Origin: an uncultured Ignavibacteriales bacterium
GTDB lineage: Bacteria > Zixibacteria > MSB-5A5 > GN15 > JAAZOE01
Reading direction: 5' to 3'
Length of the DNA: 64,000 nt
NCBI GenBank assembly: GCA_964523575.1
Contig: CAZGAV010000012.1
Coordinates: forward strand, 385 to 64,384
How positions within the stretch are numbered: position 1 is the first letter of the stretch; the number at the start of each line of letters is the position of its first letter. Both the position numbers and the translations under genes were made by a program. Under the pieces are notes generated by a model that was not told the DNA's origin, did no database searches, and worked only from the letters and a program-made list of their open reading frames with translations. Positions 1-64,000 of this stretch are shown one piece after another.

Positions 1-593
1 GGGTGGCCCACAGCTTGCTGTGGGATGATCTCCCCATATATTTAAACTGAACGATTTCATCGTGCCAGCCCGCATGACAAGATAATTTTACTTAAAATCA
101 ATATAAAATCAACGCCAAATATCCGGGACGACAAAATCAACGTAGAATCGCTGGTGATTAATAAAAGAGGCCGGTTAGTAGGAAACCTTTACAGAAAGCC
201 TCTTTTGCCATGTCAGAAACTCAAAGAAAAACCATCGCCCCCGGCACAGCCGGCCAGTCAACCGATCAGCTCATCATGCCTATAAACCATCACCAAAAGT
301 CGGGGGAGAGAAAACTTGGGGACCCCTAAAAAATGACAAAGCAAAGCCAAATTCTCCCCAATGGAATGATTGATAATGAATTACCCTCAAAAAAACAGCC
401 CCGATTTTCGATTCTCACACTATATCTTGCGATGCCCCCGGCCCCCCAACACAAAATATATGGGCAAAAATTCCTCCACGTTGGCTTTGCCTTCCGATTT
501 TTGGCGTTTTTTTCGGCTTTTTTTGGCTTTTATGTGGCCGGCAGATGTCCACATCTGCCGCCAATCCCGCGATGTGCAACGCAGAAGTGCATC

Positions 594-629
594 AAAAAAA
601 AACGGCCCGCCGAATTCGGCAGGCCGTTT
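594..629 (-). terminator. Intrinsic terminator downstream of nfnB
   Basis: On the minus strand, a GC hairpin (aaacggcct-gccgaattcggc-gggccg) is followed by a T9 run, just past the nfnB stop. Confidence 0.75.
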
Positions 630-652
630 GATGGGTGGGGCACTTTATGACA

Positions 653-2131
653 CTATTTGTCCGAATCCGATTTCTTGTCCTTGTCGGCTTCTTCTTCCTC
701 GTCCACCATTGGCAGGCCCATCATATAACGATGCATGGCCCGCGCGGCAACCTTGCCCGCGCCCGCGGCCAGAATCACCGTCGCCCCGCCGGTTACGATA
801 TCGCCTCCGGCAAAAAGACCGGGGCGGGAGGTCATCATCGTTTTCGGATCGACGATGATGTTGCCCCACTTGTTGGTGTCCAGACCGGAGGTCGTCCGCG
901 GCACCAGGGGGTTGGAGGAATTTCCGATGGCGACGACGACGGTATCGACCGGGATCATGAAATTGGAACCTTCGATGACCATCGGGCGGCGTCGGCCCGA
1001 GGGATCGGGCTCGCCCAGTTCCATCCGGACGCATTCCATCTGCGTCACCCAGCCGTCTTCGTTGCCGTGATACTTGATCGGCGTCGTCAGCAGTTTGAAT
1101 TCGATGCCTTCTTCTTCGGCGTGATGAATCTCTTCGGAACGGGCCGGCATTTCGGCGCGGCTCCGGCGATAAACAATCGTCGAATGATCGGCGCCCAGCC
1201 GTTTCGAGGTCCGGACGGCGTCCATGGCGGTATTGCCGCCGCCGAGAACGGCCACGTTCTTGCCGGAAAAGATCGGCGTGTCGTAGTCGGGAAATTCGTA
1301 ACCGCGCATCAGGTTCGAACGGGTCAGATATTCGTTGGCCGAATAGATGCCCTTCAGGTTTTCACCTTCAATGCGCATGAAATTAGGCAGGCCGGCGCCG
1401 GTGCCGATAAAGATGCTGTCGTACCCTTCCTCCAGCAATTCGTCGATAGTCTCGATTTTGCCGATGACGAAGCTGGTCACGATCTCGACGCCCATCTGTT
1501 TCAGGTAATCGACTTCAGCGGCCACAATATCCTTGGGCAGACGGAATTCCGGGATGCCGTAGATCAACACGCCGCCCGCTTTATGCAGGGCCTCGAAAAT
1601 CGTCACTTTGTGACCCTTGAGAGCCAAATCGGCGGCGGCCGTCAAACCGGACGGACCGGAACCGACGATGGCGACCCTCTTGCCGGTCGCCGGTTCGAGT
1701 TCCGGAACTACGACATCGCCATGCTCCCGTTCCCAGTCGGCCACGAATCGTTCCAGATTGCCGATGGCGACCGGGGTATGTTTCTTGGCCAGGATGCAGG
1801 CGATTTCGCATTGCTCGTCCTGCGGGCAAACGCGGCCGCATACGGCCGGAAGAGCATTGGTCAGCTTGATATGCTTGGCCGCTTCGGAATATTTCTTTTC
1901 CCGGATCAACAGGATAAAGCCGGGGATATCGACTTCGACCGGACAGCCGGTGACGCATTTCGGCTTGGGACAATTGAGACAGCGTTCGGCCTCGATCAGG
2001 GCGATTTCGGGAGCAAGGCCGATGGGAACTTCTTTGAAATTGGAGCGGCGCACCTCGGGAGCCTGGTTGGGCATTTCCTGCCGGGGGATTTTCATCCGCT
2101 CTTTATTGGTAATTTTTTTATCTTCTGCCAC
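653..2131 (-). CDS. nfnB: NADPH-dependent oxidoreductase, NfnB/SudA (GltD-like) subunit of the electron-bifurcating transhydrogenase Nfn
   Basis: Fe-S motifs CLNC..C..GCP and CGRVCP..QCE..C, plus FAD and NADPH Rossmann motifs GSGPSG and GGGNTAMD. It lies directly after an NfnA-like gene. Confidence 0.88.
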   Translation of the reverse strand: MAEDKKITNKERMKIPRQEMPNQAPEVRRSNFKEVPIGLAPEIALIEAERCLNCPKPKCVTGCPVEVDIPGFILLIREKKYSEAAKHIKLTNALPAVCGRVCPQDEQCEIACILAKKHTPVAIGNLERFVADWEREHGDVVVPELEPATGKRVAIVGSGPSGLTAAADLALKGHKVTIFEALHKAGGVLIYGIPEFRLPKDIVAAEVDYLKQMGVEIVTSFVIGKIETIDELLEEGYDSIFIGTGAGLPNFMRIEGENLKGIYSANEYLTRSNLMRGYEFPDYDTPIFSGKNVAVLGGGNTAMDAVRTSKRLGADHSTIVYRRSRAEMPARSEEIHHAEEEGIEFKLLTTPIKYHGNEDGWVTQMECVRMELGEPDPSGRRRPMVIEGSNFMIPVDTVVVAIGNSSNPLVPRTTSGLDTNKWGNIIVDPKTMMTSRPGLFAGGDIVTGGATVILAAGAGKVAARAMHRYMMGLPMVDEEEEADKDKKSDSDK

Positions 2132-2142
2132 GATGAACTCCT

Positions 2143-3018
2143 TTAAGCATCCGTCTCGGAACCGGCCTGAGCCGCCTGCGCCTGACAGGCGCCTTCCGCG
2201 TGCAGAAATCTATCGTAAGATTCCTTCTCCTGTTTCTGGTACATCTTCAAACGACTGGTCATTTCCTCGAAATCGACCTCATGAGCGTCGAAATCGGGCC
2301 CATCGACACAGGCGAACCGGGTCTTGCCGCCGACCGTCACGCGGCAGGCGCCGCACATGCCGGTGCCGTCCACCATGATCGGGTTCAGGCTGACCCAGGT
2401 TTTGATCCCGGCCGGCCGGGTGGTGTTGGCCACCGCCTTCATCATCGGGACCGGCCCGATGGCCATGATATAGTCAATCGGCGTGCCGTCCTTCATCAGT
2501 TGTTCCAGCACCGTCGTGACGAATCCGTGGGTGCCGAAGGAACCGTCGTCGGTGGCGATATGCAATTTATGAGAAGCCTCGGTCAATTCTTCCTGATAGA
2601 TCAACAGGTCCTTGGTGCGGGCGCCGATGATGGTCTCGACCCGGTTGCCGGCTTCCTTGAGGGCCAGGGCGATGGGATAGATCGGGGGAATGCCGAGACC
2701 GCCGCCGATACAGACACAGCGGCCGAATTTTTCCACGTGCGACGGCAGGCCCAGCGGTCCCACGACGTCGAGGAAATAATCGCCGGCATTCATGCGGTTC
2801 ATGGAGGCCGACGTCTTGCCGACTTCCTGGATGACGATGGTCAGAATACCCTTTTCCTTGTCGAGGCCGCCGATTGACATCGGGATGCGCTCGCCTTTTT
2901 CATGCTGCCGCAAAATCACGAATTGACCCGCGACCGCCTTTTTCACCAGCCTCGGAGCTTCGATCCGGAAGCGGCAAACCTTGGGGCAGAGTTCCACTTT
3001 TTCAACGATCTTAAACAC
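2143..3018 (-). CDS. nfnA: NfnA/SudB, dihydroorotate dehydrogenase electron-transfer-subunit-like FAD/NAD and [2Fe-2S] protein
   Basis: GQFVILR..GERIP, GPLG, GGGLG and the MVDGTGMCGACRV..CVDGP [2Fe-2S] motif. It is 11 bp from nfnB. Confidence 0.88.
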   Translation of the reverse strand: MFKIVEKVELCPKVCRFRIEAPRLVKKAVAGQFVILRQHEKGERIPMSIGGLDKEKGILTIVIQEVGKTSASMNRMNAGDYFLDVVGPLGLPSHVEKFGRCVCIGGGLGIPPIYPIALALKEAGNRVETIIGARTKDLLIYQEELTEASHKLHIATDDGSFGTHGFVTTVLEQLMKDGTPIDYIMAIGPVPMMKAVANTTRPAGIKTWVSLNPIMVDGTGMCGACRVTVGGKTRFACVDGPDFDAHEVDFEEMTSRLKMYQKQEKESYDRFLHAEGACQAQAAQAGSETDA

Positions 3019-3156
3019 GATTCCTCCAGGTTACTTGCGCAGGCGTTCGCCTTACTTCTCTTTCACTTAACAGTACAATACTAAACGCGTTCCAATAGTT
3101 ATAACAGCCGTTGACCGCCGAAGTTCACGCGATTGACACGCCGGCGGCGGGGACGA

Positions 3157-4371
3157 TTATCCTCCGACGTGGCTGAGTCTGACAATCCTTTCCGTTTCGC
3201 GGGCGATGACCAGTTCTTCGTTGGTCGGCACGACCATGACCTTGACGGGCGAATCGTCAGCCGAAACGGCTCCGATTTCCCCTTTGTGGGCCAGATTTTT
3301 TTCCTCGTCGATCCGGATCCCCAGGAACTCGAGCCCGGCGCAGGACATGCGGCGGACATCCGGCGAATTTTCGCCGACGCCGCCGGTGAAGACCAGGATA
3401 TCCAGCCCGCCCAAAGCGGCCATATAGGAGCCGATATACTTCTTGATGCGGTAAGTGTAGACATCCAGAGCGAGCTTGGCGTTGGGCCGGCCTTCAGCGG
3501 TGGCCTTGAGAATCTCGCGCACATCGGACGACAGGCCGGAAATTCCATACAATCCGGAATGCTTATTGAGCAGGGTATTGGCTTCGTGAAGCGACAATTC
3601 CTCCTGGCTCATGATATGCAGGATGATGGCCGGATCGCAGTCGCCGCTGCGGGTGCCCATGAGGAGGCCTTCAAGGGGAGTGAATCCCATGGAAGTATCG
3701 ACCGAAACGCCGCCGTCGATGGCGGCCATCGAGGCGCCGTTGCCCAAGTGGCAGGAAATAATTTTCAATTCTTCGATCGGCCGCTTGACGGCCTCGGCCG
3801 CGCGGGAGGAAACGAAGTAATGGGACGGGCCATGAAAACCATAGCGGCGAATGCCGTACTTTTTATACAGCAGATAGGGGATGCCGTAGATGTAGGCGTG
3901 CGGCGGCATCCGGTGATGGAAGGCGGTGTCGAACACCGCCACCTGAGGCACATTCTCCAGCGTTTTGGTGGCGGCCGTGATGCCCCGTATATTATGCGGA
4001 TTGTGCAGGGGGGCCAGGGCTATAAGGTCCCTGATTTCGCCCATCAATTCCCTCGTCACCAGCACCGATTCGGTGAATCGTTCGCCCCCATGCACGACGC
4101 GATGACCGACGGCGGATATTTCGCTTTTGTCCTTGATGACGCCGTGATTGGGGGAGAGGAGCATGGAAATGACGAAGTCGATAGCCTGGATATGATCCAG
4201 GATTTCGCCAGAGATCACCGTCTGGGGCCGGTCGAACGGCTTGTGGGTCAGGACCGAAGCCGACATGCCAATGCGATCGACTTTGCCCTGAGCCAGCGAC
4301 AGCTCCCGCTCCATATCGATCAACTGGTATTTGACCGATGATGATCCGCAATTAAGCACGAGTATTTTCAT
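3157..4371 (-). CDS. ackA: Acetate kinase
   Basis: N-terminal LNCGSSSVKY, plus GHRVVHGG, PLHNP, FDTAFH, RRYGFHG, HLGNGAS and FTGGVGEN motifs. Confidence 0.95.
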   Translation of the reverse strand: MKILVLNCGSSSVKYQLIDMERELSLAQGKVDRIGMSASVLTHKPFDRPQTVISGEILDHIQAIDFVISMLLSPNHGVIKDKSEISAVGHRVVHGGERFTESVLVTRELMGEIRDLIALAPLHNPHNIRGITAATKTLENVPQVAVFDTAFHHRMPPHAYIYGIPYLLYKKYGIRRYGFHGPSHYFVSSRAAEAVKRPIEELKIISCHLGNGASMAAIDGGVSVDTSMGFTPLEGLLMGTRSGDCDPAIILHIMSQEELSLHEANTLLNKHSGLYGISGLSSDVREILKATAEGRPNAKLALDVYTYRIKKYIGSYMAALGGLDILVFTGGVGENSPDVRRMSCAGLEFLGIRIDEEKNLAHKGEIGAVSADDSPVKVMVVPTNEELVIARETERIVRLSHVGG

Positions 4372-5267
4372 GATTTGTCCCCGTCAATGGCAGGTTCCTT
4401 GATGCGGTTGCCTTCGGCATCATACTTGAAGAATCCCTCGCCCGTCTTGACGCCCAGGTGGCCGGCGCGCACCATCTTGCGCAGAAGGGGACAGGGGTTG
4501 TACTTATGCTCCGACAATTCCGCGATCAGATTTTCCATCCAGGACATGACCTCGTCCAGACCCATCATATCGGCCAGCGCCAGCGGCCCGACATTGAATC
4601 CGAAACCGAGCTTCATGGCGGTGTCGATATCGTCGGCGGTCGAGATGCCTTCCATCAAGACATGCATGGCCTCGTTCAGAAGCGGCACAATGATGCGGGT
4701 CGTAACATAACCGGGATATTCGTGCACCAGAATCGGACGCTTGTTGATCGATTCGGCGAATTCGCGAATGGTCCGGTAAGTTTTCTCGGAGGTCTGCAAA
4801 CCGCGCACAACCTCGACGATCTGGACCTTGGTTACAGGGTTGATGAAATGCATGCCGATGACTCTGTCGGGCCGTTTGGTGGCGGCGGCGATTTCCGAAA
4901 TCGACAGAGTCGAAGTGTTGGTCACCAGAATCGTTTCCGACGGGCAGAGTTTATCCATTTCGGTGAAGAGTTTTTGCTTCAGATTCAGCCGGTCGGGAAT
5001 GGCTTCGATGACCATCTCGGCCTCGGACAATTGCCCCAGATCGCCGGATGGAAAAATTCGTGACAGGGTAGCTTTTTTTTCGGAGGCGGTCATACCCCAG
5101 CGTTCGATTTCACGATTCATATTTTCGGATATGTGCTTGATCCCCGCTTCCGCCAACTTGGTGCTCTTATCTATGAGAATAACTTCGGTGCCGGTCAAAG
5201 CGATGGTTTCAGCGATGCCGGTGCCCATCACACCGGCACCGACAACATAGACCTTGTGTATAGCCAC
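4368..5267 (-). CDS. hbd: 3-hydroxybutyryl-CoA / 3-hydroxyacyl-CoA dehydrogenase
   Basis: GAGVMGTGIA Rossmann motif, EAI.D, TNTSTLSI, GMHFINP and GVKTGEGFF. Start trimmed to GTG 5267 (gaggt SD). It overlaps ackA by 4 nt. Confidence 0.9.
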   Translation of the reverse strand: MAIHKVYVVGAGVMGTGIAETIALTGTEVILIDKSTKLAEAGIKHISENMNREIERWGMTASEKKATLSRIFPSGDLGQLSEAEMVIEAIPDRLNLKQKLFTEMDKLCPSETILVTNTSTLSISEIAAATKRPDRVIGMHFINPVTKVQIVEVVRGLQTSEKTYRTIREFAESINKRPILVHEYPGYVTTRIIVPLLNEAMHVLMEGISTADDIDTAMKLGFGFNVGPLALADMMGLDEVMSWMENLIAELSEHKYNPCPLLRKMVRAGHLGVKTGEGFFKYDAEGNRIKEPAIDGDKS

Positions 5268-5501
5268 TTTGGTTACCTCGAAATCAAACCAAATATGTGA
5301 AAAAATTAACAATCGTTTTTTGCATAACGGCTCAAATATATGGATTTGTACCAAGTAAGCAAGCGCTTTTTATCCCCAACAATCGAATAAAAGATAAAAT
5401 TTACCGTCATAATGTAACACGTTCTGGTACCGTAAATTACGACCAATCCGGGGCGAGGCGAAAAGAGCATATCCTTGCCATTATGACAAGCCGGTTATGC
5501 A

Positions 5502-5527
5502 AACATGGCAGACGATTCTGCCATGTT
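5502..5527. promoter_or_regulatory. Perfect 11-bp-arm palindrome; candidate activator (bEBP) binding site upstream of hsp20
   Basis: AACATGGCAGA-cgat-TCTGCCATGTT, about 70-95 bp upstream of a -24/-12 promoter. Confidence 0.5.
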
Positions 5528-5596
5528 GACATTCGGCTGCTTGGTGGAGGGACTCTTTGTAAGTCAATCAGTTGATATAAAATGACTTATAAAATA

Positions 5597-5612
5597 CGGC
5601 ATAGTATCTGCT
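5597..5612 (+). promoter_or_regulatory. sigma54-type (-24/-12) promoter for hsp20
   Basis: CGGCATAGTATCTGCT: GG at 5598-5599, N10, then GC at 5610-5611. Confidence 0.6.
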
Positions 5613-5663
5613 TGTATGATAAATGAAAAAAACATTAACCAAATGGATGAAAGGAGGCCCAAA

Positions 5664-6098
5664 ATGCGTAACCTCATGATTCGACACGGACGCAATAATC
5701 TCGCGAGCGAGATTGAGAACTTTTATCGGGATTTCTTCGGCGGTTCTCTGAACAGCGATTCTGAATACTCCTTTGCCCCTTCGGTGGACATTCAGGAGTC
5801 CAAGGATGATATCAACCTGACCTTTGAACTGCCGGGTATGGACAAGAAGGACATCAAGATCATGGTCGAAGACGGCGTTCTGACCGTTTCCGGCGAGCGC
5901 AAACTGCGCAACGAGGAAAAGACCGATGATTATATCCGCACCGAAATCCGCGACGGCAGTTTCAGCCGTTCCTTCACCCTGCCGAAATCAATCGACAGCG
6001 GCAATATCTCGGCCGATTACCGGGACGGCCTGCTGGTGGTCAAGCTGGTGAAGACAGAAGAAGCCAAACCGAAAGAAATCGAGATTAAAGTCAAATAA
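5664..6098 (+). CDS. Small heat shock protein Hsp20/alpha-crystallin
   Basis: PSVDIQE, ELPGMDKKDIKI, LTVSGERK, E..DGSFSRSFTLP, A.YRDGLL and PKEIEI. ATG 5664 follows an aggagg SD. Confidence 0.95.
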   Translation: MRNLMIRHGRNNLASEIENFYRDFFGGSLNSDSEYSFAPSVDIQESKDDINLTFELPGMDKKDIKIMVEDGVLTVSGERKLRNEEKTDDYIRTEIRDGSFSRSFTLPKSIDSGNISADYRDGLLVVKLVKTEEAKPKEIEIKVK

Positions 6099-6137
6099 AC
6101 TATTTCGCGGGTCAATCAATGCGAGTGCGTCATAATC

Positions 6138-6166
6138 GGGTCGGCCATTGCGGCCGGCCCTTTTTT
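6138..6166 (+). terminator. Intrinsic terminator after hsp20
   Basis: gggtcggcc-attgc-ggccggccc followed by T6. Confidence 0.8.
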
Positions 6167-6249
6167 ATTGAATCATGAATATCCATGATTCGAATCAAAT
6201 CGACCGACACTTGCCATGACCGCCACGCGGGGACCAAATCCGTATCTTA

Positions 6250-7152
6250 TTATGAAGCGAAAAAGCCAATGATATACTTGCCGGCAATAAAAAACATAAT
6301 GGCTGCCAGAACGCCTTTGATCAGTCTGGCCGGGAGGAATTTCTGCACCCGCGCGCCGGCATAGATACCGATGGCGCCGCCGATACCGAACATCAATCCC
6401 AGAAGCCAATCCACTTGGATAGCCTGACCGGTTGCGGAAAAAGACGATCCGAAGAGAATATAAAAAAGGACCCCAACGGTGGAATTGACAAAAGTCCCGC
6501 AGAGAGCGGCTCCGGAGATAGTGTGTACCGGGAGTCTGAAGACTGTTACCAGAAAGGGCGCCAGGATGGCGCCGCCGCCGATTCCGTAGATGCCGCCGAT
6601 GGCCCCGACCACGGCGCTGAGGGAAAAAATGACCGGCGTCGATACCTGATATTCGATGCCATTGAATTCGTAGGCGATGCGTCTGATGGTGAAGGCTTTC
6701 GGAACTACCACGAACTCGGCCCCGACCTGCCGGCGTTCGGGAATTGCTTTTCTCGGATGCAGGATATCGAGCAGCAGGCGACCGGCGATATAAAGAAGAA
6801 CGAGGCCGACAAAAAATTTAAATGGTCCCGGCTGAGGCAGGTATCGCACGCGAAGGAAGACCCCCAGGAGCAGGCCCGGGATGGTGCCGATCGAGATTGT
6901 CCAGACCAGCGGCCAGACCATCCGTTTCTCCCGGTAATACCGATAGACTCCGCTGGGAATGGCGATAATATTGAAGAGAAGATTCGTGGGGGTGACGCCG
7001 GGGGAGGTGAATCTTAAAACACTGACTTGAAACGGCAGAAGAACAAAGGCGCCGGAAAGCCCGGCCGTAGAAGTCACGGCGGAGATGGCGAAGGCGACTA
7101 CGATCGGGAGCCACCAATAGGTTTCGACCCCGCTGATTGGGAAATTAAGCAT
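6250..7152 (-). CDS. TauE/SafE (sulfite exporter family) membrane protein
   Basis: Multi-TM protein with GLSGAFVLLP and GGIYGIGGGAILAP repeats typical of TauE. Confidence 0.8.
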   Translation of the reverse strand: MLNFPISGVETYWWLPIVVAFAISAVTSTAGLSGAFVLLPFQVSVLRFTSPGVTPTNLLFNIIAIPSGVYRYYREKRMVWPLVWTISIGTIPGLLLGVFLRVRYLPQPGPFKFFVGLVLLYIAGRLLLDILHPRKAIPERRQVGAEFVVVPKAFTIRRIAYEFNGIEYQVSTPVIFSLSAVVGAIGGIYGIGGGAILAPFLVTVFRLPVHTISGAALCGTFVNSTVGVLFYILFGSSFSATGQAIQVDWLLGLMFGIGGAIGIYAGARVQKFLPARLIKGVLAAIMFFIAGKYIIGFFAS

Positions 7153-7194
7153 CCTGGGCCGAAATTACATTATTATCAATCCATAAGTCAATGC

Positions 7195-8214
7195 TTATTC
7201 CAGCCGGGATTGGGTAGCTTCGATTTGATCCAGAATTTTCCGATAGCCGTCGGGATCCCACTGATCCATTTGGGCGGATTTCAGGATATCGCGGGCGCGC
7301 ACCAGCAGGTCAAGGGCTTCCTGATAGTTACCGGAAGCGACGCCTATTTCACCAAGATCGCGACAGGTCAGCCCGATAAATTCATCATCGTGGGCCTGTT
7401 CGCATTGAGTCAACACCGGGCGCAACCACTGGCCCGCTTCCTGGAAACGTTTCAGATTCACCAGGGCGTGACCGACAGCATAATCGGCGATGACTTTATT
7501 GCGGTCGGTACCATATTTATAATGATATTCGCGAGCCTTCATGTAGGCTTCCAACGAACTGTCGTAGCGACCCATGTCTTCGTAAGTCGCGCCCAGATTA
7601 TTCCATAATGCCCCCAGCCAGCGAGTGATCTGACCGGTCTCGGCCTCTTTGATTCCCTTCTTGCCCCATTCCACCTGTTCGTCCTGTGTTCCAGTAATGG
7701 CGACCATGTGGGCGGCATCGATCGCGCGTTCATAAAGTTTGCGGCCCGAGCAATATTCGTAGAGGCTTTTAAAGAGGGCTGTCGCCTCGTCCGGTCGTTT
7801 CTCCTGCCAGAGAAACCTTCCCTTAACGCTCTGGTAACGCGACCACCCCAAGGGATCGTGATCGTCGGCGAGTTTCTCGGCCTTCAACAGCCATTCCCGA
7901 CCCGCTTCGACCTCATTCAAAATCAGATAAGTCCGGGCGATCATTGACAGCGCTTCGACCTGATCGGAATTACCGATTTCGATCTCGGCTTTGGCCAATG
8001 CTCTTTTATACAGGGATCGCGCCTGAACATACTGATCGCTGTTAAAGAGATCGTCCGCTTCTTTGATAAGTATTTGGGCTTCGCTCATTATTCCTCTGGT
8101 TTCATTCCCGGCATCGCCGTAATTCTGCGCTGAGACCGCCGGCCACATTATAAGCGCCAGCATCGCCAGATACAGATAACTCTCTATGGGACCCGTCCCG
8201 GAATGTAACTGCAT
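7195..8214 (-). CDS. Secreted tetratricopeptide repeat protein
   Basis: Signal-like N-terminus and helical TPR-like units (LWNNLGATYEDMG.Y..SL..Y.KA). Confidence 0.7.
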   Translation of the reverse strand: MQLHSGTGPIESYLYLAMLALIMWPAVSAQNYGDAGNETRGIMSEAQILIKEADDLFNSDQYVQARSLYKRALAKAEIEIGNSDQVEALSMIARTYLILNEVEAGREWLLKAEKLADDHDPLGWSRYQSVKGRFLWQEKRPDEATALFKSLYEYCSGRKLYERAIDAAHMVAITGTQDEQVEWGKKGIKEAETGQITRWLGALWNNLGATYEDMGRYDSSLEAYMKAREYHYKYGTDRNKVIADYAVGHALVNLKRFQEAGQWLRPVLTQCEQAHDDEFIGLTCRDLGEIGVASGNYQEALDLLVRARDILKSAQMDQWDPDGYRKILDQIEATQSRLE

Positions 8215-8397
8215 TTGATATCCCCCGATTAACAGTTACCTAAAATACGCCGTGAACGAATCTTTCATTGACTACTAAATCGAGAATCATCGGCGCGGCG
8301 GTTATTAATTGACAACCCTTTAATGACACTCTATATTCGCCCCGAACCTAAAATATCGGACGAAGATGCCGCCGGTATTCAACTAGAGGGAAGCGCC

Positions 8398-8967
8398 ATG
8401 AAGAAATTTCTGCTGATGCTGTTGGCCATAATATTTATCGGCGGGTGTTCGAAGGACGAGCCACAGAGCCGGAAAGAGGAATCGGTCCTGGAGCAGAGTC
8501 GGCCCCGGGTCGTTATGGAAACCAGTATGGGCAGAATCGTCCTGGAACTATTCCCGGATGTGGCTCCGAATCACGTCAAAAATTTTCTCGACCTGATTGA
8601 CCACAGTTTTTATAACGGCCTGACCTTCCATCGAGTCGTCAAGGGCTTCGTGATTCAGGGCGGCAGTCCCGACAGCAGCATGGCCGGCCAGGCCGGATAT
8701 ACCATCCCGGCCGAGTTCTCCAATCTTCAGCATATGCCGGGGACGCTGGCCATGGCGCGCGGAGCCGACCCCAATTCGGCCTCCTGCCAGTTTTATATCT
8801 GTCTGGCGCAATTGCCCGATCTGGATGGCAAATATACTATTTTCGGTCAGGTCGTCGAGGGAATGGATGTCGTGCAAAAAATCGGAAAAGTGGCTACCGA
8901 CGAGAAAACCGAAAAGCCGCTCGAACCGGTTACTATGATACGGGTTTACGAAGAAGACCGGGAGTAG
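8398..8967 (+). CDS. Cyclophilin-type peptidyl-prolyl isomerase, lipoprotein
   Basis: FHRVVKGFVIQGG, LAMAR..DPNSA.CQFYI and LDGKYTIFGQV, with a lipobox IGGC. Start trimmed to ATG 8398. Confidence 0.92.
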   Translation: MKKFLLMLLAIIFIGGCSKDEPQSRKEESVLEQSRPRVVMETSMGRIVLELFPDVAPNHVKNFLDLIDHSFYNGLTFHRVVKGFVIQGGSPDSSMAGQAGYTIPAEFSNLQHMPGTLAMARGADPNSASCQFYICLAQLPDLDGKYTIFGQVVEGMDVVQKIGKVATDEKTEKPLEPVTMIRVYEEDRE

Positions 8968-9017
8968 GCTTCGGAGAAAAAACATTAAGCTATCTCAATT
9001 TTAGGATTATGAATTGC

Positions 9018-9048
9018 GAGCCGCCCACATTATGAGAGGGCGGCTTTT
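9018..9048 (+). terminator. Probable intrinsic terminator
   Basis: gagccgccc-N11-gggcggctt followed by tt. Confidence 0.55.
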
Positions 9049-9124
9049 AGCTTGATTCAATGACAGAATTGTCCAATTTTGGTGAAACAGAGGTTGCCGA
9101 CCGACCGTTTATCTATATGAAACT

Positions 9125-10285
9125 ATGCAGACCAGAAAATTAGCCATACTTGGTTCCACCGGCTCCATCGGACAATCGGCTCTTGAGGTCGTGGTTGCCC
9201 ATCCGGGATCTTTTGAGGTCGTCGCCCTGTCGGCCGGCCGTAATATCGATCTTCTTGCGGATCAGATAAGGCGTTTCCGGCCTCGCCTGGCCGTTGTCTA
9301 TTCGGAAAAGGAAGCTGAGGCGCTGGCCGAGCTCAATCCCCTGCCGGGGCTGAAAATAAGTCATGGTCAGGAAGGCCTGAAAGAAGCTTCCACTCTTCCC
9401 GATGTCGATATAGTCCTGAATGGTCTGGTTGGCGCCGCCGGGTTGAAGGCCTCGCTGGAAACCGTCCGGGTCGGAAAAAGTCTGGCCCTGGCCAACAAGG
9501 AATCGCTGGTCGTCGGTGGACCGCTGTTCGAACCGATCCTGACCAAGTCGGGAGCTAAAATTCTTCCGGTCGATTCGGAGCATTCGGCCATCTGGCAATG
9601 CCTGAACGCCGGCAAGTCAGCCGAGGTGAGGCGGATTCTTCTTACGGCTTCCGGGGGACCCTTCCGGGACCGGGACAAATGCACATTCAAAGACATAACT
9701 CTCGAACAGGCGCTGGCCCATCCGACCTGGAAAATGGGTCCCAAGATCACTATCGATTCGGCCACTATGATGAACAAGGGGTTGGAATTGATCGAAGCCG
9801 TCTGGCTTTTCTCACTGCCGCCCGAACAGATTAAAATCGTCATTCACCCGCAGTCGATTGTCCATTCGATGGTCGAATATGTTGACAGCTCGATCATTGC
9901 CCAATTGTCCAATCCCGACATGAAACTCCCTATCGCCTACGCCCTTTTCTGGCCTGAACGTCTGCCGTCGGATAATGGAAAAATCGACCTGGCGGCGGTG
10001 GGGCAGTTGAATTTCTTCGAACCGGACGAGGAGAAATTCCCGGCTCTTCGTCTGGCCCGGCAGGCGGCCGCGATGGGCGGGACGGCTCCGGCGGCCCTCA
10101 ATGCCGCCAACGAAATCGCCGTCGAGAACTTCTTGAACGGTCGGATCGGCTTCGATCGGATAACGGAACTTATCGAAAATATTTTAGTTAAACATGATGT
10201 AATAACGGAGCCGAGTCTGGACGATATCTTGAATTGTGACCGGGAAACCAGACGACAGACGCTTGAATTGATTGAAAGGGAATAG
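9125..10285 (+). CDS. dxr: 1-deoxy-D-xylulose 5-phosphate reductoisomerase
   Basis: LGSTGSIG, LANKESLV, PVDSEHSA, LTASGGPF, HPTWKMGPKITIDSATMMNKGLE. Confidence 0.97.
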   Translation: MQTRKLAILGSTGSIGQSALEVVVAHPGSFEVVALSAGRNIDLLADQIRRFRPRLAVVYSEKEAEALAELNPLPGLKISHGQEGLKEASTLPDVDIVLNGLVGAAGLKASLETVRVGKSLALANKESLVVGGPLFEPILTKSGAKILPVDSEHSAIWQCLNAGKSAEVRRILLTASGGPFRDRDKCTFKDITLEQALAHPTWKMGPKITIDSATMMNKGLELIEAVWLFSLPPEQIKIVIHPQSIVHSMVEYVDSSIIAQLSNPDMKLPIAYALFWPERLPSDNGKIDLAAVGQLNFFEPDEEKFPALRLARQAAAMGGTAPAALNAANEIAVENFLNGRIGFDRITELIENILVKHDVITEPSLDDILNCDRETRRQTLELIERE

Positions 10286-11347
10286 ATGATCACAATCCTA
10301 TCCACTATTTTTGTACTCGGCGTTTTGATATTCATCCATGAACTGGGCCATTTTCTGGTGGCCAAATGGTCGGGCATCAGGGTTGATCGCTTTTCGCTCG
10401 GTTTCCCTCCTTCCATTTTAAAAAAGAAAGCCGGCGAGACCGAATATTGTATCGGTGTCATCCCCTTGGGCGGCTATGTCAAGATGGCCGGGGAAAATCC
10501 CGACGAGGAATCGACCGGGGCGCCTTATGAATTCATGTCCAAACCGGTTATCGTGCGCACGGCCGTGGTCATCGCGGGACCATTCATGAATTTCGTTCTG
10601 GCCTGGCTGATTCTCTGGGGATTGTTTTTCATTCAGGGTGAAGCTGTCACCGACCCCAATCATGTCGTCATCGGCGCAGTTTCGCCCGACGGCCCGGCCG
10701 CCAAAGCCGGAATCACCGACGGCGATATCATAACCTCGATCAACGGCACGCCGGTCAAGACTTTCTCCGATATGGCTGTTTTGATATCGGAAGAGGTCGA
10801 AAAACCTATCACTATCGCCTGGGATAGAGACGGCCGGGAAATGTCGGCGAACGTGACGACCGAATCGGAAGAGACCTATAACGCTCAGGGTGATAAAATA
10901 GCCGTGGGCCGGATCGGAGTCGGCGAAAAAGGAGTCTATCATCGTCTCGGTTTTTTCAATGCCGCCTATGAGGGTTTTTCGGAAACGGTGGTTTTCGTCC
11001 GGATGATCGGGGATTTTGTCTGGAACCTGATATCTCTCAAAGTTTCGCCCAAGATGATCGGCGGCCCGGTTTTTATCGCTCAGATGACCGGGCAGAGGGC
11101 GCAATTGGGAATGTCGGCCCTGCTGGTCTTTATGGCTTTTCTGTCGGTCAACCTGGCGATTTTGAATGTCCTGCCGATTCCGGCCCTGGACGGCGGTCAT
11201 CTCGTTTTCCTGCTGATCGAAAAGGTCAAGGGTTCACCGTTGTCGATCAATCAGCGTATGATTGCCCAGCAGGTCGGGCTGGTGTTTTTGCTGATCGTAA
11301 TCGTGATGGTCACGTATAACGATATAGTGCGTTTTATTTCGGGGTAA
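10286..11347 (+). CDS. rseP: RIP metalloprotease RseP
   Basis: HELGH, AGPFMN, a PDZ domain, NVLPIPALDGG, and canonical position after dxr. Confidence 0.95.
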   Translation: MITILSTIFVLGVLIFIHELGHFLVAKWSGIRVDRFSLGFPPSILKKKAGETEYCIGVIPLGGYVKMAGENPDEESTGAPYEFMSKPVIVRTAVVIAGPFMNFVLAWLILWGLFFIQGEAVTDPNHVVIGAVSPDGPAAKAGITDGDIITSINGTPVKTFSDMAVLISEEVEKPITIAWDRDGREMSANVTTESEETYNAQGDKIAVGRIGVGEKGVYHRLGFFNAAYEGFSETVVFVRMIGDFVWNLISLKVSPKMIGGPVFIAQMTGQRAQLGMSALLVFMAFLSVNLAILNVLPIPALDGGHLVFLLIEKVKGSPLSINQRMIAQQVGLVFLLIVIVMVTYNDIVRFISG

Positions 11348-11374
11348 TGTTTCCGGTTGACACCGAGAGTCGAT

Positions 11375-12067
11375 ATGAAAAGAAAATTGTTCAGCGAAAC
11401 TAAAGACTACGCCAAGGCGCTGATTTTCGCCGTTTTTATTGCCTTTATCATCAAAACTTCGATCGTCGAGGCCTATGGAATTCCCTCCGGCTCCATGGAG
11501 GACACCCTCCTGATCGGCGATCTGGTAGTGTCCAATAAAATGCTCTACGGCGCCAAGATTCCCTTTATCGGCTATCGCCTCCCGGCGATACGCAAACCGC
11601 AACCGGGAGATATCATCACCTTTAAATGGCCGGGCGATGGCGTCACCGACTATGTCAAACGATGCGTGGCGGTTGAAGGCCAGACGGTCGAGGTGCGGTA
11701 CAAGGTTCTATATGTAGATGGAAAAGCGGTTTCGAATCCGGCCCATTCCAAATTCGTCGATCGACGGATCATGCCCCGGGGCCGTGATGTCCGCGACAAT
11801 TTCGGGCCGTTCGTGGTGCCGCCGGGAACGGTTTTCGCGATGGGCGACAACCGCGATCAGAGTTATGACTCCCGGTTCTGGGGTCCGGTGCCTCTGGAGA
11901 ATATCGAAGGGAAAGTGGAGTTTATCCAGTGGTCGATTGCGCCAGACGAGAAGGCGCCGCATATGGATCTGACCGATCTGGGAACCGTCCCTCTGACGGT
12001 CTGGCATAATGTGACCCATTTTATCGGCCGGATTCGCTGGGGGCGGACGGTGAGCGGTGTCGATTGA
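11375..12067 (+). CDS. lepB: Signal peptidase I (paralog 1)
   Basis: IPSGSMEDTL (catalytic Ser), YVKRCV (Lys), MGDNRDQSYDSRFWG. Start trimmed to ATG 11375. Confidence 0.92.
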   Translation: MKRKLFSETKDYAKALIFAVFIAFIIKTSIVEAYGIPSGSMEDTLLIGDLVVSNKMLYGAKIPFIGYRLPAIRKPQPGDIITFKWPGDGVTDYVKRCVAVEGQTVEVRYKVLYVDGKAVSNPAHSKFVDRRIMPRGRDVRDNFGPFVVPPGTVFAMGDNRDQSYDSRFWGPVPLENIEGKVEFIQWSIAPDEKAPHMDLTDLGTVPLTVWHNVTHFIGRIRWGRTVSGVD

Positions 12068-12156
12068 TAGAAATTTTACTTTTTCGCAGAGCCTCCGGGT
12101 GCTATATTATGCGCCTGAAACTTTTGGCTCAATCCCGATAATATAGCGGAGGACTC

Positions 12157-12849
12157 TTGGCCAGAAAAAGCTCATCCGGAATTTACGAATACGCCAAATC
12201 ACTCGGTATCGCGCTGATTTTGGCCTTTATTATCAAGACCTCGATCGTCGAAGCCTATAAAATCCCGTCGTCATCAATGGAAGACACCCTTTTGGTCGGC
12301 GATTTCCTCCTGGCCAATAAATTTATCTATGGGGCGCAAATTCCCTTTTTCGGCTGGCGTTTGCCGTCGATCAGGGAGCCCGAACAGGGCGATGTCGTCA
12401 TATTCCGGGTGCCGATTGACCGGAAAACCAATTATATCAAACGGTGTGTCGCGGTCGGGGGACAGGTCGTCGAAATCAAGGACAAGGAATTATATGTCGA
12501 CGGCAAACGTTTTCCAAATCCGCCCTTTTCCAAATTCACCGACCCCCGAATCCACCCCGCCGGCACCGATCCGCGGGACAATTTCGGCCCTTTTACCGTC
12601 CCCCGCGGACAAATTTTCTGCATGGGCGACAACCGTGACAACAGTTACGATTCCCGATTCTGGGGACCGGTGCCGCTGGATCTGCTTCAGGGCGAGGCAC
12701 TTGTCATCCACTGGTCGTGGGAGCCGGATCGCAATGCCCCGGAAATCAAGCTCGATGACCTGTCGAGCATCCCCCGGTCGGTTTTCTATAATGTCCTGCA
12801 CTTTTTTCAGCGGGTTCGCTGGAGTCGATTGGGCAATATCGTCCGCTGA
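12157..12849 (+). CDS. lepB: Signal peptidase I (paralog 2)
   Basis: IPSSSMEDTL, YIKRCV, MGDNRDNSYDSRFWG. TTG start after a ggagg SD. Confidence 0.92.
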   Translation: MARKSSSGIYEYAKSLGIALILAFIIKTSIVEAYKIPSSSMEDTLLVGDFLLANKFIYGAQIPFFGWRLPSIREPEQGDVVIFRVPIDRKTNYIKRCVAVGGQVVEIKDKELYVDGKRFPNPPFSKFTDPRIHPAGTDPRDNFGPFTVPRGQIFCMGDNRDNSYDSRFWGPVPLDLLQGEALVIHWSWEPDRNAPEIKLDDLSSIPRSVFYNVLHFFQRVRWSRLGNIVR

Positions 12850-12996
12850 GGCCCGCACCCGGGTCGCATGCGGCCGATCGCATCACATTGTCATCGCTGG
12901 CCGTCTCTAATTTTGTTTTATCCTTGACAACGATGTAAACTTTTTCGTTATGTTGTGCGTATCAACTGTAGTCAATGGAAATTTGGAGGCGTCATC

Positions 12997-13263
12997 GTGG
13001 GTAAGAAACCATCTGCCCAGAAAGTGGCCGAAAAACTGGCTGAGATCCAGAAGGTGCCAGTTTGTGAGGATTGTGAAGTCCTGCGCGGGGCCAATATATG
13101 CGCCATGAAACATTTCGGGACGACCAGGGCCGTCTTATTCGAAAAAAACCTGTCGGCGATTGTGACTACTCATGTCGATCTGGGCTGCAAAGCCTGTCCG
13201 GTTGACGACATTATGAAATTACTCCGTAAGGACCGCTTCTCCGCGGTAGCGGCCTTGTTTTAA
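12997..13263 (+). CDS. Small Cys/His-rich hypothetical protein, putative metal-binding
   Basis: GTG start after a ggagg SD. Contains CEDC, C..KH, H....CKAC. Confidence 0.6.
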   Translation: MGKKPSAQKVAEKLAEIQKVPVCEDCEVLRGANICAMKHFGTTRAVLFEKNLSAIVTTHVDLGCKACPVDDIMKLLRKDRFSAVAALF

Positions 13264-13385
13264 TTTTATTATTCAGACTTCTTTGACTTTCCCGATTCTC
13301 CTTTAAATCGAAAGCATGTATTGAGGCTCCGTAAATTAAGTGACGACCGGATTGGTGTGGCTACAATATTTTAAAAATATAATTG

Positions 13386-13414
13386 AAAAAGGCCGATCCG
13401 GAATCGGCCTTTTT
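13386..13414. terminator. Bidirectional terminator between convergent genes
   Basis: aaaaa-ggccgat-ccgga-atcggcc-ttttt. Confidence 0.8.
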
Positions 13415-13431
13415 CATGACATGACTTACGT

Positions 13432-15741
13432 TCATGGACAGCAGGGGGGCGGGCCGCCTTTGAAAACATAATTTATATCCCAGACGGCGTCGCCGATATT
13501 GATATCGTTGTCGGCGTTGGAGTCGGCGGCCTGGCGGGGGATTGGCGACGGACCGTAGTTGAAAGTATAGTTAATTATCATAACGGCATCCCCGATGTTA
13601 ATACCGCCGTCATGATTGGCGTCGCCGCAGTAATATTGAGGCTCGGCCGTAATATAGAGTGATAGCTCCCGGCTTGTCCCGCAAACGATATCGGCATCGC
13701 CGTCCATATATGTCGTGATACCGGCCCAGTCAACCCAGGGCAGGTTCCAGTATTGCTCGATGCGAATCATGCTTTCTTCGAAGGTGCCGTCGTCGTTGTA
13801 ACCGAAGCAGACTTCCACATTCCCTTCGTACGTGGCCGAGGTTTCGAAATAATAGTAGATGGGGGTAGACACCGGTAATTTCTGATAATACGGCAGGTCG
13901 GGGCCGCCGGACGACATTTCCAGTGAGGTCAGACCGCTTTGTGTAACATGATCGAAGGCGACCTGAATTCCGGGGGTGAAATCCAGCACCACATCATCGC
14001 CGACCGGAGTAGCCAATTCGAAACTGCAGGCGTCGCCGATACCGTCGCCGTCGTTATCGGTCTGGTCGGGGTTGTAAACCATCGGGCAGTTGTCCTCCGG
14101 GCAGGTATTGGCTGGAAATCCAGGGTTGCCGAAACCGTCCCCATCGATATCGGTGCAATCGTCGCAGGCATCGCCGATGCCGTCGCCGTCATTATCAAGC
14201 TGAAAGGGATCATAGGCCAGCGGGCAATCGTCTTCGGGGCAGATATTTTCGGGATAACCCGGATCGCCGTAACCGTCTTCATCGCCGTCAACACAGAGAC
14301 CGTTGAGAAATACATGAAAGTCGAATTCGGGCTGGTTTCGAATCCCGAAATCGAGGTCGCCGTCGTTATCCAAATCGGCGGTCAGTACATCATAGACCTT
14401 GACGTCCGACTCAATCATTCTTTGCCGATAGAACACGCCGTTGCCGTCATTGCGCAAAAGACCCAGAGTCATGTCGCCATATCGGCAGACCGCGCCAAGA
14501 TCGATGTCGCCGTCGCCATCCAGATCACCGTCGCAGATTGAGACCGCCATTTCATTCTGCAGGTAATCGCCGGACGCCGAAAAATCGCCGGAGCCATTAT
14601 TGATCATTATCCGTACACCATAGCTACCGGGGAATCGCACCGCAAAATCAGGAGCGGCGTCGCCGTTGAAATCGGCCGGCAAAATCTGATAAGGGGCATG
14701 GTCCATTGCGATGACATCGCCGTCGGTGAAGGCGCCGTCACCGTCGTTCAAAAACAGGGCGATATGCTCGGAAAAGTAAATCGCGTCCCCGACGGCCAGA
14801 TCGACATCGCCGTCATTGTCGATATCGGCGGCGGCCAGGGCCACCGGGTTACCCTCGATGTCGGCAATCTGGGTTTGCGAGAAAGATCTGTCTCCGTTGT
14901 TGGTTAAAAGGATCAAGATTTCGGAATATCCGACCATGACGGCAATATCGAGGTCACCATCGCCATCAAAATCGGCCGCCTCGAGATCTGCGGGATACCT
15001 TTCTATGGCGATAGACGAGGTCTCGACGGTTCCATCGCCGTTATTGAATAAAAAAGTGACGGCGTAGGGGTTGTCCTTGCATACGGCCAGGTCCGGATGT
15101 CCATTCCCATCGAAATCTCCGGCGACCATCGACTCAGGCCCATCGCTACAGGGGTATGAATCGCCAAGGCTGAAAACGCCATCGCCCCGATTGACCCCAA
15201 TGTGAATCGCATCCAAATTATAATCTGCGACAGCGATATCGAGGTCGTAATCCCCATCGAAATCCAGCATCACAGCGGAGCGGGCATAGATATTCAGGCT
15301 GAAATCATAGCTGGAGTCATACTGCAGGGCCCCGCATGAGGGGTTGTCCGTTTCGACCGTAAACGACCAAACTCGGGGCGCAACGAGAGGCACCCCCAGA
15401 TTCGACAACACGCCCGTGGTAATCGAAACCCACACCAGTTCACCGATATCGAATTCGGCATCGGGAGTGAAGGTGGCGGTTTTCGTGGGACCGTCATAAG
15501 CGATGGAACCGCTGTGCCGGCCGCTGAGAACGCCATTGACCGCAATCGTCAGGTCTGTCAGCGTAACCGCGTCCATGTCGGTATCGAAAGTTATCGAGAT
15601 GTCGGCATCGGTGGGGATCATCAACTCATTTGCGGCCGGTGAGGTGGAAACAATTTGCGGTGATTGTGCGGCTGAGAGCCCGGTCATGAGCCAGATCATA
15701 ACGAGCGCTGCAAGAAATATCCTTTTCTCGGGATAACACAT
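13432..15741 (-). CDS. Secreted protein with Ig-like (SbsA-type) domain, FG-GAP/VCBS propeller repeats, TSP3 Ca-binding repeats and C-terminal dockerin
   Basis: Signal peptide, repeated DFDGDGDLDIAV units, CP..YNPDQ.DNDGDGIGDAC units, and terminal CGDANHDGGINIGDAV..INY.F..GP.P ... ADSNAD.DINIGDAV..INY.FKGGPPP. Start ATG 15741 follows a ggaggg SD. Confidence 0.85.
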   Translation of the reverse strand: MCYPEKRIFLAALVMIWLMTGLSAAQSPQIVSTSPAANELMIPTDADISITFDTDMDAVTLTDLTIAVNGVLSGRHSGSIAYDGPTKTATFTPDAEFDIGELVWVSITTGVLSNLGVPLVAPRVWSFTVETDNPSCGALQYDSSYDFSLNIYARSAVMLDFDGDYDLDIAVADYNLDAIHIGVNRGDGVFSLGDSYPCSDGPESMVAGDFDGNGHPDLAVCKDNPYAVTFLFNNGDGTVETSSIAIERYPADLEAADFDGDGDLDIAVMVGYSEILILLTNNGDRSFSQTQIADIEGNPVALAAADIDNDGDVDLAVGDAIYFSEHIALFLNDGDGAFTDGDVIAMDHAPYQILPADFNGDAAPDFAVRFPGSYGVRIMINNGSGDFSASGDYLQNEMAVSICDGDLDGDGDIDLGAVCRYGDMTLGLLRNDGNGVFYRQRMIESDVKVYDVLTADLDNDGDLDFGIRNQPEFDFHVFLNGLCVDGDEDGYGDPGYPENICPEDDCPLAYDPFQLDNDGDGIGDACDDCTDIDGDGFGNPGFPANTCPEDNCPMVYNPDQTDNDGDGIGDACSFELATPVGDDVVLDFTPGIQVAFDHVTQSGLTSLEMSSGGPDLPYYQKLPVSTPIYYYFETSATYEGNVEVCFGYNDDGTFEESMIRIEQYWNLPWVDWAGITTYMDGDADIVCGTSRELSLYITAEPQYYCGDANHDGGINIGDAVMIINYTFNYGPSPIPRQAADSNADNDINIGDAVWDINYVFKGGPPPCCP

Positions 15742-15972
15742 AAAACCCTCCCATGGTTTTAGGTGGGCCGATGAATCAAAGGTACAGAGTCGTAGCGAAG
15801 ATGAGCGGTGGGGCTCTATTATTAATTTAGGTATAAGATTTATTTCTGTCAACTCTTTTCCACTCCCGTTGCATCCTCAGGTCGACCCCGATGGAGGGGG
15901 AGGAGATTTTGCTTGACTGTTCTCGCCGGACGGCCTTATTTGCCCCTAACCTGAATTGGGCTGTTTATCAGT

Positions 15973-16590
15973 ATGTACCGACTGGAAGCCAAAGACATAT
16001 ATCGGAATTTCGGTTCGCGACGGGTCCTGAGGGATATATCCTTTAGCCTCGCGACCGGCGATTCGCTGGCTATTATCGGCCGGAACGGATCGGGCAAAAC
16101 CACTTTGCTCCGTATTCTGGCCGGGTTGTCCATGCCCACGCGGGGGCAGGTCAATTTCATGGAAAACGACCGCCGGCTTGACCGGGGTGAAGCCAGGAGG
16201 CGGTTATCATATCTCGGTCCGGAATTGACCTTATATGATTCCCTGACGGCGGCCGAAAATCTGAAATTTTTTGCCACCATGCGCGGCCTTTCTCTCGACG
16301 CCGATCTCGTCGAAAAAATTCTCGGTATGGTCGGGCTCGGCGGCCGGGGAGAGGATTTTTATCGAGCTTACTCATCGGGCATGAAACAAAGATTGAAATA
16401 CGCCACGGCTTTGCTCAATGATCCGGCCTATTTACTACTGGATGAGCCGACCAGCAACCTCGATGATGAAGGCAAGAAAATCGTGTCTCAAATAATCGCC
16501 CGCCAGAAGGAAACCGGCATCCTGATTCTGGCAACCAATGAAAAAGAGGAATACGGTTTTGCCGAAAAACAGTATCGGCTTAACGACTAA
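15973..16590 (+). CDS. ccmA: Heme exporter ATP-binding subunit CcmA
   Basis: Walker A GRNGSGKTT, signature YSSGMKQR, LLDEPTSNLD. First gene of a ccm cluster. Confidence 0.88.
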   Translation: MYRLEAKDIYRNFGSRRVLRDISFSLATGDSLAIIGRNGSGKTTLLRILAGLSMPTRGQVNFMENDRRLDRGEARRRLSYLGPELTLYDSLTAAENLKFFATMRGLSLDADLVEKILGMVGLGGRGEDFYRAYSSGMKQRLKYATALLNDPAYLLLDEPTSNLDDEGKKIVSQIIARQKETGILILATNEKEEYGFAEKQYRLND

Positions 16591-17251
16591 AGCGCTGGCT
16601 GTCTGGCGCAAGGATTTGCTTTGCGAATTCCGGACGCGCTATGCCATCAATGCCATTCTGCTTTTCGGAGTGACGACTTTGATCGTTGTCTCCTTCTCGG
16701 TGGGTCAGAAAAATCTGCCACCCGAGGTTTACGCCGCCCTCTTCTGGATCATTATCTTCTTTTCAGCCATGTCGGGGTTGGCCCATGTTTTCGTTCGCGA
16801 AGAAGAGTCGAAGACGGCCACGGTGCTGCGTTTGACATCCGATCCGACGCCGGTTTATCTGGGGAAATTGGGCTATAATGTCGTTCTGCTGGCCCTGCTC
16901 CAGGTTATCATTGCGCCGCTTTTCCTGGTGTTGACCGATGCCGTTTGCAGCGAACCGGCTCTCTTCATCGTGATTATTGTCATCGGATCGATAGGTCTGG
17001 CCGGCGCCACGACGTTGATTGCGGCCATTATCGCCCGGGCCAGCGTCAAAGGTGCGCTTTTTGCCGTCCTTTCGTTCCCCATTTTGCTTCCCCTGTTGAT
17101 CGGCGTCATCAACGGCACTACCAAGGCTATGACTCCCAAAGGCGGTGGCTGGGCCGCCGCAACTTCCGATCTCCAACTATTGGTCAGTTACGCGGTCGTC
17201 ATGATCACCGCCAGCCTTTTGCTTTTCGAATATGTCTGGGAAGAAGAATAA
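16538..17251 (+). CDS. ccmB: Heme exporter permease CcmB (start uncertain)
   Basis: A..RKDL..EFR, a multi-TM body, and LFAVLSFPILLP. Confidence 0.88.
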   Translation: MKKRNTVLPKNSIGLTTKALAVWRKDLLCEFRTRYAINAILLFGVTTLIVVSFSVGQKNLPPEVYAALFWIIIFFSAMSGLAHVFVREEESKTATVLRLTSDPTPVYLGKLGYNVVLLALLQVIIAPLFLVLTDAVCSEPALFIVIIVIGSIGLAGATTLIAAIIARASVKGALFAVLSFPILLPLLIGVINGTTKAMTPKGGGWAAATSDLQLLVSYAVVMITASLLLFEYVWEEE

Positions 17252-17318
17252 AAAAGGGAACTTAAAGAAAAAGAGACTGTTTTAATCTTTCTATTAATAC
17301 AAACGCCGACAGTGGCGT

Positions 17319-17993
17319 ATGGAATATTGTGTTATGGTGTGGAAAGTCATTTTATTTTTGTTGATGTCGTGGGTTATCGTGGGTGCGTTCGTTTTCCCGG
17401 CGCCTCAGAAGATGATCGGCGAAGCCAGCCGTATTTTCTATTTTCACGTGCCCCAGGCCTGGGTGGCGGTTTTGGCTTTTGTCGTCTCCATGGTCGCCTC
17501 CATCCGCTATTTACGCAAAGGGGAGAGTCTTGACGACGACCGGGCCCGGGTCGCGGCCGTGCTGGGGTTGATATTCAGCCTTCTGGCCACCGTCAGCGGT
17601 TCTATTTTCGCCAAGATCACCTGGGGTTCATATTGGAACTGGGACCCGCGCGAGACATCGATACTGGTATTGCTTCTGATTTACGGGGCCTATTTCGCCC
17701 TGCGGTCGGCGGTCGAGGGCGAATCCCGAAAAGCCCGGCTGGCGGCTGTTTATGCCATTTTCGCTTTTATCACCGTGCCCTTTCTGGTCTTCGTCGTGCC
17801 GCGCGTTCTGCCCTCCCTGCACCCTTCTGACTCGGTCGTCAATTCTTCGGGGCAATTCACGATGGGCGGTTTTACGGCGGCGGTTTTCTTTTCGTCGCTG
17901 GCGGCCTTCACCGGCTTGTTTGTCTGGATTTACCGATTGACCATGAGGATCGTAACCGTCGAACGCAAGATTAATGAGGAGTCGCTCTCATGA
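17319..17993 (+). CDS. ccmC: Cytochrome c biogenesis heme chaperone-loading protein CcmC
   Basis: FYFHVP, the WWD-type motif WGSYWNWDPRET, and a conserved SLHP His. Confidence 0.92.
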   Translation: MEYCVMVWKVILFLLMSWVIVGAFVFPAPQKMIGEASRIFYFHVPQAWVAVLAFVVSMVASIRYLRKGESLDDDRARVAAVLGLIFSLLATVSGSIFAKITWGSYWNWDPRETSILVLLLIYGAYFALRSAVEGESRKARLAAVYAIFAFITVPFLVFVVPRVLPSLHPSDSVVNSSGQFTMGGFTAAVFFSSLAAFTGLFVWIYRLTMRIVTVERKINEESLS

Positions 17994-18100
17994 CCTCCAA
18001 TTATGCCGTGCTGGCCGTGACCCTGATAATCTGGGTTGGCATATTTCTGTACTTATTGTCATTGGACCGCCGGACCCGAAAAATCGAGGAAGAACATTGA
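17990..18100 (+). CDS. ccmD: CcmD-like single-TM microprotein (36 aa; not in the ORF track)
   Basis: MTSNYAVLAVTLIIWVGIFLYLLSLDRRTRKIEEEH*. It overlaps the ccmC stop (ATGA) and the ccmE start, and has a gagga SD. Confidence 0.8.
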   Translation: MTSNYAVLAVTLIIWVGIFLYLLSLDRRTRKIEEEH

Positions 18101-18483
18101 AAGCCAAATTCGTCATAGGAATAATCATCATCGGTGTTTTTGCCGTCTGGGGCATCACCTCCTTCATGTCCACTTCGATTAAATATGTGCCCCTGGCCGA
18201 CGTCGCCAATACCTCCGGCACGATTCAGGTCATGGGCAAAATCGATTTTGATTCCGTCCATTACGACACCGACCGGTCCCGGATGATCTTCGATGTGACC
18301 GATCTTGAGAACCAGTCCAGCGGTCGGCGTTTGAAAATTATTTACTCCGGGGTCGTTCCGGGGAATTTCGATCAGGCGACTTCGGTTGTCGCCCGGGGAC
18401 AATATCAGGACGGCGCTTTGCTGGCCGATCAACTACTCGTCAAATGCCCCTCCAAATATCAGGGGCGGGATGGAGAAACCTAA
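18097..18483 (+). CDS. ccmE: Heme chaperone CcmE, CxxxY variant
   Basis: N-terminal TM, an OB-fold with V.Y.G..P..F, and terminal LLVKCPSKY. TTG start at 18097. Confidence 0.88.
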   Translation: MKAKFVIGIIIIGVFAVWGITSFMSTSIKYVPLADVANTSGTIQVMGKIDFDSVHYDTDRSRMIFDVTDLENQSSGRRLKIIYSGVVPGNFDQATSVVARGQYQDGALLADQLLVKCPSKYQGRDGET

Positions 18484-18486
18484 TCC

Positions 18487-20685
18487 GTGAATATTGGAAT
18501 TCTGCTGATTCTGCTGGCCTTTGCCGGGTTATTGATCAGCACCCTCAGCTTTTTTCTGGCGGCTCGTGGTAAGGCCCGTTTCATCAATCTGGGCTACGCC
18601 AGCTATAAATACTTCGTCATGTTCATCGGCCTGGCTTCGGCTCTTCTGCTCTACTACTTTTTGTCCGGTGATTATTCCTTTCGCTATGTCTATGAATATT
18701 CCTCCTCCGACTCCTCGTTTTTCTATCTGATCTCCGGCTTTTGGGCCGGCCAGCGCGGCACCTACCTGCTATGGGCGCTGATGGTATCTCTGCTGGGTTT
18801 CTACATTCTCAAACGCGGCCGGGAATACACGCCTTATGCCATGTTCTTCTACGGGCTGGTCAATATCTTCTTCATCGTCATGCTCTTGGTTTTGTCGCCC
18901 TTTGAGAAACTCCCGATGGCTCAACCTGACGGCGCCGGTTTGAATCCGCTTCTCAAAGATCCCTGGATGGTTATCCACCCGCCGGTGATCTTTCTCGGTT
19001 ATGCTGCCGTGGTTATTCCCTTCGTGATTGCGCTGGCGGCCTTGGTGAAGAAAAAATACGACGATTGGCTGGCGATTTCCTTCGGGCCGGCTGCATTGGC
19101 GGCCGTGATGCTGGCGGCCGGAAATATCATGGGTGGTTTCTGGGCCTATAAAACGCTGGGGTGGGGCGGTTACTGGGCCTGGGACCCGGTTGAAAATTCT
19201 TCCTTTATCCCCTGGATGACCTCACTGGCTTTACTTCATGGTCTCCTGATCGAACGCCGCGACGGGGCTTTGAGAAAAACGAATCTGTTTCTGGCCCTAT
19301 TCACTTTTTTGCTGGTGATCTACGGCACTTTCCTGACCCGATCCGGAGTTCTGGCCGATTTCTCAGTGCACAGTTTTGTCGATCTGGGTGTCAATGTTTA
19401 CCTGATCGGTTTTATGAGTCTTTTCATCGTGCTTGGCCTGGTCATTTTCTTCGCCCGTATCGGGCAGATCAAAGGACCGTCGATAAACATGTCGTTTACT
19501 TCGCAGGAATTCGCCCTGTTGATCTCGATGTGGGTCTTGCTTCTGATTGCCCTGGTGGTTCTCTCCGGGACCTCCTGGCCGCTGATCACGACCCTCTTCG
19601 GCCGTCCGGAAACGGTTGATACCGCCGTTTATACCCGAGTCACTTTCCCGCTGGCTATCGTTCTGGGTTTCTTCCTCGGATTCTCTCCGTTCCTGGTTCG
19701 GATTGGGACGCCGGTCGGCCAGATTCTTAAAAAAGTTATGCCGGCGGCGATCATATCTATCATCATCACCGGATTCGCCTATGCCGTGGGTGTCAAGGAT
19801 ATAGCGTATCTATTTTTTATTTTCTTCGCATCGACGGCGGCGTTATCCAACCTGCTTGCAGTTTTCAAGTACTTCCCGGGTGACCTATGGCATGCCGGGG
19901 CTCAGCTATCGCATTTCGGATTTGCCCTTATGTTGATCGGAATTCTGGGGTCGTCGGCCTATTCATCCAATCAGAAATTGACTCTCGACCGCGGCCAGGA
20001 CGCCCGGGCCTATGGTCTGGATATTACCTATGATGGCATGGCCGGAGACATCACGACTCCGGACAATGAAATTATCCTGACCATCAAAGATGGCACGCAC
20101 CGTTTTGAGGCCCGGCCCAAATTATTCTGGGCGCAACGTATGGAAGGCTTGATGAAAAAGCCTTATATCCTGCGCTATTTGTCCTACGATCTCTATCTGG
20201 CGCCGGAGCAGATACAGGAACCCAACACCTCCGGCGGCTTGAAACTCACCAAGGGCCAGACGGCCACTCTCGACGGTTATTCGTTGAAATTCACCGGATT
20301 CGAGCAGGGATCTCACAGCGGGGGCGGCGATATGACTTTCGGGGCCAGAATCGAAGTGATCGATTCTGCCGGACATACCGGAACCACTTTGCCGGCCATG
20401 GAGTTCGTCGCCGATCAGAAGATCAAGTACCATGACACGCCGTTGCTGATGGGCGTCAATAATACGCCGGTGCGGCTGGAAAAAATATTCGCTGACGAGG
20501 GCGCGGTGCTGATTTCCATTCCCGGTTTGACCTCGGCGGGTTCGCCGGATCGCCTCATTCTCGAAGTTTCCAAAAAGCCGACCATGAATGTTCTCTGGGG
20601 CGGCTCGATTCTACTCGTGCTGGGCGGTCTGTTGACGGTGCGCCGGCGCTGGGGGATGTCGGCTTTTGGCGGCGGAAACAATTGA
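18487..20685 (+). CDS. ccmF: Cytochrome c heme lyase CcmF
   Basis: GLNPLLKDPWMVIHPP, WAYKTLGWGGYWAWDPVENSS, TFLTRSGVL..SVHSF, HFGF. Confidence 0.95.
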   Translation: MNIGILLILLAFAGLLISTLSFFLAARGKARFINLGYASYKYFVMFIGLASALLLYYFLSGDYSFRYVYEYSSSDSSFFYLISGFWAGQRGTYLLWALMVSLLGFYILKRGREYTPYAMFFYGLVNIFFIVMLLVLSPFEKLPMAQPDGAGLNPLLKDPWMVIHPPVIFLGYAAVVIPFVIALAALVKKKYDDWLAISFGPAALAAVMLAAGNIMGGFWAYKTLGWGGYWAWDPVENSSFIPWMTSLALLHGLLIERRDGALRKTNLFLALFTFLLVIYGTFLTRSGVLADFSVHSFVDLGVNVYLIGFMSLFIVLGLVIFFARIGQIKGPSINMSFTSQEFALLISMWVLLLIALVVLSGTSWPLITTLFGRPETVDTAVYTRVTFPLAIVLGFFLGFSPFLVRIGTPVGQILKKVMPAAIISIIITGFAYAVGVKDIAYLFFIFFASTAALSNLLAVFKYFPGDLWHAGAQLSHFGFALMLIGILGSSAYSSNQKLTLDRGQDARAYGLDITYDGMAGDITTPDNEIILTIKDGTHRFEARPKLFWAQRMEGLMKKPYILRYLSYDLYLAPEQIQEPNTSGGLKLTKGQTATLDGYSLKFTGFEQGSHSGGGDMTFGARIEVIDSAGHTGTTLPAMEFVADQKIKYHDTPLLMGVNNTPVRLEKIFADEGAVLISIPGLTSAGSPDRLILEVSKKPTMNVLWGGSILLVLGGLLTVRRRWGMSAFGGGNN

Positions 20686-20815
20686 GTCGCGGAAGTTTCC
20701 ATTGCACAAAAACTTTTCTTGAGCGTCAAAAGGAAAAACCGATAATTTTGCTTGCACGTCGCGGGCAAAGATGTTATGTTTATCGCCTGTTTTGGAATAT
20801 TATCGGGAGGAATAC

Positions 20816-21997
20816 ATGAAAGCAGTCGTTTCTGCCCTCTTGGCCTTGAGCCTGGTTCTGTTAATCAGTTGCACCAACGACGACAATACCGTCGAACCCA
20901 TCGAGAAGTATCATTCGGTCTACCCGGTGTTTCATCTGAAAATCGATAACGGTCATCGGACTTTCGGTATCGATTCCCTGCAGTTGACGACCAATCCGGG
21001 CATCGGCTGGCCCGGTCCGGTTTATACCGATATACAGGGATTTGTCGGCACTTTGGCGGGCGGGACATTCGTGGACCGCGTCGATACCATTATAAACCCC
21101 GACACGACGATCTATGACACGACCTGGAAAGTCTATGGCTTCCAGCCTTCGACGACCTACAACTTCTCATTCTCACGGAGCGAAGCGTTTATCTGGCGCG
21201 ATTCATTCCGGGCCGATTACGCCATTTCGGTCGATTCTTCCTGGTTGTTGTTCTCGGCCGATACGGTGCGGGTTACCAAGGCGCTGAATCCGGCCGACCC
21301 TCCCGAGACGGTTCTTTATAAAGTCGTTTTGAATCCGGCCTCGAATTTAACGCCGAAGCCGGATGATACCGTTATGCAGAATCTGTTGATCGGTTATTGG
21401 TTCGATTCCGCATACGTAATTTCCAATTCTGACGACACGGTCGCTTACCCTCCGGATTCGACCCGGGACAGTACTATCATGTGGGGACTCTGGCACCGCG
21501 TCGATTCTTTCTACCTGCCCCCTGATTCCAATATCTGGTGCCAGCTCGATTCCATCGTGGAAGTTCAGGATACGATCTACGACATTTACCAATTCCCTTC
21601 AATCGTAACCGATTCGGTATATTATTACAGTCAATGTAACAAGAAGATAGATACTGTCCAGCAACGCATTTACCGTCATTATAACTGGGGCGTATATCCC
21701 GGAGGGGATCATTCGGCGACTCCGATTCCTTCGTTCGATACGACGATCCACTTCACCTACCCCGACACGCTTAAGACTCTCGCGGTCAATCATGACGGCC
21801 TATCGATTCTGGTACCGATCGAAGACCCGGACACTCATGATACCACCTGGGTCCAGAAAGACGTCACCATCGAATTCATATATAATGGTGTGTCTCAGTC
21901 GGTTGATAGTCTGGCCTTGAACCTGACCCTGCCGCCCGTGGAAGTGTTCCCGCAATACGATTTCATTATCCGTGAGGTGCCTTCGGGCAAGAAATAA
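20816..21997 (+). CDS. Hypothetical lipoprotein, Asp/Thr/Ser-rich
   Basis: ATG after a ggagg SD, lipobox LISC, no recognisable family. Confidence 0.7.
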   Translation: MKAVVSALLALSLVLLISCTNDDNTVEPIEKYHSVYPVFHLKIDNGHRTFGIDSLQLTTNPGIGWPGPVYTDIQGFVGTLAGGTFVDRVDTIINPDTTIYDTTWKVYGFQPSTTYNFSFSRSEAFIWRDSFRADYAISVDSSWLLFSADTVRVTKALNPADPPETVLYKVVLNPASNLTPKPDDTVMQNLLIGYWFDSAYVISNSDDTVAYPPDSTRDSTIMWGLWHRVDSFYLPPDSNIWCQLDSIVEVQDTIYDIYQFPSIVTDSVYYYSQCNKKIDTVQQRIYRHYNWGVYPGGDHSATPIPSFDTTIHFTYPDTLKTLAVNHDGLSILVPIEDPDTHDTTWVQKDVTIEFIYNGVSQSVDSLALNLTLPPVEVFPQYDFIIREVPSGKK

Positions 21998-22020
21998 GGT
22001 TCGCATTCGACGAATTATCG

Positions 22021-22050
22021 AAACCCCGCCCCAAAAGGTGGGGTTTTTTT
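22021..22050 (+). terminator. Intrinsic terminator
   Basis: aaaccccgcc-ccaaaa-ggtggggttt followed by a T run. Confidence 0.8.
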
Positions 22051-22051
22051 A

Positions 22052-22080
22052 TTGACAGATTCTATTTCTGCTCATATTAT
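22052..22080 (+). promoter_or_regulatory. sigma70-type promoter for the riboswitch/btuB transcript
   Basis: TTGACA-N17-TATTAT. Confidence 0.75.
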
Positions 22081-22093
22081 CATCTCAATAACA

Positions 22094-22259
22094 CATTTCG
22101 GTCCCGAAAGCGGTTAATAGGGAAGACGGTGAAAGACCGTCGCAGCCCCGCTACTGTAATCGGCTACGAAAGGGCCAATATTCCACTCTCCCGGGTCGGC
22201 CGGGGGGGGAAGGGGCCCCGGTAGGCATGATGCCGTAAGCCAGGAGACCTGCCGGAATG
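22094..22259 (+). ncRNA. Cobalamin (B12) riboswitch
   Basis: Conserved elements aatagggaa..cggtgaaa.accg..gcagccccgctactgtaa and the B12 box aagccaggagacctgcc, with P1 closure catttcgg/ccggaatg. It lies upstream of a TonB-dependent receptor. Confidence 0.93.
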
Positions 22260-22296
22260 GTAACTCGTAATTCGACAGCCCTCGCGGGAGGGGGAG

Positions 22297-24642
22297 TTGA
22301 AGTTGTCCCGAACCCCGAAAGCGGCTGCCGGGAATTTTTTTGGCCCGATTCCCGACAGATCATTCCGAAAAGCGGCGGTCATTTATCGGCTGATAATTCT
22401 GTGCCTGATTCTTGGCTTCGGTCACATGGCGCAGGCCCAGACTACAGTCAGAATTTCCGGCTGTGTTTATGACGCCGTCGACGGCCATCCCCTCCATCAC
22501 GCCCTGATTACCCTGCGCGGCACCGACTTCGCCGCCGTCAGCGATCAATTCGGCCGTTTCGAATTGGAAAATATCCCCGACGGCCGCTATCGTCCGGAAG
22601 TATCGGCTTTCGGTTATATTTCGCAGACGACTGAGGCGATTGACGTCGTGGTCGATATCACGCGCCGGATAACGGTGCATCTCGAACCCCGGTATCACGA
22701 CATGGGGCGAACCGAGGTTATCGGAGAAGCCGCCCCGTCCCTTACCGGTGATATTGAGATCATCGATCAGCAAGCTATTCAGAGTTCGAATGCCCATACT
22801 CTAGCTGAGGTCCTCGACCGGTTGGAGGGCGTCTATATCCAGGATTCCGGCCCAGCCGGCGGCAAAAAACAAATCAGCATCCGCGGCAGTGCCGCCAAAC
22901 ATGTTCTGGTGCTCCTCGACGGGCGGCGTCTGAATCCGGCCGGAAGCGGCGAGGCCGATCTTAATAGTATTCCGTTGGAAATGATCGAAAAAGTGGAGGT
23001 GTATAAAGGCGGGGAGTCGGCCCGGTTCGGCGCCGACGCATTGGGTGGCGTGGTAAACATTATAACGCAGGCAGGGCCGGGTCGGAGCCGCCCGGAGTTG
23101 AAAGCTCATACCTATCGCGGCCGTTGGGATACCGACCTTTACGATTTGACCCTGATCGACCCGGTTCGGTTCAAGGGCCTGACAACCAAGGTCACTTACG
23201 GTTTCCGTGGCTCCGAAGGCGATTTCGATTACAATTACACGGGGGCCGTCTTTCCGCGTCAGGGCGTGGAACGGGTTTACGCCGGTACCCGGGCCAACGC
23301 CGATTTCGAAAGCCGCAATTATTTTATATCGAGCCTTTATCAGGCGCGGCCGGGCACCAGTCTCAATTTTTCGGGTCAGCTCTATCGGTCCGATCAGGGT
23401 TTGCCGGGTAAAGCCTCGCAACCCGATTCCACCAGCCGCAAAACCGACGATCGTATTCTGGCCGGTATCGGAATGGAGCATCAGTTTTCGCCGAAACAGG
23501 TCCTTCATATGTCGCTTGGCTATTCTCGTCTGAAACAGGAGTTCGAGAACGAAGCGGGAAGATCTTCCTATCATAGCCGCTATACCAATGATATCGCAGA
23601 TATGGAAATCTCCGGCCGCAGTCGGTTTTGGTCCGGCAATGAAATCGGCGGCGGTGTCGCTCTGCGCCGCGATATCCTGTACCATGATGAAATACTCCAT
23701 CCCGAACGGAGTATGGGCCGAACCATACGCGATAATATCGGATTGTTTGCTTCCGACCGCCAGACCTTTGACCTCAACAGCTTGCCTGTCTGGGATTTGG
23801 CCGCCGTCGATGTGTCGCTTCGCCGGGATCGTACCGACACCCGTCAGGACAAATTAGCCAGCGCCGAGTCGCCGTCAACGAATCATCTCTCCCATTGGTC
23901 GCAAAAGATCGGAGCCTCGCTTTCCGCCGGCGTCCGACTTCGTCTGGTCGTTCGGGGCAGTTATGGAACTTCCTATCGCTTGCCGGAGATGAACGCTTTA
24001 TTCTGGAAGAATGATATCCGGTCGCAGGGCAACCCCGACCTGAAACCGGAACGATCCGAACATTCCGACGCCGGCTTTGAGATAAGTCTGGATAAACCGA
24101 TCAGAATTTCGGCCGGCCTGACTTATTTCCACAGCCATGTCAATGAGATTATCATCTGGCGTCCCAGTTCGCCGCTGGGGATATGGACGCCTGAGAACCT
24201 CGACGCCGCCCTGATCACCGGGCATGAGGATTTCGTCCAGATCGGTCTGTGGGATGATCGGGTGCGTCTGAGCTACGGCAATACCATCACCAATCCCCGG
24301 AACAAATCGCGAGGATCCTCCAACTATAATAAGGTCCTGACCTTCCGGCCCCATTATGTCACCAGCCTTGACTGCGATCTCCGGTTCTGGATACTTCGCG
24401 GTGCCTATCAGATCCGGATGGCCGATATCCGATATCTTCTTGACGCCAACACCCGCTGGTACGGCGCTTATCGCGTCGATAACGCCGATTTCGGCATCCA
24501 GACCGAAATGTCCCGTGTCAAAATCGAGGCCGGGTACCGGGTGCGCAATCTGCGGGGGGAGAACTACGAATTGATTGCCCAGTATCCGATGCCGGGACGG
24601 GAATGGGGCGTTGACCTGTCCGTATCCTGGCGATTGGAATAA
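22297..24642 (+). CDS. btuB: TonB-dependent receptor, BtuB-like, with N-terminal carboxypeptidase-regulatory-like domain
   Basis: Plug motifs SIRGS...VLVLLDGRRL, IEKVEVYKGG.SARFGADALGGVVNIIT, then NPDLKPERS and the C-terminal YPMPGREWGVDLSVSW. Function is inferred from the riboswitch. Confidence 0.85.
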   Translation: MKLSRTPKAAAGNFFGPIPDRSFRKAAVIYRLIILCLILGFGHMAQAQTTVRISGCVYDAVDGHPLHHALITLRGTDFAAVSDQFGRFELENIPDGRYRPEVSAFGYISQTTEAIDVVVDITRRITVHLEPRYHDMGRTEVIGEAAPSLTGDIEIIDQQAIQSSNAHTLAEVLDRLEGVYIQDSGPAGGKKQISIRGSAAKHVLVLLDGRRLNPAGSGEADLNSIPLEMIEKVEVYKGGESARFGADALGGVVNIITQAGPGRSRPELKAHTYRGRWDTDLYDLTLIDPVRFKGLTTKVTYGFRGSEGDFDYNYTGAVFPRQGVERVYAGTRANADFESRNYFISSLYQARPGTSLNFSGQLYRSDQGLPGKASQPDSTSRKTDDRILAGIGMEHQFSPKQVLHMSLGYSRLKQEFENEAGRSSYHSRYTNDIADMEISGRSRFWSGNEIGGGVALRRDILYHDEILHPERSMGRTIRDNIGLFASDRQTFDLNSLPVWDLAAVDVSLRRDRTDTRQDKLASAESPSTNHLSHWSQKIGASLSAGVRLRLVVRGSYGTSYRLPEMNALFWKNDIRSQGNPDLKPERSEHSDAGFEISLDKPIRISAGLTYFHSHVNEIIIWRPSSPLGIWTPENLDAALITGHEDFVQIGLWDDRVRLSYGNTITNPRNKSRGSSNYNKVLTFRPHYVTSLDCDLRFWILRGAYQIRMADIRYLLDANTRWYGAYRVDNADFGIQTEMSRVKIEAGYRVRNLRGENYELIAQYPMPGREWGVDLSVSWRLE

Positions 24643-24680
24643 GATGCGTCCCACTAATGGTAAACATGATGGAGATATCC

Positions 24681-25901
24681 ATGTCATATAGAATAATAAT
24701 TGCCGGTCTTGTTGTCCTGAGTCTGGCGGCGGCGGTCATGGCCGCCGATCCGACAGCCTATGTGATCAATACGTCGGGGGAGACCCTGTCAAAAATTAAT
24801 CTGAGCACCGGGGCGGTAACCAACAATATCCTGCCGCTTGGATCCGATGTGAACTGTTACCCCAATCAAATCGTCGTCCGCGACTCCCTGGCCTATGTGA
24901 TCGCCTCCGGTACTGATGAATTGCAGATTATAAACCTCAACAGCTCCGCCACCGTCGGCTGGATTGTCTTCAGCCCGGCCGGTTGCAATCCCTATTGGAT
25001 GGCTTTTCTGAGTCGTCAATATTTATATGTCAGCCTGATGGTTGATAACAGCCTGGCCAAAGTTGATCTGACCGCCGGTCAGGTCGTTAAAACTGTGCCG
25101 GTGGGGCAATCACCGGAAGGGGTACTGGCTTTTGATAACAAAATCTATGTCGCGGTCACCGGCTATGATTATTCGACATGGAGCTGGGGCCAGGGCAAAG
25201 TGGCCGTTTATGACACGAATATCGACACTGTCATCGCCGAAATCGACGTCGGCACTAATCCTCAATTCCTTGCCTCAGATGCCAATGGACGGATTCATGT
25301 CGTCTGTACCGGAAATTATTGGGATATCCCCGGCGCGATTTATATCATCGACCCGAACACAAATGAGGTCATCGACAGTATTGCTATCGGCGGACAACCC
25401 GGCCAGATAGCCATAACTGCCGACAATACCGCCTTTCTGGCCGCTGGCGGATGGTCGGCCGACGGCGAGGTCCTGATGTACAATGCCCTGACAGGAGAAA
25501 TCTATCATGACGGCGGCAATCCCGTTTATGTCGATTCCGGCGCAACCGGGGCAGTCGCTTTTCAGGATTCGACGGTTTTCATCTCCACCTTCGGCGACCG
25601 CATCAATCGCCTGAATACCGGGGGCGAGAAAATTCAGACCTATTTTATGGGTGACGGCCCGGTACATATCGATTTCAATTATCATCCCGGCGACGCCAAT
25701 GGAGATTGGGCGGTCAATGTTGCCGACGCGGTCTATCTGGTCAATTATATTTTCAAATCGGGGCCGGCTCCGGCTCAGCCCGCCTGGCGGGCCAATACCA
25801 ATGATGATATGGCTATCGACGTCGGCGACGCGGTTTATTTGATCAACTATGTTTTTCGCGGGGGGCCGCCTCCCAAATTCGGCCCTACCTGGGTGCGATA
25901 G
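24681..25901 (+). CDS. Secreted YncE/BtuG-like beta-propeller with C-terminal dockerin
   Basis: Repeated propeller units (VG.SPEG, VGTNPQF, IGGQPGQI, MGDGP) and a terminal GDANGDWAVNVADAVYLVNYIFKSGPAP... dockerin. Start ATG 24681 after a ggaga SD. Confidence 0.8.
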   Translation: MSYRIIIAGLVVLSLAAAVMAADPTAYVINTSGETLSKINLSTGAVTNNILPLGSDVNCYPNQIVVRDSLAYVIASGTDELQIINLNSSATVGWIVFSPAGCNPYWMAFLSRQYLYVSLMVDNSLAKVDLTAGQVVKTVPVGQSPEGVLAFDNKIYVAVTGYDYSTWSWGQGKVAVYDTNIDTVIAEIDVGTNPQFLASDANGRIHVVCTGNYWDIPGAIYIIDPNTNEVIDSIAIGGQPGQIAITADNTAFLAAGGWSADGEVLMYNALTGEIYHDGGNPVYVDSGATGAVAFQDSTVFISTFGDRINRLNTGGEKIQTYFMGDGPVHIDFNYHPGDANGDWAVNVADAVYLVNYIFKSGPAPAQPAWRANTNDDMAIDVGDAVYLINYVFRGGPPPKFGPTWVR

Positions 25902-25962
25902 GTTCGCACGGGCGGGGAAGACTCCCGAAATCGGCTTATGAGGAAATTTATTTATTTTGTTC

Positions 25963-25991
25963 TTGACAATAAAATCCAAAAGAATTATAAA
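25963..25991 (+). promoter_or_regulatory. Strong sigma70-type promoter about 410 bp upstream of the next CDS
   Basis: TTGACA-N17-TATAAA, preceded by an AT-rich UP-like tract. Confidence 0.6.
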
Positions 25992-26402
25992 ACAGGATAG
26001 AAAATGTATCGTATTATATGATGCATGAGTCATACTTGCCGTCGACGACAAGCGGCGGCACTACATTGTATTATCCCTCCCAGATAAGGCGCCGTGTCGG
26101 TCAAACACTCGGCGCCTTACCATTTATAGACAATCATCGTCGGCCATAGGTTTCCTGCCGTGACGCTTTCTTTGATGAAAGCCGGCATGGATTATATTTA
26201 CTCCCGGTAGCGCAACAGCTTCCGAAGATAGTGGCGGCGCCGACAAATTGTCCAATAGTGGATAAAAAACTGCGTAAATGATTGAAAATAGACCGGCCCC
26301 GGCTTTAGCCGGCGGCTCGAAAAGGGTTGTCTTGACGCTGGAAAAAGTGTAGTTTAGGAAGACCTGACGACAATAAAATTTATGTGATAAATATCCGGGA
26401 GG

Positions 26403-28703
26403 ATGATTTTGGAGATCGTCTCATTAACCGAAAAACTGCGTAATTTCAAGGGCAAAGCCGGGACGCCGGTCAAAGGCGATAAACCGTTGGCCGCCTACAA
26501 TGGTCTGAAACCGAGCGAACTGCGGAAGATGTACCACTCCATGTTATTGGCCCGGCGGATCGAACGGGAGGAGAAGTTACTGCTCCGCAAGGGCTATTGC
26601 CGGTTTGTCATCGGCTGTGGCGGCAAAGAGTTGATCGACGTCGTCGGCGCTCATTACCTGAGACCCAATGATCCCTTCTTTGGTTATTACCGCAACAAGG
26701 CTTTCGACATGCACCGCGGCGCCTCTATCGCCGAGAAAATGATGGAGGCCATCGGCGATGTCCGGGGGCAGTCCACCGGAGGCATGATCCAGCCTTCGCA
26801 TTCGGCCTATCCCGAATTGGAAATTCTGCCGCAGGCCTCGCCGACCGGGTCTCACGCCTTGGAAGCCGCCGGGTTGGGTTGTGCCATTGTCAGTAAAGCG
26901 CCCCTGACCAAATACGCCGTCTATCCCAACGGACGGTATCCCAGAGATGCGGTGGTCTATGCCTCCATCGGCGAGGGATCGACGTCATCGCCGGAGTTCG
27001 GGCGAGCCGTTTTTTATTCGGTTTTCGACCATGCGCCCAATATCTATGCTATTTACAATTGCGGCTGGGCCATATCGGTTTCGGTCGAAGAGCAGTTCCC
27101 CGAAGGGAATCCGACGACGCCGTTCGAGGGCTTCCAGCGCTTCGGGTTGAAGATCATGAATTTCGATGGCACCGATATCAAGAAATCGTTGCCCAAAGTC
27201 CAGGAAGCGATCGAATATGCGCGTTCGGGGGCCGGTCCGATCCTGATGAACATACGGGTTACCCGGGAGGAATCGCATTCCGGGTCAGACGATCAATCGT
27301 TCTATATGGATCCCGACAAACAAAAATGGCATATCGAAAACGACTGCTCGCTCAAAACCGGAATGACCTTTATCAAAGACGGCATCATGAAGCCCGGACA
27401 GATCGGCGAAATGTGGGACGCCATCGATCAGGAAATCACTGAGGCCTCGGCCAAGGCGGTCGCCGATTTCCATCCCAAAACTTATGACAGCATCATGTCG
27501 AAAGTGCTGAGTTGTACTTTCGAGGATATCCAGAAAAGATGGGCCGATATCCTGGCCCACGCCAAAGTCGACCGCAAGGCCAAATTCGCCCAGTATGCCA
27601 AGAAGAAATATTATCCGAAAGCGGACCTGCCCGAGACGCTGGGACCGATGACGATGCGGGCGGCCATCAACTATTCACTTTTTGATATCCTTGAACATTC
27701 GGCCGAAGCCCTGATATTCGGGGAGGATGTCGCCGATTTTTCGGGAGAAATTCTGGAACACCCGGAAAAAATGAAGGACCTCAAGGGCAAGGGTGGCGTG
27801 TTTCTGGTGACCAAAAATCTTCAACGTCATTTCGGCCGGAACCGTTGTTTCAACACTCCCCTTGACGAGGCCGGAATTCTCGGCCGGGCCATTGGGCATG
27901 TCTATCAGGGCCGCCGGCCGATTCCCGAAATCCAGTTCATCGATTATATGTCGCCGGCTTATCAGGCGCTCAAGGATCGGATTTGCACCCTCCATCAGCG
28001 GTCCAACGGCCAGTGGACGTCGCATATGGTGATTCGTGTTTCCTATGGCGGTTACAAACAGGGCGCCGGCGCCTTCTGGCACAGCGAGGCCAATATCGGA
28101 ACCTTCATCAATATCCCCGGTCTGCACGTGGTGGTGCCTTCGAACGCTTATGACGCCGCCGGCCTTCTGCGCACCGCCTATGCCTGCAATGACCCGGTGC
28201 TTTTCTGCGAATCGGTGGCTCTCTATAACCGGCGCGACTGGGAAGGGGTGCCGGTCGAAACCGAATATCCGCCGCTTGACCTGCTGATACCCTTCGGGCA
28301 GGCCAAGGTCTATAATCCCGAGAATCGTGACGTGGCCGTTATCACCTATGGCGCGACCGTGCACATGGCCCGGAAATGCGCTGAAATCCTCAAGGAAAAA
28401 GGGATCGGGATGCAGGTCGTCGATTTACGGACGGTACGGCCGCTGGATGAGAAAGCCATTATCGAGGCCGCCAGGGAATGCGGGCGGGTGATCGTCTTGA
28501 CCGAAGATCGCATGATGGGCGGCGCCGCGCCAACCATCTCCGGCGTCATCACCTCCGGCGAAGCTCTTAATTATCTTGAAGCGCCCGTCAAGCTGGTCAC
28601 GGCGATTGACAGCCGCGTCGCCTACGGCGTTGACGGCGATGCCATCTGCCTGCCGACGACCGAAAAGATTTTGGCCGCTGTCGATGAAATTATGAATTAT
28701 TAG
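26403..28703 (+). CDS. Fused E1 alpha/beta subunit of a 2-oxoacid dehydrogenase (TPP-dependent)
   Basis: Alpha half has YYRN, the GEG-x26-NC TPP-motif variant and SHSGSDD. Beta half has FGEDV, GGVF, FNTPLDEAGI, EIQF.DY and VVDLRT.RPLD. Confidence 0.88.
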   Translation: MILEIVSLTEKLRNFKGKAGTPVKGDKPLAAYNGLKPSELRKMYHSMLLARRIEREEKLLLRKGYCRFVIGCGGKELIDVVGAHYLRPNDPFFGYYRNKAFDMHRGASIAEKMMEAIGDVRGQSTGGMIQPSHSAYPELEILPQASPTGSHALEAAGLGCAIVSKAPLTKYAVYPNGRYPRDAVVYASIGEGSTSSPEFGRAVFYSVFDHAPNIYAIYNCGWAISVSVEEQFPEGNPTTPFEGFQRFGLKIMNFDGTDIKKSLPKVQEAIEYARSGAGPILMNIRVTREESHSGSDDQSFYMDPDKQKWHIENDCSLKTGMTFIKDGIMKPGQIGEMWDAIDQEITEASAKAVADFHPKTYDSIMSKVLSCTFEDIQKRWADILAHAKVDRKAKFAQYAKKKYYPKADLPETLGPMTMRAAINYSLFDILEHSAEALIFGEDVADFSGEILEHPEKMKDLKGKGGVFLVTKNLQRHFGRNRCFNTPLDEAGILGRAIGHVYQGRRPIPEIQFIDYMSPAYQALKDRICTLHQRSNGQWTSHMVIRVSYGGYKQGAGAFWHSEANIGTFINIPGLHVVVPSNAYDAAGLLRTAYACNDPVLFCESVALYNRRDWEGVPVETEYPPLDLLIPFGQAKVYNPENRDVAVITYGATVHMARKCAEILKEKGIGMQVVDLRTVRPLDEKAIIEAARECGRVIVLTEDRMMGGAAPTISGVITSGEALNYLEAPVKLVTAIDSRVAYGVDGDAICLPTTEKILAAVDEIMNY

Positions 28704-28742
28704 GGCCGCCCCAAAACCGAAAACGGCTCGCCTCAGATTATA

Positions 28743-28776
28743 ACGCCCCGGGTAAAATTCCGGGGCGTCTCTTTTT
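28743..28776 (+). terminator. Probable intrinsic terminator
   Basis: acgccccgg-gtaaaatt-ccggggcgt followed by ctcttttt. Confidence 0.65.
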
Positions 28777-28817
28777 ATTTTAATTGCCGTCCCGATCGGC
28801 GTGTATAATATATCGAT

Positions 28818-29951
28818 ATGTTTCGAGCGATTATTTTTGCCCTGGCCGTAATTCTCGCCGGCCCTCCGGCCGGCTATTCGGCCGAACAGCCCGAAGCCGA
28901 GATCGTGACGCCCTATTTCGGGTTGTCGATGCCTGTTCCCGATACCATACCGCCTCTGACTATAGAAAACAGGAAGGAATTGAGGCTCCTGAATAAGGAA
29001 TTCATTGCGGTCATGGCCGTTGACGGCGGCGGGGAAGTGCGGAAGATCGAGTACGATTCGGTTATGGCCGAATACATAAAGCCGCTGATGAAGGATTTGA
29101 GGAAAATATCTTTTCATTTTACCGACGGGCATGCCCTTGATTATCCTCTGCAGGTTCCTTTCGAGATCAGATTTTCGGGGGTTCCCGGAGGCGGAAAAAA
29201 AGTGCGATTGAAATTTCCTCTGGCGCCGGACACTACCTCGGATGCAAGTTTACTGGATTCATATTTTGATCGAAACGATGTCGATCCGCCGGAAGTGATC
29301 GATATCCCGCCGATATTCTACAAAGTTGATCCTCAAAAAGACAATGCCGAATATTTGACGATTACGGCCCGTGTGTTTCTGGACGAAAAGGGCCAATTGC
29401 AGAATATAAGTTTCCCGATATCGGGGCAGGATATGATGACGCACGCGGTCCAGATGGGGCTGATGAACGCCCGCTATTCTCCGGCGCGGATCAGAGGTGA
29501 GCCGAAGGCCGCCGATTTTCTTCTGACTTTCCGCATTTTCGATAATCTCAAATATCCTTTTTCCCCCCTGCGCAAGGGCGATACGACTGAAATCGAGCCG
29601 ATCACCGCCGGCTATTTTATGATCCGCTATTTCAACCCACTTGATATGGCCATACCGGCGTTGCCGCGGACACATGGGAATGGCTATATCCATACGGCTC
29701 CGTTGGCTTATCGACGGACGGGAACGGCCGAGGTTGTTCTGCGCATTGACTCGGAAGGAAAAATAAAAGGTGTCTCGGTGGCCAGGGCCACTCAGAGGTT
29801 GACTGATATAATTGCACCGGTGATTAAGTTGATCGATTGGTATCCCGCCAAAGATCGAATGGGCCGGCCGGAACCGTTTGTGGGACGGATATTTCTGACG
29901 TTCGAGGCTTCGCCGAAAGTCGTATATAATGCCGAATGGCTGGCCCCATGA
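28818..29951 (+). CDS. Secreted protein with degenerate TonB C-terminal-like domains
   Basis: Signal peptide, then segments such as ARVFLDEKGQL..ARYSPARIRGEP..F...FRI and VVLRIDSEGKI..WYPAKDRMGRP..I...F. Confidence 0.55.
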   Translation: MFRAIIFALAVILAGPPAGYSAEQPEAEIVTPYFGLSMPVPDTIPPLTIENRKELRLLNKEFIAVMAVDGGGEVRKIEYDSVMAEYIKPLMKDLRKISFHFTDGHALDYPLQVPFEIRFSGVPGGGKKVRLKFPLAPDTTSDASLLDSYFDRNDVDPPEVIDIPPIFYKVDPQKDNAEYLTITARVFLDEKGQLQNISFPISGQDMMTHAVQMGLMNARYSPARIRGEPKAADFLLTFRIFDNLKYPFSPLRKGDTTEIEPITAGYFMIRYFNPLDMAIPALPRTHGNGYIHTAPLAYRRTGTAEVVLRIDSEGKIKGVSVARATQRLTDIIAPVIKLIDWYPAKDRMGRPEPFVGRIFLTFEASPKVVYNAEWLAP

Positions 29952-30211
29952 CGCAGATTATGCGTCTCATAAGACGTTACCCCACAATGCTATACGGCAG
30001 TGGATTGGATATTCTGAGGTCTTTGGGGAAAAATGGCCTGTCCCTACCCGGAATAACCGAGGAGACACCCATAACATATTGTATCGCAATTACTTATTTA
30101 ATGGAAAAGGAGTGTGCCGGCGGCATAAATTTTGTTTCTTTATGGAACCAGAGGCGCATATGGTGCATTATATTGGGAAGAAAACACGATTTGCGGATGT
30201 ATAAAATATAG

Positions 30212-30478
30212 ATGAAGAAAATAAATTTTCAGAACTACGTCAACCTGGTTTCCGCCCTGATCGTGTTCATCGGCGGCCTGATGATAATCTTCATGTATCC
30301 GGGCGGCTTATCCTCGGCCAGCCGGTTATTGATCGGGCTGATCGTGACGCTTTATTTCGCCTTCAGGATGACCCAAACGATCATGTCGATCAGACGTGAG
30401 CGACGACAGAGTGAAGGCGATTTGAAGGGGATAACTCAAGGCGGCAAAGATGGATACGAGGGCCCAAAAAGCCCTTGA
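30212..30478 (+). CDS. Small 2-TM hypothetical membrane protein
   Basis: Two hydrophobic helices and a basic tail. Confidence 0.55.
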   Translation: MKKINFQNYVNLVSALIVFIGGLMIIFMYPGGLSSASRLLIGLIVTLYFAFRMTQTIMSIRRERRQSEGDLKGITQGGKDGYEGPKSP

Positions 30479-30502
30479 CAACCCGGCTGTTTGTTGTATT
30501 AT
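30475..30502 (+). promoter_or_regulatory. sigma70-type promoter for the TPR-exbBD-tonB cluster
   Basis: TTGACA-N16-TATTAT with an extended -10 TG. Confidence 0.55.
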
Positions 30503-30545
30503 GGGAATCTTGATTTGATATGAAACGGAAAGGTTTAACGGACTC

Positions 30546-32357
30546 ATGATCGTTTCTCGAAAAATCATCACACTTTTTCTGATCCTGTCGGCGATGCTGG
30601 TTATCGGCGCCGCGACGGTTCGGGCTTCCGATTTCAATTATGATATGAAACCGGAGGTGCTCGATGCTCTCAATCGTCACGACACCACGCTGGCTCTGAC
30701 GATGATTAACGACGCTATCAAGCTCGACCCCGCCTATGCTCCCAATTATTTGCTTAAGGGAGAAATTTTTTACGCCCGGAAGCAATTGCCCGAGGCCCTG
30801 GCTCAGTTCCAGACGGCATTGGAGAAGAAAAGCAAACTTTATGAGGCGCTGTATTATTCGGGCCTGGTTTATCTCGATCAGGATGATCTGGAAAAAGCCG
30901 AGAAGGCGTTCAACCAGGGTCTGAAAAAAGCCAAGGATGAATTGGCTTTGTTTCACAACGGCATGGGCCTGTTGCTTCTCAAGAAGAAAGAATACACTAA
31001 GGCTGACGTCGAATTCCGCAAGGCCAGCAGTATCGGGCCGGACCGCGCCGAATATCACGCTAATCTTGGCGACGCCAATTATTTCGCTCAATCCTACCCC
31101 CTGGCGATTAATGAATATAACAATGTCCTCACAATGGACACGACCTACCTTGACGTCTATTTCCGTCTGGCGCGCGCCTATGTCGCCCAGGGCCAGTACA
31201 ACGACGCCCTCAACCAGCTTCGGGTGGTGTTGATCCGCGATAGCCTGTATACACAGGCCTGGAATGAGATCGGGCGCCTCTATACCATGGCCGGACTTTC
31301 GGCCACTGATCGCGATACCAAGGTACAACGGTTTACTGAGGCGATCGGGTCCTATAAGAAATATCTGGAACTCTCCCACGATACGACCGACGGTGAGGTC
31401 TATTTCAATATCGGGCGTTCCTATTTCAATCTGGGCGCTTTTCCGGAATCCGACTCGGCTTTCGAACGGGTTCTGACCATCGGCGACGTGCCCAAAAATA
31501 TTTATCTTTATCTGGGCCGCGGCTATATCGCCGAGGGCGAGTTCGAGAAGGGGATTGAAGACCTCAACAAGCATCTGGCCTGGATGAAAGAGCAGGACCC
31601 GGACTGGAAGCCGGGCGCGACCGAAGCCGATATTTTCCGTCGTATAGGCGACGGTTATAAAGCCGAGCAGAATTGGGCCAGCGCCGCCGAGAATTACGCG
31701 AAGGCCGCGGAACTGGCCCCGGACGATCCCCGGATCGTGGTCGAGGCGGCTGTAGCTTATCATCAGTTACAGGATTTCCCGAAGGCCCTCGAGTATTATC
31801 AAAAACGAATATCTCTCGGTCCCGACAGCTGGAATATTTACATGAATGCCGCCTATTGCACCATCCATATGGAAGACTGGGAAAAATCGGTGGAATACCT
31901 CAAGAAAGTGGTCGAGCTGGATTCGACCAAAGTGAAGGCTTATTCTCTGCTGTCGGATGCCTATATGCTCCGTCTGCAGGATTGCGAAAACGGCGTCAAA
32001 TGGACCAAGAAATGGCTGGAACTCGATTCGACCAGTTGCGACGCCATGAAGACGCTTGGTTTCGGTTATTTCGGCGGTGTGTGTCCGGCGGATTATATGG
32101 CCGCCATCAGCTATTTCAAGAGGGCTTTGAACTGTTACAAAGCGGCCGGGACCAGCGAATGCGGCAACGAGGATCTTATCGTTTATATTGCGCAGGCTTA
32201 TCACCTCTATGCCGCCGATCTTCTGGAACATGACAAGAAACAGGAATCGAAGGAGTATTTCAAGGACGCCTTCGACTGGTACAATAAATGTTTGAAATGC
32301 AACCCGGGTAACGCTGATTGCAAAAAGGGCGTGAGCGATACCGAGTTTGAATTCTAA
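30546..32357 (+). CDS. Large periplasmic tetratricopeptide repeat protein
   Basis: Signal peptide, many TPRs (YHANLGDANY, VYFNIGRSY, IFRRIGDGY) and a Cys-rich C-terminus. Confidence 0.85.
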   Translation: MIVSRKIITLFLILSAMLVIGAATVRASDFNYDMKPEVLDALNRHDTTLALTMINDAIKLDPAYAPNYLLKGEIFYARKQLPEALAQFQTALEKKSKLYEALYYSGLVYLDQDDLEKAEKAFNQGLKKAKDELALFHNGMGLLLLKKKEYTKADVEFRKASSIGPDRAEYHANLGDANYFAQSYPLAINEYNNVLTMDTTYLDVYFRLARAYVAQGQYNDALNQLRVVLIRDSLYTQAWNEIGRLYTMAGLSATDRDTKVQRFTEAIGSYKKYLELSHDTTDGEVYFNIGRSYFNLGAFPESDSAFERVLTIGDVPKNIYLYLGRGYIAEGEFEKGIEDLNKHLAWMKEQDPDWKPGATEADIFRRIGDGYKAEQNWASAAENYAKAAELAPDDPRIVVEAAVAYHQLQDFPKALEYYQKRISLGPDSWNIYMNAAYCTIHMEDWEKSVEYLKKVVELDSTKVKAYSLLSDAYMLRLQDCENGVKWTKKWLELDSTSCDAMKTLGFGYFGGVCPADYMAAISYFKRALNCYKAAGTSECGNEDLIVYIAQAYHLYAADLLEHDKKQESKEYFKDAFDWYNKCLKCNPGNADCKKGVSDTEFEF

Positions 32358-32402
32358 GGCGGGAGCTCAAATTTAGCGACCGGGTAAGGTACGGGAGAAT
32401 AT

Positions 32403-33791
32403 ATGGCCGACGATGAGAAAAATAAAAAGTCGACTGGTCCATCCGAGGAACGCTTCAAATACATCGGTTTTGACGTGTTTCCCGGCAAAGCCGGAAACAT
32501 GTTCAAATCGGATGAGGAACGGAAGACCTGGGTGGAAAAGGTCCGGGCTAAATTATCGCGCAGTCAGGGCGAGGTGCGGGACCGTTGCACTCTGATGGAA
32601 ACACGCGTTTCCTCGGTGGAAAAGATCTTTTTAACGCTGGCGGCGGTGGTCATGCTGGCCGGCCTGTTCATCCCGTGGTTTTCGGGATATATACCGGTTT
32701 CCTATTCCGAACTCGGGTCCTTTGGCGATTATTCGTTCTTTTACGCCTCCCGGGTCGACGAGAGAGGTATCAGGGATTTATCCAATGCCCTGATCACGAA
32801 ACAGGAAAAACGTTACGCCGCCGACCGGGCGGCGGAAAATGCGGCCCCGGTGCCGCCCTTGACCAATGATGCCGTTCCGATTGACAGTGCCACTGTTGCG
32901 GAACAGGTCGCGACGGCCGACACTGTCGTCAAAACGAACGAGGAAGAGGCGGCGCAGGGCCAGATGCCCCAGGAATCAGCCGGCGGCGGGGAACCTGAGA
33001 GAGTTCCGGTGCCGGAGGCGATTAATGTCATTTTCGTCAATACTCCCGATATCGATCAAATTCACGGCGTTGATGATTTGAGGAAACATGTCGTGGCGGC
33101 GTTCAGCTATAACGCCCGCACCAAACGGGAAGACCTGGTGCATGGGAGCGACGGGGTGATGGGGATACTTCCCGATCAGATGCTGTTGAAGGCCCGGTCG
33201 GACGATTCCATAGCAACGGCGGTCACCGATTCCATGAGGGCGGCGGCGGCCAAGCGAATCGCCGCCGGCGACAGCACCATCAGTCTCGATTCGATCGCTT
33301 TCGCCGGGCCGATTCTGGTCAGCGATAAAGCGGTGCCCGAACTGGCGCTCAAGGGTATCGTCAACGACAATTACTCCGTCACCGGCATCGGCGCCCTGCT
33401 GTCTTTCGGCGCCTACAGCTCCCGAATTTTTTCCAGCGGGCTGGTGCTGGTTATCTCCGGTATTTTTCTGATCGTCTATTTCCTGTCATGTGTGGTTATC
33501 GCGATCCTCGACCTCTACCTGTTATACGGGGGCGGGAAGAAGGGGACGCCGGAGGCGCAGATATTATACCTGAAACGTATGCTCCGTTACAACTGGGTGC
33601 CGGTCATTCTCTGGCTGGGCATGTTTGTACTGTCGTTTTTCGGGGCTTCCTACGGCTTTGATCCTTCGGGCTTGCTGCAACAGGTGGGCGATTCCTATGG
33701 AATCGGGACCTTCATCGGCCTGTCGTCATTTGGAATGTATATTACCCTGGGCGCTTTTCTGATTGTGGCGCTGAAGGGGAAAGAGATATAA
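32403..33791 (+). CDS. Hypothetical membrane protein with large extracytoplasmic loop
   Basis: One N-proximal TM, an acidic low-complexity linker and about 4 C-terminal TMs. It lies immediately upstream of exbB. Confidence 0.7.
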   Translation: MADDEKNKKSTGPSEERFKYIGFDVFPGKAGNMFKSDEERKTWVEKVRAKLSRSQGEVRDRCTLMETRVSSVEKIFLTLAAVVMLAGLFIPWFSGYIPVSYSELGSFGDYSFFYASRVDERGIRDLSNALITKQEKRYAADRAAENAAPVPPLTNDAVPIDSATVAEQVATADTVVKTNEEEAAQGQMPQESAGGGEPERVPVPEAINVIFVNTPDIDQIHGVDDLRKHVVAAFSYNARTKREDLVHGSDGVMGILPDQMLLKARSDDSIATAVTDSMRAAAAKRIAAGDSTISLDSIAFAGPILVSDKAVPELALKGIVNDNYSVTGIGALLSFGAYSSRIFSSGLVLVISGIFLIVYFLSCVVIAILDLYLLYGGGKKGTPEAQILYLKRMLRYNWVPVILWLGMFVLSFFGASYGFDPSGLLQQVGDSYGIGTFIGLSSFGMYITLGAFLIVALKGKEI

Positions 33792-33840
33792 AGATTCGAG
33801 AAGCGAAACGAAATTCACATAGAGTGGAGGAATAGTAAAG

Positions 33841-34599
33841 GTGAAACAGACAATCTTCGTAACTCTGAACGCGTTGATTTCCTTTGCCATCGGTTATGTC
33901 ACATGGGGAATCATCTTGAAGAATACTGAAGAGGGCACTCTGCCCCATTCGATTTACCAGGGCGGGCCTCTGGTCGTCCTGCTGATCATGATTCTGCTGA
34001 TGCTTATGTCTTTCGTGGTGGAACGGTTCCTGTCCCTGCGCGTCGCCAAGGGCAAAAGTTCCGTCCAGGTGTTCTTCAAGAACCTGATCGGCCATCTTCA
34101 GAACAACGATTTCGAGTCGGCGCTGGCGGCCTGCGACAAGCAGCGCGGCACGACGGCCAACGTTCTTCGGGCCGGTATTGAGCGATACATGCGCGTCAAA
34201 GACGATAACACCATGGAATCCGAGAAGAAGATGGCCGCGACACAGGCGGCTATCGAAGAAGCCAACGCGCTGGAAGGCCCGCTTCTGGAGCGCAACCTGA
34301 TCGCCATGTCAACGATCGCCTCGATCGCCACCATGGTCGGTCTGCTGGGTACGACCATCGGTATGATCCGCGCCTTTGCGGCCACCGGCCATGCCTCCGG
34401 CGGTGTTATCGATGCCACTCAGCTGGCGACCGGTATTTCCGAAGCGCTGGTTAACACCGCCGGCGGTTTGACTTCCGGTATTCTCGGTATTTTCTTCTAT
34501 AACTATTTTGTCAACAAAGTTGACTCTTTCAACTACACGACCGATGAGGCTACCTACGAGGTGCTTCAGTTGTTGAAAGCCAAGGAGGCGGCGAGTTAA
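33841..34599 (+). CDS. exbB: MotA/TolQ/ExbB proton channel protein
   Basis: IATMVGLLGTTIGMIRAF and GISEALVNTAGGL. Confidence 0.92.
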   Translation: MKQTIFVTLNALISFAIGYVTWGIILKNTEEGTLPHSIYQGGPLVVLLIMILLMLMSFVVERFLSLRVAKGKSSVQVFFKNLIGHLQNNDFESALAACDKQRGTTANVLRAGIERYMRVKDDNTMESEKKMAATQAAIEEANALEGPLLERNLIAMSTIASIATMVGLLGTTIGMIRAFAATGHASGGVIDATQLATGISEALVNTAGGLTSGILGIFFYNYFVNKVDSFNYTTDEATYEVLQLLKAKEAAS

Positions 34600-35070
34600 A
34601 TGAAGATTAAAAAGAAAAGGCGCCTCAGCATCAAGATCGATATGACCCCGATGGTGGATATCGCCTTTCTTCTCCTGATCTTTTATATGACGACGACTCA
34701 GTTCAAACCGCCGGAGAAGAAGAAGGTCGATTTGCCGACGTCGCATTCGCAGGTTTCCCTGCCGGATAAGGATGTCATCAACGTCACGGTGACGGCCGAC
34801 GATTCCATCTTCGTCGATTATATCGTCAAAAAAACGGTTAATATCGACGGCCGCGATATCACGATGCCGGTGCGTATGTATGACGAGGCGACTACTGGCA
34901 CGGTCGGCGCCCTGATTAACTCGGCCCGAATTCGCAGTCCCCGGGCCTTTCTGGTGATCAAAGCCGACAAGCAATCGAGTTACGGGGTGATGGAAGGGAT
35001 AATGAAAACCCTTCAGGAACAACATCTCTCCCGTTTCCAGATAATCACGCTGAGTGAACAAGAGACTTAA
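34600..35070 (+). CDS. exbD: ExbD/TolR family protein 1
   Basis: IDMTPMVDIAFLLLIF (conserved Asp) and IKADK..SYG. Confidence 0.9.
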   Translation: MKIKKKRRLSIKIDMTPMVDIAFLLLIFYMTTTQFKPPEKKKVDLPTSHSQVSLPDKDVINVTVTADDSIFVDYIVKKTVNIDGRDITMPVRMYDEATTGTVGALINSARIRSPRAFLVIKADKQSSYGVMEGIMKTLQEQHLSRFQIITLSEQET

Positions 35071-35091
35071 CGTTTAAGGTGGTGATTTAAC

Positions 35092-35718
35092 ATGGCTGGT
35101 GCCGATGTAAGTGCAGACAGGCCAAAAGGCGGAAAGAAACAAGGCCTGCGCCGTCCCAAAAGGCGGCTCTCTGTCCGAATCGATATGACTCCGATGGTCG
35201 ATATCGCGTTTCTCCTGCTTATTTTCTATATGGTAACGACGGTTTTTTCGATGCCGCAGGCGATGGAAGTCAACCTGCCGCCGGCGTCTGAGGAAGAAAC
35301 TCAGATCAAAGTCAAAGACAGCAATCTTCTGACCATTCATGTCGACGGAAAAAACCAATTCTACTGGAATATCGGGCGCGAGTTGCCGGTGCCGATGAAA
35401 GCCGATTCCCTTCGAACCCTCATGGTCGACCAGAACAAGGCCAATCCCAAATTGAGCACGCTCCTTATCATCAACAAGGAAGCCCGTTATAAAACCATGG
35501 TTGACATCCTCGACGAGATCGATCTCATAGAACGTTCCTTCAATAACGCCACGGCCAAGGAACTGGGCGTCACTCTGAAAGATTTCAACGATCCCGATAA
35601 TGAGCGGTACGAGGAATTTAAGGCCAAGAAGTTTTCCTACCGCTATGCCATGTCACCCTGGGAAGACCGCGATTCGAGAATTATCGAAAAGGTCCTCTCA
35701 TTGCATGGGGGTGAATAG
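35092..35718 (+). CDS. exbD: ExbD/TolR family protein 2
   Basis: IDMTPMVDIAFLLLIF and ARYKTMVDILDE. Confidence 0.9.
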   Translation: MAGADVSADRPKGGKKQGLRRPKRRLSVRIDMTPMVDIAFLLLIFYMVTTVFSMPQAMEVNLPPASEEETQIKVKDSNLLTIHVDGKNQFYWNIGRELPVPMKADSLRTLMVDQNKANPKLSTLLIINKEARYKTMVDILDEIDLIERSFNNATAKELGVTLKDFNDPDNERYEEFKAKKFSYRYAMSPWEDRDSRIIEKVLSLHGGE

Positions 35719-35720
35719 CT

Positions 35721-36446
35721 ATGGCCCAATCTGCAAGCACCTATTACGGCGCGTTTGAATTAAAACGCAGGTACCAGCGCAATATGTTGCTGGGTACCGG
35801 TTTTTCGGCGGCCTTGACGGCTTTGGTTATCCTCTCGATATGGATTTACAATATTATCACCTATGAGGATATGGAAGTCAGAAACGTCGTCCGGATCAAA
35901 ACCATCGCTGAACTGGGCGCGCCGCCTTCGCTGGCGGCTAAACCGCCCCAGGTCAGCATCGACAAGCCGAATGTCGCCCCACCCAAGGTCGGTATTCCGA
36001 CGGCGGTGGCCGACGATGAGGTCGTCGATGAGGATATCGTTATCGCCTCCCGGGAAGAACTCCAGGAGATCAATGCTCCGGTGCTGTCCGGCGCCGGAAA
36101 CGGTTCCAATACGGAACTGATTATCGATATCCCCGATGAAGACTATATGCCTTCGCCCGACGAATTCGTTCCGGTGGAAGAATACCCCGTACAGATTTCC
36201 GAGGAAATTCCGGAGTACCCTCGTCTGGCGCAGGAAGGCGGATTCACCGGATCGGTGATTGTCCAGGCCTATGTTGACAAAAACGGCGACGTCAAGAAGG
36301 CTCAGGCGGTAAAATGTACTCGGCCCAATATGGGCTTTGAGGAATCCGCGGTCAAAGCGGCCTACAAAAACAAATATCGCCCGGCCATCCAGAACGGCAA
36401 TCCCATCGGCCTCTGGATCGAGTATAAAATCGACTTTACGCTCTAA
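35721..36446 (+). CDS. tonB: Energy transducer TonB 1
   Basis: YGAFELKRRY N-terminus, a TM, a Pro/acidic linker, and TonB_C (PEYP..A..G.V.V...VDKNG..FEESAVKA..YRPAIQNG). Confidence 0.9.
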   Translation: MAQSASTYYGAFELKRRYQRNMLLGTGFSAALTALVILSIWIYNIITYEDMEVRNVVRIKTIAELGAPPSLAAKPPQVSIDKPNVAPPKVGIPTAVADDEVVDEDIVIASREELQEINAPVLSGAGNGSNTELIIDIPDEDYMPSPDEFVPVEEYPVQISEEIPEYPRLAQEGGFTGSVIVQAYVDKNGDVKKAQAVKCTRPNMGFEESAVKAAYKNKYRPAIQNGNPIGLWIEYKIDFTL

Positions 36447-36624
36447 TCGCCGAAATGAAATGCGGGGGAAGATAGAGCAATCTTCCCCCGGCAAATTCGT
36501 TATACCCCTCCGGGGCGGCCGCCCGTCCCGTTGACGTCACATCCCTCACGTCCCTCACGTCCGCGCAGCGCTACTTACCGGTAGTCCGTACACCGGAACG
36601 AGAAAACGGTGTGGCGGCCTTCCG

Positions 36625-36706
36625 TCCGAGAGAAAAGGCGTTAACCGGTCAGCCTTCGGCTTCGAAGCCGGCGGCCGACCAAGACAGCCTTTGAACGGAG
36701 GGAAAA
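36625..36706 (+). promoter_or_regulatory. Structured 5' leader A (homologous to 37733-37804)
   Basis: Starts tccgagagaaaaggc. aaaggc pairs with gccttt (36687-36692) around an inner ggtc/gacc and cggct/agccg stem, ending 4 nt before the ggaggg SD. Confidence 0.5.
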
Positions 36707-37006
36707 ATGAGGATACGCTATAGCCAACAGGCGCTGGTCTGGCAGAAACCGGACCGACTTCGGGAAATCGGCGTGTTTCCTCCCGGATGGCGGCAAGAAT
36801 GGTTCACCAACCTCTGCCTGGCGGCGGCTCTGACGGCTCTGTTGTTTCTCATGCTGTTATCCATCTATCTTGTTTTCACCAAACCGGCGGCGACGTCCAT
36901 TCCCGGCTATCCGCGCACCGGAGCCGCGGCTTCGGGTACGGGATTCGCCCATATTAACGGCCCGTCGGATGGGGAAGCGCCGATCGTTTCAAGAAACTGG
37001 GGATAG
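36707..37006 (+). CDS. Small single-TM protein A (99 aa)
   Basis: Strong ggaggg SD and TM LCLAAALTALLFLMLLSIYLV. Similar to 37805..38128. Confidence 0.6.
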   Translation: MRIRYSQQALVWQKPDRLREIGVFPPGWRQEWFTNLCLAAALTALLFLMLLSIYLVFTKPAATSIPGYPRTGAAASGTGFAHINGPSDGEAPIVSRNWG

Positions 37007-37044
37007 CAGGAATCAGCGCCGTTTATCGAAGGAGGTGATGATAA

Positions 37045-37704
37045 ATGGCAGGCGTTGATCTGGGCAAGGCCCGACCCGTCCGAGACGATAAGCCGAAAAG
37101 CCGGCGTCGAATAAAACGTCGCACCGGCGTGCGAGTGGTTATGACGCCGATGGTTGATATCGCTTTCCTGCTGTTGATTTTCTATATGGTGACCACGATT
37201 TTCGCCATGCCCCAGGCGATGGGGGTCAATCTTCCGCCCGACGAGGTCGTTACGGTTGGGAAATTGCTCACCATCCGGGTTGATGGACAGAATCGATTTT
37301 ATTGGAATCTCGGTCATGATTTGCCGGTCCCGATGAGGGCCGATTCCCTGTTCACTTTGCTTTTTGATAAGAGCCGCGAAATCCCGAAACTGAATACCCT
37401 GCTTACCATCCATCCGCAGGCAAGATACCATGTTATGGTCGATATCCTCGATGAAATCGACCTGGTTGAAAGAAAGTTCAACGACGGGGTAGCGGCCAGA
37501 CTCGGCGTTTCCGCCGAAATTTTCAACGATCCCGATAATGACCGATACAGCGAATTTTATGATAAACGATTTTCGTATCGTTACGCCACCGCGCCGTGGG
37601 AGGACCGCGACACCAGAATAATTAATAAGATATGGCGCACCGGAAGGGGGGGAATAGCCATGAATAACAAAACCGCGATTATCTTTGATGATGAGTTTCC
37701 TTGA
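37045..37704 (+). CDS. exbD: ExbD/TolR family protein 3 (close paralog of ExbD2)
   Basis: MTPMVDIAFLLLIFYMVTT. It aligns over nearly its full length with 35092..35718 (FNDPDN.RY.EF, FSYRYA..PWEDRD.RII). Confidence 0.88.
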   Translation: MAGVDLGKARPVRDDKPKSRRRIKRRTGVRVVMTPMVDIAFLLLIFYMVTTIFAMPQAMGVNLPPDEVVTVGKLLTIRVDGQNRFYWNLGHDLPVPMRADSLFTLLFDKSREIPKLNTLLTIHPQARYHVMVDILDEIDLVERKFNDGVAARLGVSAEIFNDPDNDRYSEFYDKRFSYRYATAPWEDRDTRIINKIWRTGRGGIAMNNKTAIIFDDEFP

Positions 37705-37728
37705 CGACTATAAAATATAAGTTATAAT
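37701..37728 (+). promoter_or_regulatory. sigma70-type promoter for the ORF B-tonB2 unit
   Basis: TTGACG-N16-TATAAT, overlapping the exbD3 stop codon. Confidence 0.7.
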
Positions 37729-37732
37729 ATTT

Positions 37733-37804
37733 TCCGAGAGAAAAGGCCGATGATCGGCGCCGGGCCGGTCATACATCCCGCGACCTTTTGATAAGGAGGG
37801 AGAC
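37733..37804 (+). promoter_or_regulatory. Structured 5' leader B
   Basis: Same 15-mer tccgagagaaaaggc. aaaagg pairs with cctttt (37784-37789) around atgatcggc/gccggtcat, ending 5 nt before the ggaggg SD. Confidence 0.55.
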
Positions 37805-38128
37805 ATGAGCCTTTTTTCAAACCCCGAATATATAATTCTCACGCCCATCCCCGCGAGAGCCGCCGTCGCTTGCACCGACAGCGGGAATTATGCCGTCATA
37901 AAATCGCTTTTGATGGCCGCCGTGCTTGGCGCGGTGCTGTTCATGACGGTCCTTTCCATCCTGTTCGTGCATTTGGGCCAGGTTCCGTCTTTCCCCGGAA
38001 CTCATACCGGCCGGAATCATGATAAACCGCGGATGGTACAGGCCCTCGATACTCTCCAAAACAATTCTGACTGCTTTATATCAATAACAAAGACAAAAGG
38101 GGGTGAATATCATGATGCGCTCATTTGA
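37805..38128 (+). CDS. Small single-TM protein B (107 aa)
   Basis: aaggaggg SD and TM LLMAAVLGAVLFMTVLSILFV. Similar to ORF A. Confidence 0.6.
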   Translation: MSLFSNPEYIILTPIPARAAVACTDSGNYAVIKSLLMAAVLGAVLFMTVLSILFVHLGQVPSFPGTHTGRNHDKPRMVQALDTLQNNSDCFISITKTKGGEYHDALI

Positions 38129-38864
38129 ACTGCCTTATGGCGCCTTTGAATTAAAAAGCCGCTACCAGCGAAATATGCTTATCGGAACGACAACGGCCGT
38201 GTTGCTGGCGACGGCGTTGATCAGCTTAATCTGGATTCTGGGCTGCGCCGCCGCAGTGGAAACGCAGATTGTGGATCCGCCCGGACTCACCGACAGCATG
38301 ACGATAATATTTGTCGAGCCGTCTCCACCCGGCATCGACGATATTCGAGGCGGCAAGGGCATCAAACCACCGCCGCCATCTAAATTGGATAATGGTATTT
38401 TCGTCGCGGTTGACGATTTACTGGCCGAGGAGGATACGGTCGACTTTTCGGAACTGCATAAAAGGGGGACAGGTGAATACGATCCGGAGGCGGAATATGG
38501 CGAAGACGGCGACCAAGGTGAGCCCGGCGGGCTATATATCGGCCCGGAGGTAATACCTCCCGTGGGGGCTTTCATCGCTGTCGAAGTTGGGCCCGTGATC
38601 ATCCATGAACAAAAACCGGAATATCCGCGTCTCGCCCTGGAGGGGGGATTCACGGCTTCGGTTTTCATCGACGCCTTCGTTGGCCGCGAAGGACAGGTGC
38701 TCGACGCCCGAGTCGCCCGATGCACTCGAAACCATATGGGTTTTGAGGAAGCGGCCCTGAAGGCCGCTTATAAATGCACCTATCGGCCGGCCATCCAGAA
38801 CGGGGCCCCGGTCGGTGTCTGGATCAGCTATCAAGTCGATTTTGTCTTGGACAGGTCGCGATAG
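38112..38864 (+). CDS. tonB: Energy transducer TonB 2 (paralog of TonB1)
   Basis: YGAFELKSRYQRNML, a TM, and TonB_C ..CTRNHMGFEEAALKAAYK..YRPAIQNG. It has the same gggggtgaata start context as tonB1. Confidence 0.88.
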   Translation: MMRSFELPYGAFELKSRYQRNMLIGTTTAVLLATALISLIWILGCAAAVETQIVDPPGLTDSMTIIFVEPSPPGIDDIRGGKGIKPPPPSKLDNGIFVAVDDLLAEEDTVDFSELHKRGTGEYDPEAEYGEDGDQGEPGGLYIGPEVIPPVGAFIAVEVGPVIIHEQKPEYPRLALEGGFTASVFIDAFVGREGQVLDARVARCTRNHMGFEEAALKAAYKCTYRPAIQNGAPVGVWISYQVDFVLDRSR

Positions 38865-39066
38865 AGCAAAATAATTCCCCCTCGTCGGTTCACCCGGGGG
38901 CCGGACGCGGCCCCCCTTCGCCGCCTTATTTTTGTGTTGTCGATATCGGGCCGGGGCTGAAAGGCACTTTTCCTATGGGGGCATTTTCAATATGTCGTGT
39001 CGATTTTTAGATTGACCACAATATATGGCAATCGGACTCCAATAATGATAATTATAAAAAAATCGC

Positions 39067-39095
39067 TTGACAACTGCACAAATGTGCAGTATTTT
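39067..39095 (+). promoter_or_regulatory. sigma70-type promoter whose spacer is filled by an 18-bp palindrome (candidate LexA/SOS box)
   Basis: TTGACA-N17-TATTTT, with ACTGCACA-aa-TGTGCAGT at 39073-39090. Confidence 0.7.
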
Positions 39096-39137
39096 TAATT
39101 TGACACCGATAATAATACCGGACACAAGGAGCAGGCC

Positions 39138-39356
39138 ATGGATTGCAATCAATACTCGGAACGGAAAGTTATCTCCGCGGCGGACCGATGCCGGGGCTCG
39201 TCGCAGCGGAAACCGGCACCATCGGACGAGGCGCGACTTTTAGCGTCCCGGCCATCGTCCGGCCCGCAGGCGGGTCGTTGTACCTGTGGGGGAGTGCTGG
39301 TCAGGCGCGGATACTGCTTCGTGTGCGTTGTCTGCGGCTGGGGAAGTTGTGAGTGA
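39138..39356 (+). CDS. Zn-ribbon microprotein (72 aa) resembling the C-terminal Cys-rich tail of class II ribonucleotide reductases
   Basis: aaggag SD and C-terminal CTCGGVLVRRGYCFVCVVCGWGSCE. Confidence 0.6.
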   Translation: MDCNQYSERKVISAADRCRGSSQRKPAPSDEARLLASRPSSGPQAGRCTCGGVLVRRGYCFVCVVCGWGSCE

Positions 39357-39412
39357 ATTGGGGGAGTATTTCCGGGGCCGGCCATAGGGCCATAATTCAG
39401 GGGGATGAAACG

Positions 39413-42040
39413 ATGCGAAAACGACTGGCGAAATCGGGACTGCCGGAGCCGATTCTGGCGCAATGGGAAGAACGATTCCACGGGCGACTTCTGCCGCTCC
39501 AATATCGGGCGGTTGAGGAATATAAGCTTCTGGAGGGGAATTCGCTTTTAATCTCGGCGCCGACCTCTTCGGGCAAAACCTTCTGCGGCGAAATGGCTCT
39601 GGTGCGGGCCGTGCAACAGCGGCAGAAGGGCATTTTCCTGGTGCCGCTGAAGGCGGTGGCCGAGGAAAAATACCGTCACTTCGTCGATTGCTACGGCGGC
39701 CTCGGCTTACGCGTCGTTATCGCTACCCGGGATCATCCCGAAAATGACGGCCTGGTCGAAAGCGGCCGGTTCGATATCGCCGTGATGATTTACGAGAAAT
39801 TCAATTCCCTGTTATTGACCAATTTTGACCTCATGTCGCAGGTTGGCACGGTCGTCGTCGATGAATTGCAGATGCTTGAGGACAAAACGCGCGGGCCTCA
39901 ACTGGAATTGGCCCTGACCAAACTGCTCTATTCGGAATACCGGCCTCAGCTGGTGGCTCTTTCGGCCGTTCTGGGCGAAGCCACCGAACTGGCCGAATGG
40001 CTGGGTTGCCGCCTCTTGCTGGAAAATATGCGCCCGGTGGAATTACGACGGGGGGTGGTTTCTGACGGTCGTTTCTATTTCCGATGCCATAATTCCGGCG
40101 AACTGGGGGAAGATACCTGCCGGCAGGGCGAAGATATCAACCTGACCTTGTTCGAGAATATCCAGGCGGTCACGGCCGTCGGCAAACAGACTTTGGTGTT
40201 TCTCAAATCGCGGCGCGATACCATGCTCGCGGCCCGGCGTTTCGCGGAATATACCCATCGTGCATCATGGTCGAAAAACAAAGAATTCTTCGATGCAAAG
40301 TTGGCCGACGAAGAGGAATCGTCGCTTCTCAAAAACCTCCGCAGTCTTCTGACGGTCGGCATTGCGTTCCATAACGCCGACCTGACCGCCGCCCAACGGC
40401 TGGCCGTCGAAGAAGGTTACCGGGCCGGTTTGATCGACGTTATTTTTGCGACCACTACTCTCTCGACCGGCATCAACTTACCTGCGGCGACAGTTTTCAT
40501 CGAGGCGCAAAAATATCGGCGGCAGGGCTATAGCGGCCGTCCCGGTCTCGAACCACTCTCATGGGCCGAATACGAAAGCATGTCCGGTCGGGCCGGCCGA
40601 GTCGGATTGACCGATGAAGAGGGCGATGGCCAGGCGGTGTTATTCGCCTCCGGCGAACTGGAGAAGTCAATTCTCTGGGAATACTATATCGACCGGCAGG
40701 CGGCGTCGCTCAAATCCCAATTGCCGTCGCGCCATCCGGCCGATATCCTCATCGACCTTTTCAGTTCCGGGCTTGTTCGGAGCCCCGAGGAGACCGCCCG
40801 GCTTCTCGAAAAATCATATTGCCATATATGTAATGACCAAAATACAAGCGATATAGAGAATATATGTGAAGTATTACTTGATGATGGTTTTTTGGTTCGG
40901 CAGGGCCGGCAAATCACGGCTACGCCTCTGGGGCAAACCGTTGCCGTCACCGGCATGACGGTGGCCGGCGCCGACTGTATCCTGAAGAGACTGCCCCGTC
41001 CCGAAACCGAAAGCGACGGTCAAATCCTCTTTCATTTGTTCCAATTGCCCGAGGCCGGATCACTGTACTTGCCGACACCAGCCGGCCGAGGGCGGATGCG
41101 CCTGCCTCGAAGATTTTTCGCCGAATCGGCTGAGGAAAATCCGTTAATCCGGGAGCTGTCGGCCATGCAGCGGGAACTGGCCCCCGACGAAATCAACCGC
41201 CTGGGGCTGGCGCTTTTGATGGAAGACTGGATGGCCGGAATGCCGGCCATCGAAATCGAAAGCAATTACGCCCTTCATCCGGGGATGATGGAAAATCTGG
41301 GTTATCAAACGGGATGGCTGCTGGCTTCGGCGGCGGCTATCGTCCGCGCCTGCGACCGTTTTGCATCCCTGCCCGCGCGACTCGATGATCTGGCCTTTGC
41401 CTCCCGGACGGGACTGCCGGTCGTTTATCGGGACCTTTACAAGGATTTCGGGGATATCCTTTTCCGCAGTGACTGGCTGGCTCTGCATCACAGGGAAATC
41501 ACCGATCGGCGCCGGATGCTTGATGAAGGTCTGGAGATTATCAGAAGTCGGACGAAGTCGGAAGAACGCCTGATCAAAATCGAAGAAAGATTCCATAAAA
41601 TAAAGGAGGCTTCTATGTCATCGAAAGGTGTATCGATGCTGAGTACGGCCCCGTGGCCGGAAACCATTGAAATCGACGGAACTCCCATCCGGGAACGGTT
41701 CCGGGTGCGGATCAATGGTCATACGGTGAACCTGACCGGGAAATCTTTCAAGTACCTTGTCAAGCTGGCCTGGTCGAGGCTAACTAAAGACAGTGGATGG
41801 TTATACAAGGAAGATTTAGAGTGTGGCTTTAATCAGGCCCGATACCTGTATCGTCTCCGACAGGAGATCGGCCGGGATTTTCTGCCGGAATGGCCGTTGT
41901 ACGAAAACAACCGCTCTGGCTATTATCGGCTGGCCGCTGACCGGGAAGGGATCAAGATCAATGTCGAGGCTTTGAAGGAAATTCCGGATTATGAGATTCA
42001 GCAAATAGCCCTGGATTTGAATCCGGTGGCGGCCGGTTAA
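39413..42040 (+). CDS. Ski2/Hel308-like SF2 helicase with C-terminal OmpR/PhoB-like winged-helix domain
   Basis: Motifs APTSSGKT, VVVDELQ, ALSAV, MRPVEL, AFHNADL, TTTLSTGINLPA and MSGRAGR. C-terminus is INGHTVNLTGKSFKYLVKL..YLYRLRQEIG..ENNRSGYYRL. Start trimmed to ATG 39413. Confidence 0.88.
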   Translation: MRKRLAKSGLPEPILAQWEERFHGRLLPLQYRAVEEYKLLEGNSLLISAPTSSGKTFCGEMALVRAVQQRQKGIFLVPLKAVAEEKYRHFVDCYGGLGLRVVIATRDHPENDGLVESGRFDIAVMIYEKFNSLLLTNFDLMSQVGTVVVDELQMLEDKTRGPQLELALTKLLYSEYRPQLVALSAVLGEATELAEWLGCRLLLENMRPVELRRGVVSDGRFYFRCHNSGELGEDTCRQGEDINLTLFENIQAVTAVGKQTLVFLKSRRDTMLAARRFAEYTHRASWSKNKEFFDAKLADEEESSLLKNLRSLLTVGIAFHNADLTAAQRLAVEEGYRAGLIDVIFATTTLSTGINLPAATVFIEAQKYRRQGYSGRPGLEPLSWAEYESMSGRAGRVGLTDEEGDGQAVLFASGELEKSILWEYYIDRQAASLKSQLPSRHPADILIDLFSSGLVRSPEETARLLEKSYCHICNDQNTSDIENICEVLLDDGFLVRQGRQITATPLGQTVAVTGMTVAGADCILKRLPRPETESDGQILFHLFQLPEAGSLYLPTPAGRGRMRLPRRFFAESAEENPLIRELSAMQRELAPDEINRLGLALLMEDWMAGMPAIEIESNYALHPGMMENLGYQTGWLLASAAAIVRACDRFASLPARLDDLAFASRTGLPVVYRDLYKDFGDILFRSDWLALHHREITDRRRMLDEGLEIIRSRTKSEERLIKIEERFHKIKEASMSSKGVSMLSTAPWPETIEIDGTPIRERFRVRINGHTVNLTGKSFKYLVKLAWSRLTKDSGWLYKEDLECGFNQARYLYRLRQEIGRDFLPEWPLYENNRSGYYRLAADREGIKINVEALKEIPDYEIQQIALDLNPVAAG

Positions 42041-42085
42041 AACGGAGAGGCTTTGTACGCTTTGGTGATCTTTACGTTCGGGCTG

Positions 42086-42114
42086 TTGACATTTTGCTTC
42101 CGGGGCGGTAAACT
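42086..42114 (+). promoter_or_regulatory. sigma70-type promoter for the Lon-like gene
   Basis: TTGACA-N17-TAAACT. Confidence 0.6.
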
Positions 42115-42128
42115 CTCTTGAGAAAAGA

Positions 42129-44681
42129 TTGTATAAGCCGATAAGAAACGTAAAGATGACCATGATTATAAAGCCTCGTAAACATTTGCCGCTTGACGAA
42201 ACTCAGGCGGAAAAAAACCTGCCGGTTTTACCGCTCAGGTCGGCCGTGATATTTCCGGGTGAAATTTACACTATCCAGATGGGCCGCAAGGAGAACCTGG
42301 AACTGCTCAAGGCTGTAGCCCAGCGGGATAACCTGCTGGTCCTATCCTTCGCACCCCAGGATGTGCCATCCGGGGCCGCCCCGCGGCTGTCTCAGGTGAG
42401 CGTCCTGGCCCGGATCGAGTCCATCAAGCCGTCAATGGCCAATTCACAGATGGTCACGCTCGAAGGACTGCAACGTGTCGCCCTGATGGATATCGTCACC
42501 TCGGTGCCGTTCATCGAGGCCCGGGTACAGGAGGTCAGGGAGGAAAACACCGACGGAAGCGTCGTCGAAGGTTATCTCTCAGAAGTCACGCACCTGATGA
42601 CCCAGCTGGTCCGAATCGATAATCGTTATTCCAATGAATTGATATATAATCTGGAAATGAACCGACCCTTGCCGAGCGCCTTCGCCGATCGCATCGGGGC
42701 TATGATTCATTTTCAATTGAGCGACAAGCAGGAAATTATTGACTCCCTGGAAATCGGCAGTCGTCTCGAAACGATAATCCGCCTGCTCAAAGATGAAATC
42801 GACAAATTTTCCCTGACGACGCAGATCAATACGCGGGTGAACGAATCGCTGGAAAGGAAGAAGCGCGAGAATTTCCTGCGCCAGCAATTGGCCGAAATCC
42901 GGAGGGAGCTGGGCGAAGAGTTTATCGAGGAAGACGTTTCCAAGATCTATCGCCAGAAAATCAGCGAAAACAAGGCCTTGCCGGCCGAGGTCGCCAATCG
43001 TCTTCTCCTGGAAATCGATCGCCTGGTGCATCTGCCGTCGTCTTCGGCGGAATACGGTTCCACCAAAAATTATATCGACCTGATGCTCTCGTTGCCGTGG
43101 CAGAGCCCGCCCATGGAACCTTTCGATCTGGTCGACGTTGAAGCCGCTATCGGCCGCGAATATTACGGGCTGTCCCATATCAAAGAACAGGTTCTGGAAT
43201 ATCTGTCGATGCGGCAGTTGAGCCGCGATAAAAGGGATTTGCCGATCCTTTGCCTCGCGGGCGCGGTTGGAACCGGCAAGGCGTCTCTGGTCAAGGCTAT
43301 CGCCAAGGCGATGGGCCGGGAATTGGTCCGAATCAACGGCACCAGCCTGATAATCAGCGAAGATATCAAAGGTTTGCATCGCAGTGAAATCGGTTCCGGA
43401 CCGGGGCAATTGGTGCGTGCCATCCAACGCGCCGGATCATTCGATCTCGTGATCTACCTCGAGGATCTGGAGTATGTGATCGAATCCGAGGACACCAACG
43501 CCCTGCTGGCCTTGCTGGAGGCCGTTGATCCGAGGCAAAACGGCCATTTTGTCGATAATTTCGTCGGCATTCCTCTCGATCTTTCCCGGGTCTTGTTCGT
43601 TCTGGGCATTACCGCCGAGGATTTCCCGGAACCGTTCGCTCACCGCCTGGAAATGATCGAGATGTCGGGCTATATCGAGCGGGAGAAGATCGTCATTACC
43701 AAGAAACATATCCTGCCCAAATTGTATAAACGATATGGCTTGACCCGGGCCGAATTGCGTTTTACCGACCGGGGTCTGGCGCGGATTATTCGCCAGTACA
43801 CTATGGAAGCCGGGACGATCGGACTGCAACAACAGCTGGAGAAGATTTTCCGGCGGATTACCCGCAAGAAAGCCATCAGCGAAAAATGTAATTATGTGCT
43901 CAAGGAAAACAATGTCGATCAGTACCTGGGAACGCCGCAGTATATACCCGAGAAGGCCATGTCCAAGCCGGAAATCGGCGTGGCCAACGGTCTGGCCTGG
44001 ACCGGAGCCGGCGGTGATTTAATGCTGATCGAAGGATTGAAAATGCGGGGTACGGGCCAGGTTTTCACGACCGGATCATTGGGCGAAGTGATGAAAGAAT
44101 CGATCCAGGCGGCCCATAGCTTTGTGCGCGCCCGGGCCGATTTACTCGGGATCGACCATAATGACTTCGTCAATTTCGATATCCATATTCACTTTCCACA
44201 GGGGGCTATTCCCAAAGATGGCCCTTCGGCCGGGGTTACCGTCTCGCTGGTGATCGCCTCGGTTATGGCCGAACGGCCGATTCGGAGTGATATCGCCATG
44301 ACCGGCGAAGTGACGCTTCGAGGCCGGGTACTGCCGGTCAGCGGCGTCAAAGAGAAGGTCTCGGCGGCCTACCGCGCCGGAGTGCACACTATTATCCTGC
44401 CCAAGGAAAATCAGAAGGATATCAAGGAAATACCGCGGGAAATCGTCCGGAAAACATCGTTTGAGTTCATCGAAACCGTCGACGAGTTATTCGAAAAAGG
44501 ACTGCTTGATTTTACTCCCTCGACCTATACTCTGGAAAAAATCTTTGCCGAGGAAATCGAAAAGGCCCGCAAACGAGGCCGTACGAAATCCAGGGCCGCC
44601 GCAGGCAAAACCCCGAAAAAGACTAAAACCACCAAGAGCAAAGCTACGAAAACCAGGACGACGAAAAAGAAAAGTGAATAG
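42129..44681 (+). CDS. lon: Lon (endopeptidase La)-like protease with degenerate AAA+ motifs (start may be ATG 42156)
   Basis: LPVLPLR N-domain, a protease domain with PKDGPSAG (Ser) and GVKEK (Lys), Walker [10 protein letters not shown] and Walker B region IYLEDLE. Confidence 0.88.
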
Positions 44682-44780
44682 ACGGCATATGACCTGCCCT
44701 CAGATTGGCATTGACAGGCAGGGCTTATGATATTAACTTGACATTTAATCTTGTAGCATAAAAGTCTCCGGAGGAACGGA

Positions 44781-45377
44781 ATGCGTTTATTAACCCTTCT
44801 TACTGCCCTTGCCTGCATGGTTCTTGTCAGCGTGGTCGCAAGCGCCGAAACCGCGATTTCGTCCAATGATGAGAATTTACCCGATACTCTCCTGATCGAT
44901 CGGATTCAGACCGTCAAAGGCGACAAGGTTGCCGTAAAAGTCGATTTTGTCAACGATCAGGAACTGGCCGCGTTGACCATTCCTCTCGGTCTGGTCGGCG
45001 ACCTGTATCGAATTGATTCGGTGTCGTTCGTCGGTAGCCGGGTCGAATATTTGAAAATGAAACCGGTGACTATCGCCGAAAATCGCGAGGATGTCGTTTT
45101 CGGGGCGATATGTATGACTGAGGACTATATCGCGCCGGGAAGAGGACTGCTGGCGACCCTGTATTTGTCGCCGATCGCATCGTCCAAATCCGATTTCTGC
45201 GTCATCGACACTATTACCATGGGGCCGGCCTCGATATTGTTTACGAAAGTATCTTCGGCCTCGTTTATTCCCGAATTTCAGGCCGGCCGGATTACTTACG
45301 GTCAGGCCGAATCCGACAGCGGCGCTGTTAAAAAAGAGGCCGAAAGCGAAACCGCCGGTAAAAAAGACGGCGAATAA
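44781..45377 (+). CDS. Secreted single cohesin-like domain protein
   Basis: Signal peptide and a beta-rich domain DTLLIDRI..ELAALTIPL..IDSVSFVGSRV..IAPGRGLLATLY..F.PEF..G.I that is paralogous to the N-domain of the next gene. Confidence 0.65.
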   Translation: MRLLTLLTALACMVLVSVVASAETAISSNDENLPDTLLIDRIQTVKGDKVAVKVDFVNDQELAALTIPLGLVGDLYRIDSVSFVGSRVEYLKMKPVTIAENREDVVFGAICMTEDYIAPGRGLLATLYLSPIASSKSDFCVIDTITMGPASILFTKVSSASFIPEFQAGRITYGQAESDSGAVKKEAESETAGKKDGE

Positions 45378-45386
45378 AAGCGCTTG

Positions 45387-45420
45387 ATCCGCGGGCGCTT
45401 CGGCGCCTGCGGATTATTCT
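45387..45420 (+). terminator. Hairpin with UUCG loop, probable terminator
   Basis: atccgcgggcgc-ttcg-gcgcctgcggat followed by tattct. Confidence 0.55.
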
Positions 45421-45422
45421 CC

Positions 45423-45451
45423 TTGACACACCATACCCTGTAACCTATTTT
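45423..45451 (+). promoter_or_regulatory. sigma70-type promoter
   Basis: TTGACA-N17-TATTTT. Confidence 0.5.
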
Positions 45452-45553
45452 ATATTTAACAGACGAAAATTATACATCGTACTACACTTGTCAGGCCTTA
45501 TGCGGCGTTAAATTTAGTTGATTACAACTTTTTTTTGTACACAGGAGGTTCCC

Positions 45554-47842
45554 ATGCAATACAGGATGTTGTTGCTTGTTGTATTGACAGCGCTGTGTGC
45601 TACAATGGCTTTCGGACAGGGGGCTGCCAACGATCCCGGGCTTCGCGACACCCTTTATATTGAGTCGGTTACCGTTGATGCCGGACAGAAGGCCGTGGTC
45701 GAAATCAACTTTTTCAGCGATGAGGAGCTGGCGGCGTTGACGATCCCGCTGGCCTGGACATCGGCGGATATCACACTCGATTCGGTTTCCTACGCCGGCA
45801 GTCGCATCGCTTATATCAACACCAAGCCGTACACTATTTATAACTCCAATCAGGAAGTCGTTTTCGGTGCGGTCGTCTTTTTCGAAGCCAATATCGCTCC
45901 CGGTAGCGGCCTGATGGCCACACTCTATTTCGATGTCCCGCCCGGTACACCCGATCAATTCGTCGATATCGACAGCACAACTATCCCCCCGGCCCAGCTC
46001 TACTTCACCAATACCAACTCGAGCAATTTCACGCCCGAAGTGTTTCCGGGAACGATTCAGATCGGCGAACCTCAGTTGCCGCCCCATATTGTTCTGACGC
46101 CGACTTCGATGACATTCGAAGGGACGGTGGGATTTCCCAGCCCGCCGGGGCAGGCGTTGTCGATTTCCAATAGCGGACCGGGGGCCATGACCTGGACTTC
46201 TTCCTTCTCCTCCACCTGGCTTTCGGTCAACCCTTCAAACGGCACCGCTCCCTCCGCGACATCCATCAATGTCAACATCGCCGGCCTCTCCGATGGCGTC
46301 TATTATGACACCGTCGTCATCACCGCGCCGGACGCGGATAATTCGCCGCAGAAATTACCGATAACCCTCAACGTTATCACTCTGCCGCCCAAAATCGTGT
46401 ACACGCCAACGTCCTTCGCCGTATCGGCCATTCAGGGCGGCGTCAATCCTGATGATCGCTACCTCAGGATATTTACCGATGTTCCCGGAAGCAGTCTCAA
46501 CTGGTCGGTTGCCAATTCCTCGGGCTGGCTGAACCTGACGCCGACGTCGGGTATTTCCGACGATTCGGTCACTTTGCAGTTCGATATTACCGGCCTTTCG
46601 TTCGGATTCTATTATGACACTGTTCTCATCACCGACCCGGCGGCGACGAATAATCCTCAGAAAGTCCCGGTAACCCTGCAAATCGTATCCGATCTGCCCG
46701 TTCTGGGACTCGAGCCACCGGTGGTCCATGTCGTAGCAGCCATAGGGACGAGTACCCCCCCGCCGGAAGAGGTTTTGATTTACAATTCGGGTGAGGGAGT
46801 TATGACCTATCAGGCCACCGAAACCAGCAAAGCTATCGTCGGTTTGTCGCCGGCTTCGGGGTCGGCGCCGCAGAGTATGCAAATATCGTTCAACCTGTCG
46901 ACGGTTCCTCCCGGCGATACCTATGACACCATTACCGTGACCTCACCGGAGGCGGTCAACTCGCCACAATATATCATCGTCCATTATCATCTGTCTGCCA
47001 ACCCGGCCAATATCGCCCTTTTCCCGAGCGCGATCTCCTTTTCTTATTATGAATGCTGGCAGGGGCCTCATTCCCTGCCGCCCATCAAAACCTTCCAAAT
47101 CGTCAATACCGGAGATGATAACATGTCCTGGTGGCTGACTCATAACAGCGACTGGCTGATGCTTTCCACCACTTCGGGAACCGACGATGCCGTCGTTACT
47201 CTGACGCTCGACGCCGAAGGATTGCCAGTCGGGACTTATTATGATACGGTTGTCGTCTATTCCGACGAAGCCCTGGTCAGTCCCAGGCGGTTACCGGTGA
47301 CCCTGAATATTATCCCGGGGACCGAAACGCCCGAACTCGTTATCTCCGATACCGTCAAGAACGTTAAAGCGCAGGAAGTGTTCGGCCCCTCCCTGAATCT
47401 TATCGCCATAACGCAACTCTATAATCTTTATCCGGGCTGTATGGACTGGTGGGTGGAAGAGGATATACCCTGGTTGAAATTCATCGATTCTTCCGGTCAG
47501 GCCCCCTATACGCCGGTCGTGGCCATCGAAGTAGGAAGTTATACCTGGGGCGTTTATCCCGACTCATTCTATTTTTATTCCTCTACGGCCGCCAATTCGC
47601 CGGTCAAGATGCACGTCAACCTGCAGGTCTGGCGTCTGCACGGCGATTTCGACTGGAACAATGAAATCAATATTGCCGATGTCGTTCAGATGATCAATTA
47701 TGCCTTCAAGTCCGGAGTCGGTCCCCAGCCAGAGTACCTGGTCGGCGATTGCAACTGCGATCACTTCATCGGGATCGATGATATCGTGGTTTTGATCAAT
47801 TATGTCTTCAAATTCGGCAACAAGCCCTGCGGCAATCCCTGA
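45554..47842 (+). CDS. Secreted scaffold-like protein: cohesin-like domain, 5 BACON/Ig-like repeats and C-terminal dockerin
   Basis: ATG after an aggagg SD, signal peptide, five ~100-aa units ending in YYDT(V/I)..T.P.A.NSP...P.TL, and terminal HGDFDWNNEINIADVVQMINY.FK.G..P...GDCNCD..I.IDD.V.LINYVFK.G. Confidence 0.8.
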   Translation: MQYRMLLLVVLTALCATMAFGQGAANDPGLRDTLYIESVTVDAGQKAVVEINFFSDEELAALTIPLAWTSADITLDSVSYAGSRIAYINTKPYTIYNSNQEVVFGAVVFFEANIAPGSGLMATLYFDVPPGTPDQFVDIDSTTIPPAQLYFTNTNSSNFTPEVFPGTIQIGEPQLPPHIVLTPTSMTFEGTVGFPSPPGQALSISNSGPGAMTWTSSFSSTWLSVNPSNGTAPSATSINVNIAGLSDGVYYDTVVITAPDADNSPQKLPITLNVITLPPKIVYTPTSFAVSAIQGGVNPDDRYLRIFTDVPGSSLNWSVANSSGWLNLTPTSGISDDSVTLQFDITGLSFGFYYDTVLITDPAATNNPQKVPVTLQIVSDLPVLGLEPPVVHVVAAIGTSTPPPEEVLIYNSGEGVMTYQATETSKAIVGLSPASGSAPQSMQISFNLSTVPPGDTYDTITVTSPEAVNSPQYIIVHYHLSANPANIALFPSAISFSYYECWQGPHSLPPIKTFQIVNTGDDNMSWWLTHNSDWLMLSTTSGTDDAVVTLTLDAEGLPVGTYYDTVVVYSDEALVSPRRLPVTLNIIPGTETPELVISDTVKNVKAQEVFGPSLNLIAITQLYNLYPGCMDWWVEEDIPWLKFIDSSGQAPYTPVVAIEVGSYTWGVYPDSFYFYSSTAANSPVKMHVNLQVWRLHGDFDWNNEINIADVVQMINYAFKSGVGPQPEYLVGDCNCDHFIGIDDIVVLINYVFKFGNKPCGNP
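46078..47635 (+). repeat. Five tandem BACON-like Ig repeats (approximate bounds)
   Basis: Recurring P.I...P....F, M.W....S..WL...P.SG and YYDT..I....A.N.P motifs. Confidence 0.7.
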
Positions 47843-47865
47843 TCCCGGCGATATCAAAAAAAATG

Positions 47866-47899
47866 ATCGCCCGGCTCCGAAGGCCGGGCGATTTTTTTT
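47866..47899 (+). terminator. Intrinsic terminator
   Basis: atcgcccggc-tccgaag-gccgggcgat followed by a T run. Confidence 0.8.
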
Positions 47900-48119
47900 G
47901 CCGGGAAAATGAAACCTCGAGTCGATCCGGTTGTTTCAGAAGTAGAAGACAGAATTCGGTTAAGATAATTATCCTATTGACAGATAGGAGATTATGAATA
48001 TTTTGTGAATAAACCCGTCACTGTCCTCACTGGAGCAGGTTTCCGGCGAATTTATGTTTTAGCAGCGGAGACCGAAAACAATAAGTAATGACATGCTGTA
48101 TTCGAATAGGAGACCGGCA

Positions 48120-50351
48120 GTGAAAATAAAATTGCCCTTACTGATATTGCTACTTTGCTTTTTACCGGTCATCGGCATGACCGCCGACGACCAGACTGCC
48201 GCAATTGACGGTTCGGCGATATCTTGGGACCCCAAGGCTCTTCATCAGGAGATGTGGGACAATCTCAAACCGCGTCTGGCCCGGATGCAACAGGAATCGG
48301 CGCTGGCGGCCGACAAAAACGCCTCCAACTGGACCGAGTATGACATGGGCTATCATAAGATAGATTTGACCATCGATCATATAGACCAGATCATCTATGG
48401 CCGGGTCGATTCCTATGGCAAAGTCGTGGTTAACTCGCTCGACAGCGTCAAAATAAATTTCCTTAACACCATGACCGTGGACTCGGTTTATAACGGCACC
48501 GGAAACCTGGCTTTTACGCATGATTCCGATCACCTCACCGTTCATCTCGGCCGCAGCTTTCTGAAGGGCGAGCAATTTCAGTTCACCGTCGTTTATCATG
48601 GTCATCCTTCAAGCTCGGAAGGATTTCTGGGATTGAGCTTCTCCACCCGCAACAACTTGCCCCTGATTACCACCCTTTCGGAGCCGATGGGGGCGCGAAG
48701 TTGGTGGCCCTGCAACGATATCCCCCGGGACAAACTTGATTCCGTGGATATGATTGTCACGGTCGATACCTCGCTGGTCGTTTCCTCCAACGGGCTGGTG
48801 GTTTCCGAGGTGAATAATGGCAACGGCACCCATACGACGCATTGGGCCACGAGGTACCCGATCGCGCCCTATCTGGTCAGTCTGGCCATTCATCCATATG
48901 CGGTATGGTTCGATTATTACAATTACACCCCGACCGATTCGATGCCGGTGGAATTTTTCGTTTACCCCGACCATAACATGTATTCCCGGACTTTTTTCGA
49001 CGGCGTCGTGGCGCATATGCTCCAGGTTTTGTCCGGCATCTACGGCCAGTATCCTTTCATCAACGAAAAATACGGATGCACTCATTTTGATTGGGGCGGT
49101 GCGATGGAGCACCAGACCAACACCTCGACGACCGCGACCTCTTTCGGCTATTCTCAGCCGGTGATCGTCCATGAATTATCCCATCAATGGTGGGGCGACA
49201 TGGTCACCTGTGAAGACTGGCATCATATCTGGCTCAACGAGGGTTTTGCGGTTTATTCCGAGGCGCTCTATTTTGAGGCCGACAGCGGCCTTGATTATTA
49301 TCATCAATACATGAATGATTTCGAATATACCTCCGGCGGCCGCATTTATATCGACGATACCACCGATATCTGGAATATTTTCAGCGCCCGGGTTTACGAT
49401 AAAGGCGGCTGGGTATTACATATGTTGCGCCATATCGTCGGCGACGATGCCTTTTTCCAGGCCTTCGCCGATTATCGCGACGAGTACACCTGGAAAAGCG
49501 CTACCACCGAAGATTTTCAGGCCGTAGTCGAAGCCGCCTCGGGGATGGACCTCGACTGGTTTTTCCAGGAATGGATTTACGGCACCTATCGTCCCAATTA
49601 CCGCTACGCTTACCTGACTCAGGAAGACCCGGACGGGGGGTGGAATACCTATCTCCATATTCGCCAGATTCAGACGACCGATCCGGAAGTGTTTACCATG
49701 CCAATAGATATCAGGTTATCCTATTCGGCGGCTCAGGAGACCCGAGTCATTTACAATGACGCCCGGGAGCAGAATTTTATCCTGCATACCGACGACAAAC
49801 CGATCGATCTGGCCCTTGATCCCGATCGCTGGATTTCTCGTCAGGCGGCGGTGGAGACCTACACGGCTTACATCCTGACGGAAAGTCTCCTCGACGGCAA
49901 CCTGCTGGCCGATTATTCGGATACGGTGCAGGCCAAGGGACAGACCGATAATTTCGATTATGAAATCGTCGCGGGCGCTTTGCCTTCAGGGCTTTCTCTG
50001 GACCCGTCCACCGGAATTATCTCCAGTCAGCCGAGGGAATTCGGCTCGTTCACCTTCACGGTGATGGCGACCAATACCGATTACATCTACTATAGCGATG
50101 AGAAAGAATACACCATAGAAATCGGCCAGCCCCTGGCAAACTATCCCGGCGACGTAAATATCGATGGCTCGGTGGATGTCGGCGACGCGGTTTATCTCAT
50201 AAATTACATATTCAAGAACGGTTCTTCGCCGGTGGTAGCCGACTGGGCCGATTCCAACGCCGATTGCCATGTCAACGTCGGCGACATCGTTTACCTGATC
50301 AATTTCATATTCCGGGACGGAGCCGCTCCGCTGCTTGGCTGTGTCGACTGA
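48120..50351 (+). CDS. Secreted M1 family aminopeptidase with putative Ig domain and C-terminal dockerin
   Basis: GGAMEH, HELSHQWWGD-..-WLNEGFA (HExxH-x18-E), YDKGGWVLHMLR, GALPSGLSLDPSTG.IS..P, and a PGDVNIDGSVDVGDAVYLINYIFK.G dockerin. GTG start after an aggag SD. Confidence 0.9.
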   Translation: MKIKLPLLILLLCFLPVIGMTADDQTAAIDGSAISWDPKALHQEMWDNLKPRLARMQQESALAADKNASNWTEYDMGYHKIDLTIDHIDQIIYGRVDSYGKVVVNSLDSVKINFLNTMTVDSVYNGTGNLAFTHDSDHLTVHLGRSFLKGEQFQFTVVYHGHPSSSEGFLGLSFSTRNNLPLITTLSEPMGARSWWPCNDIPRDKLDSVDMIVTVDTSLVVSSNGLVVSEVNNGNGTHTTHWATRYPIAPYLVSLAIHPYAVWFDYYNYTPTDSMPVEFFVYPDHNMYSRTFFDGVVAHMLQVLSGIYGQYPFINEKYGCTHFDWGGAMEHQTNTSTTATSFGYSQPVIVHELSHQWWGDMVTCEDWHHIWLNEGFAVYSEALYFEADSGLDYYHQYMNDFEYTSGGRIYIDDTTDIWNIFSARVYDKGGWVLHMLRHIVGDDAFFQAFADYRDEYTWKSATTEDFQAVVEAASGMDLDWFFQEWIYGTYRPNYRYAYLTQEDPDGGWNTYLHIRQIQTTDPEVFTMPIDIRLSYSAAQETRVIYNDAREQNFILHTDDKPIDLALDPDRWISRQAAVETYTAYILTESLLDGNLLADYSDTVQAKGQTDNFDYEIVAGALPSGLSLDPSTGIISSQPREFGSFTFTVMATNTDYIYYSDEKEYTIEIGQPLANYPGDVNIDGSVDVGDAVYLINYIFKNGSSPVVADWADSNADCHVNVGDIVYLINFIFRDGAAPLLGCVD

Positions 50352-50377
50352 TGATAGCCCGGAAAAGCCCATAAATC

Positions 50378-50407
50378 AGGCCCCGGACAGGCATCCGGGG
50401 CCTTTTT
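50378..50407 (+). terminator. Intrinsic terminator
   Basis: aggccccgga-caggca-tccggggcct followed by tttt. Confidence 0.8.
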
Positions 50408-50523
50408 ATTGGATATTGCGACTGGTATTTAGTTGACAATTCCCGGAAAATCGGAATATATTTAGACTCTGACACGGAGATCGAATCGCTTTACTGCACT
50501 CGAATCGGGGCGGACGGATACTT

Positions 50524-51828
50524 ATGCTTCGGAAGACCTATTATTTACATAGTTATGGTTGCCAGATGAATCTGGCCGATTCCGGGATTCTTTCGGCCGC
50601 TATGGAGGCGGCCGGTTATACGCCGGTGGCCGACCCCGCCCGTGCCGGCGTTATAATCCTCAATACCTGTTCGGTGAGGGAGAAGGCCGAAGAGCGGGCC
50701 TTAGGCCGCCTGACGGAACTGGTGCGCTTCAAACAAAACGAGGAAACCTGTGTCTGCGCCGTCGGCTGTATGGCGCAGAGGATGGGAGCGAAACTGCTCG
50801 AGCGGATTCCGGGTATCGATTTTATCCTCGGCACTCAGCAATTGTTCGAGCTACCCCGGTTGCTGGCCGGCAAAAACGGTCAGCCGGTCATCGAAACTGA
50901 AATCAGCAACGGCTTGGAATGGGCCGAGTATCCGCCCGAACCGGACAATCCTTATTTGGCCCATGTCACCATCACCCGCGGCTGTAATAATTATTGCGCC
51001 TATTGCATCGTGCCTTACCTTCGCGGTCCGGAACGCCATCGGAAACCGGAAGCGATCATTCGCGATATCAATCATCTCGCCGAAAAGGGCGTTCTTGATC
51101 TGACTTTGGTGGGGCAGAATGTCAATTCCTACCGCTTCGACCGCATGCAGTTTCCCGAGTTGATCCGGATGGTCCTTCATGAGACCGGGATCAGACGACT
51201 GAGGTTTATCACGTCTCATCCCAAAGACCTCTCCGATGAACTAATCGACCTGTTTGCCGCCGAACCCCGGCTTATGGGTCATGTCCATCTGCCGCTCCAG
51301 AGCGGCTCCGACCGGATTCTGGAAAAAATGTTTCGGCGCTATACATTCGGTCATTATTATGGTCTTGTGGACAAATTGCGGCAGGCCCGGGCGGATATCG
51401 CCTTGACTACCGATCTTATTGTCGGTTTCCCCGGAGAAACCGGGGAAGATTATGAAATGACTCTCGAGGCGGTGAGTGATATCCGTTTTGACGCTGCCTT
51501 CATGTTCCGCTATTCGACGCGCGAAGGCACCTGGGCGGCTAAAAATCTGGTCGATGATATCCCGGAAGAAGAGAAGCTCGCCCGCCTGCGTCGCTTGATT
51601 GATCTCCAGAAACAAATATCATACGAGGTCAATCAGAAGGAAGTCAGCCGCGTCCGGGAAACTCTGATCGACGGCGTGAGCCGCCGCGATGACCGGGTAT
51701 GGAAAGGCAAGACTGAGGGAAACAAAACAGTTCTGGTCGAATCCGATCAGGAATTGCTCGGCCGGATCATGCCGATAAAAATCACGCGGGCCGATAGCTG
51801 GACTCTGCACGGCGAGGTGGCCCTATGA
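50524..51828 (+). CDS. miaB: tRNA-2-methylthio-N6-dimethylallyladenosine synthase MiaB
   Basis: SYGCQMN, LNTCSVREKAE, radical SAM motif GCNNYCAYCIVP, and a C-terminal TRAM domain. Confidence 0.93.
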   Translation: MLRKTYYLHSYGCQMNLADSGILSAAMEAAGYTPVADPARAGVIILNTCSVREKAEERALGRLTELVRFKQNEETCVCAVGCMAQRMGAKLLERIPGIDFILGTQQLFELPRLLAGKNGQPVIETEISNGLEWAEYPPEPDNPYLAHVTITRGCNNYCAYCIVPYLRGPERHRKPEAIIRDINHLAEKGVLDLTLVGQNVNSYRFDRMQFPELIRMVLHETGIRRLRFITSHPKDLSDELIDLFAAEPRLMGHVHLPLQSGSDRILEKMFRRYTFGHYYGLVDKLRQARADIALTTDLIVGFPGETGEDYEMTLEAVSDIRFDAAFMFRYSTREGTWAAKNLVDDIPEEEKLARLRRLIDLQKQISYEVNQKEVSRVRETLIDGVSRRDDRVWKGKTEGNKTVLVESDQELLGRIMPIKITRADSWTLHGEVAL

Positions 51829-54788
51829 GTATCGAATTGCTCGGCGCCATCCTCTTTTTTGTCCTGACCGTTTTCGCCCTGCTGTTCAGCCTGACCAAAA
51901 CCTCGCAGATCGACGCCGAAAGTTTCCCCAATCGGACGAGGTTTTATATTGGGTTGATGGTCTTGATTCTCTCGGGTATCCTGGCCGTTTTCATGAGCTT
52001 CCCCGGTTATGCAGAGTGGTTTGTCCCGGCCGTGTATCCTGTCCTGAAAATCACCTTTTTGATTTTCTTCATTGCCGGTTTCTTCATGGCCTTGACGACC
52101 CTGATCGCCTTTCCGCAACATATGAATTATTATCGCCGGGAGATCAACGGCCGCTCCGACCGCATCGCCTTGCTCGAAAACATCCGGCAGATAGCGTCGC
52201 AACCGTATCCGATAACGGAATTATTCACGCTCGTCCTGAAGGAGCTGGGCAGTTTTCTGGTGCTCCAGAAGGGAGCGGTGTTCATGATTAACCCATCGCG
52301 GCGAGAGATGTATTTGGTGGCCCAGATCGGTCTTGACCGCGAGGAGTTGAGCCGCCTGGAGAGATTTCCAATGGGCCGCGATATTATATCGCAGGCGGCT
52401 ATGGAGCAGGAGCCATGCATCTCCGGCGATCTGGCCTCCGCCGACAGCGGGAGTCGAAAACTAATTCTTGCCGGCCGCGATTTGACCCTTTCGGCCGCCG
52501 CCCTGCCATTATCATCGCGCGACCGTTCTCTTGGAGCTTTGCTGGTCCTTTCCGACAAGCCGTATCGATTTGAAAAGCGGGATCGAATGTTGCTTATGGC
52601 CGCCGCCGAAGCGGTCGCCGGAGTGGTGGAATCGAATCGCCTCTCCCGCGATAACCAGAAACTGGCCGGTCGGCTCGACGATGTCTCGGCCCGCCTCGAC
52701 AGTTTCCGGGCCGGTTTGAATGAAATTGCATCAGGCGTGGATCATCACGTAATCCTGACTTCGACCTGTCGGCGATTGGCGGAAAAATACAGCGCTCTGG
52801 CCTGTCGTATCGTCAAAATCGAAAACGGGGAATTGATCAATATCGCCCACCATGAATCCATGGCCGATACTTCACTGGGCAGTCAATCCTATCGCATCGC
52901 CGTCATCGACGCCATCCGGCGCAAGAAAATGGTCGTCCTTAATCAGGAGGCCAGGAATCGGGAAGGCGGCGTTTATATCAGCCGTTCCGCGCTATTATGC
53001 CCCTTCAACCTGAAGGTGCCGGGTGAATACGCCATGTTGCTGGAAGCGCCCGGCAGCGGTCTGGCGCTGGATAATCAATTTTTATCGGAGGTTGAAATCG
53101 AAGTCAACCTGGTGACGATGGCCATGAATTTGTACGGCCTGAAAGACGTCGAATCATTCAATCAGACTTCGGTAACGGCCCTTCTACGAATATTGAAAAT
53201 TCCGCCGCAAGCGGCGCCGGAGGAAATATTTCGGAGCTTTCAGGCCGAGACCGAACGTCTGCTGGCGGAGGATTCGACGGCCCTGGTCTTCATCCGTGAC
53301 GATGACCACCGGTACCGGATACTTGACAGTGGTCATCTGACGGTCGGCGACTTGGCCGAAACGGTTTTCCTGCCGGGCGAGGGGCCGATCGGTCATTCGG
53401 CCGCGACCGGGGAGACACTGGAATTTATCGGCCGGGAGAAGGTCGCCAAAGGATGGAGCGGCCTCGATCAGGTCAATCAGGATTTCCTGAATTATCTCGG
53501 CGGGGAAAAAGGTTTGCCCGATTATCAACTGTGCATTCCTGTCTCAGTGCTCGATCAGGTCGTCGGTGTGGTGGCGGTTTTCGGTCATGGAGTCGGGCCT
53601 CGCTCCGAGGGGAAAGAGAAAGCCCTGGTGCTTCTGGCGGCGCAATTACTGTCGATCAGGATGTCGATGGCCGAACTGGAAAGCCGTCCCTTCGGGGAGG
53701 ACGTGACCGGGATGGGCGCCGATATCGGACATACTATCAACCGCATCAACAACGATCTGGCCACTATCATGGGGCAGGCCGAATTGCTGGAACGCCAGAC
53801 CGATGTGTCGGGCCAGACCCGTTTGGTCGCCGGTGAAATTTTGAAGGCCGCCGAACAAGCGGCCGGCGCGGTGCGCCGCCTGCAGGATGGTACCCTGCCG
53901 GCGCCGTTGGAGCCGCGCAGGGCGGCGGATGATCTGACCGGACGCCTCGGCCGCTTCCTCGAGGGCCATCATGTCACGGGCAATTTATATATGTTCGACA
54001 ACAACCGAACGGTGATGATGCGTCAGGATCTGGCCGAAACCCCATCACGGGTACTGCCGGATGAACGATTGTCATCCATTATGGAAGAAATTCTCAAATA
54101 TTTCGTCACGCTCCAGGAAGAGGGCGATGAGGTCCTCTTGCAAACCCGGATCGCCGAAAACTACTTCTATATCAGCCTCGTGCGCGGCTCACGGGAAAAG
54201 CATGACGCCTTCGAGCCTTCGGCGCATGATTTCGGCGCCCCCGATGTCCTGCCGACGGATATCGCCGACCAACCAATGGTAAAAGTTCTTGGCGATCAGA
54301 AAAGCGAAGTGTCCTTCGATCGGTTCGGTCGTCGGCCCACGTACTTGTCATTCCGCTTCCCGCTGGAAGGCCGATCCGTAGAGACGCCGCCGGTTCGACC
54401 AGGCTCCGCCGTGGCCGGTCTGAAAATTCTGGCTATCGACGATCAGCAGATGATCCTTGATTTGCTGGCCGGAATCTGCCAGTCGCTCGGGCTGGAATTG
54501 TCGGCTTTCATCGACCCGGCCCTCGGTTTGGAGGCGTTCAAGAATGACCGCTTCGATATCGTCATGGTCGATCTGGCTCTGGGTCAGGTTTCGGGCTGGG
54601 AAATTGCCCGGGAAATCAAGCATCATTCGCCCGAGACGCCGGTGATTATGATGACTGGCTGGGGCATGAATATCGATCCCGATAAGGCGGCCTCCGGTGG
54701 GGTCGATTTTACATTGGCCAAACCGTTTAGGATTGAACAACTTACGGAAGTCATCAAACAGGCCAAAATTAAACTCCATTCATCTTAA
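51825..54788 (+). CDS. Membrane GAF-domain hybrid sensor with degenerate HisKA/HATPase and intact receiver domain
   Basis: 3 N-terminal TMs, GAF-like regions, HisKA-like GHTINRINNDLATIMGQAELL, and REC ILAIDD..IVMVDL..MMTG..LAKPF. Confidence 0.75.
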   Translation: MSIELLGAILFFVLTVFALLFSLTKTSQIDAESFPNRTRFYIGLMVLILSGILAVFMSFPGYAEWFVPAVYPVLKITFLIFFIAGFFMALTTLIAFPQHMNYYRREINGRSDRIALLENIRQIASQPYPITELFTLVLKELGSFLVLQKGAVFMINPSRREMYLVAQIGLDREELSRLERFPMGRDIISQAAMEQEPCISGDLASADSGSRKLILAGRDLTLSAAALPLSSRDRSLGALLVLSDKPYRFEKRDRMLLMAAAEAVAGVVESNRLSRDNQKLAGRLDDVSARLDSFRAGLNEIASGVDHHVILTSTCRRLAEKYSALACRIVKIENGELINIAHHESMADTSLGSQSYRIAVIDAIRRKKMVVLNQEARNREGGVYISRSALLCPFNLKVPGEYAMLLEAPGSGLALDNQFLSEVEIEVNLVTMAMNLYGLKDVESFNQTSVTALLRILKIPPQAAPEEIFRSFQAETERLLAEDSTALVFIRDDDHRYRILDSGHLTVGDLAETVFLPGEGPIGHSAATGETLEFIGREKVAKGWSGLDQVNQDFLNYLGGEKGLPDYQLCIPVSVLDQVVGVVAVFGHGVGPRSEGKEKALVLLAAQLLSIRMSMAELESRPFGEDVTGMGADIGHTINRINNDLATIMGQAELLERQTDVSGQTRLVAGEILKAAEQAAGAVRRLQDGTLPAPLEPRRAADDLTGRLGRFLEGHHVTGNLYMFDNNRTVMMRQDLAETPSRVLPDERLSSIMEEILKYFVTLQEEGDEVLLQTRIAENYFYISLVRGSREKHDAFEPSAHDFGAPDVLPTDIADQPMVKVLGDQKSEVSFDRFGRRPTYLSFRFPLEGRSVETPPVRPGSAVAGLKILAIDDQQMILDLLAGICQSLGLELSAFIDPALGLEAFKNDRFDIVMVDLALGQVSGWEIAREIKHHSPETPVIMMTGWGMNIDPDKAASGGVDFTLAKPFRIEQLTEVIKQAKIKLHSS

Positions 54789-54860
54789 GCCAATCCCTAA
54801 ATCATCTGCCGTCTTTGCCGATTTAAATATTATAAGGCGCGGACCATTCATCCTTATCAC

Positions 54861-56198
54861 ATGAAGGACGGTATGAAGGAACTGAAGTATATCGATAAGA
54901 TCAGAAGCGGCGATTCCTTGCTTTCGATGCCGCAGAGTCTTTCCAAAATTATCTCGATGATCAATAACGATGATTTTTCGATGGACGATCTCAGCGGGAT
55001 AATCATGAAAGATCCGGGTTTGACCAGTAAAGTCCTGAAGATGGCCAATTCGGCTTTCTATCGTCAGCGGACCCAGATAGCCACCGTCAATCAGGCGGTT
55101 ATTATGCTGGGCGCCATGCAGGTCAAATGTCTGGCTTTATCGACTTCGATTTTTCAGACTGAAATTTTGGAACGTAAGCTGAATATCGATTTCAAGGAAA
55201 TGTTCAGCCATTTCATATCGGTCGCGCTGGGGAGCCGGATGCTGGCCGAGGCGGGGGAATTCAAGGACGCCGAGGAGGCCTTTATCGCCGGCCTGTTGCA
55301 TGATATCGGACTGGTATTTTTCCTCAATCACTATCCCGACGATTATCGCGTAGTCATAGAGAAAATCGGCAATTATCCCAACCTGATTGAAGCCGAAAAT
55401 GATATCCTCGGCATCGATCACCCCGCCATCGGGCAGATGCTGGCCCAGAAATGGAATTTCCCGAAAAGCCTATGCGACGCCATCGGTGAACACCACCTGC
55501 TTCCCCCCGAGACGGAAAAACTGGAGGTGCGGCATTTCGTCCAGTTATCCCGACTCATCAACAAACCGATCATCGATAATCGGCCTCGCAATCTGGAGCA
55601 TCGCCTGTCGGCCATCGAACAGATGAGCCGATTGGTAAAAGTTGATCGCAAAAAAGTGGATGAAATATCTTTCTCTCTACTAGCCGAAACCATCGCCACC
55701 GCCGAATATCTGGGGATTGATATCGGGGATACCTCCGAGGTCATTACCCGGGCCAACAAGGAACTGTTCAATTCCTATCTGACGATCGAGAAATTATTCC
55801 GCGAACGCCAGGATTTGTCAAAGCGGATAATTGCCGAAGAGCGGCGGGCCGCCATGATGGAAACCAAGAATGTCGCCATCGCCACGCTTTCGCACTATAT
55901 CAACAACGCTACTATGGCCATATCGGGCCGGGGCCAATTGCTCAAGATGCTGACCAATAAGGGCGCCATCATCGACAAAGACCAGAAGCTGATCCCGATT
56001 GCCGACGTTATCGAGAAATCGGTGCGCAAGATTATGGCCGTCCTGCAGGAATTGCGCGAATTGACAAATCTCGAAGATATGGAAAAATATTCGGATTCCA
56101 AAGCCATCAACATCGATGACCGCATCAAAGATCGCCTCCGCAAAATGGAAGAATCAGGCATCGATATCGTGACCGAACCGGTCATCCAGAATCATTAG
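54861..56198 (+). CDS. HDOD domain protein with C-terminal HisKA-like helix
   Basis: DPGLTSKVLKMANSAFY, AFIAGLLHDIG, W.FP....AI..HH, and terminal ATLSHYINNATMAISG. Confidence 0.85.
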   Translation: MKDGMKELKYIDKIRSGDSLLSMPQSLSKIISMINNDDFSMDDLSGIIMKDPGLTSKVLKMANSAFYRQRTQIATVNQAVIMLGAMQVKCLALSTSIFQTEILERKLNIDFKEMFSHFISVALGSRMLAEAGEFKDAEEAFIAGLLHDIGLVFFLNHYPDDYRVVIEKIGNYPNLIEAENDILGIDHPAIGQMLAQKWNFPKSLCDAIGEHHLLPPETEKLEVRHFVQLSRLINKPIIDNRPRNLEHRLSAIEQMSRLVKVDRKKVDEISFSLLAETIATAEYLGIDIGDTSEVITRANKELFNSYLTIEKLFRERQDLSKRIIAEERRAAMMETKNVAIATLSHYINNATMAISGRGQLLKMLTNKGAIIDKDQKLIPIADVIEKSVRKIMAVLQELRELTNLEDMEKYSDSKAINIDDRIKDRLRKMEESGIDIVTEPVIQNH

Positions 56199-56257
56199 AT
56201 AAATATTGCTCCGCCTTCCGTTCCGTGCTATCTTGAAGTCTAAACCAGGGAGGCGAC

Positions 56258-57454
56258 ATGTTGCGTTTTCTCACCGCCGGTGAATCTCACGGGCGGGGTA
56301 TCATCGGACTCATCGAATCATTTCCGGCCGGTTTTCGAATTTCGGCCGAGGCTGTCAACCGACAACTGACCCGGCGCCAGCAGGGATATGGCCGCGGCGG
56401 ACGGATGAAGATCGAGAATGACCGAGCCATCATTCTCTCGGGGTTGCGCCACGGCACATCCACGGGGGCTCCGGTCACCTGCCTGATTGAAAATAAAGAC
56501 TGGCCCAACTGGCGAAAAATAATGAACCCCGAGAAGCCGATCGCGTCTCGTTTGAGTCCCCGCGAACAACATCTGGCCTATGACGTCACCGCCCCGCGTC
56601 CCGGTCACGCCGATCTCGCCGGAGCTATAAAATATAATACCCATGATCTGCGCCGGGTGCTGGAACGAACCTCGGCTCGGGAAACAGCGGCCCGAGTTGC
56701 CTGCGGCGCGGTCGCCCGGCAACTGCTTGAGGCATACGATATCGAAATCGCCTCCCATGTACTGTCGATCGGATCGGTGCGGATGCCCAAAAGAAAGATC
56801 GGGTTCGACGATATTATGCGGCTGGCCGATGATTCTCCCGTGCGGTGTATTGATCCGGTCGTTTCGAAGAAAATGAAAACAGCCATCAAAGAGGCCATCA
56901 AGGACAGAGATACACTTGGCGGTGTCTTTGAAGTGAGGGTCAACAACCTGCCAGTCGGTTTGGGCTCGGGGGCTCAATGGTTTACCCGCCTCGACGGCGC
57001 TCTGGCGGCGGCGATGATGTCGATCCAATCGGCCAAAGGGATTGAGATCGGCGATGGTTTCGAGGGAGCCCGCAAGCGAGGTTCGAAAGTCCATGATGAA
57101 ATCTATTATCGAAAGCAATCGCCGCCCGACCGGCAAAAAAATTTCTACCGCCGCACCAATCGCGCCGGAGGTGTCGAAGGCGGTCTGACCAACGGTTCGG
57201 AACTGGTCATCCGTGTCGCCTGCAAACCGATTTCAACGCTGGGACAGCCTCTCGAAACCGTTGATATCAAGACCCGCCGGAAGGTCTCGGCCATGGCGGA
57301 ACGATCCGATACCTGTGTCGTTCCGGCGGCGGCGGTGGTCGGCGAAGCGATGGCGGCCATGGTGCTGGCTACGGCTTTCACGGATAAATTTGGCCACGAT
57401 TCCAAATCTGATATCGACGCCAATTTTGATGCCTGGCTCAAACGGGAATTCTAG
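56258..57454 (+). CDS. aroC: Chorismate synthase
   Basis: TAGESHG, RRQQGYGRGGRM, PRPGHADL, ERTSARETA, TNRAGGVEGG, ERSD.C.VPAA. Confidence 0.96.
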   Translation: MLRFLTAGESHGRGIIGLIESFPAGFRISAEAVNRQLTRRQQGYGRGGRMKIENDRAIILSGLRHGTSTGAPVTCLIENKDWPNWRKIMNPEKPIASRLSPREQHLAYDVTAPRPGHADLAGAIKYNTHDLRRVLERTSARETAARVACGAVARQLLEAYDIEIASHVLSIGSVRMPKRKIGFDDIMRLADDSPVRCIDPVVSKKMKTAIKEAIKDRDTLGGVFEVRVNNLPVGLGSGAQWFTRLDGALAAAMMSIQSAKGIEIGDGFEGARKRGSKVHDEIYYRKQSPPDRQKNFYRRTNRAGGVEGGLTNGSELVIRVACKPISTLGQPLETVDIKTRRKVSAMAERSDTCVVPAAAVVGEAMAAMVLATAFTDKFGHDSKSDIDANFDAWLKREF

Positions 57455-57598
57455 ATCTAATATATTGGTCAGGAAATTTCCAGCTTCAAATAGGCGAAAG
57501 CCGATTTTTGGGGATACCAACAACTCCGTCATTATGATTGACGACGGTCGCAAAATTCATATAATGTTGTAACACAATCTCTTTTCCGGGAGTGATCA

Positions 57599-59086
57599 AT
57601 GAAGATTTTATGTTCGATTGCGAGCTTTTTCGACATACCCGGCGACGCCTTAGTACTGTTCTGCGCTCAGGGTGAACGGCCGGCCGGGGACATCGTTGAG
57701 AAACTCGATATTCTCACCGATGGAGCCATAACGGAAATGTATGAATCGGGTGAGTTCGACGGCGCGGCTGAAAAGGAAATCCTTCTCCGACGCGTGCCTG
57801 AAACCGCCGCCGGAAAAATCATTTTATCCGGAATTGGCAAGGCTAGTAAAACCGACTATGACAGCTATCGCCGGGCCGCCGGTCGAATTGGCAAGCTGGC
57901 TCAAATGCATAAGATCAAATCGATCACGTTTTTCCATGACGGCCCTGAAACCAATCCCACCGCCTCGGCCATCGTGGAGGGTTTCGTTCTGGGGAGTTAT
58001 CGTTTTCTGAGATATGTAACCGATCCGGAACGCGCCGAGGGTGAGGTAGATTCGTTAACGGTCGCGGTTCCGACTCGAAGTAAGCAAAAACAGGCTGAAT
58101 CCGGGGTCGCCCGGGGCGAAATCATCAGTGACGCCGTAACTCAGTGCCGTGATCTGATGGTGACGCCGGGCAATGATCTCTATCCCGAAAGCTTCGCCAA
58201 ACACGCTCAAAAACTGGCCAAAAGCTATGGTTTTGACTGCAAGGTGCTGGGACCTTCGGAAATTAAAAAAGAAAAAATGGGAGCCCTTTACGCCGTCGCC
58301 CGGGGGTCGGATAATACTCCCCGCTTCGTTATCCTGCAATACAAAGGCAAACCGGGCGGACGGCCGGTGGTCCTGGTGGGCAAGGGTATCACTTTCGATT
58401 CCGGCGGCATTTCCCTCAAACCCGGTCTCAAAATGGATGAAATGAAGGGCGATATGACCGGCGCAGCGGTGGTTCTTATGACGCTGGTGACAGCCGCCAG
58501 ATTGAAGGCCGGGATTAATCTGGTAGGACTGATGCCTCTGGCCGAGAATATGCCATCCGGCGGGGCGACCCGTCCGGGAGACATTGTGACCTCGCGTAAG
58601 GGCCATACCATTGAGATTATCAATACTGATGCCGAGGGGCGCCTGATTCTGGCCGATGCCCTCGATTATGCCAATACCTTCGAACCCCAGGCGGTGATTG
58701 ACATCGCCACCCTGACCGGAGCCTCGCTGTATATCCTCGGTTATGCTGGAGCGCCTTTCGTCGGCACCAACACCAATCTCAATGACAATATCCGGGCGGC
58801 GGCGGCCCGGACCGGCGAAAAAGTGTGGGAATTGCCTCTCTGGGATGAATTCTCGGACCTGATGAAATCGCCCGTAGCCGATATCAAAAATTCCGGCGGC
58901 AAACCGGCCGGGACCCTGTCGGCCTCTTCGTTTCTGAAGAAATTTACCGGTGACTGGCCTTGGGCCCATATTGATATTGCCTATTGTGACCTGGAACCCA
59001 GCGGCAAGCCCTATATCCCCAAAGGGCCGACCGGTTTCGGCGTCCGCCTTCTGGTGGATTTGATTACTCAGTGGAAAAAGATATAA
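57599..59086 (+). CDS. pepA: Leucyl aminopeptidase (M17)
   Basis: VGKGITFDSGG.SLK, MKGDM.GAA, NTDAEGRL.LAD, D.ATLTG, WAHIDIA. Confidence 0.95.
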   Translation: MKILCSIASFFDIPGDALVLFCAQGERPAGDIVEKLDILTDGAITEMYESGEFDGAAEKEILLRRVPETAAGKIILSGIGKASKTDYDSYRRAAGRIGKLAQMHKIKSITFFHDGPETNPTASAIVEGFVLGSYRFLRYVTDPERAEGEVDSLTVAVPTRSKQKQAESGVARGEIISDAVTQCRDLMVTPGNDLYPESFAKHAQKLAKSYGFDCKVLGPSEIKKEKMGALYAVARGSDNTPRFVILQYKGKPGGRPVVLVGKGITFDSGGISLKPGLKMDEMKGDMTGAAVVLMTLVTAARLKAGINLVGLMPLAENMPSGGATRPGDIVTSRKGHTIEIINTDAEGRLILADALDYANTFEPQAVIDIATLTGASLYILGYAGAPFVGTNTNLNDNIRAAAARTGEKVWELPLWDEFSDLMKSPVADIKNSGGKPAGTLSASSFLKKFTGDWPWAHIDIAYCDLEPSGKPYIPKGPTGFGVRLLVDLITQWKKI

Positions 59087-59107
59087 GACCGCTCGAAATA
59101 GATAAAG

Positions 59108-59135
59108 AAAAGCCCGCTTTTTAAGCGGGCTTTTT
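59108..59135. terminator. Bidirectional terminator
   Basis: aaaagcccgctt-ttt-aagcgggcttttt between convergent genes. Confidence 0.85.
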
Positions 59136-59154
59136 AATTTCTATACATCGCTAC

Positions 59155-60201
59155 TCATTTCGACCAGGCGGGATTGCTGTGTTTACCCGGCCCGGAAATA
59201 GGCGTGAGATTCTCACCGTTGATATCGATGACGTAGATATTCCCGTCCATAGTGGCGAAGGTGAACCATTTGGAATCGGGCGACCAGCTGACCGGATCGG
59301 GGAAGACCTGCTGGGTAAGAGTTGGGGCAAAGACGAGTCGTTTCTGGCTCAGGTCAGCGCTGACGATATAGATACCGGCATTGCGCATATCATTATTGAC
59401 ATAAGCCAGCCATTTGCCGTCCGGCGACCAGGAAGGGGCGCTGGCGTCCTCAAGTCCCTTGGTCGGCTGGCGCAACTCAGCCTCCGGCATCATGATATTC
59501 GCCATGTCCATGATTTTCACGCCATGGTTGGTCATGGTGTACTTGTCCGGATCGGCGCTGTAGGTAATGACGAAAGCCACCTTTTTGCCATCCCGGGTGA
59601 AGGAGGGCATTAGCATCGAGGTTTTCATCGTCTGCCAGTCCTTCCTCAGGTAATCGGCATGGCCGTCGTTGATACTGACCCTGGCCAGTTGCTGAGAAGG
59701 AGCGATATAGTCAACCTGGTTGGCGTAAATATCGTTCTGGTAATAAATCATGGTATCGTTCTTGGACCATTCCGGATAGTAACCGCCGAGACCGAAAGTG
59801 ACCCGCCGCCACCAGTTGGTATTGGTCGCCGCCGAATCGACGAAGGCCAGAAAAATATCATGGAGCAAATGCATACCGCCTTCATCCGAGGGCAGTTTAT
59901 TGGCGTCTTTGCCTTCGCGGGAAAAGGAGATGATCTTATTATCGGGTGAGAAGGAAACTCGGCCCCGGGCATTGGTAATATCACAGACTTTCCGACGGTT
60001 TTTTCCGTCGGTATCCATAATCGAAATGCCGCCTTCGTCGATGAAGGCGATTCGCCCGCCCGGCCGCGCTCCAACTTGAATCTGGCCGGGGTTCTTATTT
60101 ACGTCTGGAACCTGGGTTCCCTGATCGGCCCGGGCCGGCGATGAGATAAAAAGCAACGCACCCAAAACGGCGATCGGCAAAATCAATAATCGAAGTTTCA
60201 T
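59155..60201 (-). CDS. Secreted TolB-like (PD40) beta-propeller protein
   Basis: Signal peptide and repeated FSPDNK.I.F, PSFTRDGKKVAF, PSWSPDGKWLAY, WSPDSKW and NPAWS units. Confidence 0.8.
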   Translation of the reverse strand: MKLRLLILPIAVLGALLFISSPARADQGTQVPDVNKNPGQIQVGARPGGRIAFIDEGGISIMDTDGKNRRKVCDITNARGRVSFSPDNKIISFSREGKDANKLPSDEGGMHLLHDIFLAFVDSAATNTNWWRRVTFGLGGYYPEWSKNDTMIYYQNDIYANQVDYIAPSQQLARVSINDGHADYLRKDWQTMKTSMLMPSFTRDGKKVAFVITYSADPDKYTMTNHGVKIMDMANIMMPEAELRQPTKGLEDASAPSWSPDGKWLAYVNNDMRNAGIYIVSADLSQKRLVFAPTLTQQVFPDPVSWSPDSKWFTFATMDGNIYVIDINGENLTPISGPGKHSNPAWSK

Positions 60202-60280
60202 AGGCTGCGGTAACCGTCCTTCCTGTCTAAGAGTCTATAAGCATCTGCAATATACTGCCGACACCGCGCCCGATCAAGTC

Positions 60281-61153
60281 TTACCAGCTGAAATATCGCT
60301 TCAAGCCGATCTGGAAGCGCGGACCCGACATATCGAGTTCGACCTTGGCCCCGCTGTTGTTGACGGTGGCCACGACCTCCTGATTACTTGAATTATACCA
60401 CTTTATGTTGGTAAAGTTCAAATAGAGGTAACGGGCTTCGCCTTCGATTACCAGACCGGCCAGACTGACAGGGATCTCCGCCGCGAGATTGGCCGTGAAA
60501 CCGGGCGCCGAACCGCTCAAGTTGCCGCCGATAGTCTCCGGCGTACTGGTGCTTAAGTTGTATCCGGCAAAACCTTCCCAGAGTTCCCAGTTAGCAAAAT
60601 AATAACCGGCGCCGCCGCCGACTTTGAGGGCGATTTGACTGAGGACACCATCTTTATCGGGTGGCGACGTCAGATAATAATCGACGCTCCCGGAAAAACC
60701 GTAAATTTGCACCTGAGAATTAAGCTCGAAGCTGTAATGATCCAGGGGGTCGTCGAGGTTGACCAGCGACAGGTTGAAATCACCGGTCTGGCTCGATCCC
60801 TGTTTCAACCAATAGCTCATGCCGAATTCCACCGATGTTTTGGGGGTGGCCATCATGCCGAAACCGCCGAACAGCTCATAGGAATAGTTAAGCTTTTTGA
60901 TTTCGCCGGTGCCGGTGGTGCTCAGGCTGGAAACCAGCGGCGATACCCGGACCGACATTTTGTTGTAATCGTTGTCTTGGAGCAGCCGGCCCATAGAGCC
61001 GTTAAAAACCAGATAGCCAACTTTTTTGTTGTGCTTTTTCTCGACCTTTTTCAAAAACTTGGCGACCAGCTCATCTTCGGTTTGAGCGAAAGCCGGGGTG
61101 ATGAGAAGTATTGATATACCCACCACCAGGATAAAAGTAAGAATGGAGCGCAT
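60281..61153 (-). CDS. Hypothetical outer-membrane beta-barrel protein
   Basis: aggagg SD, signal peptide, alternating beta-strand pattern, and C-terminal FQIGLKRYFSW. Confidence 0.65.
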   Translation of the reverse strand: MRSILTFILVVGISILLITPAFAQTEDELVAKFLKKVEKKHNKKVGYLVFNGSMGRLLQDNDYNKMSVRVSPLVSSLSTTGTGEIKKLNYSYELFGGFGMMATPKTSVEFGMSYWLKQGSSQTGDFNLSLVNLDDPLDHYSFELNSQVQIYGFSGSVDYYLTSPPDKDGVLSQIALKVGGGAGYYFANWELWEGFAGYNLSTSTPETIGGNLSGSAPGFTANLAAEIPVSLAGLVIEGEARYLYLNFTNIKWYNSSNQEVVATVNNSGAKVELDMSGPRFQIGLKRYFSW

Positions 61154-61414
61154 AGGTCCTCCTAAAAAATATTGGGCTTTTAGACTTGTATCGGATGGCC
61201 TAAGCTCAAGCTTAAGTGAGACTTGAAAATAAATCTACCCGAAGGCAAATATGTTCAATTGGGATTAATCGGCGCCCTGTGGTCAGGCAATCAGCACTAA
61301 TCGTAATCCATTGAATGACAACAAAATAATCGGTCTATCGAAAGTTATAATATAACGAAAGGCCGCCGGGGAATTTCCCGACGGCCTCGAAAATAATCAA
61401 CCGGATTCAGCCGG

Positions 61415-64000
61415 TTATTTCTTCTCGGCGTCTTTGCCATCCAGACTGAAGCCGAGTTTGGCCAATTGCTCGTAAACGTGGAAACGGAGGCTGGCGTCCT
61501 GCTGGGCCAATTTCCCCAACATTTCGGCCCGCTCGGGATCGATGCTCCGGAGCGAACGCCACCGGTTTTCCTTCATGGAGTAATCGGCGTAGGGGATCGA
61601 AGGCGGCTTGGAATCCAGTGAAAGAGGATTCTTACCTTCTTCGATCAGGGCCGGATTGAACCGGATCAACGGCCAGTGTCCGCATTTGACAGCCCGGTCC
61701 TGAGCGTCCAGACCGAAGGCCATATCGATTCCGTGAGCGATACAATGGCTATAGGCGATAATCAGTGACGGGCCGTTATAGGCTTCGGCCTCCATGAAGG
61801 CTTTGACCGTCTGATTCTGGCTGGCTCCGACCGCTATCCGGGCGACATAGACATTGCCGTAGGCCATAGCCATCATGGCCAGGTCTTTTTTGGGCAATGG
61901 CTTGCCGGCCGCGGCGAATTTGGCCGTGGCGCCCCGCGGCGTCGATTTTGACATTTGACCGCCGGTGTTGGAATAGACCTCGGTATCGAGAACCAGGAGA
62001 TTGACATTCTTACCGGAGGCCAGGACATGGTCAAGACCGCCGTAACCGATATCATAGGCCCAGCCATCGCCGCCAACACCCCAGACTGATTTTTTGACCA
62101 GATAATCGGCGATGTCCAGAAGGCGTTTGGCGTTCGGCTCCTTGTTGCCGGCCAGCTTGGCTTTAAGTTTCTCCACTCGGGCTCGCTGTCTCTCGATGCC
62201 GTCCTGAGTCGATTGATCGGCGTTAGCGATTTCATCATACATGTCGCCGGCCACTTTTTGAAGCAGTTCGAGAGCCGCCACCGTCAGCTTATCGACGGTC
62301 AGACGCATCCCGAAAGCGAACTCGGCGCAATCTTCAAAGAGCGAATTGGACCAGGCCGGACCTCGGCCGTCCGCCCGTTTGGCGTAAGGCGTCGTCGGCA
62401 GGTTACCGCCGTAGATGGAGGAGCATCCGGTGGCGTTGCCGATCAATGCCCGGTCGCCGAACAACTGGCTCAGAAGTTTGACATAGGGAGTCTCGCCGCA
62501 GCCGGCGCAGGCGCCGGAGAACTCAAACAGCGGCCGGACGAACTGACTGCCCTTGACCGTCCCGATATTGTACAACGAGGGATCGGTTTCCGGCAGGCCG
62601 AGGAAGAACTTGAAATTTTCAGCTTCGGTTTTGCGCAGAGGAGCCTGACGTTCCATGCTGAGGGCCTTGGCGCCCGATTTTTCTTTCTGGTTTTCCCAGG
62701 CGGGGCAGACCTGATAACAGATAGTGCATCCGGTGCAGTCCTCGGGAGCCACCTGTAAAGTATATTTCAAACCTTTGTATTTCGGTCCGGTGGCGTCAAC
62801 GGCCTTGAACGTCTCAGGCGCGCCGGCGAGGTGCTCGGGATCATAAGCTTTCTGAAGGATCGACGCGTGCGGACAAACCAGAACGCATTGGCCGCATTGA
62901 ATACAGATGTCCGGATTCCAGACCGGGATATCAACCGCAATATTCCGTTTCTCATACTGCGTCGTCGCCGACATGTAAGTGCCGTCAACAGGGAAGACAG
63001 AAACCGGCAGATCGTCGCCTTTGCCGGCGATAATCGGGCCGGTCACTTTCTTGACGAATTCCGGAGCGTCTTCGGGAACCGGCGGACGCATGGCGATTTT
63101 GCTGGTCACCTTCTGCGGATAATCGACTTTGGAAATAGCGTCGGTGGCGGCATCGACGGCGGCGTAGTTCATGTTGACGACTTTCTCACCCTTGCTGCCG
63201 TAAGTCTTTTTGATCGCCTTTTTGATTTCGCGGATGGAATCCTCAGGCGACAGGATATTGGAAATCATGAAAAAGGCCGTCTGCATGATCATGTTGATGC
63301 GGGCGCCCAGTCCCAGCTTTTCGGCCAGAGTGATGGCGTCGAGGACATAGAACTTCAGTTTCTTATCGATAATCTGTTTTTGCACCTCGGCGGGCATCAT
63401 GTCCCAGACTTCATCCTTGCCATAGGGGCTGTTCAGCAGGAAGGTGCCTCCGGGGATGATGTTGGACAACATGTCGTATTTTTCCAGGAAGCTGAAATTA
63501 TGACAGGCGATGAGGTTGGCCTTGGTGATCAGATAAGGACTGCGGATCGGCTTCTTGCTGAAACGCACGTGCGAAATGGTCACCGCTCCGGCTTTCTTGG
63601 AGTCATAAACGAAATATCCCTGGGCATAATTGTCGGTGTTTTCGCCGATAATTTTGATCGTGTTCTTGTTGGCGCCGACGGTGCCGTCCGAACCGAGGCC
63701 GTAGAACAGGGCCCGGTGAACGTCGTCGCCCTCGGTGTCGAAACTGCGGTCATAATCGAGGCTGGTATGGGTCACGTCATCGACGATGGAAACGGTGAAA
63801 TGGTTTTTGGGTTGATCCGACTTGAGGTTATCCAAAGCCGCCTTGACGTCGGCCGGAGTGAAGTCCTTCGAGCCCAGACCATAACGGCCGCCGACAACCG
63901 TCGGCATCTGATTCAGGGGAAGAGCGCCTTGCTGCTGGCTTTCACGCAGAGCGCTTTGGACATCGATGTAAAGCGGCTCGCCGGCTCCGCCGGCTTCCTT
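61415..64000 (-). CDS. nifJ: Pyruvate:ferredoxin (flavodoxin) oxidoreductase, 5'-truncated by the window edge
   Basis: GGRYGLGSK, GLGSDGTVGA, the CIQCGQC..VCP and DCTGC..C..VCP ferredoxin motifs, FEFSGACAGCGETPY and GGDGWAYDIG. The frame stays open to 64000. Confidence 0.96.
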   Translation of the reverse strand, partial: KEAGGAGEPLYIDVQSALRESQQQGALPLNQMPTVVGGRYGLGSKDFTPADVKAALDNLKSDQPKNHFTVSIVDDVTHTSLDYDRSFDTEGDDVHRALFYGLGSDGTVGANKNTIKIIGENTDNYAQGYFVYDSKKAGAVTISHVRFSKKPIRSPYLITKANLIACHNFSFLEKYDMLSNIIPGGTFLLNSPYGKDEVWDMMPAEVQKQIIDKKLKFYVLDAITLAEKLGLGARINMIMQTAFFMISNILSPEDSIREIKKAIKKTYGSKGEKVVNMNYAAVDAATDAISKVDYPQKVTSKIAMRPPVPEDAPEFVKKVTGPIIAGKGDDLPVSVFPVDGTYMSATTQYEKRNIAVDIPVWNPDICIQCGQCVLVCPHASILQKAYDPEHLAGAPETFKAVDATGPKYKGLKYTLQVAPEDCTGCTICYQVCPAWENQKEKSGAKALSMERQAPLRKTEAENFKFFLGLPETDPSLYNIGTVKGSQFVRPLFEFSGACAGCGETPYVKLLSQLFGDRALIGNATGCSSIYGGNLPTTPYAKRADGRGPAWSNSLFEDCAEFAFGMRLTVDKLTVAALELLQKVAGDMYDEIANADQSTQDGIERQRARVEKLKAKLAGNKEPNAKRLLDIADYLVKKSVWGVGGDGWAYDIGYGGLDHVLASGKNVNLLVLDTEVYSNTGGQMSKSTPRGATAKFAAAGKPLPKKDLAMMAMAYGNVYVARIAVGASQNQTVKAFMEAEAYNGPSLIIAYSHCIAHGIDMAFGLDAQDRAVKCGHWPLIRFNPALIEEGKNPLSLDSKPPSIPYADYSMKENRWRSLRSIDPERAEMLGKLAQQDASLRFHVYEQLAKLGFSLDGKDAEKK

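Follow-up and report, generated by a model that had tools for sequence, protein, structure and literature searches.

Vitamin B12 is a scarce, shared micronutrient, and its capture by proteins of the BtuG type is viewed as a special competitive trait of gut Bacteroidota. BtuG is a surface lipoprotein with a beta-propeller fold that captures B12 for BtuB; it binds corrinoids with picomolar or tighter affinity and forms a lid complex on BtuB. A second propeller protein, YncE of Escherichia coli, is periplasmic and is not known to be under riboswitch control or to have a C-terminal module; its gene adjoins yncD (PqqU), a gene for a TonB-dependent transporter. BtuG has been described as exclusive to Bacteroidetes (PMC6143338; bioRxiv 10.1101/2024.02.16.580637). 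The locus described here codes for a BtuG-like propeller outside Bacteroidota, with a dockerin-like module in place of the lipid anchor; this is the new element, whereas the BtuBG architecture as such is known. The locus belongs to a salt-marsh bacterium of the Zixibacteria and lies in a window (the whole stretch of DNA that was analysed) of 64,000 nt (GCA_964523575.1, contig CAZGAV010000012.1, positions 385 to 64,384, forward strand). The metagenome runs with matching DNA were salt-marsh, soil, wetland and freshwater-sediment runs; all were DNA runs and no RNA run was listed. We interpret the locus, with a probability of about 0.65, as a two-gene corrinoid-uptake operon that combines a B12-controlled BtuB-like transporter with a non-lipidated BtuG-type propeller bearing a tag for surface retention or assembly.

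Architecture and conservation of the operon

The locus consists, in this order, of a terminator, a near-consensus promoter, a cobalamin riboswitch, a BtuB-like transporter gene and, 38 nt further on, the gene for a Sec-secreted seven-bladed propeller:

22020 to 22047, + strand: rho-independent terminator of the upstream lipoprotein gene (11-bp stem with 6 GC pairs, then a T run)
22052 to 22080, + strand: sigma-70-type promoter TTGACA-17 nt-TATTAT (11 of 12 consensus positions matched)
22082 to 22270, + strand: cobalamin riboswitch aptamer RF00174 (Rfam, 106.1 bits, E 1.4e-25, model positions 1-189 of 189)
22271 to 22296, + strand: short expression platform holding the ribosome-binding stretch GGGAGGGGGAG
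22297 to 24642, + strand: BtuB-like TonB-dependent transporter, 781 aa (Pfam, NCBIfam and PDB sequence matches)
24643 to 24680, + strand: intergenic spacer of 38 nt with a GGAG motif and without a terminator
24657 to 25901, + strand: propeller open reading frame, likely start ATG 24681 after the GGAG motif
24681 to 24743, + strand: Sec (SPase I) signal peptide of the propeller, MSYRIIIAGLVVLSLAAAVMA, cleavage before ADP
24744 to 25679, + strand: seven-bladed YVTN/YncE-type beta-propeller, BtuG-like, aa 22-333 (AF2 model, Foldseek, profile search)
25680 to 25901, + strand: C-terminal dockerin-like module, aa 334-406, two Ca-loop-plus-helix repeats, ending at the stop codon

The terminator divides the upstream lipoprotein gene from the B12 operon. 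The promoter was the top-scoring site of a 6-kb scan (13 sites found versus 5.9 expected by chance) and ends 1 nt ahead of the riboswitch match, which covers the model in full length and exceeds its gathering score of 31.5 bits. The ribosome-binding site follows 14 nt past the aptamer; the expression platform leaves no room for a terminator, and from this spacing alone we infer translational control. Folding of 22082-22330 yielded no significant or interpretable switch fold (z -1.31). The spacer between the two genes lacks a terminator, which implies that transporter and propeller are co-transcribed.

Translation of the transporter starts with TTG at 22297 or 22303. Its signal peptide is followed by an N-terminal CarboxypepD_reg domain at aa 53-130, the plug at aa 149-252 and the barrel at aa 342-754. 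The Pfam matches to Plug PF07715 (96.8 bits) and TonB_dep_Rec_b-barrel PF00593 (87.1 bits) correspond to the plug and the 22-strand barrel domain by which TonB-dependent transporters are recognised. Its top-ranked NCBIfam family is TonB-B12 (TIGR01779); TIGR01779 and NF007926 both rank at the top and are aligned over their full length, despite scores below the cutoffs of these two BtuB equivalogs (156.1 versus 599.7 and 123.2 versus 836 bits, respectively). The best PDB sequence match is E. coli BtuB (4.5e-24), and BtuB1-3 of Bacteroides thetaiotaomicron match as well. TonB-ExbBD genes are located 9 kb downstream of the operon, and neither btuF nor btuCD was found within it (ORF translations and Pfam domain scan). 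All elements listed in a preliminary description of this DNA were recovered, at the positions given there, by motif scans, Rfam, Pfam and ORF reading; its labels of a BtuB-like receptor and a dockerin both fall just short of curated thresholds here.

The same description had placed propeller and transporter in one riboswitch-controlled operon, and the relatives bear this out. Of 57 loci that have a dockerin-tagged orthologue and any upstream DNA, 56 encode a BtuB-like transporter directly ahead of the propeller; their median intergenic spacing is 28 nt, and in 10 of them the transporter and propeller genes overlap. The Rfam Cobalamin aptamer was sought in the 42 loci with complete DNA upstream of the transporter, and in all 42, nearly all of them from Zixibacteria, the riboswitch comes first, then the transporter and then the propeller. 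By contrast, the propeller of one complete genome (L039) has neither transporter nor riboswitch next to it. Loci with the three elements in this order were also found in KSB1 (L064 and L077), Calditrichota (Caldithrix, L066), Zhuqueibacterota (L062), Eisenbacteria and Acidobacteriota (L058), and the linkage was likewise seen in L063 and L067; in L065 and L070 the order is permuted to riboswitch, propeller, transporter. The linkage to riboswitch and transporter has thus been kept in five or more lineages of phylum rank, even where the gene order has changed.

The propeller and its likeness to BtuG

The AF2 model of the propeller (pLDDT 91.5, pTM 0.89) has 28 strands that form seven blades. The top 15 Foldseek matches were chains of BtuG1/2/3 and 3DSM (B. 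thetaiotaomicron BtuB-BtuG references: PDB 8BMX, 8P97, 8BLW, 8BAI, 3DSM) with E values of 2e-20 to 4e-18, a target-normalised TM of 0.75-0.80 and an rmsd of ~2.8 A over ~345 columns; the generic YVTN propeller 1L0Q ranked next, and E. coli YncE appeared at ~1e-12. A profile built from 26 orthologues matched the BtuG chains colinearly (2e-10). The best PDB sequence match of the propeller is 1L0Q, a generic archaeal S-layer YVTN propeller (5e-13), and the Pfam family YNCE was matched with 27.3 bits versus a cutoff of 27.1. It had been proposed that the propeller is the equivalent of BtuG, with a structure prediction against BtuG2 as a possible check. The model supports this well, since the predicted fold is nearer to B12-bound BtuG1/2/3 than to any other PDB structure; corrinoid binding itself is putative. 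The BtuG2 contacts Q93, N107, S131 and Q219 map to the invariant residues N62, S76, N103 and N193 of the propeller, which are equally invariant in homologues without a nearby riboswitch, so that the mapping does not discriminate and is no proof of a B12 site. The mapping of W194 is ambiguous, and the cavity aromatics W149 and W272 of BtuG2 are not conserved in the propeller family; corrin contacts differ even among true BtuGs (bioRxiv 10.1101/2024.02.16.580637). The signal region of the propeller and of 25 aligned orthologues contains no Cys and thus no lipobox, and with its SPase I-type signal the protein has no lipid anchor, as the preliminary description had stated.

The dockerin-like module and its possible partners

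The C-terminal module, which had also been recognised earlier, contains two loops of the form D/N-x-N-x-D-x3-N/D-x2-D, each followed by a helix (DANGDWAVNVAD-AVYLVNYIF and NTNDDMAIDVGD-AVYLINYVF), and thereby the two tandem Ca-loop-plus-helix repeats that characterise type I dockerins. An invariant W-R separates the repeats, a GPxW tail stands at the end, and AF2 places helices at 347-358, 368-371 and 381-393. Dockerin_1 (PF00404) reached 21.0 bits versus a gathering score of 22.9, PDB dockerins match the C-terminus at E 0.001-0.02, and the module is conserved in all Zixibacteria orthologues found. A tag HMM joins four unrelated secreted proteins of the window, the propeller and the following three:

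48093 to 50351, + strand: M1 aminopeptidase with the same C-terminal tag (Dockerin_1 32.6 bits; tag HMM E 8e-24)
13432 to 15852, - strand: FG-GAP/Big_5 protein with the same C-terminal tag (Dockerin_1 33.1 bits; tag HMM)
45518 to 47842, + strand: BACON_2 protein with the same C-terminal tag (Pfam scan; tag HMM)

Since the tag is found on the M1 peptidase, the FG-GAP and the BACON protein too, it is a general-purpose tag of extracytoplasmic proteins rather than a device specific to B12. Dockerin-like tags have 38,182 database representatives at E <= 0.001, and in 69 of 86 low-copy database matches the tag is located at the extreme C-terminus. The tag-profile search of the protein database returned mostly short contig-end fragments; one database protein contains 12 dockerin modules and a peptidoglycan-binding domain.

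The preliminary description had assumed that dockerin-cohesin binding replaces the lipid anchor and links the propeller to a cohesin system. The non-lipid tether survives in part: the exchange of anchors described below supports tethering or sorting by something besides lipid, but no cohesin was identified. The link to a cohesin system was not supported, given that Pfam Cohesin has no match in any scanned ORF of the 64-kb window and that three other proteins bear the tag. Binding of the module to a true cohesin on an outer-membrane or S-layer scaffold, by which the B12 trap would become part of a cohesin-dockerin display system, therefore appears unlikely to us. It would agree with the canonical dockerin repeat signature, with the PDB dockerin matches and the higher Dockerin_1 scores of two other tagged proteins, and with the conservation of the module in Zixibacteria; however, Pfam Cohesin was also without a match in nine multi-dockerin database proteins, a literature search did not link Zixibacteria with dockerin or cohesin, and dockerin-like modules are reportedly common in genomes without cohesins. 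Moreover, the Ser-Thr pair through which type I dockerins contact cohesins gives way to V-A and V-G in the propeller module. The upstream lipoprotein (20816-21997) was considered as a scaffold or cohesin carrier and rejected: it has no Pfam match, its AF2 model has a pLDDT of 64, and the best Foldseek match has an E value of 0.011 with TM <= 0.14. Its 37 homologues all come from one Zixibacteria subclade.

Riboswitch-linked orthologues outside Zixibacteria carry a T9SS-type sorting domain at the place where the window propeller has its dockerin-like module (Por_Secre_tail, CHU_C and/or FlgD_ig in L062, L063, L066, L070 and L075), and a Pfam scan detected no Por_Secre_tail or CHU_C sorting domain in the window propeller. 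More distant propeller homologues without a nearby riboswitch have an N-terminal lipobox. Judged from these sequences, one propeller family swaps its putative anchors between a dockerin-like module, a T9SS C-terminal domain and a lipobox, and such interchangeable anchors speak for a site of action outside the outer membrane. The idea that the tag substitutes for a missing T9SS was discarded because Zixibacteria loci also encode T9SS-type C-terminal-domain proteins and some database proteins carry both.

To our knowledge, no recognised export route across the outer membrane uses a Sec signal together with a dockerin-like module, and the propeller could thus be located in the periplasm, as is reported for E. 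coli YncE. There it would take the corrinoid from the transporter in a BtuF-like manner while the module docks to a periplasmic element, e.g. the N-terminal CarboxypepD_reg domain of the transporter. We regard such a shuttle as quite improbable: the Sec signal as the only export signal, the lack of btuF and btuCD in the operon, the N-terminal beta-sandwich extension of the transporter and the peptidoglycan-binding domain of the 12-dockerin protein would fit it, but the T9SS sorting domains of the riboswitch-linked orthologues in other phyla are marks of outer-membrane export, the other tagged proteins of the window are of typical surface or extracellular types, and the nearest fold is the extracellular lid BtuG and not YncE. 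That the propeller is unrelated to corrinoids, a surface protein or enzyme of generic YVTN type and only by chance a neighbour of btuB, could be read from its sequence match to 1L0Q, the non-discriminating contact residues and the lipoprotein-type homologues without nearby riboswitch, but is hardly credible in view of a linkage kept across phyla despite changed gene order, the overlapping transporter and propeller genes in 10 loci and BtuG as the top structural match.

Proposed corrinoid uptake and comparison with known systems

For the two-gene uptake operon that we favour, we assume that at low intracellular cobalamin the riboswitch would let the leader be translated, yielding the BtuB-like transporter and the Sec-exported BtuG-type propeller. 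If the pair works as BtuBG does in Bacteroides, corrinoids would be caught outside the outer membrane, in the central cavity of the propeller, and passed on to the transporter, and the downstream TonB-ExbBD system could energise the transport. The dockerin-like module would most likely keep the propeller at the cell surface or let it assemble there by protein-protein contact; candidate partners are the transporter, some other surface protein and a cohesin-like domain. A further step, which we offer tentatively and with considerable doubt, is that the module might be a new lipid-independent, Ca-dependent tether that holds the lid protein at the TonB-dependent transporter, via a hitherto unrecognised cohesin-like surface scaffold or directly, and that the tag might represent a general surface-display system in Zixibacteria and related uncultivated diderm phyla. 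If so, the B12 trap would be the first cargo of this display system with a predictable ligand and partner.

Zixibacteria as a rule combine the riboswitch with a BtuB-type transporter and a BtuG-fold propeller, and several other sediment phyla share this combination, so that anoxic sediments probably harbour lid-assisted uptake of corrinoids on a wide scale. The propeller family represents a natural experiment in the attachment of a lid by lipid, T9SS domain or dockerin-like module. Tags of this dockerin-like kind abound in uncultivated bacteria, and a tagged protein with predictable ligand and partner is a tractable way into the role of the tag.

As in B. thetaiotaomicron BtuBG, a seven-bladed propeller is encoded beside a BtuB-type transporter under a cobalamin riboswitch. 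In contrast to BtuG, the window propeller has neither a lipobox nor an N-terminal linker but a C-terminal dockerin-like module, and it shares only ~17% sequence identity with BtuG and lacks conserved counterparts of W149 and W272; the transporter differs by its N-terminal CarboxypepD_reg domain, and the host is a member of the Zixibacteria. The pair also resembles E. coli YncE/YncD in that a YncE-type propeller gene (YNCE, 27.3 bits) lies beside one for a TonB-dependent transporter; however, YncE fits the propeller less well than BtuG does (Foldseek ~1e-12 versus 2e-20). The module resembles type I dockerins (references 2CCL, 4DH2 and 1DAQ, from cellulosomal enzymes): both form the C-terminus of a secreted protein and consist of a duplicated Ca-loop-plus-helix repeat of ~22 residues. 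Unlike cellulosomal dockerins, it belongs to a diderm, non-cellulolytic host without a cohesin in the scanned window ORFs, differs at the recognition positions and rides on a nutrient-capture protein, a peptidase, and BACON and FG-GAP proteins. Finally, the propeller is comparable to choice-of-anchor families and T9SS cargo, in which one domain family bears different sorting or anchoring signals depending on the lineage, with the difference that one of the alternatives here is a dockerin-like module as a putative anchor.

Layout and surroundings of the cobalamin-controlled operon

The BtuG-like propeller is encoded directly behind a BtuB-like TonB-dependent transporter, in an operon that is preceded by a cobalamin riboswitch. 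The preliminary description had listed a promoter, a riboswitch, a BtuB-like gene and a propeller ending in a dockerin and lacking a lipobox, and each of these elements was found in place.

Features of the operon and its upstream border (window positions; strand where assigned)
20771-21997, plus strand: lipoprotein with lipobox LLISC, directly upstream of the operon
22020-22047: strong intrinsic terminator, behind the upstream gene that ends at 21997
22052-22080: promoter TTGACA-17 nt-TATTAT
22082-22270: full-length cobalamin riboswitch aptamer
22297-24642: TonB-dependent transporter, 781 aa, with signal peptide, N-terminal CarboxypepD_reg domain, plug and barrel
24681-25901: propeller, 406 aa, with SPase I signal peptide without cysteine, YNCE propeller and C-terminal dockerin-like module

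The promoter starts five bases past the terminator, agrees with the consensus at 11 of 12 positions and was the top promoter-like match in a 6-kb scan. The aptamer scored 106.1 bits in Rfam against a gathering score of 31.5 (E 1.4e-25), and within 27 nt of its end come a ribosome-binding stretch rich in purines and the start codon TTG. The transporter and propeller genes are 38 nt apart; this spacer contains a GGAG motif and lacks a terminator. Neither folding of the expression platform nor a search for RNA evidence on the operon gave a usable result.

Two BtuB equivalogs rank first for the transporter in NCBIfam and align over the full length, yet reach only 156 bits against a trusted cutoff of 600. 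Its best sequence match in the PDB is BtuB of E. coli, and Bacteroides BtuB1-3 match as well. An ExbB-ExbD-ExbD-TonB cluster (33841-36446, plus strand) and a second ExbD/TonB pair (37045-38864, plus strand) lie 9-14 kb downstream; both are candidate energy transducers for the transporter.

The upstream lipoprotein occupies the same position in a subclade of Zixibacteria, with 37 homologues and 9 loci. Neither Pfam nor a fold search gave a match for it, its AlphaFold2 model is poor, and its consideration as a possible scaffold was dropped for want of a domain or fold match. The cytochrome c maturation operon further upstream is complete (ccmA, ccmB, ccmC, ccmE and a ccmF fusion; 15973-20685, plus strand), and about 14 relatives have this block in synteny with the B12 operon; tandem signal peptidase I (S26) genes are located at 11357-12067 and 12157-12849 (plus strand). 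On the other side, a spacer of 500 bp (25902-26402) is all that separates the propeller from an E1 dehydrogenase gene. One or more extra genes are present in this interval in the homologous loci L001 (7219-11158), L003, L005, L009 and L010, and among those of close relatives is an ORF on the minus strand whose C-terminal domain is of T9SS type. Further downstream (28818-29951, plus strand) a secreted protein of 377 aa has a weakly TonB_C-like C-terminus (21 bits, under the cutoff); several relatives (L002, L003, L008, L056, L081) have its gene in the same synteny behind that of the E1 dehydrogenase.

Fold of the propeller

The propeller barely clears the Pfam YNCE cutoff (27.3 versus 27.1), and its C-terminal module falls narrowly below Dockerin_1 (21.0 versus 22.9). 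It has 445 database relatives, of which at least 120 show 49-99% identity at a length of about 405 aa; all of the latter that carry a specific taxon name are Zixibacteria. In an alignment of 26 orthologues the SPase I signal is conserved and a lipobox is absent throughout, and the C-terminal module is strongly conserved; the W-R that lies between the two repeats is invariant. The DNA of the window is present in salt-marsh metagenomes.

With these 26 orthologues as input, AlphaFold2 gave a confident model (pLDDT 91.5, pTM 0.89), in which 28 strands build seven blades of four strands each and three helices come after them. Structure prediction against BtuG had been proposed as a check, and the first fifteen chains returned by Foldseek from the PDB were indeed BtuG1, BtuG2, BtuG3 and 3DSM, the majority of them cobalamin-bound (E 2e-20 to 4e-18, target-normalised TM 0.75-0.80, rmsd near 2.8 A across about 345 columns). 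Next in rank was 1L0Q, a generic YVTN propeller from an archaeon, and E. coli YncE scored far lower (about 1e-12). The family profile matches BtuG chains at 2e-10, colinear across blades 1-5; in this search 1L0Q outscores BtuG through several overlapping repeat matches. Polar cavity positions are conserved in the propeller family, too broadly to be diagnostic of a corrinoid site.

Anchoring, location and the dockerin-like tag

Judged from sequence, homologues of the propeller differ mainly in their predicted sorting or anchoring. The Zixibacteria proteins and those of loci L055 and L058 combine a Sec signal with a dockerin-like C-terminus. In KSB1, Caldithrix, Zhuqueibacterota and Eisenbacteria the riboswitch-linked proteins have a greater length and a C-terminal sorting domain of T9SS type (hits to Por_Secre_tail, CHU_C and/or FlgD_ig). 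A set of short homologues (about 335 aa; L059, L060, L068, L069, L071, L072, L078, L079) resembles BtuG in having a lipobox cysteine at the N-terminus, and no riboswitch was detected at these loci.

A main alternative is that the propeller acts as a periplasmic shuttle, in agreement with its Sec signal alone and with the absence of btuF from the operon. T9SS domains are a mark of export across the outer membrane, and their presence on riboswitch-linked members thus points to action outside the cell and favours the same location, outside the outer membrane, for the Zixibacteria protein. In the AlphaFold2 model both ends of the propeller meet in one blade, as strand 327-332, the last, closes the blade that strands 25-52 begin; a C-terminal tether would therefore leave the domain near the position where the N-terminal lipid linker of BtuG exits.

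The module follows the canonical dockerin pattern, two repeats of D/N-x-N-x-D-x3-N/D-x2-D plus a helix. Its HMM found the same tag at the extreme C-terminus of three further proteins of the window, two of which pass the Dockerin_1 cutoff:

13432-15852, minus strand: FG-GAP/Big_5 protein
45518-47842, plus strand: BACON_2 protein
48093-50351, plus strand: M1 aminopeptidase

Since four proteins of the window share the module, it is a tag of general use on this organism's secreted proteins. The three additional tags finish in short Cys tails (CCP, CGNP, GCVD), those of the propeller family in GPxWVR. One protein-database search with the tag profile gave nothing usable; the profile had 38,182 matches (E <= 0.001) among 1.84 billion representative proteins. 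Among the top matches the tag is C-terminal in 69 of 86 low-copy proteins, and 35 of the top 150 proteins contain five to twelve matched stretches, some together with subtilase, peptidoglycan-binding or T9SS domains. Some of the database proteins P0278-P0292 and P0366 have 4-12 tandem dockerin-like modules plus a subtilase, peptidoglycan-binding or T9SS C-terminal domain. The cellulosome shows the opposite arrangement, with cohesins in tandem and dockerins single.

True cohesin-dependent display of the propeller is the other main alternative. The dockerin pattern of the tag would suit it; however, no scanned ORF of the 64-kb window, the part of the genome covered, matches a Cohesin domain, and no paper was found that names Zixibacteria alongside dockerin or cohesin. 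On this coverage, the cohesin element of the original idea has no support.

Conservation of the operon and comparison with Bacteroides BtuBG

A locus scan with one genome per species comprised 80 loci. Of the 57 dockerin-tagged orthologue loci with any upstream DNA, 56 have the transporter homologue directly upstream of the propeller (median gap 28 nt, with overlapping genes in ten loci), and Rfam detects a cobalamin aptamer before the transporter wherever the upstream DNA is complete (42/42). The sole exception is L039 (5875-7233), a complete Zixibacteria chromosome in which the propeller stands alone, with no adjacent transporter or riboswitch. The same linkage is found in L058 (Acidobacteriota MAG), L062 (Zhuqueibacterota), L064 and L077 (KSB1) and L066 (Caldithrix), and likewise in L063 and L067, whose taxon labels are doubtful; in L065 and the Eisenbacteria locus L070 the propeller stands between the riboswitch and the transporter. 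L055 has two cobalamin aptamers (2607-2852, 3444-3665), separated by 600 nt. Phylum counts exclude the labels of 'binchicken' records (L002, L005, L008, L011 and others), which look unreliable: many such loci, with a propeller that shares 50-64% identity with the Zixibacteria protein, bear the record title 'uncultured Ignavibacteriales' or 'Ignavibacteriaceae'. That the propeller is a passenger that merely adjoins the transporter is unlikely, and chance neighbourhood very unlikely, since the pair stays under one riboswitch despite reordered genes and many lineages.

We assume that the leader opens at low intracellular cobalamin and that one transcript then yields both proteins. The propeller would be exported and retained by its tag, through a presumed binding target, close to the external face of the outer membrane, where its central cavity may bind corrinoids, deliver them to the transporter and possibly form a lid on it. 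Energy for transport could come from the TonB-ExbBD products of 33841-36446.

BtuG has been described as exclusive to Bacteroidetes (Wexler et al. 2018, PMC6143338; 2024 preprint 10.1101/2024.02.16.580637), on an original search of only 313 gut genomes, and a 2026 review (PMC13616437) gives its distribution only across gut Bacteroidota. We therefore rate the present protein as a novel BtuG variant: a BtuB partner of BtuG fold outside Bacteroidota, in which a dockerin-like or T9SS anchor replaces the lipid. It is not a straightforward member of the BtuG family, as it is not a lipoprotein, is only about 17% identical to BtuG and belongs to a family that does not conserve W149 and W272 of BtuG2. 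In its presumed working, however, the pair of propeller and transporter resembles the BtuBG system of Bacteroides.

Follow-up and report, generated by a model that had tools for sequence, protein, structure and literature searches.

What do two small open reading frames do among the genes of a Ton motor? The window analysed here, a 64,000-nt stretch of DNA from an uncultured bacterium, carries an exbB-exbD-tonB operon followed by a third exbD and a second tonB gene, and each of these extra copies is preceded by an ORF of about 100 codons, termed ORF-A and ORF-B. A sequence-only reading had proposed that the two ORFs are homologous modules, each with a leader and a single transmembrane (TM) segment, which gate the expression or use of exbD3 and tonB2.

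Organization of the Ton Locus

The following features were located from the ORF list, Pfam matches, and sequence-based predictions.

33841-36446, + strand: core Ton operon exbB-exbD1-exbD2-tonB1 (ORF list, Pfam)
33841-34599, + strand: exbB (Pfam MotA_ExbB)
34600-35070, + strand: exbD1 (Pfam ExbD)
35092-35718, + strand: exbD2 (Pfam ExbD)
35721-36446, + strand: tonB1 (Pfam TonB_C, PF03544)
36463-36490, + strand: GC-rich hairpin GGGGGAAG...CTTCCCCC, 3' of tonB1
36707-37006, + strand: ORF-A, 99 aa (ORF list), with the Shine-Dalgarno sequence (SD) GGAGGG
37045-37704, + strand: exbD3 (Pfam ExbD), with its own SD
37805-38128, + strand: ORF-B, 107 aa (ORF list), a paralog of ORF-A, with the SD GGAGGG
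38103/38112-38864, + strand: tonB2 (Pfam TonB_C), ATG at 38112
38907-38924, + strand: predicted terminator-like hairpin and T-run, end of the unit

The ORFs of about 100 aa that had been read ahead of exbD3 and tonB2, together with their GGAGGG SDs, were confirmed with exact coordinates and peptide strings; in both, GGAGGG lies 4-5 nt upstream of the ATG. ExbD3 and ExbD2 are paralogs with 61% aa identity, and TonB2 shares 40% aa identity with TonB1. The hairpin 3' of tonB1 has no U-tract on the + strand and keeps its position in all relatives; transcription passing it into ORF-A is plausible. No promoter or terminator was predicted between ORF-A and exbD3, and the two appear to lie on one transcript. 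The first genes of the window's Ton operon encode a TPR protein and, with no family assigned, a membrane protein of 462 aa.

A Family of Small Single-Pass Membrane Proteins

Homology searches with ORF-A yielded 8 homologs and ≈35 cluster representatives at 50% identity, all of ≈100 aa; the cluster search returned 37 matches, from which two long repetitive proteins were left out. The family has so far been found only in Zixibacteria-like genomes and in sediment and salt-marsh metagenomes, and Candidatus Zixiibacteriota was the sole taxonomic label obtained for its loci. The sequencing runs holding the locus are low-depth DNA metagenomes, with no RNA run among them, and four salt-marsh runs confirmed the gene order.

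The family shares the core WRQEWFxNLCLAxxLAxxxFLMLLSIYLVxTKPxP...G.A[FY]A, in which 23 columns are invariant among proteins that are just 42-80% identical. The helix core FLMLLSIYLV is near-invariant, although synonymous sites are saturated. Because this saturation makes whole-gene dN/dS (0.2-0.6) weakly informative, we relied on the split between core and tails and on codon-position identity. The ORF-A core showed pN = 0.24 versus pS = 0.62, and identities of 0.66, 0.83, and 0.52 at codon positions 1, 2, and 3, which is the coding-type order 2 > 1 > 3. The tails of ORF-B are near-neutral in some pairs (dN/dS = 0.9, L013 versus L015). The predicted RNA pairing fixes its N-terminus MSLFS, and the SD and start of tonB2, which overlap ORF-B, fix its C-terminal KGGExHD.

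A direct BLASTP comparison of ORF-A and ORF-B gave 14/37 identities (E = 2e-4), and the two family profiles aligned in hhalign with P = 91%, E = 1.1e-6, and a score of 40.9. The scores of the controls were 17.8 for reversed profiles, ≤16.8 after column shuffling, and ≤25.2 when the TM block alone was shuffled, while composition-matched controls reached P ≤ 22%. Since 40.9 stands against ≤25.2, the TM signature common to both ORFs is better than the likeness of random TM helices, as the sequence-only reading needed it to be. By these sequence comparisons, ORF-A and ORF-B are remote paralogs. The homologs, the invariant core, and the coding-type codon positions settle the matter of conservation, on which that reading also depended, and show that both are conserved protein-coding genes, homologous to each other.

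The AF2 monomers of ORF-A and ORF-B contain one helix at residues 26-57, the only confident element, flanked by disordered tails, with ≈40 disordered residues on the periplasmic side. Helix conservation in the ORF-A family is strong and extends over all faces. The charge bias favors N-in in 27/41 members of the ORF-A family, which weakly indicates an N-in topology; for ORF-B it is ambiguous. Pfam, NCBIfam, and PDB sequence searches with ORF-A, ORF-B, and all 41 members returned TM-composition noise only (e.g., Ac76, E = 0.002). The two ORFs belong to a family of ≈100-aa single-pass proteins of the inner membrane that had not been described before, and the modules are indeed undescribed as had been supposed, being matched by nothing in Pfam, NCBIfam, PDB, or Rfam.

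Linkage to the Core Ton Operon

The order exbB-exbD-exbD-tonB of the window recurs in L004, L010, L015, L020, and L021, and the small-ORF modules are invariably located 3' of the core Ton operon. When homolog linkage was checked, ORF-A followed exbB-exbD-exbD-tonB1 in 12/12 related loci read as DNA, with a gap of 207-260 nt between tonB1 and ORF-A in every one; a thirteenth contig, for which gene calls only were used, has a gap of ≈540 nt. The link between ORF-A and the 3' end of tonB1 is thus tight and specific, and the genes further downstream vary.

This variation does not fit modules that gate exbD3 and tonB2. ORF-A occurs without ORF-B, exbD3, or tonB2 downstream in L020, with ORF-B and no tonB2 in L017, and with tonB2 and no ORF-B in L021; other relatives carry ORF-A, ORF-B, and tonB2. 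The exbD3 gene lies between the modules only in the window's own clade. It is missing in L005-L008, L010, L012, L015, and L017, and in the sister lineage L022 it is split by a ≈64-nt deletion. It would be a late clade-specific insertion riding on the ORF-A transcript. Beyond the unit, the window, L017, and L020 continue with a helicase gene, and L007 and L010 have other genes there.

From the gene linkage, ORF-A and ORF-B may be translationally controlled accessory or modulatory subunits of the Ton motor, a reading to which we assign about an even chance. The linkage behind this functional assignment comes from perhaps one phylum, and shared ancestry could inflate the association. A competing possibility, clearly less probable but the strongest of the alternatives, is that the ORFs encode genuine small membrane proteins with a role apart from Ton, the adjacency to tonB1 being gene order inherited within one phylum. 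Every context derives from one orthologous locus with the single label Candidatus Zixiibacteriota, and we found no homology of ORF-A or ORF-B to Ton, Tol, or Mot components and no sequence link to the Ton system. The junction between tonB1 and ORF-A, however, is constant while the downstream genes vary among lineages, and duplications at the locus specifically recruit Ton genes (tonB2 coupled to ORF-B, exbD3 behind ORF-A); both points argue for a Ton-related role.

Comparison with TonB, ExbD, and Accessory Ton Proteins

The helices of the two ORFs had been likened to the TonB1 anchor. We compared the families with a TonB anchor profile built from the first 60 residues of 18 TonB1/TonB2 sequences, and the hhalign results were P = 4% and a score of 17.6 for ORF-A, and P = 0.8% and a score of 13.2 for ORF-B. 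These scores equal those of the ExbD anchor and the reversed controls, so the proposed resemblance is at background, and descent from the TonB anchor was rejected. ORF-A and ORF-B gave no Pfam match to TonB_C (PF03544) at E ≤ 1, nor did any of the family members (0/41), and an HMM search of all PDB chains with the ORF families retrieved no TonB, ExbB, or ExbD chain. In E. coli TonB, the N-terminal signal anchor comprises residues ≈12-32 and carries the S16/H20 motif. The ORFs resemble the TonB anchor in their one TM helix with a Pro-containing segment after it and in being encoded at a Ton locus. Unlike TonB, they lack the TonB_C domain, the pre-anchor motif YGAFELKxxYQRNM, and a conserved S-x3-H (His is missing from ORF-A, and half of the lineages have Arg, Lys, or Gly in place of the ORF-B His), and their periplasmic tail amounts to just ≈40 disordered residues. 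The tripeptide LSI(W/Y) is common to the ORF helices and TonB1.

These data bear on a second alternative, in which the helices are TonB-anchor mimics that take the ExbB/ExbD site where TonB docks and, as decoys, tune which TonB paralog is energised. In favor of such mimics, the ORF helices are single-pass like that of TonB, they are encoded just 3' of tonB1 and, for ORF-B, directly ahead of tonB2, and both the shared LSI(W/Y) and the conservation of all helix faces, which fits burial in a complex, speak for them. Against them stand the background hhalign values and the lack of the pre-anchor motif, of a conserved S-x3-H, and of any Ton chain among the PDB matches, and we regard the mimic explanation, which would have to take the form of functional decoys unrelated to TonB by descent, as improbable.

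An origin from the ExbD anchor was likewise rejected (hhalign P ≈ 1%), and PF02472 produced one noise match (E = 0.23) among the 41 family members. ExbD/TolR anchors share with the ORFs a single N-proximal TM helix, and FLLLIFYMVTT in ExbD is superficially like FLMLLSIYLVFT in ORF-A, but the ORFs have neither the essential TM Asp (MVD in TPMVDIAF) nor the PF02472 periplasmic domain of ExbD. ORF-A and ORF-B therefore belong to neither the TonB nor the ExbD/TolR family. Vibrio TonB2-type systems have the accessory proteins TtpB/TtpC/TtpD, which are large and either multi-spanning or of the TPR type. These are likewise extra proteins encoded in an exbB-exbD-tonB operon, as are the TPR protein and the 462-aa membrane protein of the window, but ORF-A and ORF-B are 100-aa single-pass proteins with no known sequence relationship to them.

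Structured Leaders Upstream of Both ORFs

The regions upstream of ORF-A (A-leader) and ORF-B (B-leader) contain the following elements.

36535-36558, + strand: CCUCAC-repeat block CGTCACATCCCTCACGTCCCTCAC, complementary to the ORF-A translation start
36618-36706, + strand: proximal A-leader, a long imperfect stem (fold z-score -3.65)
37701-37728, + strand: sigma-70-like promoter TTGACG-16-TATAAT (11/12 match)
37731-37828, + strand: B-leader, three-helix fold P1/P2/P3 (RNAalifold consensus)
37738-37748 with 37809-37818: P1, GAGAAAAGGCC (in the 15-mer 37733-37747) paired with GCCUUUUUUC (ORF-B codons 2-5)
37750-37758 with 37764-37772: P2, a variable hairpin
37776-37779 and 37784-37787 with 37793-37801: P3, anti-SD UCCC and CCUU paired with the SD AAGGAGGGA

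In the spacer separating tonB1 from ORF-A, no non-coding element is better conserved than the CCUCAC block, which has no second copy in the window. Folding predicts base pairs between its CCUCA (36544-36548) and UGAGG (36708-36712) at the ORF-A start, and between its UCCCUC (36551-36556) and the SD GGAGGGA of ORF-A. This block:start helix was taken from the MFE folds of 10 lineages and then counted on an alignment (A9), where 86.8% of the cells were paired versus 41-55% with the partners slid. Four pairs were changed on both sides, and the covariation was modest, the observed score being reached by 9/500 shuffles. The 5' strand of the proximal stem consists of CCUUCC-G-UCCG (anti-SD) and the motif TCCGAGAGAAAAGGC (36625-36639); a variable hairpin follows, and then the 3' strand GCCUUU-GAA-CGGAGGG (SD 36697-36702). 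Its helix AAAGGC/GCCUUU covaries, reading AAAGUU/AACUUU in L010 and AAAGGUGCA/UGCGUCUUU in L021. From a plain MAFFT alignment of the A-leaders RNAalifold derived no structure, and the block:start helix emerged only in single-sequence folds of the long leader. The mean SD pairing probability of ORF-A was 0.77, compared with 0.52 in 8 control genes; SD occlusion here is a thermodynamic prediction.

For the B-leader, 96.6% of the cells were paired versus 42-64% with the partners slid, and the single-sequence z-scores ranged from -2.3 to -3.9. Codons 1-5 of ORF-B (ATG RGC CTT TTT TCR) are invariant in 11 lineages, with codons 2-5 frozen at synonymous sites, in contrast to pS ≈ 0.66 elsewhere. Changes in P1 are one-sided only and wobble-compatible. 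The modest covariation in the A-leader and P1 is attributable to the paired SD and AUG, which are constrained anyway. A B-leader covariance model found no further copy in the 64 kb and matched the A-leader of L017 (30.5 bits, E = 1.5e-5). The two leaders are homologous and structured, and the pair of homologous modules, each a leader with a single-TM small protein, does exist.

The 15-mer TCCGAGAGAAAAGGC occurs exactly at 36625 and 37733, 82 and 72 nt upstream of the ORF-A and ORF-B ATGs, and has no other exact match in the 64-kb window. It was rejected as a dispersed element, neither the exact search nor the covariance model giving a third copy in the window. With the sigma-70-like promoter, transcription of the B module would begin at the B-leader motif or within it, near 37733-37738. 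Similar sites score 10/12 in L022 and 9/12 in L007, are weak or absent elsewhere, and were not found before the A motif; a promoter or transcription-start role would explain the 15-mer at best in part. The 15-mer with its hairpin was also rejected as a minus-strand intrinsic terminator, the stem being 8-12 nt from the U-run in L007 and L013; a search for such terminators gave one weak match in the window. Rfam 15 contained nothing relevant to positions 33000-40000 at E ≤ 10, and no match was obtained in six related loci at E ≤ 1. The sole Rfam match at gathering score in the window is a cobalamin riboswitch, located elsewhere.

Each leader is predicted to base-pair with its own translation-initiation region. 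For ORF-A, the SD and AUG would be bound by the distal CCUCA..CCCUC block and the proximal CCG; for ORF-B, codons 2-5 would be bound by the 5' motif, and a local anti-SD hairpin would form. Pairing of a 5' element with the SD, AUG, or first codons is also seen in riboswitch expression platforms, fourU/ROSE thermometers, and the hok/tisB/aapA1 mRNAs. As in SD-sequestering leaders, pyrimidine-rich stretches (CCUUUU, CCCUC) mask AAGGAGGG. Unlike the known examples, these leaders have no Rfam match and no identified aptamer-like core, and no antisense RNA was found. On the comparative pairing data, both leaders qualify as SD-sequestering structured leaders, a class in which the regulation itself is only predicted for them.

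The fold-back raises a third alternative, that the ORFs are type-I-toxin-like small membrane proteins whose mRNA is silenced by its 5' region, the tonB adjacency being coincidental. Type I toxins are usually shorter than ≈100 aa, are frequently duplicated in tandem, and are encoded at patchily distributed loci. The long-range pairing of 5' leader to start in both mRNAs would suit such toxins, as would the tandem paralogs, the single hydrophobic helix, and the fast-evolving tails. Yet the size of ≈100 aa is atypical, exceeding that of typical type I toxins; the position after tonB1 is fixed in 12 loci despite saturated dS, which contrasts with the patchy distribution of toxin loci; and no antisense RNA gene is evident, with no consistent antisense terminator or promoter (the minus-strand terminator varies, with 8-12 nt in L007 and L013). 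We therefore hold a toxin origin to be quite improbable.

Overlap of ORF-B and tonB2

The ATG of tonB2 (38112) lies 17 nt inside the 3' end of ORF-B, and the tonB2 SD AAGGGGGUGA is within ORF-B. The 17-nt overlap is kept in 7 lineages and is the same in L005-L010. With the SD so placed, ORF-B is probably translationally coupled to tonB2, and its translation would also drive that of tonB2. The arrangement resembles other overlapping coupled gene pairs in that ORF-B stops 17 nt past the tonB2 ATG and encloses the tonB2 SD. It differs from dedicated leader-peptide pairs in that the first gene encodes a conserved membrane protein and has a leader of its own, predicted to be regulated. That ORF-A and ORF-B are leader peptides or uORFs, whose act of translation alone controls exbD3 and tonB2, as the sequence-only reading had offered as an option, draws on this overlap and on the apparent co-transcription of ORF-A with exbD3, but is very improbable given the 100-aa products with a near-invariant 23-column core and coding-type codon positions, and the lack of an obligatory downstream gene (ORF-A alone in L020, ORF-A and ORF-B without tonB2 in L017, exbD3 clade-specific and decaying in L022).

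Proposed Mechanism and Significance

Returning to the subunit reading, the pairing of each leader with its start region implies that translation would be low by default and would need an opening event, for which a trans-acting factor, processing, or co-transcriptional kinetics are candidates. The proteins might then dock on ExbB/ExbD/TonB through the near-invariant periplasm-proximal half of the helix, FLMLLSIYLV. A more specific version, which we put forward tentatively and consider unlikely as a whole, has RNA-gated single-helix subunits whose helix docks on or in ExbB/ExbD and switches or partitions the motor among TonB paralogs, with the purine-rich motif CCGAGARAAAAGG common to both leaders as the sensor of a signal. 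Were this version correct, Ton-type energy transduction would gain its first small-protein regulator, and a new cis-regulatory RNA would come with it.

The Ton, Tol, and Mot stator complexes have been studied intensively. We know of no small single-helix regulator of the ExbB-ExbD-TonB motor, and a full-text literature search returned none. The two leaders are a candidate new cis-regulatory RNA, and the ORF-B start clearly illustrates how an RNA helix can freeze a gene's first five codons. The extremely constrained helix, the fixed position at the end of the Ton operon, the co-duplicated leader, and the coupling to a second TonB make this family a concrete candidate for a Ton-motor regulator.

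Organization of the Ton Locus

The Ton genes of the window are accompanied by ORF-A and ORF-B, two genes for single-helix membrane proteins of about 100 residues:

30546-32357, +, TPR protein gene
32403-33791, +, gene of a 462-aa membrane protein without a family match
33841-34599, +, exbB
34600-35070, +, exbD1
35092-35718, +, exbD2
35721-36446, +, tonB1
36707-37006, +, ORF-A (99 aa)
37045-37704, +, exbD3
37805-38128, +, ORF-B (107 aa)
38112 (ATG) to 38864 (end), +, tonB2

The sequence-only reading had placed small ORFs with GGAGGG before exbD3 and tonB2, which we confirmed: the motif lies 4-5 nt 5' of both ATGs, and the quoted peptide strings are exact. The start of its region, 36625, is the first base of an exact 15-mer, TCCGAGAGAAAAGGC, repeated at 37733; these copies lie 82 nt upstream of the ORF-A ATG and 72 nt upstream of the ORF-B ATG, and no further exact copy was found in the 64-kb window.

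The 462-aa multi-spanning protein has conserved counterparts, encoded at the same place, after the TPR gene and before exbB, in related loci (464 aa in L004, 473 aa in L010, and 339 aa in L021). It matched no Pfam or NCBIfam family and is another uncharacterised component of the Ton locus. A cobalamin riboswitch (RF00174, 106 bits; 22082-22270, +) lies directly 5' of a TonB-dependent receptor gene (22297-24642, +; Plug, beta-barrel, and CarboxypepD_reg); the arrangement suggests BtuB-like uptake of B12, with the Ton system of ORF-A and ORF-B serving this receptor.

Gene Content of Related Loci

The expected linkage of homologs to Ton genes held, with ORF-A 207-260 nt after exbB-exbD-exbD-tonB1 in 12/12 related loci read as DNA. 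In a thirteenth contig, seen as gene calls only, the gap from tonB1 is about 540 nt.

Gene content downstream of tonB1 in the window and related loci
ORF-A only: L020
ORF-A + ORF-B, without tonB2: L017-L019
ORF-A + tonB2, without ORF-B: L021
ORF-A + ORF-B + tonB2: L005-L008, L010, L012, L015
ORF-A + exbD3 + ORF-B + tonB2: window, near-identical contigs L001 and L011
ORF-A + split exbD3 (~64-nt deletion) + ORF-B + tonB2: L022, about 85% DNA identity

Since the content 3' of ORF-A varies, the constant unit is tonB1 followed by ORF-A; as judged from these loci, ORF-B, tonB2, and exbD3 were added to it one after another and are each optional. ExbD3 is 61% identical to ExbD2, and TonB2 40% identical to TonB1. 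The proposal that the modules gate exbD3 and tonB2 is overturned by the loci with ORF-A alone, without tonB2, or without ORF-B. The adjacency might be mere synteny of small membrane proteins unrelated to Ton, but this is unlikely: the genes past the unit vary from lineage to lineage, which argues that ORF-A is linked to the Ton operon rather than held by general synteny.

The L022 deletion (959-1506, corresponding to 37045-37704 of the window) splits exbD3 into 75-aa and 107-aa ORFs, reflecting either decay or an assembly error; in L001, exbD3 was called at 203 aa versus 219 aa. A conserved sequence after the unit (38870-38930, +; TTCCCCCTCGT..TCACCCGGGGGCC...CCCCTTC.CCGC) overlaps a terminator-like site after tonB2 (38907-38924). 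It is kept in L017 (~2165-2230) and L020 (~3245-3290) even without tonB2 or ORF-B, so the locus end is fixed while gene content varies. Beyond it, a perfect-arm palindrome, ACTGCACAAATGTGCAGT (39073-39090), lies inside a promoter-like TTGACA-17-TATTTT (39067-39095). It precedes a small ORF that is Cys-rich (zinc-ribbon-like) and the genes for a DEAD-box helicase (39353-42040) and Lon (42129-44681). Conserved in distant relatives (L017 ~2335-2365; L020 ~3395-3425), it looks like a candidate operator for a repressor.

Relationship of ORF-A, ORF-B, and TonB Anchors

BLASTP aligned ORF-A and ORF-B with 14/37 identities (E 2e-4). Family alignments of 41 ORF-A (A5) and 10 ORF-B (A6) sequences matched in hhalign over 42 columns (P 91%, E 1.1e-6, score 40.9). 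Reversed profiles scored 17.8 (P 2%). The best of 30 full column shuffles reached 16.8 and, when shuffling was confined to the TM block with its position, composition, and flanks kept, the best of 30 reached 25.2 (P 22%); the similarity suspected from sequence thus exceeds hydrophobic composition. AlphaFold2 gave residues 26-57 as the sole confident helix in both, with disordered tails. The 5' leaders of ORF-B, predicted to fold in the mRNA (B-leaders), were the sole input to a covariance model, which matched leaders of ORF-A (A-leaders) in L017 (30.5 bits, E 1.5e-5) and L007 (17 bits); the L017 ORF-A homolog begins with MSLFA, resembling MSLFS of ORF-B. By these comparisons, each module is a paralog of the other in both its leader and its ORF.

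The supposed resemblance of the helix to the TonB1 anchor did not survive. When the profiles were set against 18 TonB1/TonB2 sequences of these loci (first 60 residues), ORF-A (P 4%, score 17.6) and ORF-B (P 0.8%, score 13.2) scored no better than ExbD anchors (about 1%) or reversed controls. With the TonB pre-anchor motif YGAFELKxxYQRNM absent and no conserved Ser/His pair in either family, descent from a TonB anchor is not supported. Putative convergent decoys at the TonB site, a reading that keeps the mimicry, are improbable.

Conserved mRNA Leaders

36618-36706, +, proximal A-leader (long imperfect stem, z-score -3.65)
37731-37828, +, B-leader (three helices; RNAalifold, 11 lineages)

The predicted A-leader stem pairs CCUUCC-G-UCCG with CGGAGGGAA and AAAGGC with GCCUUU; the latter helix covaries (AAAGUU/AACUUU in L010, AAAGGUGCA/UGCGUCUUU in L021). 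Within the tonB1-ORF-A spacer, non-coding conservation is highest in CCUCA-CAU-CCCUC (36535-36558), a block repeated in the window. When the longer leader of 10 lineages was folded, 8-9 showed this block paired with the SD GAGGG and with UGAGG, which lies in AUG and codon 2. In alignment A9 of the A-leader, 86.8% of this helix's cells are paired versus 41-55% when slid; four pairs changed on both sides, and the covariation score was equalled or exceeded in 9/500 shuffles. Most relatives have a second GC hairpin (GGGGCGGCCGCCCGUCCC-type; 36505-36530, +) conserved between the post-tonB1 hairpin and this block; it may serve in processing or transcription or belong to the leader itself.

In the predicted B-leader fold, ORF-B codons 2-5 face the 5' motif GAGARAAAGGYC across a 12-bp helix (P1), the hairpin P2 has a different sequence in each lineage, and the SD AAGGAGGGA is paired to UCCC and CCUU in P3. 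Its cells are 96.6% paired versus 42-64% with partners slid 1-3 columns, and single-sequence z-scores range from -2.3 to -3.9. P1 changes are solely A-to-G opposite U or C-to-U opposite G. Codons 1-5 read ATG RGC CTT TTT TCR in 11/11 lineages, synonymous positions included (pS about 0.66 elsewhere); we read the invariant N-terminus, MSLFS/MGLFS, as the effect of this RNA constraint. A predicted sigma-70-like promoter, TTGACG-16-TATAAT (37701-37728, 11/12 match in the window), conserved incompletely across lineages, would start the B transcript at the motif.

Both leaders are predicted to occlude the translation start, with mean SD pairing probabilities of 0.77 (A-leaders) and 0.76 (B-leaders) versus 0.52 for eight neighbouring genes. 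Type-I-toxin-like peptides would share such fold-back mRNAs; set beside the constant position after tonB1, this reading is very unlikely.

The ORF-B stop lies 17 nt 3' of the tonB2 ATG, with the tonB2 SD within ORF-B; the overlap is identical in the window and six other lineages, and the ORF-B C-terminus, KGGExHD, is conserved because it overlaps the tonB2 SD and start. The 38-nt ORF-A-exbD3 gap contains an SD and no predicted promoter or terminator. In L009 (715-1434), the TonB after ORF-B has a TonB1-like, not TonB2-like, anchor and linker (LLSIWLYNMVTYEDMEIKEV), so ORF-B may be coupled to either TonB type.

Conservation of the Protein Family

A family profile, run against 1.84 billion cluster representatives, gave 37 matches: 35 proteins of about 76-138 aa, and two long repetitive proteins that were left out of the alignment. 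Homologs of ORF-A show 49-99% identity. In the core, WRQEWFxNLCLAxxLAxxxFLMLLSIYLVxTKPxP, which hardly varies, 23 columns are invariant among proteins that are just 42-80% identical; the tails diverge except for a G.A[FY]A motif. Homologs and substitution pattern alike support a conserved family: synonymous sites are saturated (pS about 0.62-0.70) against a pN of 0.24 in the ORF-A core, and identities by codon position (0.66/0.83/0.52 for the ORF-A core, 0.45/0.68/0.37 for the ORF-B core) are typical of coding sequence. Pure leader peptides, the other reading proposed from sequence, are scarcely credible beside this pattern. FLMLLSIYLV, ten consecutive invariant residues, covers all helix faces, which suggests that the ORF-A-type helix is buried in a protein assembly rather than lipid-exposed.

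The homologs are annotated "hypothetical protein"; just one genome with a match carries a taxonomic label, a Candidatus Zixiibacteriota MAG (L010), and the window sequence recurs in salt-marsh metagenomes.

Proposed Role

The family matched nothing in Pfam, NCBIfam, or PDB, and neither leader matched an Rfam family; both are undescribed in the libraries searched. Our literature search found no small-protein regulator of Ton systems. The window's locus is a Ton operon, a known kind, to which accessory genes and predicted SD-masking leaders are added. We give about even probability to the reading that ORF-A and ORF-B serve the ExbB-ExbD-TonB motor as small single-pass subunits, accessory or modulatory, and are repressed by their leaders; the descriptive parts of this reading are well supported, and the function is what we infer. 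The leaders would mask the translation start and keep ORF-A and ORF-B synthesis low, and ORF-B translation would additionally license that of tonB2.

Follow-up and report, generated by a model that had tools for sequence, protein, structure and literature searches.

A predicted LexA operator of the Fibrobacter type in the promoter of a Zn-ribbon and helicase operon of a salt-marsh Zixibacterium

Introduction

In DNA of an uncultured Zixibacterium, a perfect inverted repeat fills the space between the −35 and −10 hexamers of a promoter that lies upstream of a helicase gene. What protein, if any, is this palindrome for, and what does it say about the regulation of the genes behind it? We have approached this question from the sequence of the window, by which we mean the whole stretch of 64,000 nucleotides analysed here, and from related loci in other genomes and metagenomes. 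The sequence of the locus itself is present only in DNA runs, and these come from salt-marsh metagenomes.

The palindrome, at 39073–39090, is very probably a LexA operator, as judged from sequence comparison. The prediction is made because the same motif, in the same architecture, precedes lexA, dinB, DUF6504-dinB-dnaE2 and imuA-imuB elsewhere.

Results

The palindrome fills the spacer of a sigma-70-type promoter

The site and the promoter that contains it are made up of the following elements.

39067–39072, + strand: −35 hexamer TTGACA (direct reading and promoter scan).
39073–39090, no strand: predicted LexA operator (SOS box), ACTGCACA-AA-TGTGCAGT (palindrome and conservation).
39074–39089, within the palindrome at 39073–39090: operator core, CTGCAC-N4-GTGCAG.
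39090–39095, + strand: −10 hexamer TATTTT (direct reading and promoter scan).

The 17 bp spacer, ACTGCACAAATGTGCAG, runs from 39073 to 39089 (sequence context cgcTTGACA-ACTGCACAAATGTGCAG-TATTTTtaatt), and the perfect inverted repeat ACTGCACA/TGTGCAGT, with 8 nt arms and a 2 nt centre, AA, occupies all of it; its final T, at 39090, doubles as the first T of the −10 hexamer. The layout of TTGACA, palindrome and TATTTT described in the first-pass annotation is therefore borne out, and TTGACA-17-TATTTT is also returned by the promoter scan, with 10 of 12 matches. The same annotation had fitted positions 39075–39088 to the pattern TGCNC-N4-GTGCA. This is correct, and TGCACAAATGTGCA (TGCAC-AAAT-GTGCA) is the sole match to that pattern within the 64 kb window.

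The frequency of such sequences in the window is unremarkable. When the one palindromic match to TGCNC-N4-GTGCA is scored as two hits, 0.41 hits are expected, and two or more were obtained in 12 of 100 shuffles. Four perfect palindromes with 8 nt arms and a 2 nt loop occur in the window, compared with about one in shuffles. A composite of promoter and operator positions, TTG-N8-AC-N4-G-NN-CAGTA, has one exact match in the window; if one mismatch is allowed there are three matches against 0.31 expected, the other two being inside long ORFs. Relaxed searches of the window (CTGCAC-N4-GTGCAG and CTGMAC-N4-GTKCAG with up to two mismatches) stayed at chance level, and a further credible site was not found in them. 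Taken by itself, the palindrome is no more than chance would produce in the window, and the case therefore rests on its position and context and on its conservation.

The promoter is predicted to open a new transcription unit

Genes of the ExbD/TonB type lie 5′ of the promoter on the same strand, and a likely terminator separates them from it. The features between these genes and the operon are as follows.

38896–38924, + strand: G+C-rich hairpin and T-run, likely intrinsic terminator of the tonB-type gene at 38103–38864 (terminator scan and palindrome list).
39106–39113, + strand: conserved leader element CCGATAAT, about 10 nt past the −10 hexamer.
39126–39131: ribosome-binding site AAGGAG, 5′ of a 72-aa ORF.

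The terminator scan reads 38896–38924 as GCGGCCCCCCTTCGCCGC followed by CTTATTTTTG, and the palindrome list has GGGGGCCGGACGCGGCCCCC at 38896. Given this likely terminator, the predicted SOS promoter would open a new transcription unit rather than continue the tonB cluster. The leader element, in the form (C)CGATA(A), is found again at an equal offset in most helicase leaders of Zixibacteria and Ignavibacteria. An extended −10 was also considered for the helicase leader and was a poor fit.

A small Zn-ribbon ORF, a Hel308-like helicase and lon lie downstream

Behind the promoter the window contains a short Cys-rich reading frame, a large helicase gene and lon, all on the same strand.

39138–39356, + strand: 72-aa Cys-rich ORF, the first gene of the unit, with a Zn-ribbon-like C-terminal motif C-x-C...CFxCxxCGWGSC.
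39413–42040, + strand: Hel308/Ski2-like superfamily-2 helicase, 875 aa, with the conserved start MRKRLAK, as in P0001.
42086–42114, + strand: separate sigma-70-like promoter TTGACA-17-TAAACT in the gap between the helicase gene and lon (promoter scan), without a LexA box.
42156–44681, + strand: Lon protease (TIGR00763 at 631 bits, above the cut-off; Pfam Lon_C and LON_substr_bdg).

Pfam and NCBIfam searches with the Zn-ribbon ORF, even at E = 0.01, did not find a family for it. About 25 homologues encoded between a LexA box and a helicase gene have in common the C-terminal motif CP[DE]CG..[LIV]R.G.CF.C..CG..SC, in which C-x-C replaces CP[DE]C in the subclade to which the window's protein belongs.

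The helicase has APTSSGKT as motif I, DELQ as motif II and an extra C-terminal domain of about 190 aa, and its Pfam domains are DEAD, Helicase_C and Helicase_dom4_arc. The NCBIfam Hel308 equivalogs score 228–336 bits against it, where the cut-offs are 887–1216, and we therefore call it Hel308-like and do not file it as a member of that family. Its best solved structures are the archaeal Hel308/Hjm enzymes 2va8, 2zj2 and 2p6r (E 4e-57 to 2.5e-54), and the helicase domain of Pol-theta is also among its best solved relatives. The homologues are labelled Zixibacteria or FCB group, the closest being 71% identical. A role as a ‘repair helicase’ is suggested by this homology to archaeal Hel308/Hjm. 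A start at GTG 39353 was rejected for the helicase: an exact-sequence match to it is absent, and the database protein starts at ATG 39413.

The lon start, ATG at 42156, was read from the sequence and agrees with the starts called in orthologues; lon is the gene right after the helicase gene in the syntenic loci. Of four orthologous loci, the three closest (L085, L086 and L212) keep the separate lon promoter and the fourth, L083, is without TTGACA; CTTGAGAAAAG...TGTATAAGCCGATAAG is conserved 3′ of the promoter at 42117–42145. The sequence GCCGATAAG before lon resembles the leader element (C)CGATA(A) of the helicase promoter, and the conserved element in front of lon fitted a sigma-32-type pattern poorly. 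A terminator scan of 42040–42156 did not find a terminator-like site; without a strong terminator in this gap, lon may be partly co-transcribed with the helicase gene.

The site is conserved in front of helicase orthologues

Protein similarity was used to retrieve helicase orthologues from assemblies and metagenomes (L001/L006, L002, L003, L004, L083/L084, L085, L086 and L212). The core CTGCAC-N4-GTGCAG is kept in nine of nine independent orthologous promoters, all of Zixibacteria, whose helicases are 56–71% identical; the sites read (A/C)CTGCAC-(AAAT/GGAT/AGAT)-GTGCAG-T and lie between TTGAC(A/T) and TAT, with a single mismatch (GTTCAG) in L003. The intergenic DNA of the orthologues 5′ of an A-rich tract is not conserved. 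Conservation of their small ORF lies in the C-terminal motif CP[DE]CG..[LIV]R.G.CF.C..CG.GSC, and the syntenic order is tonB cluster, small ORF, helicase, lon and a BACON-domain protein.

More distant helicase homologues (L007–L018, on AT-rich contigs, with partial alignments at about 36–52% identity) were searched as well, and the site was not found there, the best candidates having 6–8 mismatches in 16. The association of site and helicase is therefore not general to all homologues.

Genes behind the motif in other genomes

A set of 185,579 species, each represented by one genome, was then scanned for exact matches to ACTGCACANNTGTGCAGT, which gave at least 120 loci. As the scan takes the exact consensus, regulon tallies derived from it are skewed to perfect sites. 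The 120 matches listed comprise 19 from Zixibacteria, 22 from Eisenbacteria, 14 from Ignavibacteria, one from Fibrobacteria, 17 from further metagenome-assembled genomes (MAGs) and 47 others, where the taxonomy of MAGs is as deposited and the contigs of ‘Planctomycetota’ L185 and ‘Hyphomicrobiales’ L202 are possibly mis-binned. Many of the ‘other’ matches (Catenibacterium, Spiroplasma, Clostridia etc.) have A-run/T-run flanks and are terminator-like.

At least 61 sites are set in one rigid module, bounded by CTTGAC plus 1 nt at one end and by AT at the other, flanks that were outside the search pattern. Among the matches listed, these include all 19 from Zixibacteria, 16 from Eisenbacteria, 12 from Ignavibacteria and 12 from further MAGs. 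At the −35 offset, the promoters of helicase, lexA and dinB genes in Zixibacteria, Ignavibacteria and Eisenbacteria all read CTTGAC, and a TAnnnT hexamer is present at the −10 position of all promoter-embedded sites, both statements again applying to the matches listed.

Each promoter-embedded site was oriented by its promoter, and the first downstream gene was identified.

lexA first: at least 15 loci (E 1e-12 to 1e-47 in phmmer comparisons with the LexA of E. coli or B. subtilis), namely Zixibacteria L136 and L149; Ignavibacteria L099; Eisenbacteria L093, L107, L111, L112 and L181; six further MAGs; and L185.
DUF6504 and/or dinB first, with or without dnaE2: at least 17 loci, including Zixibacteria L113 and Ignavibacteria L123.
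Zn-ribbon ORF and Hel308-like helicase first, with or without lon: at least 27 loci in Zixibacteria and Ignavibacteria, with helicases 35–70% identical to that of the window.

An MrfA-type helicase (DEAD and MZB domains) often continues the lexA-dinB operons, and imuA-imuB lies 3′ of the site in one locus (L124). Among the matches listed, none of those from Eisenbacteria was seen to have the Hel308-like unit. A tblastn search with E. coli RecA against all fetched loci did not find recA and returned only the ImuA-like gene of L124. A scan of viral contigs for CTGCACANNTGTGCAG gave 64 matches.

lexA promoters have the same architecture

In order to examine lexA promoters that had not been chosen for the motif, six lexA loci were fetched by protein identity, with the LexA of L136 as the query, and are hence unbiased in this respect. 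In all six an operator-like sequence takes up the identical slot, that is, the −35 hexamer, 1 nt and an 18 nt site of which the last T opens the −10 hexamer.

L207 lexA promoter: TTGACGcCTGAACATTTGGGCAGTAACTT, 2 of 12 core positions mismatched.
L208 lexA promoter: TTGACAgCTGAACATCTGTGCAGTAAATT, 1 of 12.
L210 lexA promoter: TTGCAAgTGATACAAATGTTCAGTATCCA, 5 of 12.
L213 lexA promoter: TTGTGGaCCACACAAATGTTCAGTATCAG, 3 of 12.
L215 lexA promoter: TTGACGaCTGCACGTATGTGCAGTATCAT, 0 of 12.
L216 lexA promoter: TTGACCgGTGAACAGATGGGCAGTATTAT, 3 of 12.

Several of these operators are weak (3–5 core mismatches) and were identified chiefly by where they lie, and the weaker ones carry GAAC/GTTC-like halves. 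A lexA site and a perfect helicase site occur within the same MAG in GCA_024231695.1 (L207 and L212), GCA_016933695.1 (L208 and L174) and GCA_964617645.1 (L215 and L168). The zixibacterial LexA is canonical, with LexA_DNA_bind and Peptidase_S24 domains, and an alignment with E. coli LexA shows Ala84-Gly85, Ser119 and Lys156 to be invariant. The lexA gene of the organism itself lies outside the 64 kb, and the link between regulator and site is drawn through relatives.

The first-pass annotation had proposed that the palindrome is a Fibrobacter-type SOS box and that it defines the SOS motif of an FCB-related lineage. The former proposal gains support from the genes that the motif precedes, which are lexA (at least 15 loci found by motif and six by protein), dinB, dnaE2 and imuAB, and the latter from the relatives in Zixibacteria, Ignavibacteria and Eisenbacteria. 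Its third proposal, that the Zn-ribbon and helicase unit is thereby damage-inducible, agrees with this picture as a prediction. Upstream of lexA, where absence of the motif had been named as the observation that would tell against the idea, we checked the relatives and found the motif present. Taken as sequence comparisons, these results support the extension of the Fibrobacter-type SOS box to three more FCB phyla, and the Zn-ribbon and helicase operon as a new predicted member of the SOS regulon.

Other readings of the palindrome

A repressor other than LexA might use the site, either a dedicated regulator of mutagenesis or helicase genes that also controls lexA, or the Zn-ribbon protein acting on its own promoter. 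Autoregulation of this kind would fit the observation that the Zn-ribbon ORF is the first gene behind every helicase-type site, and such rigidity of the promoter architecture is unusual among LexA boxes. However, the same motif and architecture precede lexA, dinB, dnaE2 and imuAB operons without a Zn-ribbon gene, and the motif also occurs in Eisenbacteria, none of whose listed matches showed a Hel308-like unit. LexA is classically marked by a site in the repressor's own promoter together with sites in front of translesion polymerase genes, and the motif matches the LexA site reported from experiments for F. succinogenes, a member of a related phylum. We consider a non-LexA repressor unlikely.

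It is more improbable still that the repeat acts as an RNA hairpin, whether as the terminator of the upstream tonB-type operon or as a 5′ structure. The terminator scan does list the palindrome, as a 7 bp stem followed by ATTTTTAATT; its RNA fold is −10.5 kcal/mol with z = −3.1; and many Firmicutes and Mollicutes matches to the same 18-mer have terminator-like A-run/T-run flanks. In the FCB phyla, by contrast, the flanks among the matches listed are always TTGAC and TA and not A-runs or T-runs. The arms are conserved by sequence and compensatory changes in the stem are absent; in lexA promoters the arms vary independently and complementarity is lost (e.g. CTGAAC...GGGCAG). Furthermore, the motif sits behind unrelated or divergent upstream genes, and a better terminator is already present at 38896–38924, after the tonB-type gene. 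Because transcription is predicted to start about 7 nt past the −10 hexamer, the hairpin would be outside the mRNA of the downstream operon. Assessed as an intrinsic terminator, by a compensatory stem, a 3′ T-run and a position after a gene end, the palindrome does not qualify, and its flanks are promoter hexamers. A functionless chance palindrome in AT-rich intergenic DNA, to which the unremarkable window-level statistics would be suited and to which we attach almost no weight, is refuted by the comparative data, namely conservation in nine of nine promoters at 56–71% protein identity while neighbouring intergenic DNA diverges, and strong enrichment before SOS genes in three phyla.

Discussion

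We favour the reading of the palindrome as a LexA operator. That LexA is the binder, that its binding represses the promoter, that DNA damage induces the operon and that the helicase functions in repair or fork restart are all inferred, and together they suggest the following scheme. A LexA dimer bound at 39073–39090 would overlap both the −35 and −10 hexamers and would block RNA polymerase. After DNA damage, RecA-ssDNA filaments would be expected to promote self-cleavage of LexA at its Ala-Gly bond, thereby freeing TTGACA-17-TATTTT, a strong sigma-70 promoter. The transcript, starting at approximately 39102–39104, would encode the Zn-ribbon protein and the helicase, possibly with read-through into lon. 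The helicase probably works at stalled forks or crosslinks, by analogy with Hel308/HELQ.

This reading has several consequences. For Zixibacteria, Ignavibacteria and Eisenbacteria it provides a LexA motif defined in testable form and sketches the SOS regulon for the first time, and it would place these three phyla on the Fibrobacter branch of LexA-motif evolution. It nominates a new damage-inducible bacterial function, composed of a Hel308-like helicase and a small Zn-ribbon partner with lon adjoining, and it offers, in the rigid operator-in-spacer design, a feature that could be used to annotate SOS genes in metagenomes.

Two aspects may be new, the rigid promoter-operator module and the prominence of the Zn-ribbon and Hel308-like helicase operon in the regulon. 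A stronger version of both can be stated, although we put it forward tentatively and think it somewhat more likely to fail than to hold. By this version, the Zn-ribbon and helicase unit, with lon adjoining, would be a core SOS member in Zixibacteria and Ignavibacteria, with the best-matching operators, and would correspond, in bacteria, to archaeal Hel308 and metazoan HELQ, brought here under the control of LexA; furthermore, the 29 bp sequence TTGAC-N-ACTGCACANNTGTGCAGT-A would be one rigid unit across the three phyla. If this is true, the 29 bp module would point to geometry-dependent repression or to the spread of a promoter cassette, and not to free placement of LexA boxes.

Comparison with known systems

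The closest known system is that of F. succinogenes, whose LexA site is reportedly TGCNC-N4-GTGCA, as established by EMSA and footprinting in work attributed to Mazon and colleagues in 2004. Compared with this reported consensus, the site described here has the same core, TGCAC-N4-GTGCA, with the same spacing; both organisms belong to the FCB superphylum, and both have a canonical LexA (wHTH and S24) with lexA autoregulated, which for the relatives studied here is a prediction. There are also three differences: the consensus here is longer (ACTGCACA-N2-TGTGCAGT), the site is locked in a TTGAC-N-site module in which its last T opens the −10 hexamer, and the predicted regulon includes the Zn-ribbon and Hel308-like helicase operon. 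The LexA work on F. succinogenes is cited in PMC3091678, where the motif is not given. A literature search for LexA motifs of Zixibacteria, Ignavibacteria and Eisenbacteria did not find a published motif.

In Gram-positive bacteria, LexA/DinR of Bacillus subtilis recognises the Cheo box, CGAAC-N4-GTTCG, the position of which relative to the promoter is variable. The Cheo box and the site described here are both 4 nt-spaced palindromes for a canonical LexA, binding being predicted in our case, but the preferred halves are GCAC/GTGC here and GAAC/GTTC in the Cheo box, and the placement is fixed here. The weak lexA variants with GAAC/GTTC halves (CTGAAC-N4-GTTCAG-like) are in keeping with the proposal that the Fibrobacter motif is descended from the Gram-positive one.

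Hel308/HELQ enzymes work on stalled forks and in the repair of crosslinks, an activity that fits an SOS role for the helicase. About 630 residues align with archaeal Hel308/Hjm and with HELQ/Pol-theta (2va8, 2zj2, 2p6r and 5a9f), including ratchet domain 4. In contrast to archaeal Hel308, the helicase described here is bacterial, has DELQ as motif II and a C-terminal extra of about 190 aa, and is partnered by the Zn-ribbon ORF and lon.

Other phyla of the FCB group have different arrangements. In Balneolaeota the LexA motif is a direct repeat, TTACACATATTTTWTACATA, with a regulon, defined by comparative genomics, of lexA, translesion polymerases and ‘a helicase’ (PMC7739468); although Balneolaeota also belong to the FCB group, this direct repeat is unrelated to the strict palindrome described here. 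Bacteroidetes have a non-canonical LexA, an S24 repressor with a CI-like N-terminal domain, described in a study (PMC8565304) that does not mention Fibrobacter, Ignavibacteria, Chlorobi or Zixibacteria. Both cases concern SOS control within the FCB group, but where the Bacteroidetes repressor has its CI-like domain (PMC8565304), the zixibacterial protein has a canonical LexA_DNA_bind domain.

Other features of the window

Besides the Zn-ribbon ORF, the helicase gene and lon, the window has these four features:

33841-38864, ExbB/ExbD/TonB-type gene sets, duplicated in tandem, upstream of the predicted SOS promoter
39106-39113, leader element CCGATAAT, motif (C)CGATA(A)
42117-42145, pre-lon block CTTGAGAAAAGATTGTATAAGCCGATAAG, conserved in orthologues
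50524-54788, two long ORFs of 434 and 987 aa

The synteny of the tandem ExbB/ExbD/TonB-type arrangement is kept in all close relatives. In the relatives (locus L083), the position of the two long ORFs is taken by Metallophos and AAA_23/SMC_N genes, which are SbcD/SbcC-like; motif searches of the window found no LexA box near the two ORFs. The (C)CGATA(A) element, about 10 nt 3' of the -10 hexamer, is repeated across most helicase leaders of Zixibacteria and Ignavibacteria.

Other genes behind predicted LexA boxes

In Eisenbacteria and further MAGs, a LexA-boxed operon consists of lexA-(DUF6504)-dinB followed by a gene for an MrfA-type helicase, with DEAD and MrfA Zn-binding domains (fetched loci L087, L107, L112, L126, L179, L181 and L206). 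The SOS operons of sister phyla thus hold two different helicase families. The DUF6504 protein is small (~82-84 aa) and is encoded nearly always 5' of dinB or dnaE2 behind a LexA box (L091-L096, L133, L139, L146, L175, L207, L208, L216 and others); its role may be ImuA-like, that of an accessory factor in the mutagenesis cassette. At a further zixibacterial locus (L129, QZKQ01000055.1), a perfect promoter-embedded site with the -35 hexamer TTGCAA precedes a gene for an ATPase of the AAA_5 type and one for an uncharacterised 255-aa protein. This may be another SOS-controlled unit, either lineage-specific or mobile.

Matches in other phyla

The module, either in full or with TTGCGC in the -35 position, also lies 5' of lexA or DUF6504 genes on several contigs whose labels name other phyla: L128 and L188, from one 'Verrucomicrobiia' MAG (SMAG_U13174), L177, L189, L185 ('Planctomycetota') and L202 ('Hyphomicrobiales'). 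These may be mis-binned Eisenbacteria-like contigs, in which case the 61 promoter-embedded sites of the species-genome scan are a lower bound.

Among the matches listed, Firmicutes and Mollicutes also have the 18-mer of the predicted operator, here with A-runs and T-runs at its flanks (L127, L130, L152, L170, L184, L194, L200 and the Catenibacterium loci L097, L102, L120 and L193, which place one such site in at least four Catenibacterium genomes). This arrangement suggests bidirectional terminator hairpins, and the listed matches beyond the FCB phyla are thus not LexA boxes.

Lon and the helicase C-terminal domain

The gene for the Hel308-like helicase is followed directly by lon in Zixibacteria and some Ignavibacteria (L083-L086, L212, L114, L116, L122, L138, L142, L151 and L178). 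No terminator was found in the helicase-lon gap of the window (lon, 42156-44681). Lon may here be partly SOS-inducible, which would set it apart from Lon of E. coli. Directly 5' of lon, the window and four orthologues share a longer conserved block with the 3' end GCCGATAAG. This block might serve as a further site of regulation or as a promoter of the heat-shock type.

At another zixibacterial locus (L088, JAPLUS010000138.1), the first gene behind a LexA box encodes a 189-aa protein, and lon comes immediately after it (oriented ORFs 37-606 and 728-3162). The 189-aa protein is homologous (~50% identity) to the helicase C-terminal domain only (~190 aa, window 41470-42040). That domain (LTGKSFKYL...NQARYLYRLRQEI) resembles a winged-helix module, and it may have a functional link to Lon.

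Follow-up and report, generated by a model that had tools for sequence, protein, structure and literature searches.

The window analysed here, a stretch of 64,000 nucleotides from an uncultured bacterium of the Zixibacteria lineage, contains a gene coding for a Hel308-like superfamily II (SF2) helicase with a C-terminal winged-helix (wH) domain. The following features are discussed below:

39067..39095 (+): promoter-like TTGACA-N17-TATTTT, with the palindrome CTGCACAAATGTGCAG (39074-39089) occupying its spacer as a candidate LexA-type operator
39138..39356 (+): small open reading frame (ORF) of 72 aa with its own Shine-Dalgarno (SD) sequence AAGGAG and a C-terminal zinc-ribbon-like C.C...C..C..C pattern, the conserved upstream partner of the helicase
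39413..42040 (+): full-length gene, Hel308-like SF2 helicase plus C-terminal wH domain (875 aa, 98.9 kDa; Pfam, NCBIfam, and PDB matches)
39860..39871 (+): motif II DELQ (D150-Q153), i.e., DExQ and not DExH
40574..40600 (+): motif VI ESMSGRAGR, without the usual Gln, pairing with KQMSGRAGR of 2va8 in the alignment
41369..41641 (+): helical region past the ratchet domain, with four short domain-5-like helices (aa 653-713) and a long helix that runs up to the linker (aa 717-743) in the AF2 model
41602..41609 (+): internal SD AAAGGAGG, codons AAA-AAG-GAG-Gct (K-K-E-A), anti-SD duplex of -11.7 kcal/mol
41615..42040 (+): ORF of the putative short isoform (141 aa, 16.3 kDa, pI 7.8), opened by the internal ATG (Met735) and ending at the stop of the full-length gene
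41666..42037 (+): predicted winged-helix domain, aa 752-875 (AF2 models, Foldseek)
42086..42145 (+): lon control region, TTGACA-N17-TAAACT followed by CTTGAGAAAAG (42117-42127), which is conserved, and GTATAAGCCGATAAG (42131-42145), which is invariant

The helicase and its chromosomal neighborhood

The helicase ORF runs from the ATG at 39413 to the stop codon at 42038-42040, with an alternative GTG at 39353. We take ATG 39413 to be the real start because the homologs share both their length (870 to 895 aa) and the N-terminal sequence MRKRL.K..IPEPI and because GGGGGA lies just ahead of it. Pfam searches recovered the DEAD (1.5e-22) and Helicase_C (7.8e-9) domains, as well as Helicase_dom4_arc (PF21280; 28.6 bits against a cut-off of 27), and NCBIfam models of the Hel308 type cover residues 10 to 648 with an E value of 4e-100. 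The equivalog cut-offs of NF040935 and NF002654 are not reached (228 bits against 1200 and 336 bits against 887, respectively), and the protein is therefore better described as a Hel308-like relative than as an equivalog. The best PDB matches are all Hel308/Hjm proteins, namely, those of Saccharolobus solfataricus (2va8), Pyrococcus (2zj2), and Archaeoglobus (2p6r), and the alignment with 2va8 extends through residue 645. Consistent with this, the AF2 model of the full-length protein (pLDDT 87.5) displays a long helix of the ratchet type at residues 623 to 647, beyond which the four short helices occupy the place expected for domain 5; precomputed PF14520 (HHH_5) matches exist for just a few of the homologs, and the window protein itself gave none.

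In terms of the established Hel308 domain scheme (PMC13623763), the protein shares with these archaeal enzymes and metazoan HELQ the Ski2-like SF2 core, comprising RecA1, RecA2, the winged-helix domain 3, the ratchet domain 4, and the helical region after the ratchet. Motif I reads APTSSGKT, and motif IVa, which is also held in common, is GIAFHNADL, where Hel308/Hjm/HELQ have F/YHHAGL. In contrast to Hel308/HELQ, the zixibacterial protein is bacterial and phylum-wide, has DExQ instead of DExH, lacks the Gln of motif VI, and adds a long helix, a linker, an OmpR-like C-terminal wH domain, and an internal start. The two catalytic departures are family traits: DExQ occurs in 117 of 119 family members, the protein even matching the Pfam DEXQc_Suv3 model weakly, and the motif VI consensus of the family is [YF]x[NS][MI][ST]GRAGR, from which Gln is absent. 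The preliminary description had proposed a Hel308-like helicase with precisely these two oddities, and the searches above agree with it on each count. On sequence grounds, the gene is a bacterial Hel308-like DNA helicase that spans the Zixibacteria, with domains 1 to 4, a domain-5-like region, and a predicted helicase activity; we found no description of such a helicase-wH protein in the literature searched. Hel308/HELQ helicases have been studied as recombination controllers of archaea and eukaryotes. The family is widened here by a bacterial clade, large and conserved, in which the catalytic motifs are altered and a domain of the DNA-binding type is present in addition; such a clade may offer a more tractable system.

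The neighborhood of the gene is conserved, in the order LexA-like palindrome over a promoter, zinc-ribbon ORF, helicase, and lon. Of 48 homologous loci, 32 have the palindrome CTGNAC-N4-GTNCAG at a distance of 250 to 630 nt upstream of the helicase start; the remaining 537 kb contain 4 matches, and only one exact copy is present within the window. The zinc-ribbon ORF is recognizable by the motif CP[DE]CG..MVR.G.CF.CP.CG...C, followed by a stop codon, at most 400 nt upstream of the helicase (48 of 53 loci); it has no Pfam or PADLOC match. Rfam models run over 38500-42400 gave nothing credible, so that the small ORF and the promoter, rather than a known RNA, account for the long stretch ahead of the helicase. 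Downstream, lon follows directly in 74 of 80 loci, tonB/exbD flank the gene together with lon in most species, and in the window, cohesin/dockerin/MopE genes also lie downstream of lon.

Because the LexA-type palindrome occupies the promoter spacer, the helicase operon is probably DNA-damage inducible; it is a conserved candidate SOS operon, made up of operator, zinc-ribbon protein, and helicase, in an uncultured phylum. The SOS-like box and the zinc ribbon noted in the preliminary description are thus both real and conserved, and of its proposed "repair or defense module," the repair half is plausible on account of these two elements. The defense half found no support. A Ski2-like core is shared with the Hachiman protein HamB (PADLOC HamB models, E 3e-30; PDB 8vx9, E 6.5e-14), but these matches do not extend beyond the RecA core and fall far short of those to Hel308. 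Moreover, no HamA (DUF1837) gene adjoins the helicase, whose neighbors are the zinc-ribbon ORF, TonB/ExbD, and Lon. With only a generic similarity to the HamB core, no partner gene, and a conserved core synteny, we reject a defense system; the gene, which is single and syntenic between lon and tonB/exbD in most species, looks like a core repair gene and not part of a defense island. Among the sequencing runs searched, it was traced only to salt-marsh DNA metagenomes, and no RNA-seq or metatranscriptome run containing it was found.

The predicted C-terminal winged-helix domain

In the full-length AF2 model, the long helix at 717-743 gives way to a low-confidence segment (737-745), and a disordered linker of about 10 to 30 residues separates this helix from a compact domain at 752-875. 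Modeled on its own (pLDDT 84, pTM 0.79), this domain has a three-stranded sheet, helix 1, a short helix 2, a recognition-type helix 3 (NQARYLYRLRQE), and a β-hairpin wing (ENNRSGYYRL), after which come an extra strand and two helices. Foldseek searches retrieved as top matches BaeR, VicR, CadC, GlnR, YycF, MtrA, PhoP, OmpR, and ToxR; among the top 16 PDB matches, 13 are DNA-binding domains of OmpR/PhoB response regulators and the other 3 (CadC, GlnR) are OmpR-type winged helices. E values range from 5.6e-3 to 0.3, with probabilities up to 1.0, a TM score of about 0.55 on the target, and sequence identities of 13 to 21%, and profile searches gave weak matches to ArlR DNA-binding domains (E 0.06 to 0.25). 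The domain is predicted to share with OmpR/PhoB DNA-binding domains (e.g., BaeR 4b09, VicR 2hwv, CadC 5ju7, and PhoP 2pmu) the N-terminal sheet, the three helices, and the hairpin wing, as well as basic and polar residues that are conserved along helix 3 and in the wing, where its own invariant N, Q, and R residues lie. It differs in being joined to a helicase and not to a receiver domain and in the elements that follow the wing.

We accordingly predict an OmpR/PhoB-type fold for the domain. The earlier suggestion of a trans_reg_C-like wHTH holds as far as the resemblance in fold goes (AF2 topology, Foldseek, and the ArlR matches), and the possibility that the C terminus is not a wHTH finds no support in the models; membership in Pfam Trans_reg_C, by contrast, does not follow, as PF00486 matched neither the window domain nor 25 stand-alone relatives at an E value of 1 or below. 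Given this and the modest Foldseek E values (best 5.6e-3), the domain is a putative binder of nucleic acid, with indirect support from its invariant N, Q, and R residues and from the generally basic character of the wH domains (median pI 9.0, n=40). Pfam and NCBIfam searches with the C-terminal 141 aa and the 25 stand-alone relatives assigned no family. By sequence comparison, the domain forms its own unannotated family with at least 640 cluster representatives, so that the analysis defines a winged-helix family in an uncultured phylum.

The helicase and the wH domain are fused in all of the best 120 homologs and all of the 142 sampled loci, down to about 36% identity. As the fusion is universal in the family, a recent fusion, which the preliminary description had entertained, is rejected; the event is an ancient one. 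In a sister clade characterized by LPAKSF (e.g., L089), helicase and wH are fused in the same way but no internal start is present, and the putative short isoform is hence dispensable to the architecture. Scanning of metagenome contigs with a narrower alignment of the stand-alone domain, together with the other searches, yielded true stand-alone homologs of 120 to 170 aa (L081, L085, L086, L132, L138, and L169). Those of L081, L138, and L169 adjoin cohesin/dockerin/MopE genes, and that of L086 lies in an archaeal-type replication locus with the arrangement MCM, wH, RPA-like OB. Four other candidates (P0277, L077, L032, and L154) were discarded as frameshifted helicases or products of error-prone long-read assemblies.

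The internal Shine-Dalgarno sequence and start codon

As the preliminary description had it, AAAGGAGG is followed in the window by cttct and an in-frame ATG (41615-41617, codon 735) that opens a 141-aa ORF. This ATG coincides with the start of the linker and hence with the boundary between the helicase and the wH domain. The arrangement AGGAGG-N4-9-ATG occurs seven times in the window against 2.8 expected, and five of the six other copies mark the 5' ends of ORFs of 107 to 762 aa; the copy at 41615 is the only one deep inside an ORF. A single such motif is unremarkable alone, but its conservation over about 140 homologous genes is, from the comparison of their sequences, far beyond chance. No sigma-70-like internal promoter that could serve a separate transcript was detected between 41200 and 41615.

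At this position, GGAG(G) followed by ATG, or occasionally GTG, is present throughout those roughly 140 genes. In 79 of 80 species-representative zixibacterial genomes, as in the window, GGAG(G) precedes an in-frame start codon (GTG in two cases, otherwise ATG) that lies 38 to 51 codons ahead of LTGKSF, with an SD-to-start spacing of 6 nt in 65 of the 80 genes. An independent set of 63 fusions from metagenomes shows the SD and start again in 59. Relatedness of the homologs means that these counts are not independent events, but the positions flanking the site have nevertheless been randomized. The start codon is GTG in L028, L044, L103, L127, and L128 and ATG otherwise. Calculated on the assumption of a canonical anti-SD, the duplex energy at the internal site has a median of -11.5 in the 80 genes, compared with -3.0 for 1108 in-frame ATGs elsewhere (p = 9e-48), and -11.5 is reached by 59% at the internal site versus 1.4% of equally searched control windows. 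The internal SD is even stronger than that of the primary start (median -7.5). The surrounding sequence also has the hallmarks of an initiation region: the ±30 nt around the internal start fold less stably than the remainder of the gene (z = +1.7, p = 5e-31, 63 genes), and the AT content is 63% in the 25 nt upstream versus 45% gene-wide.

The signal extends to synonymous positions. Within the six codons ahead of the ATG, the Glu codons are divided 127:16 between GAG and GAA, as opposed to 2225:2118 elsewhere in the genes (p = 5e-21). Among 73 distinct sequences, G occupies the third-codon position at -10 in 71 and that at -7 in 66. In the position matrix, conservation is confined to A-GGAG(G) and ATG, while the flanks, including the coding positions just downstream of the internal ATG, carry 0.03 to 0.5 bits. 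The encoded residues are variable: K, Q, E, or R precedes the Glu, and it is followed by A, D, G, E, or V, all with GNN codons, and also by N, L, F, or I. The constraint at the internal site, as read from these alignments, acts on the nucleotides beyond what the protein requires. Loss of the SD among homologs, which would have told against the proposed second start, is therefore not what the phylum-wide comparison reveals.

The probable production of two proteins from one gene, and the alternatives

We think it probable, at about three chances in four, that this one gene makes both a Hel308-type helicase-wH protein and a free wH protein from a conserved internal start. Ribosomes initiating at 39413 would produce the 99-kDa helicase-wH protein. 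A second initiation region at the start of the linker, A/U-rich, weakly folded, and consisting of AAAGGAGG, 5 nt, and ATG 41615, would allow independent initiation on the same mRNA, giving a 16-kDa polypeptide of linker plus wH; with two such regions on one mRNA, the locus would yield two proteins sharing the wH domain. We infer that initiation at 41615 takes place, that the wH binds nucleic acid, and that its free form works in trans at the DNA or partner sites which the tethered copy also uses, be it as a co-assembling partner, as a competitor limiting recruitment of the helicase, or as a small regulator itself. If the free form modulates the helicase, a repair motor would here be regulated in trans by the very domain that targets it.

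Related arrangements are known. Escherichia coli ArcB/ArcB-C and other internal sites are likewise 3' proximal, in frame, and SD led, and the ArcB-C product was demonstrated by Western blotting and Ribo-RET (Meydan et al., bioRxiv 10.1101/520783). The zixibacterial case concerns another protein, domain, and phylum and is known from sequence alone, but the site is kept more broadly (across the phylum, in about 140 genes). In two-polypeptide phage endolysins, an in-frame internal start in the linker supplies extra copies of the C-terminal binding domain, which in some of these enzymes assemble with the full-length chain (PMC9430671). By analogy, they might serve as a model for the free wH as a partner, although the endolysins are lytic enzymes of phages and use their C-terminal domain to attach to the cell wall. 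Among bacterial instances of two proteins from one gene that are purely comparative, the internal start is one of the cleanest, being phylum-wide and visible at synonymous sites.

A different function for the same product would be as an independent transcription factor, chiefly for lon or the downstream cell-surface cluster, rather than in modulating the helicase. In general, OmpR/PhoB-type domains act as transcription factors, lon lies downstream in the great majority of loci, and the stand-alone wH genes of L081, L138, and L169 sit beside the same cohesin/dockerin/MopE genes that are found downstream of lon in the window. In addition, both examined members of the LPAKSF clade lack lon downstream along with the internal start, but that contrast is drawn from two genomes only, and the synteny may simply be phylum-level gene order. 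Furthermore, when the region upstream of the lon -35 element was aligned in 12 species, no conserved repeat suitable as a wH binding site emerged, only a loosely conserved T-rich stretch. We consider this function unlikely, if still deserving of some weight.

The remaining alternatives dispense with a second product. Whether internal SD motifs cause ribosomal pausing has been disputed since the original ribosome-profiling report. Under such a mechanism, the motif would impose a programmed elongation pause that lets the helicase body fold before the wH emerges, with only the full-length protein being made; the site is indeed placed exactly at the domain boundary, ahead of the disordered linker, and ribosomes from 39413 must read through it in any case. 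Yet a pause requires no start codon, and here the ATG is invariant at a fixed spacing, its sole substitute being GTG, the other efficient start codon. The A/U-rich, unfolded context also fits initiation, as does the use of this motif at genuine gene starts elsewhere in the window, and we judge a pause to be improbable. Still less credit can be given to a functionless relic of a separate wH gene fused by loss of its stop codon. The existence of stand-alone wH genes makes a fusion origin plausible, and the LPAKSF clade either lost the signal or never had it, but a neutral relic would decay as the surrounding, essentially random positions of the same sequences have done, and yet 90 to 97% of these sequences retain G at the synonymous positions -10 and -7, in a set whose proteins are down to about 36% identical. 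Finally, a protein-level motif, K/Q-E-[EDVA]-x-x-M, perhaps capping the long helix, with an incidental likeness to an SD, suits the C-terminal end of helix 717-743, where Lys and Glu are common, but is scarcely credible when the amino acids vary under fixed GGAG(G) nucleotides, when the residues after Glu are chemically unrelated and share only a G-initial codon, and when the strong preference for GAG over GAA is synonymous.

Returning to the proposed production of two proteins, a broader extension can be conceived, though we regard it as speculative and rather doubtful. The wH domain might be an unrecognized nucleic-acid-binding family distributed across archaeal-type replication loci, as in L086, and bacteria, which in the Zixibacteria exists in two forms from one gene. 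The free form would be a stoichiometric brake or loader acting in trans on a damage-inducible Hel308, a role comparable to one suspected for the N-terminal region of human HELQ, and the stand-alone copies beside cohesin/dockerin genes would be descendants of the isoform after loss of the helicase. The internal start has also left a trace in gene prediction: one apparent stand-alone homolog (P0270) is an artefact, namely, the tail of a helicase at the edge of a contig that begins inside the gene, where gene callers chose the internal ATG as the gene start. Standard annotation either misses this start or calls a gene there by accident at contig edges.

The helicase and its C-terminal domain

The gene under study encodes a protein in which Pfam recognizes DEAD, Helicase_C, and the archaeal helicase domain 4. 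Residues 655-875 matched no family in Pfam or NCBIfam. The NCBIfam Hel308-type models cover residues 10-648 (E values of 4e-100 to 1e-67, far under the equivalog cutoffs), and the nearest solved structures are those of archaeal Hel308/Hjm (2va8, 2zj2, and 2p6r), which align over residues 10-645. The features of the gene are as follows:

39413-42040 (stop codon 42038-42040), + strand: helicase ORF, 875 aa from ATG 39413
39860-39871, + strand: motif DELQ, the DExQ form seen in 117 of 119 homologs
40574-40600, + strand: motif VI, ESMSGRAGR, which is without Gln throughout the family

The preliminary description had read both motifs correctly; they are common to the whole family rather than peculiar to one gene. 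Protein searches recovered more than 1,200 relatives, and the best 120 of these are almost all 860-956 aa long, with 36-71% identity and 98-100% query coverage, and belong, where named, to Zixibacteria or the FCB group. Among species-representative genomes, 80 loci were recovered, nearly all in Zixibacteria MAGs; salt-marsh metagenomes also match the window. The near-full length of the best relatives and the concentration of the loci in Zixibacteria indicate that the fusion is ancient and phylum-wide, and this occurrence rules out the recent fusion that had been offered as one alternative.

An AlphaFold2 model of residues 735-875, built from a 40-sequence alignment (pLDDT 84, pTM 0.79), predicts about 11 disordered residues followed by three strands, helix 1, a short helix 2, helix 3 (NQARYLYRLRQE), a β-hairpin (ENNRSGYYRL), an extra strand, and two helices. 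In Foldseek searches of the PDB, its top matches were OmpR/PhoB-type DNA-binding domains, namely, those of BaeR, VicR, CadC, GlnR, YycF, MtrA, PhoP, OmpR, and ToxR (probability up to 1.0; target-normalized TM score of ~0.55; E values of 5.6e-3 to 0.3). A profile search of PDB sequences returned weak matches to ArlR alone (E values of 0.06-0.25). The invariant residues K43, S44, N73, Q74, R80, N99, and R105 (domain numbering) map to the start of helix 1, helix 3, and the wing, and the domain is basic (median pI 9.0), with an acidic helicase body (pI 5.6). The predicted fold, the Foldseek matches, the invariant residues, and the basic pI support a resemblance to OmpR-like winged helices, and we infer that the domain binds DNA. 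The likeness to Trans_reg_C noted earlier thus stands at the level of the fold; a match to that Pfam family itself was not found. In the full-length model (pLDDT 87.5), residues 653-713 form short helices and residues 717-743 one long helix; confidence is low at 737-745, and the winged helix spans 752-875. These boundaries place Met735 at the predicted junction of helicase and linker.

Initiation signals at the domain boundary

Ahead of the winged helix, the sequence contains the in-frame Shine-Dalgarno (SD) and start codon that the preliminary description had proposed:

41602-41609, + strand: internal SD AAAGGAGG, followed by five bases and then the ATG
41615, + strand: internal ATG, in frame, giving a 141-aa product

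Such SD-ATG motifs number seven in the window versus 2.8 expected, and a single motif is not significant alone. Of the six other copies, five stand at ORF 5' ends (ORF lengths of 107-762 aa; exbD and the genes for two signal-peptide proteins are among them), and the copy at 41615 is the sole one deep inside an ORF.

The decisive evidence for an internal start comes from comparison of genomes. An in-frame ATG preceded by GGAG(G) lies 38-51 codons ahead of the conserved LTGKSF motif of the C-terminal domain in the window and in 79 of 80 genomes, with GTG replacing ATG in two loci (L028 and L044) and an SD-to-start spacing of 6 nt in 65 of the 80; a second, independently retrieved set shows the signal in 59 of 63 metagenomic fusions (three with GTG), all of these counts covering genes related by descent. 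The SD is therefore kept among homologs, one of the points on which the preliminary proposal had turned. The median duplex energy at the internal start is -11.5 kcal/mol versus -3.0 at 1108 further in-frame ATGs within these genes (Mann-Whitney p = 9e-48), as computed against the canonical anti-SD, which was assumed for the host organism rather than read from its 16S. When the same procedure of choosing the best start in a 46-codon window was run elsewhere in these genes as a control for selection, 1.4% of the windows reached -11.5, versus 59% at the internal start.

Codon usage around the site follows the same pattern. Within the six codons ahead of the ATG, Glu is encoded by GAG and GAA in a ratio of 127:16, versus 2225:2118 elsewhere (p = 5e-21), and the position after Glu is occupied by one of five unrelated residues (A, D, G, E, or V), all with G-initial codons. 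In a position matrix of 73 distinct sequences, conservation is restricted to A-GGAG(G) and the ATG; G occupies third-codon position -10 in 71 of the 73 and position -7 in 66, and the flanks, downstream coding positions included, are at 0.03-0.5 bits. The ±30 nt around the start are folded less than the remainder of the gene (mean z = +1.7, n = 63, p = 5e-31), and the 25 nt upstream are 63% AT versus 45% gene-wide; a check of the region ahead of the start for a promoter-like site found none. In most species the primary start also follows a purine-rich SD-like sequence (median -7.5), so the phylum relies on SD-led initiation, with the internal SD stronger than the primary one.

The analysis demonstrates the architecture, the conserved initiation signals where the domains meet, and the autonomy of the winged helix in other settings; on comparative sequence grounds we consider functional internal initiation at 41615 probable (about 0.75-0.8). 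On a single mRNA, ribosomes would start at 39413 as well as at 41615, yielding the helicase-winged helix protein and a free winged helix, the latter possibly in excess because the internal SD is stronger. Acting in trans, the free form would recognize the nucleic acids or partners for which the tethered copy is specific. It might coassemble with the full-length chain, like the internal-start products of some endolysins (PMC9430671), represent a diffusible version of a domain, like ArcB-C (bioRxiv 10.1101/520783), or be a small regulator; any single specific role is, by itself, unlikely to be the right one. The predicted N-terminal peptide of the short form, (M)SSKGVSMLSTAPWPETIEIDGTPIR, could not come from a trypsin cut in the full-length chain after ...IKEAS.

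Genes whose in-frame internal start frees a C-terminal domain are already known, as are Hel308 helicases themselves. The literature searched describes no bacterial Hel308-like clade with a DExQ motif and a motif VI lacking Gln, nor the OmpR-like domain added to it, the unannotated winged-helix family, or the phylum-wide internal start.

A sister clade and stand-alone relatives

A sister clade marked by LPAKSF keeps the fusion with a Lys/Arg-rich linker devoid of Met; a search of the linker in one member (L089) found neither a start nor an SD, and lon is absent downstream of the helicase in both members examined (two genomes). Dockerin-bearing genes lie upstream in the two genomes viewed (L089, helicase at 5001-7679, and the contig of protein P0082).

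Among 1.84 billion cluster representatives, a profile search recovered at least 640 proteins with the winged-helix domain; they include helicase fusions (835-1075 aa) and many short proteins (110-170 aa). Part of these short proteins are artefacts of contig edges or frameshifted long-read assemblies. At locus L084 (90-515; protein P0270), the contig starts inside the helicase gene, and in public annotation a 141-aa "hypothetical protein" begins at the internal SD-ATG; the helicase is likewise split in public gene calls at L083, L077, L032, and L154, and long-read MAGs have both helicase and lon broken by frameshifts. Because of such split entries, stand-alone homologs appear more numerous than they are. 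The true small genes are as follows:

L081, 7001-7426: beside cohesin/dockerin/MopE genes
L138, 4938-5387: beside cohesin/dockerin/MopE genes
L169, 4884-5393: beside cohesin/dockerin/MopE genes
L085: among a DNA methyltransferase gene and a ParB-like gene
L086, 795-1214 (= L090; also L087): between an archaeal-type MCM gene and an OB-fold RPA/Stn1-like gene
L132: among housekeeping genes

Given these genes, the domain is able to act as an autonomous small protein. The L081, L138, and L169 genomes are AT rich, and the neighboring cohesin, dockerin, and MopE-type genes encode secreted proteins, which raises the question of whether the family may regulate such clusters or whether the synteny may be left over. 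The position of the L086 gene next to an MCM with MCM, MCM_lid, and MCM_WH_arc domains and an RPA/Stn1-like gene hints that replication loci of archaea, or of archaeal mobile elements, also contain members of the family.

Control regions and neighboring genes

The upstream region contains the following features:

35721-38864, upstream of the operon: two TonB_C-domain genes and an ExbD gene
39067-39095, + strand: sigma-70-like promoter TTGACA-N17-TATTTT, whose 17-nt spacer holds a palindrome
39074-39089, within the promoter spacer: 16-bp palindrome CTGCACAAATGTGCAG
39138-39356, + strand: small ORF, 72 aa, with its own SD, driven by the 39067 promoter

In 32 of 48 Zixibacteria loci the palindrome precedes the helicase by 250-630 nt; the other 537 kb contain only 4 copies. 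It is a candidate LexA (SOS) operator and matches TGCNC-N4-GTGCA, the reported LexA box of Fibrobacter succinogenes. Both the SOS-like box and the Zn ribbon of the preliminary description are thus conserved, the latter as a zinc-ribbon-like end, CP[DE]CG..MVR.G.CF.CP.CG...C and then a stop, immediately ahead of the helicase in 48 of 53 loci. The F. succinogenes LexA has been characterized (PMC3091678). Conservation of the 72-aa ORF is confined to its C-terminal 25 residues; it had no family match, and its product probably acts as a partner of the helicase. In 20-29 of the 80 homologous loci, TonB and ExbD genes are found upstream, and the ExbD start at 37045 has a perfect AGGAGG SD.

The suggestion of a defense module was not borne out: the HamB-type similarity reported by PADLOC is limited to the core helicase, no HamA gene is found near it, and the gene is a syntenic core one. 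A defense island was rejected on these grounds, and the helicase gene is a core and probably damage-inducible one.

Directly after it, in 74 of 80 loci, comes lon with its own conserved control region; no terminator was found between the two genes.

42086-42165, + strand: lon control region, TTGACA-N17-TAAACT, then CTTGAGAAAAG, then GTATAAGCCGATAAG

The last of these elements is invariant in 12 of 12 aligned species, and the spacing resembles that of a heat-shock (sigma-32-type) promoter; alternatively, the region may be a conserved 5'-UTR element. Since the mechanically called start, TTG 42129, falls within the conserved element, ATG 42156 or 42162 (M(TM)IIKPRK) is the more likely start of Lon. 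Secreted-protein genes related to those of the cohesin clusters follow lon in the window (44781-45377 and 45518-47842).
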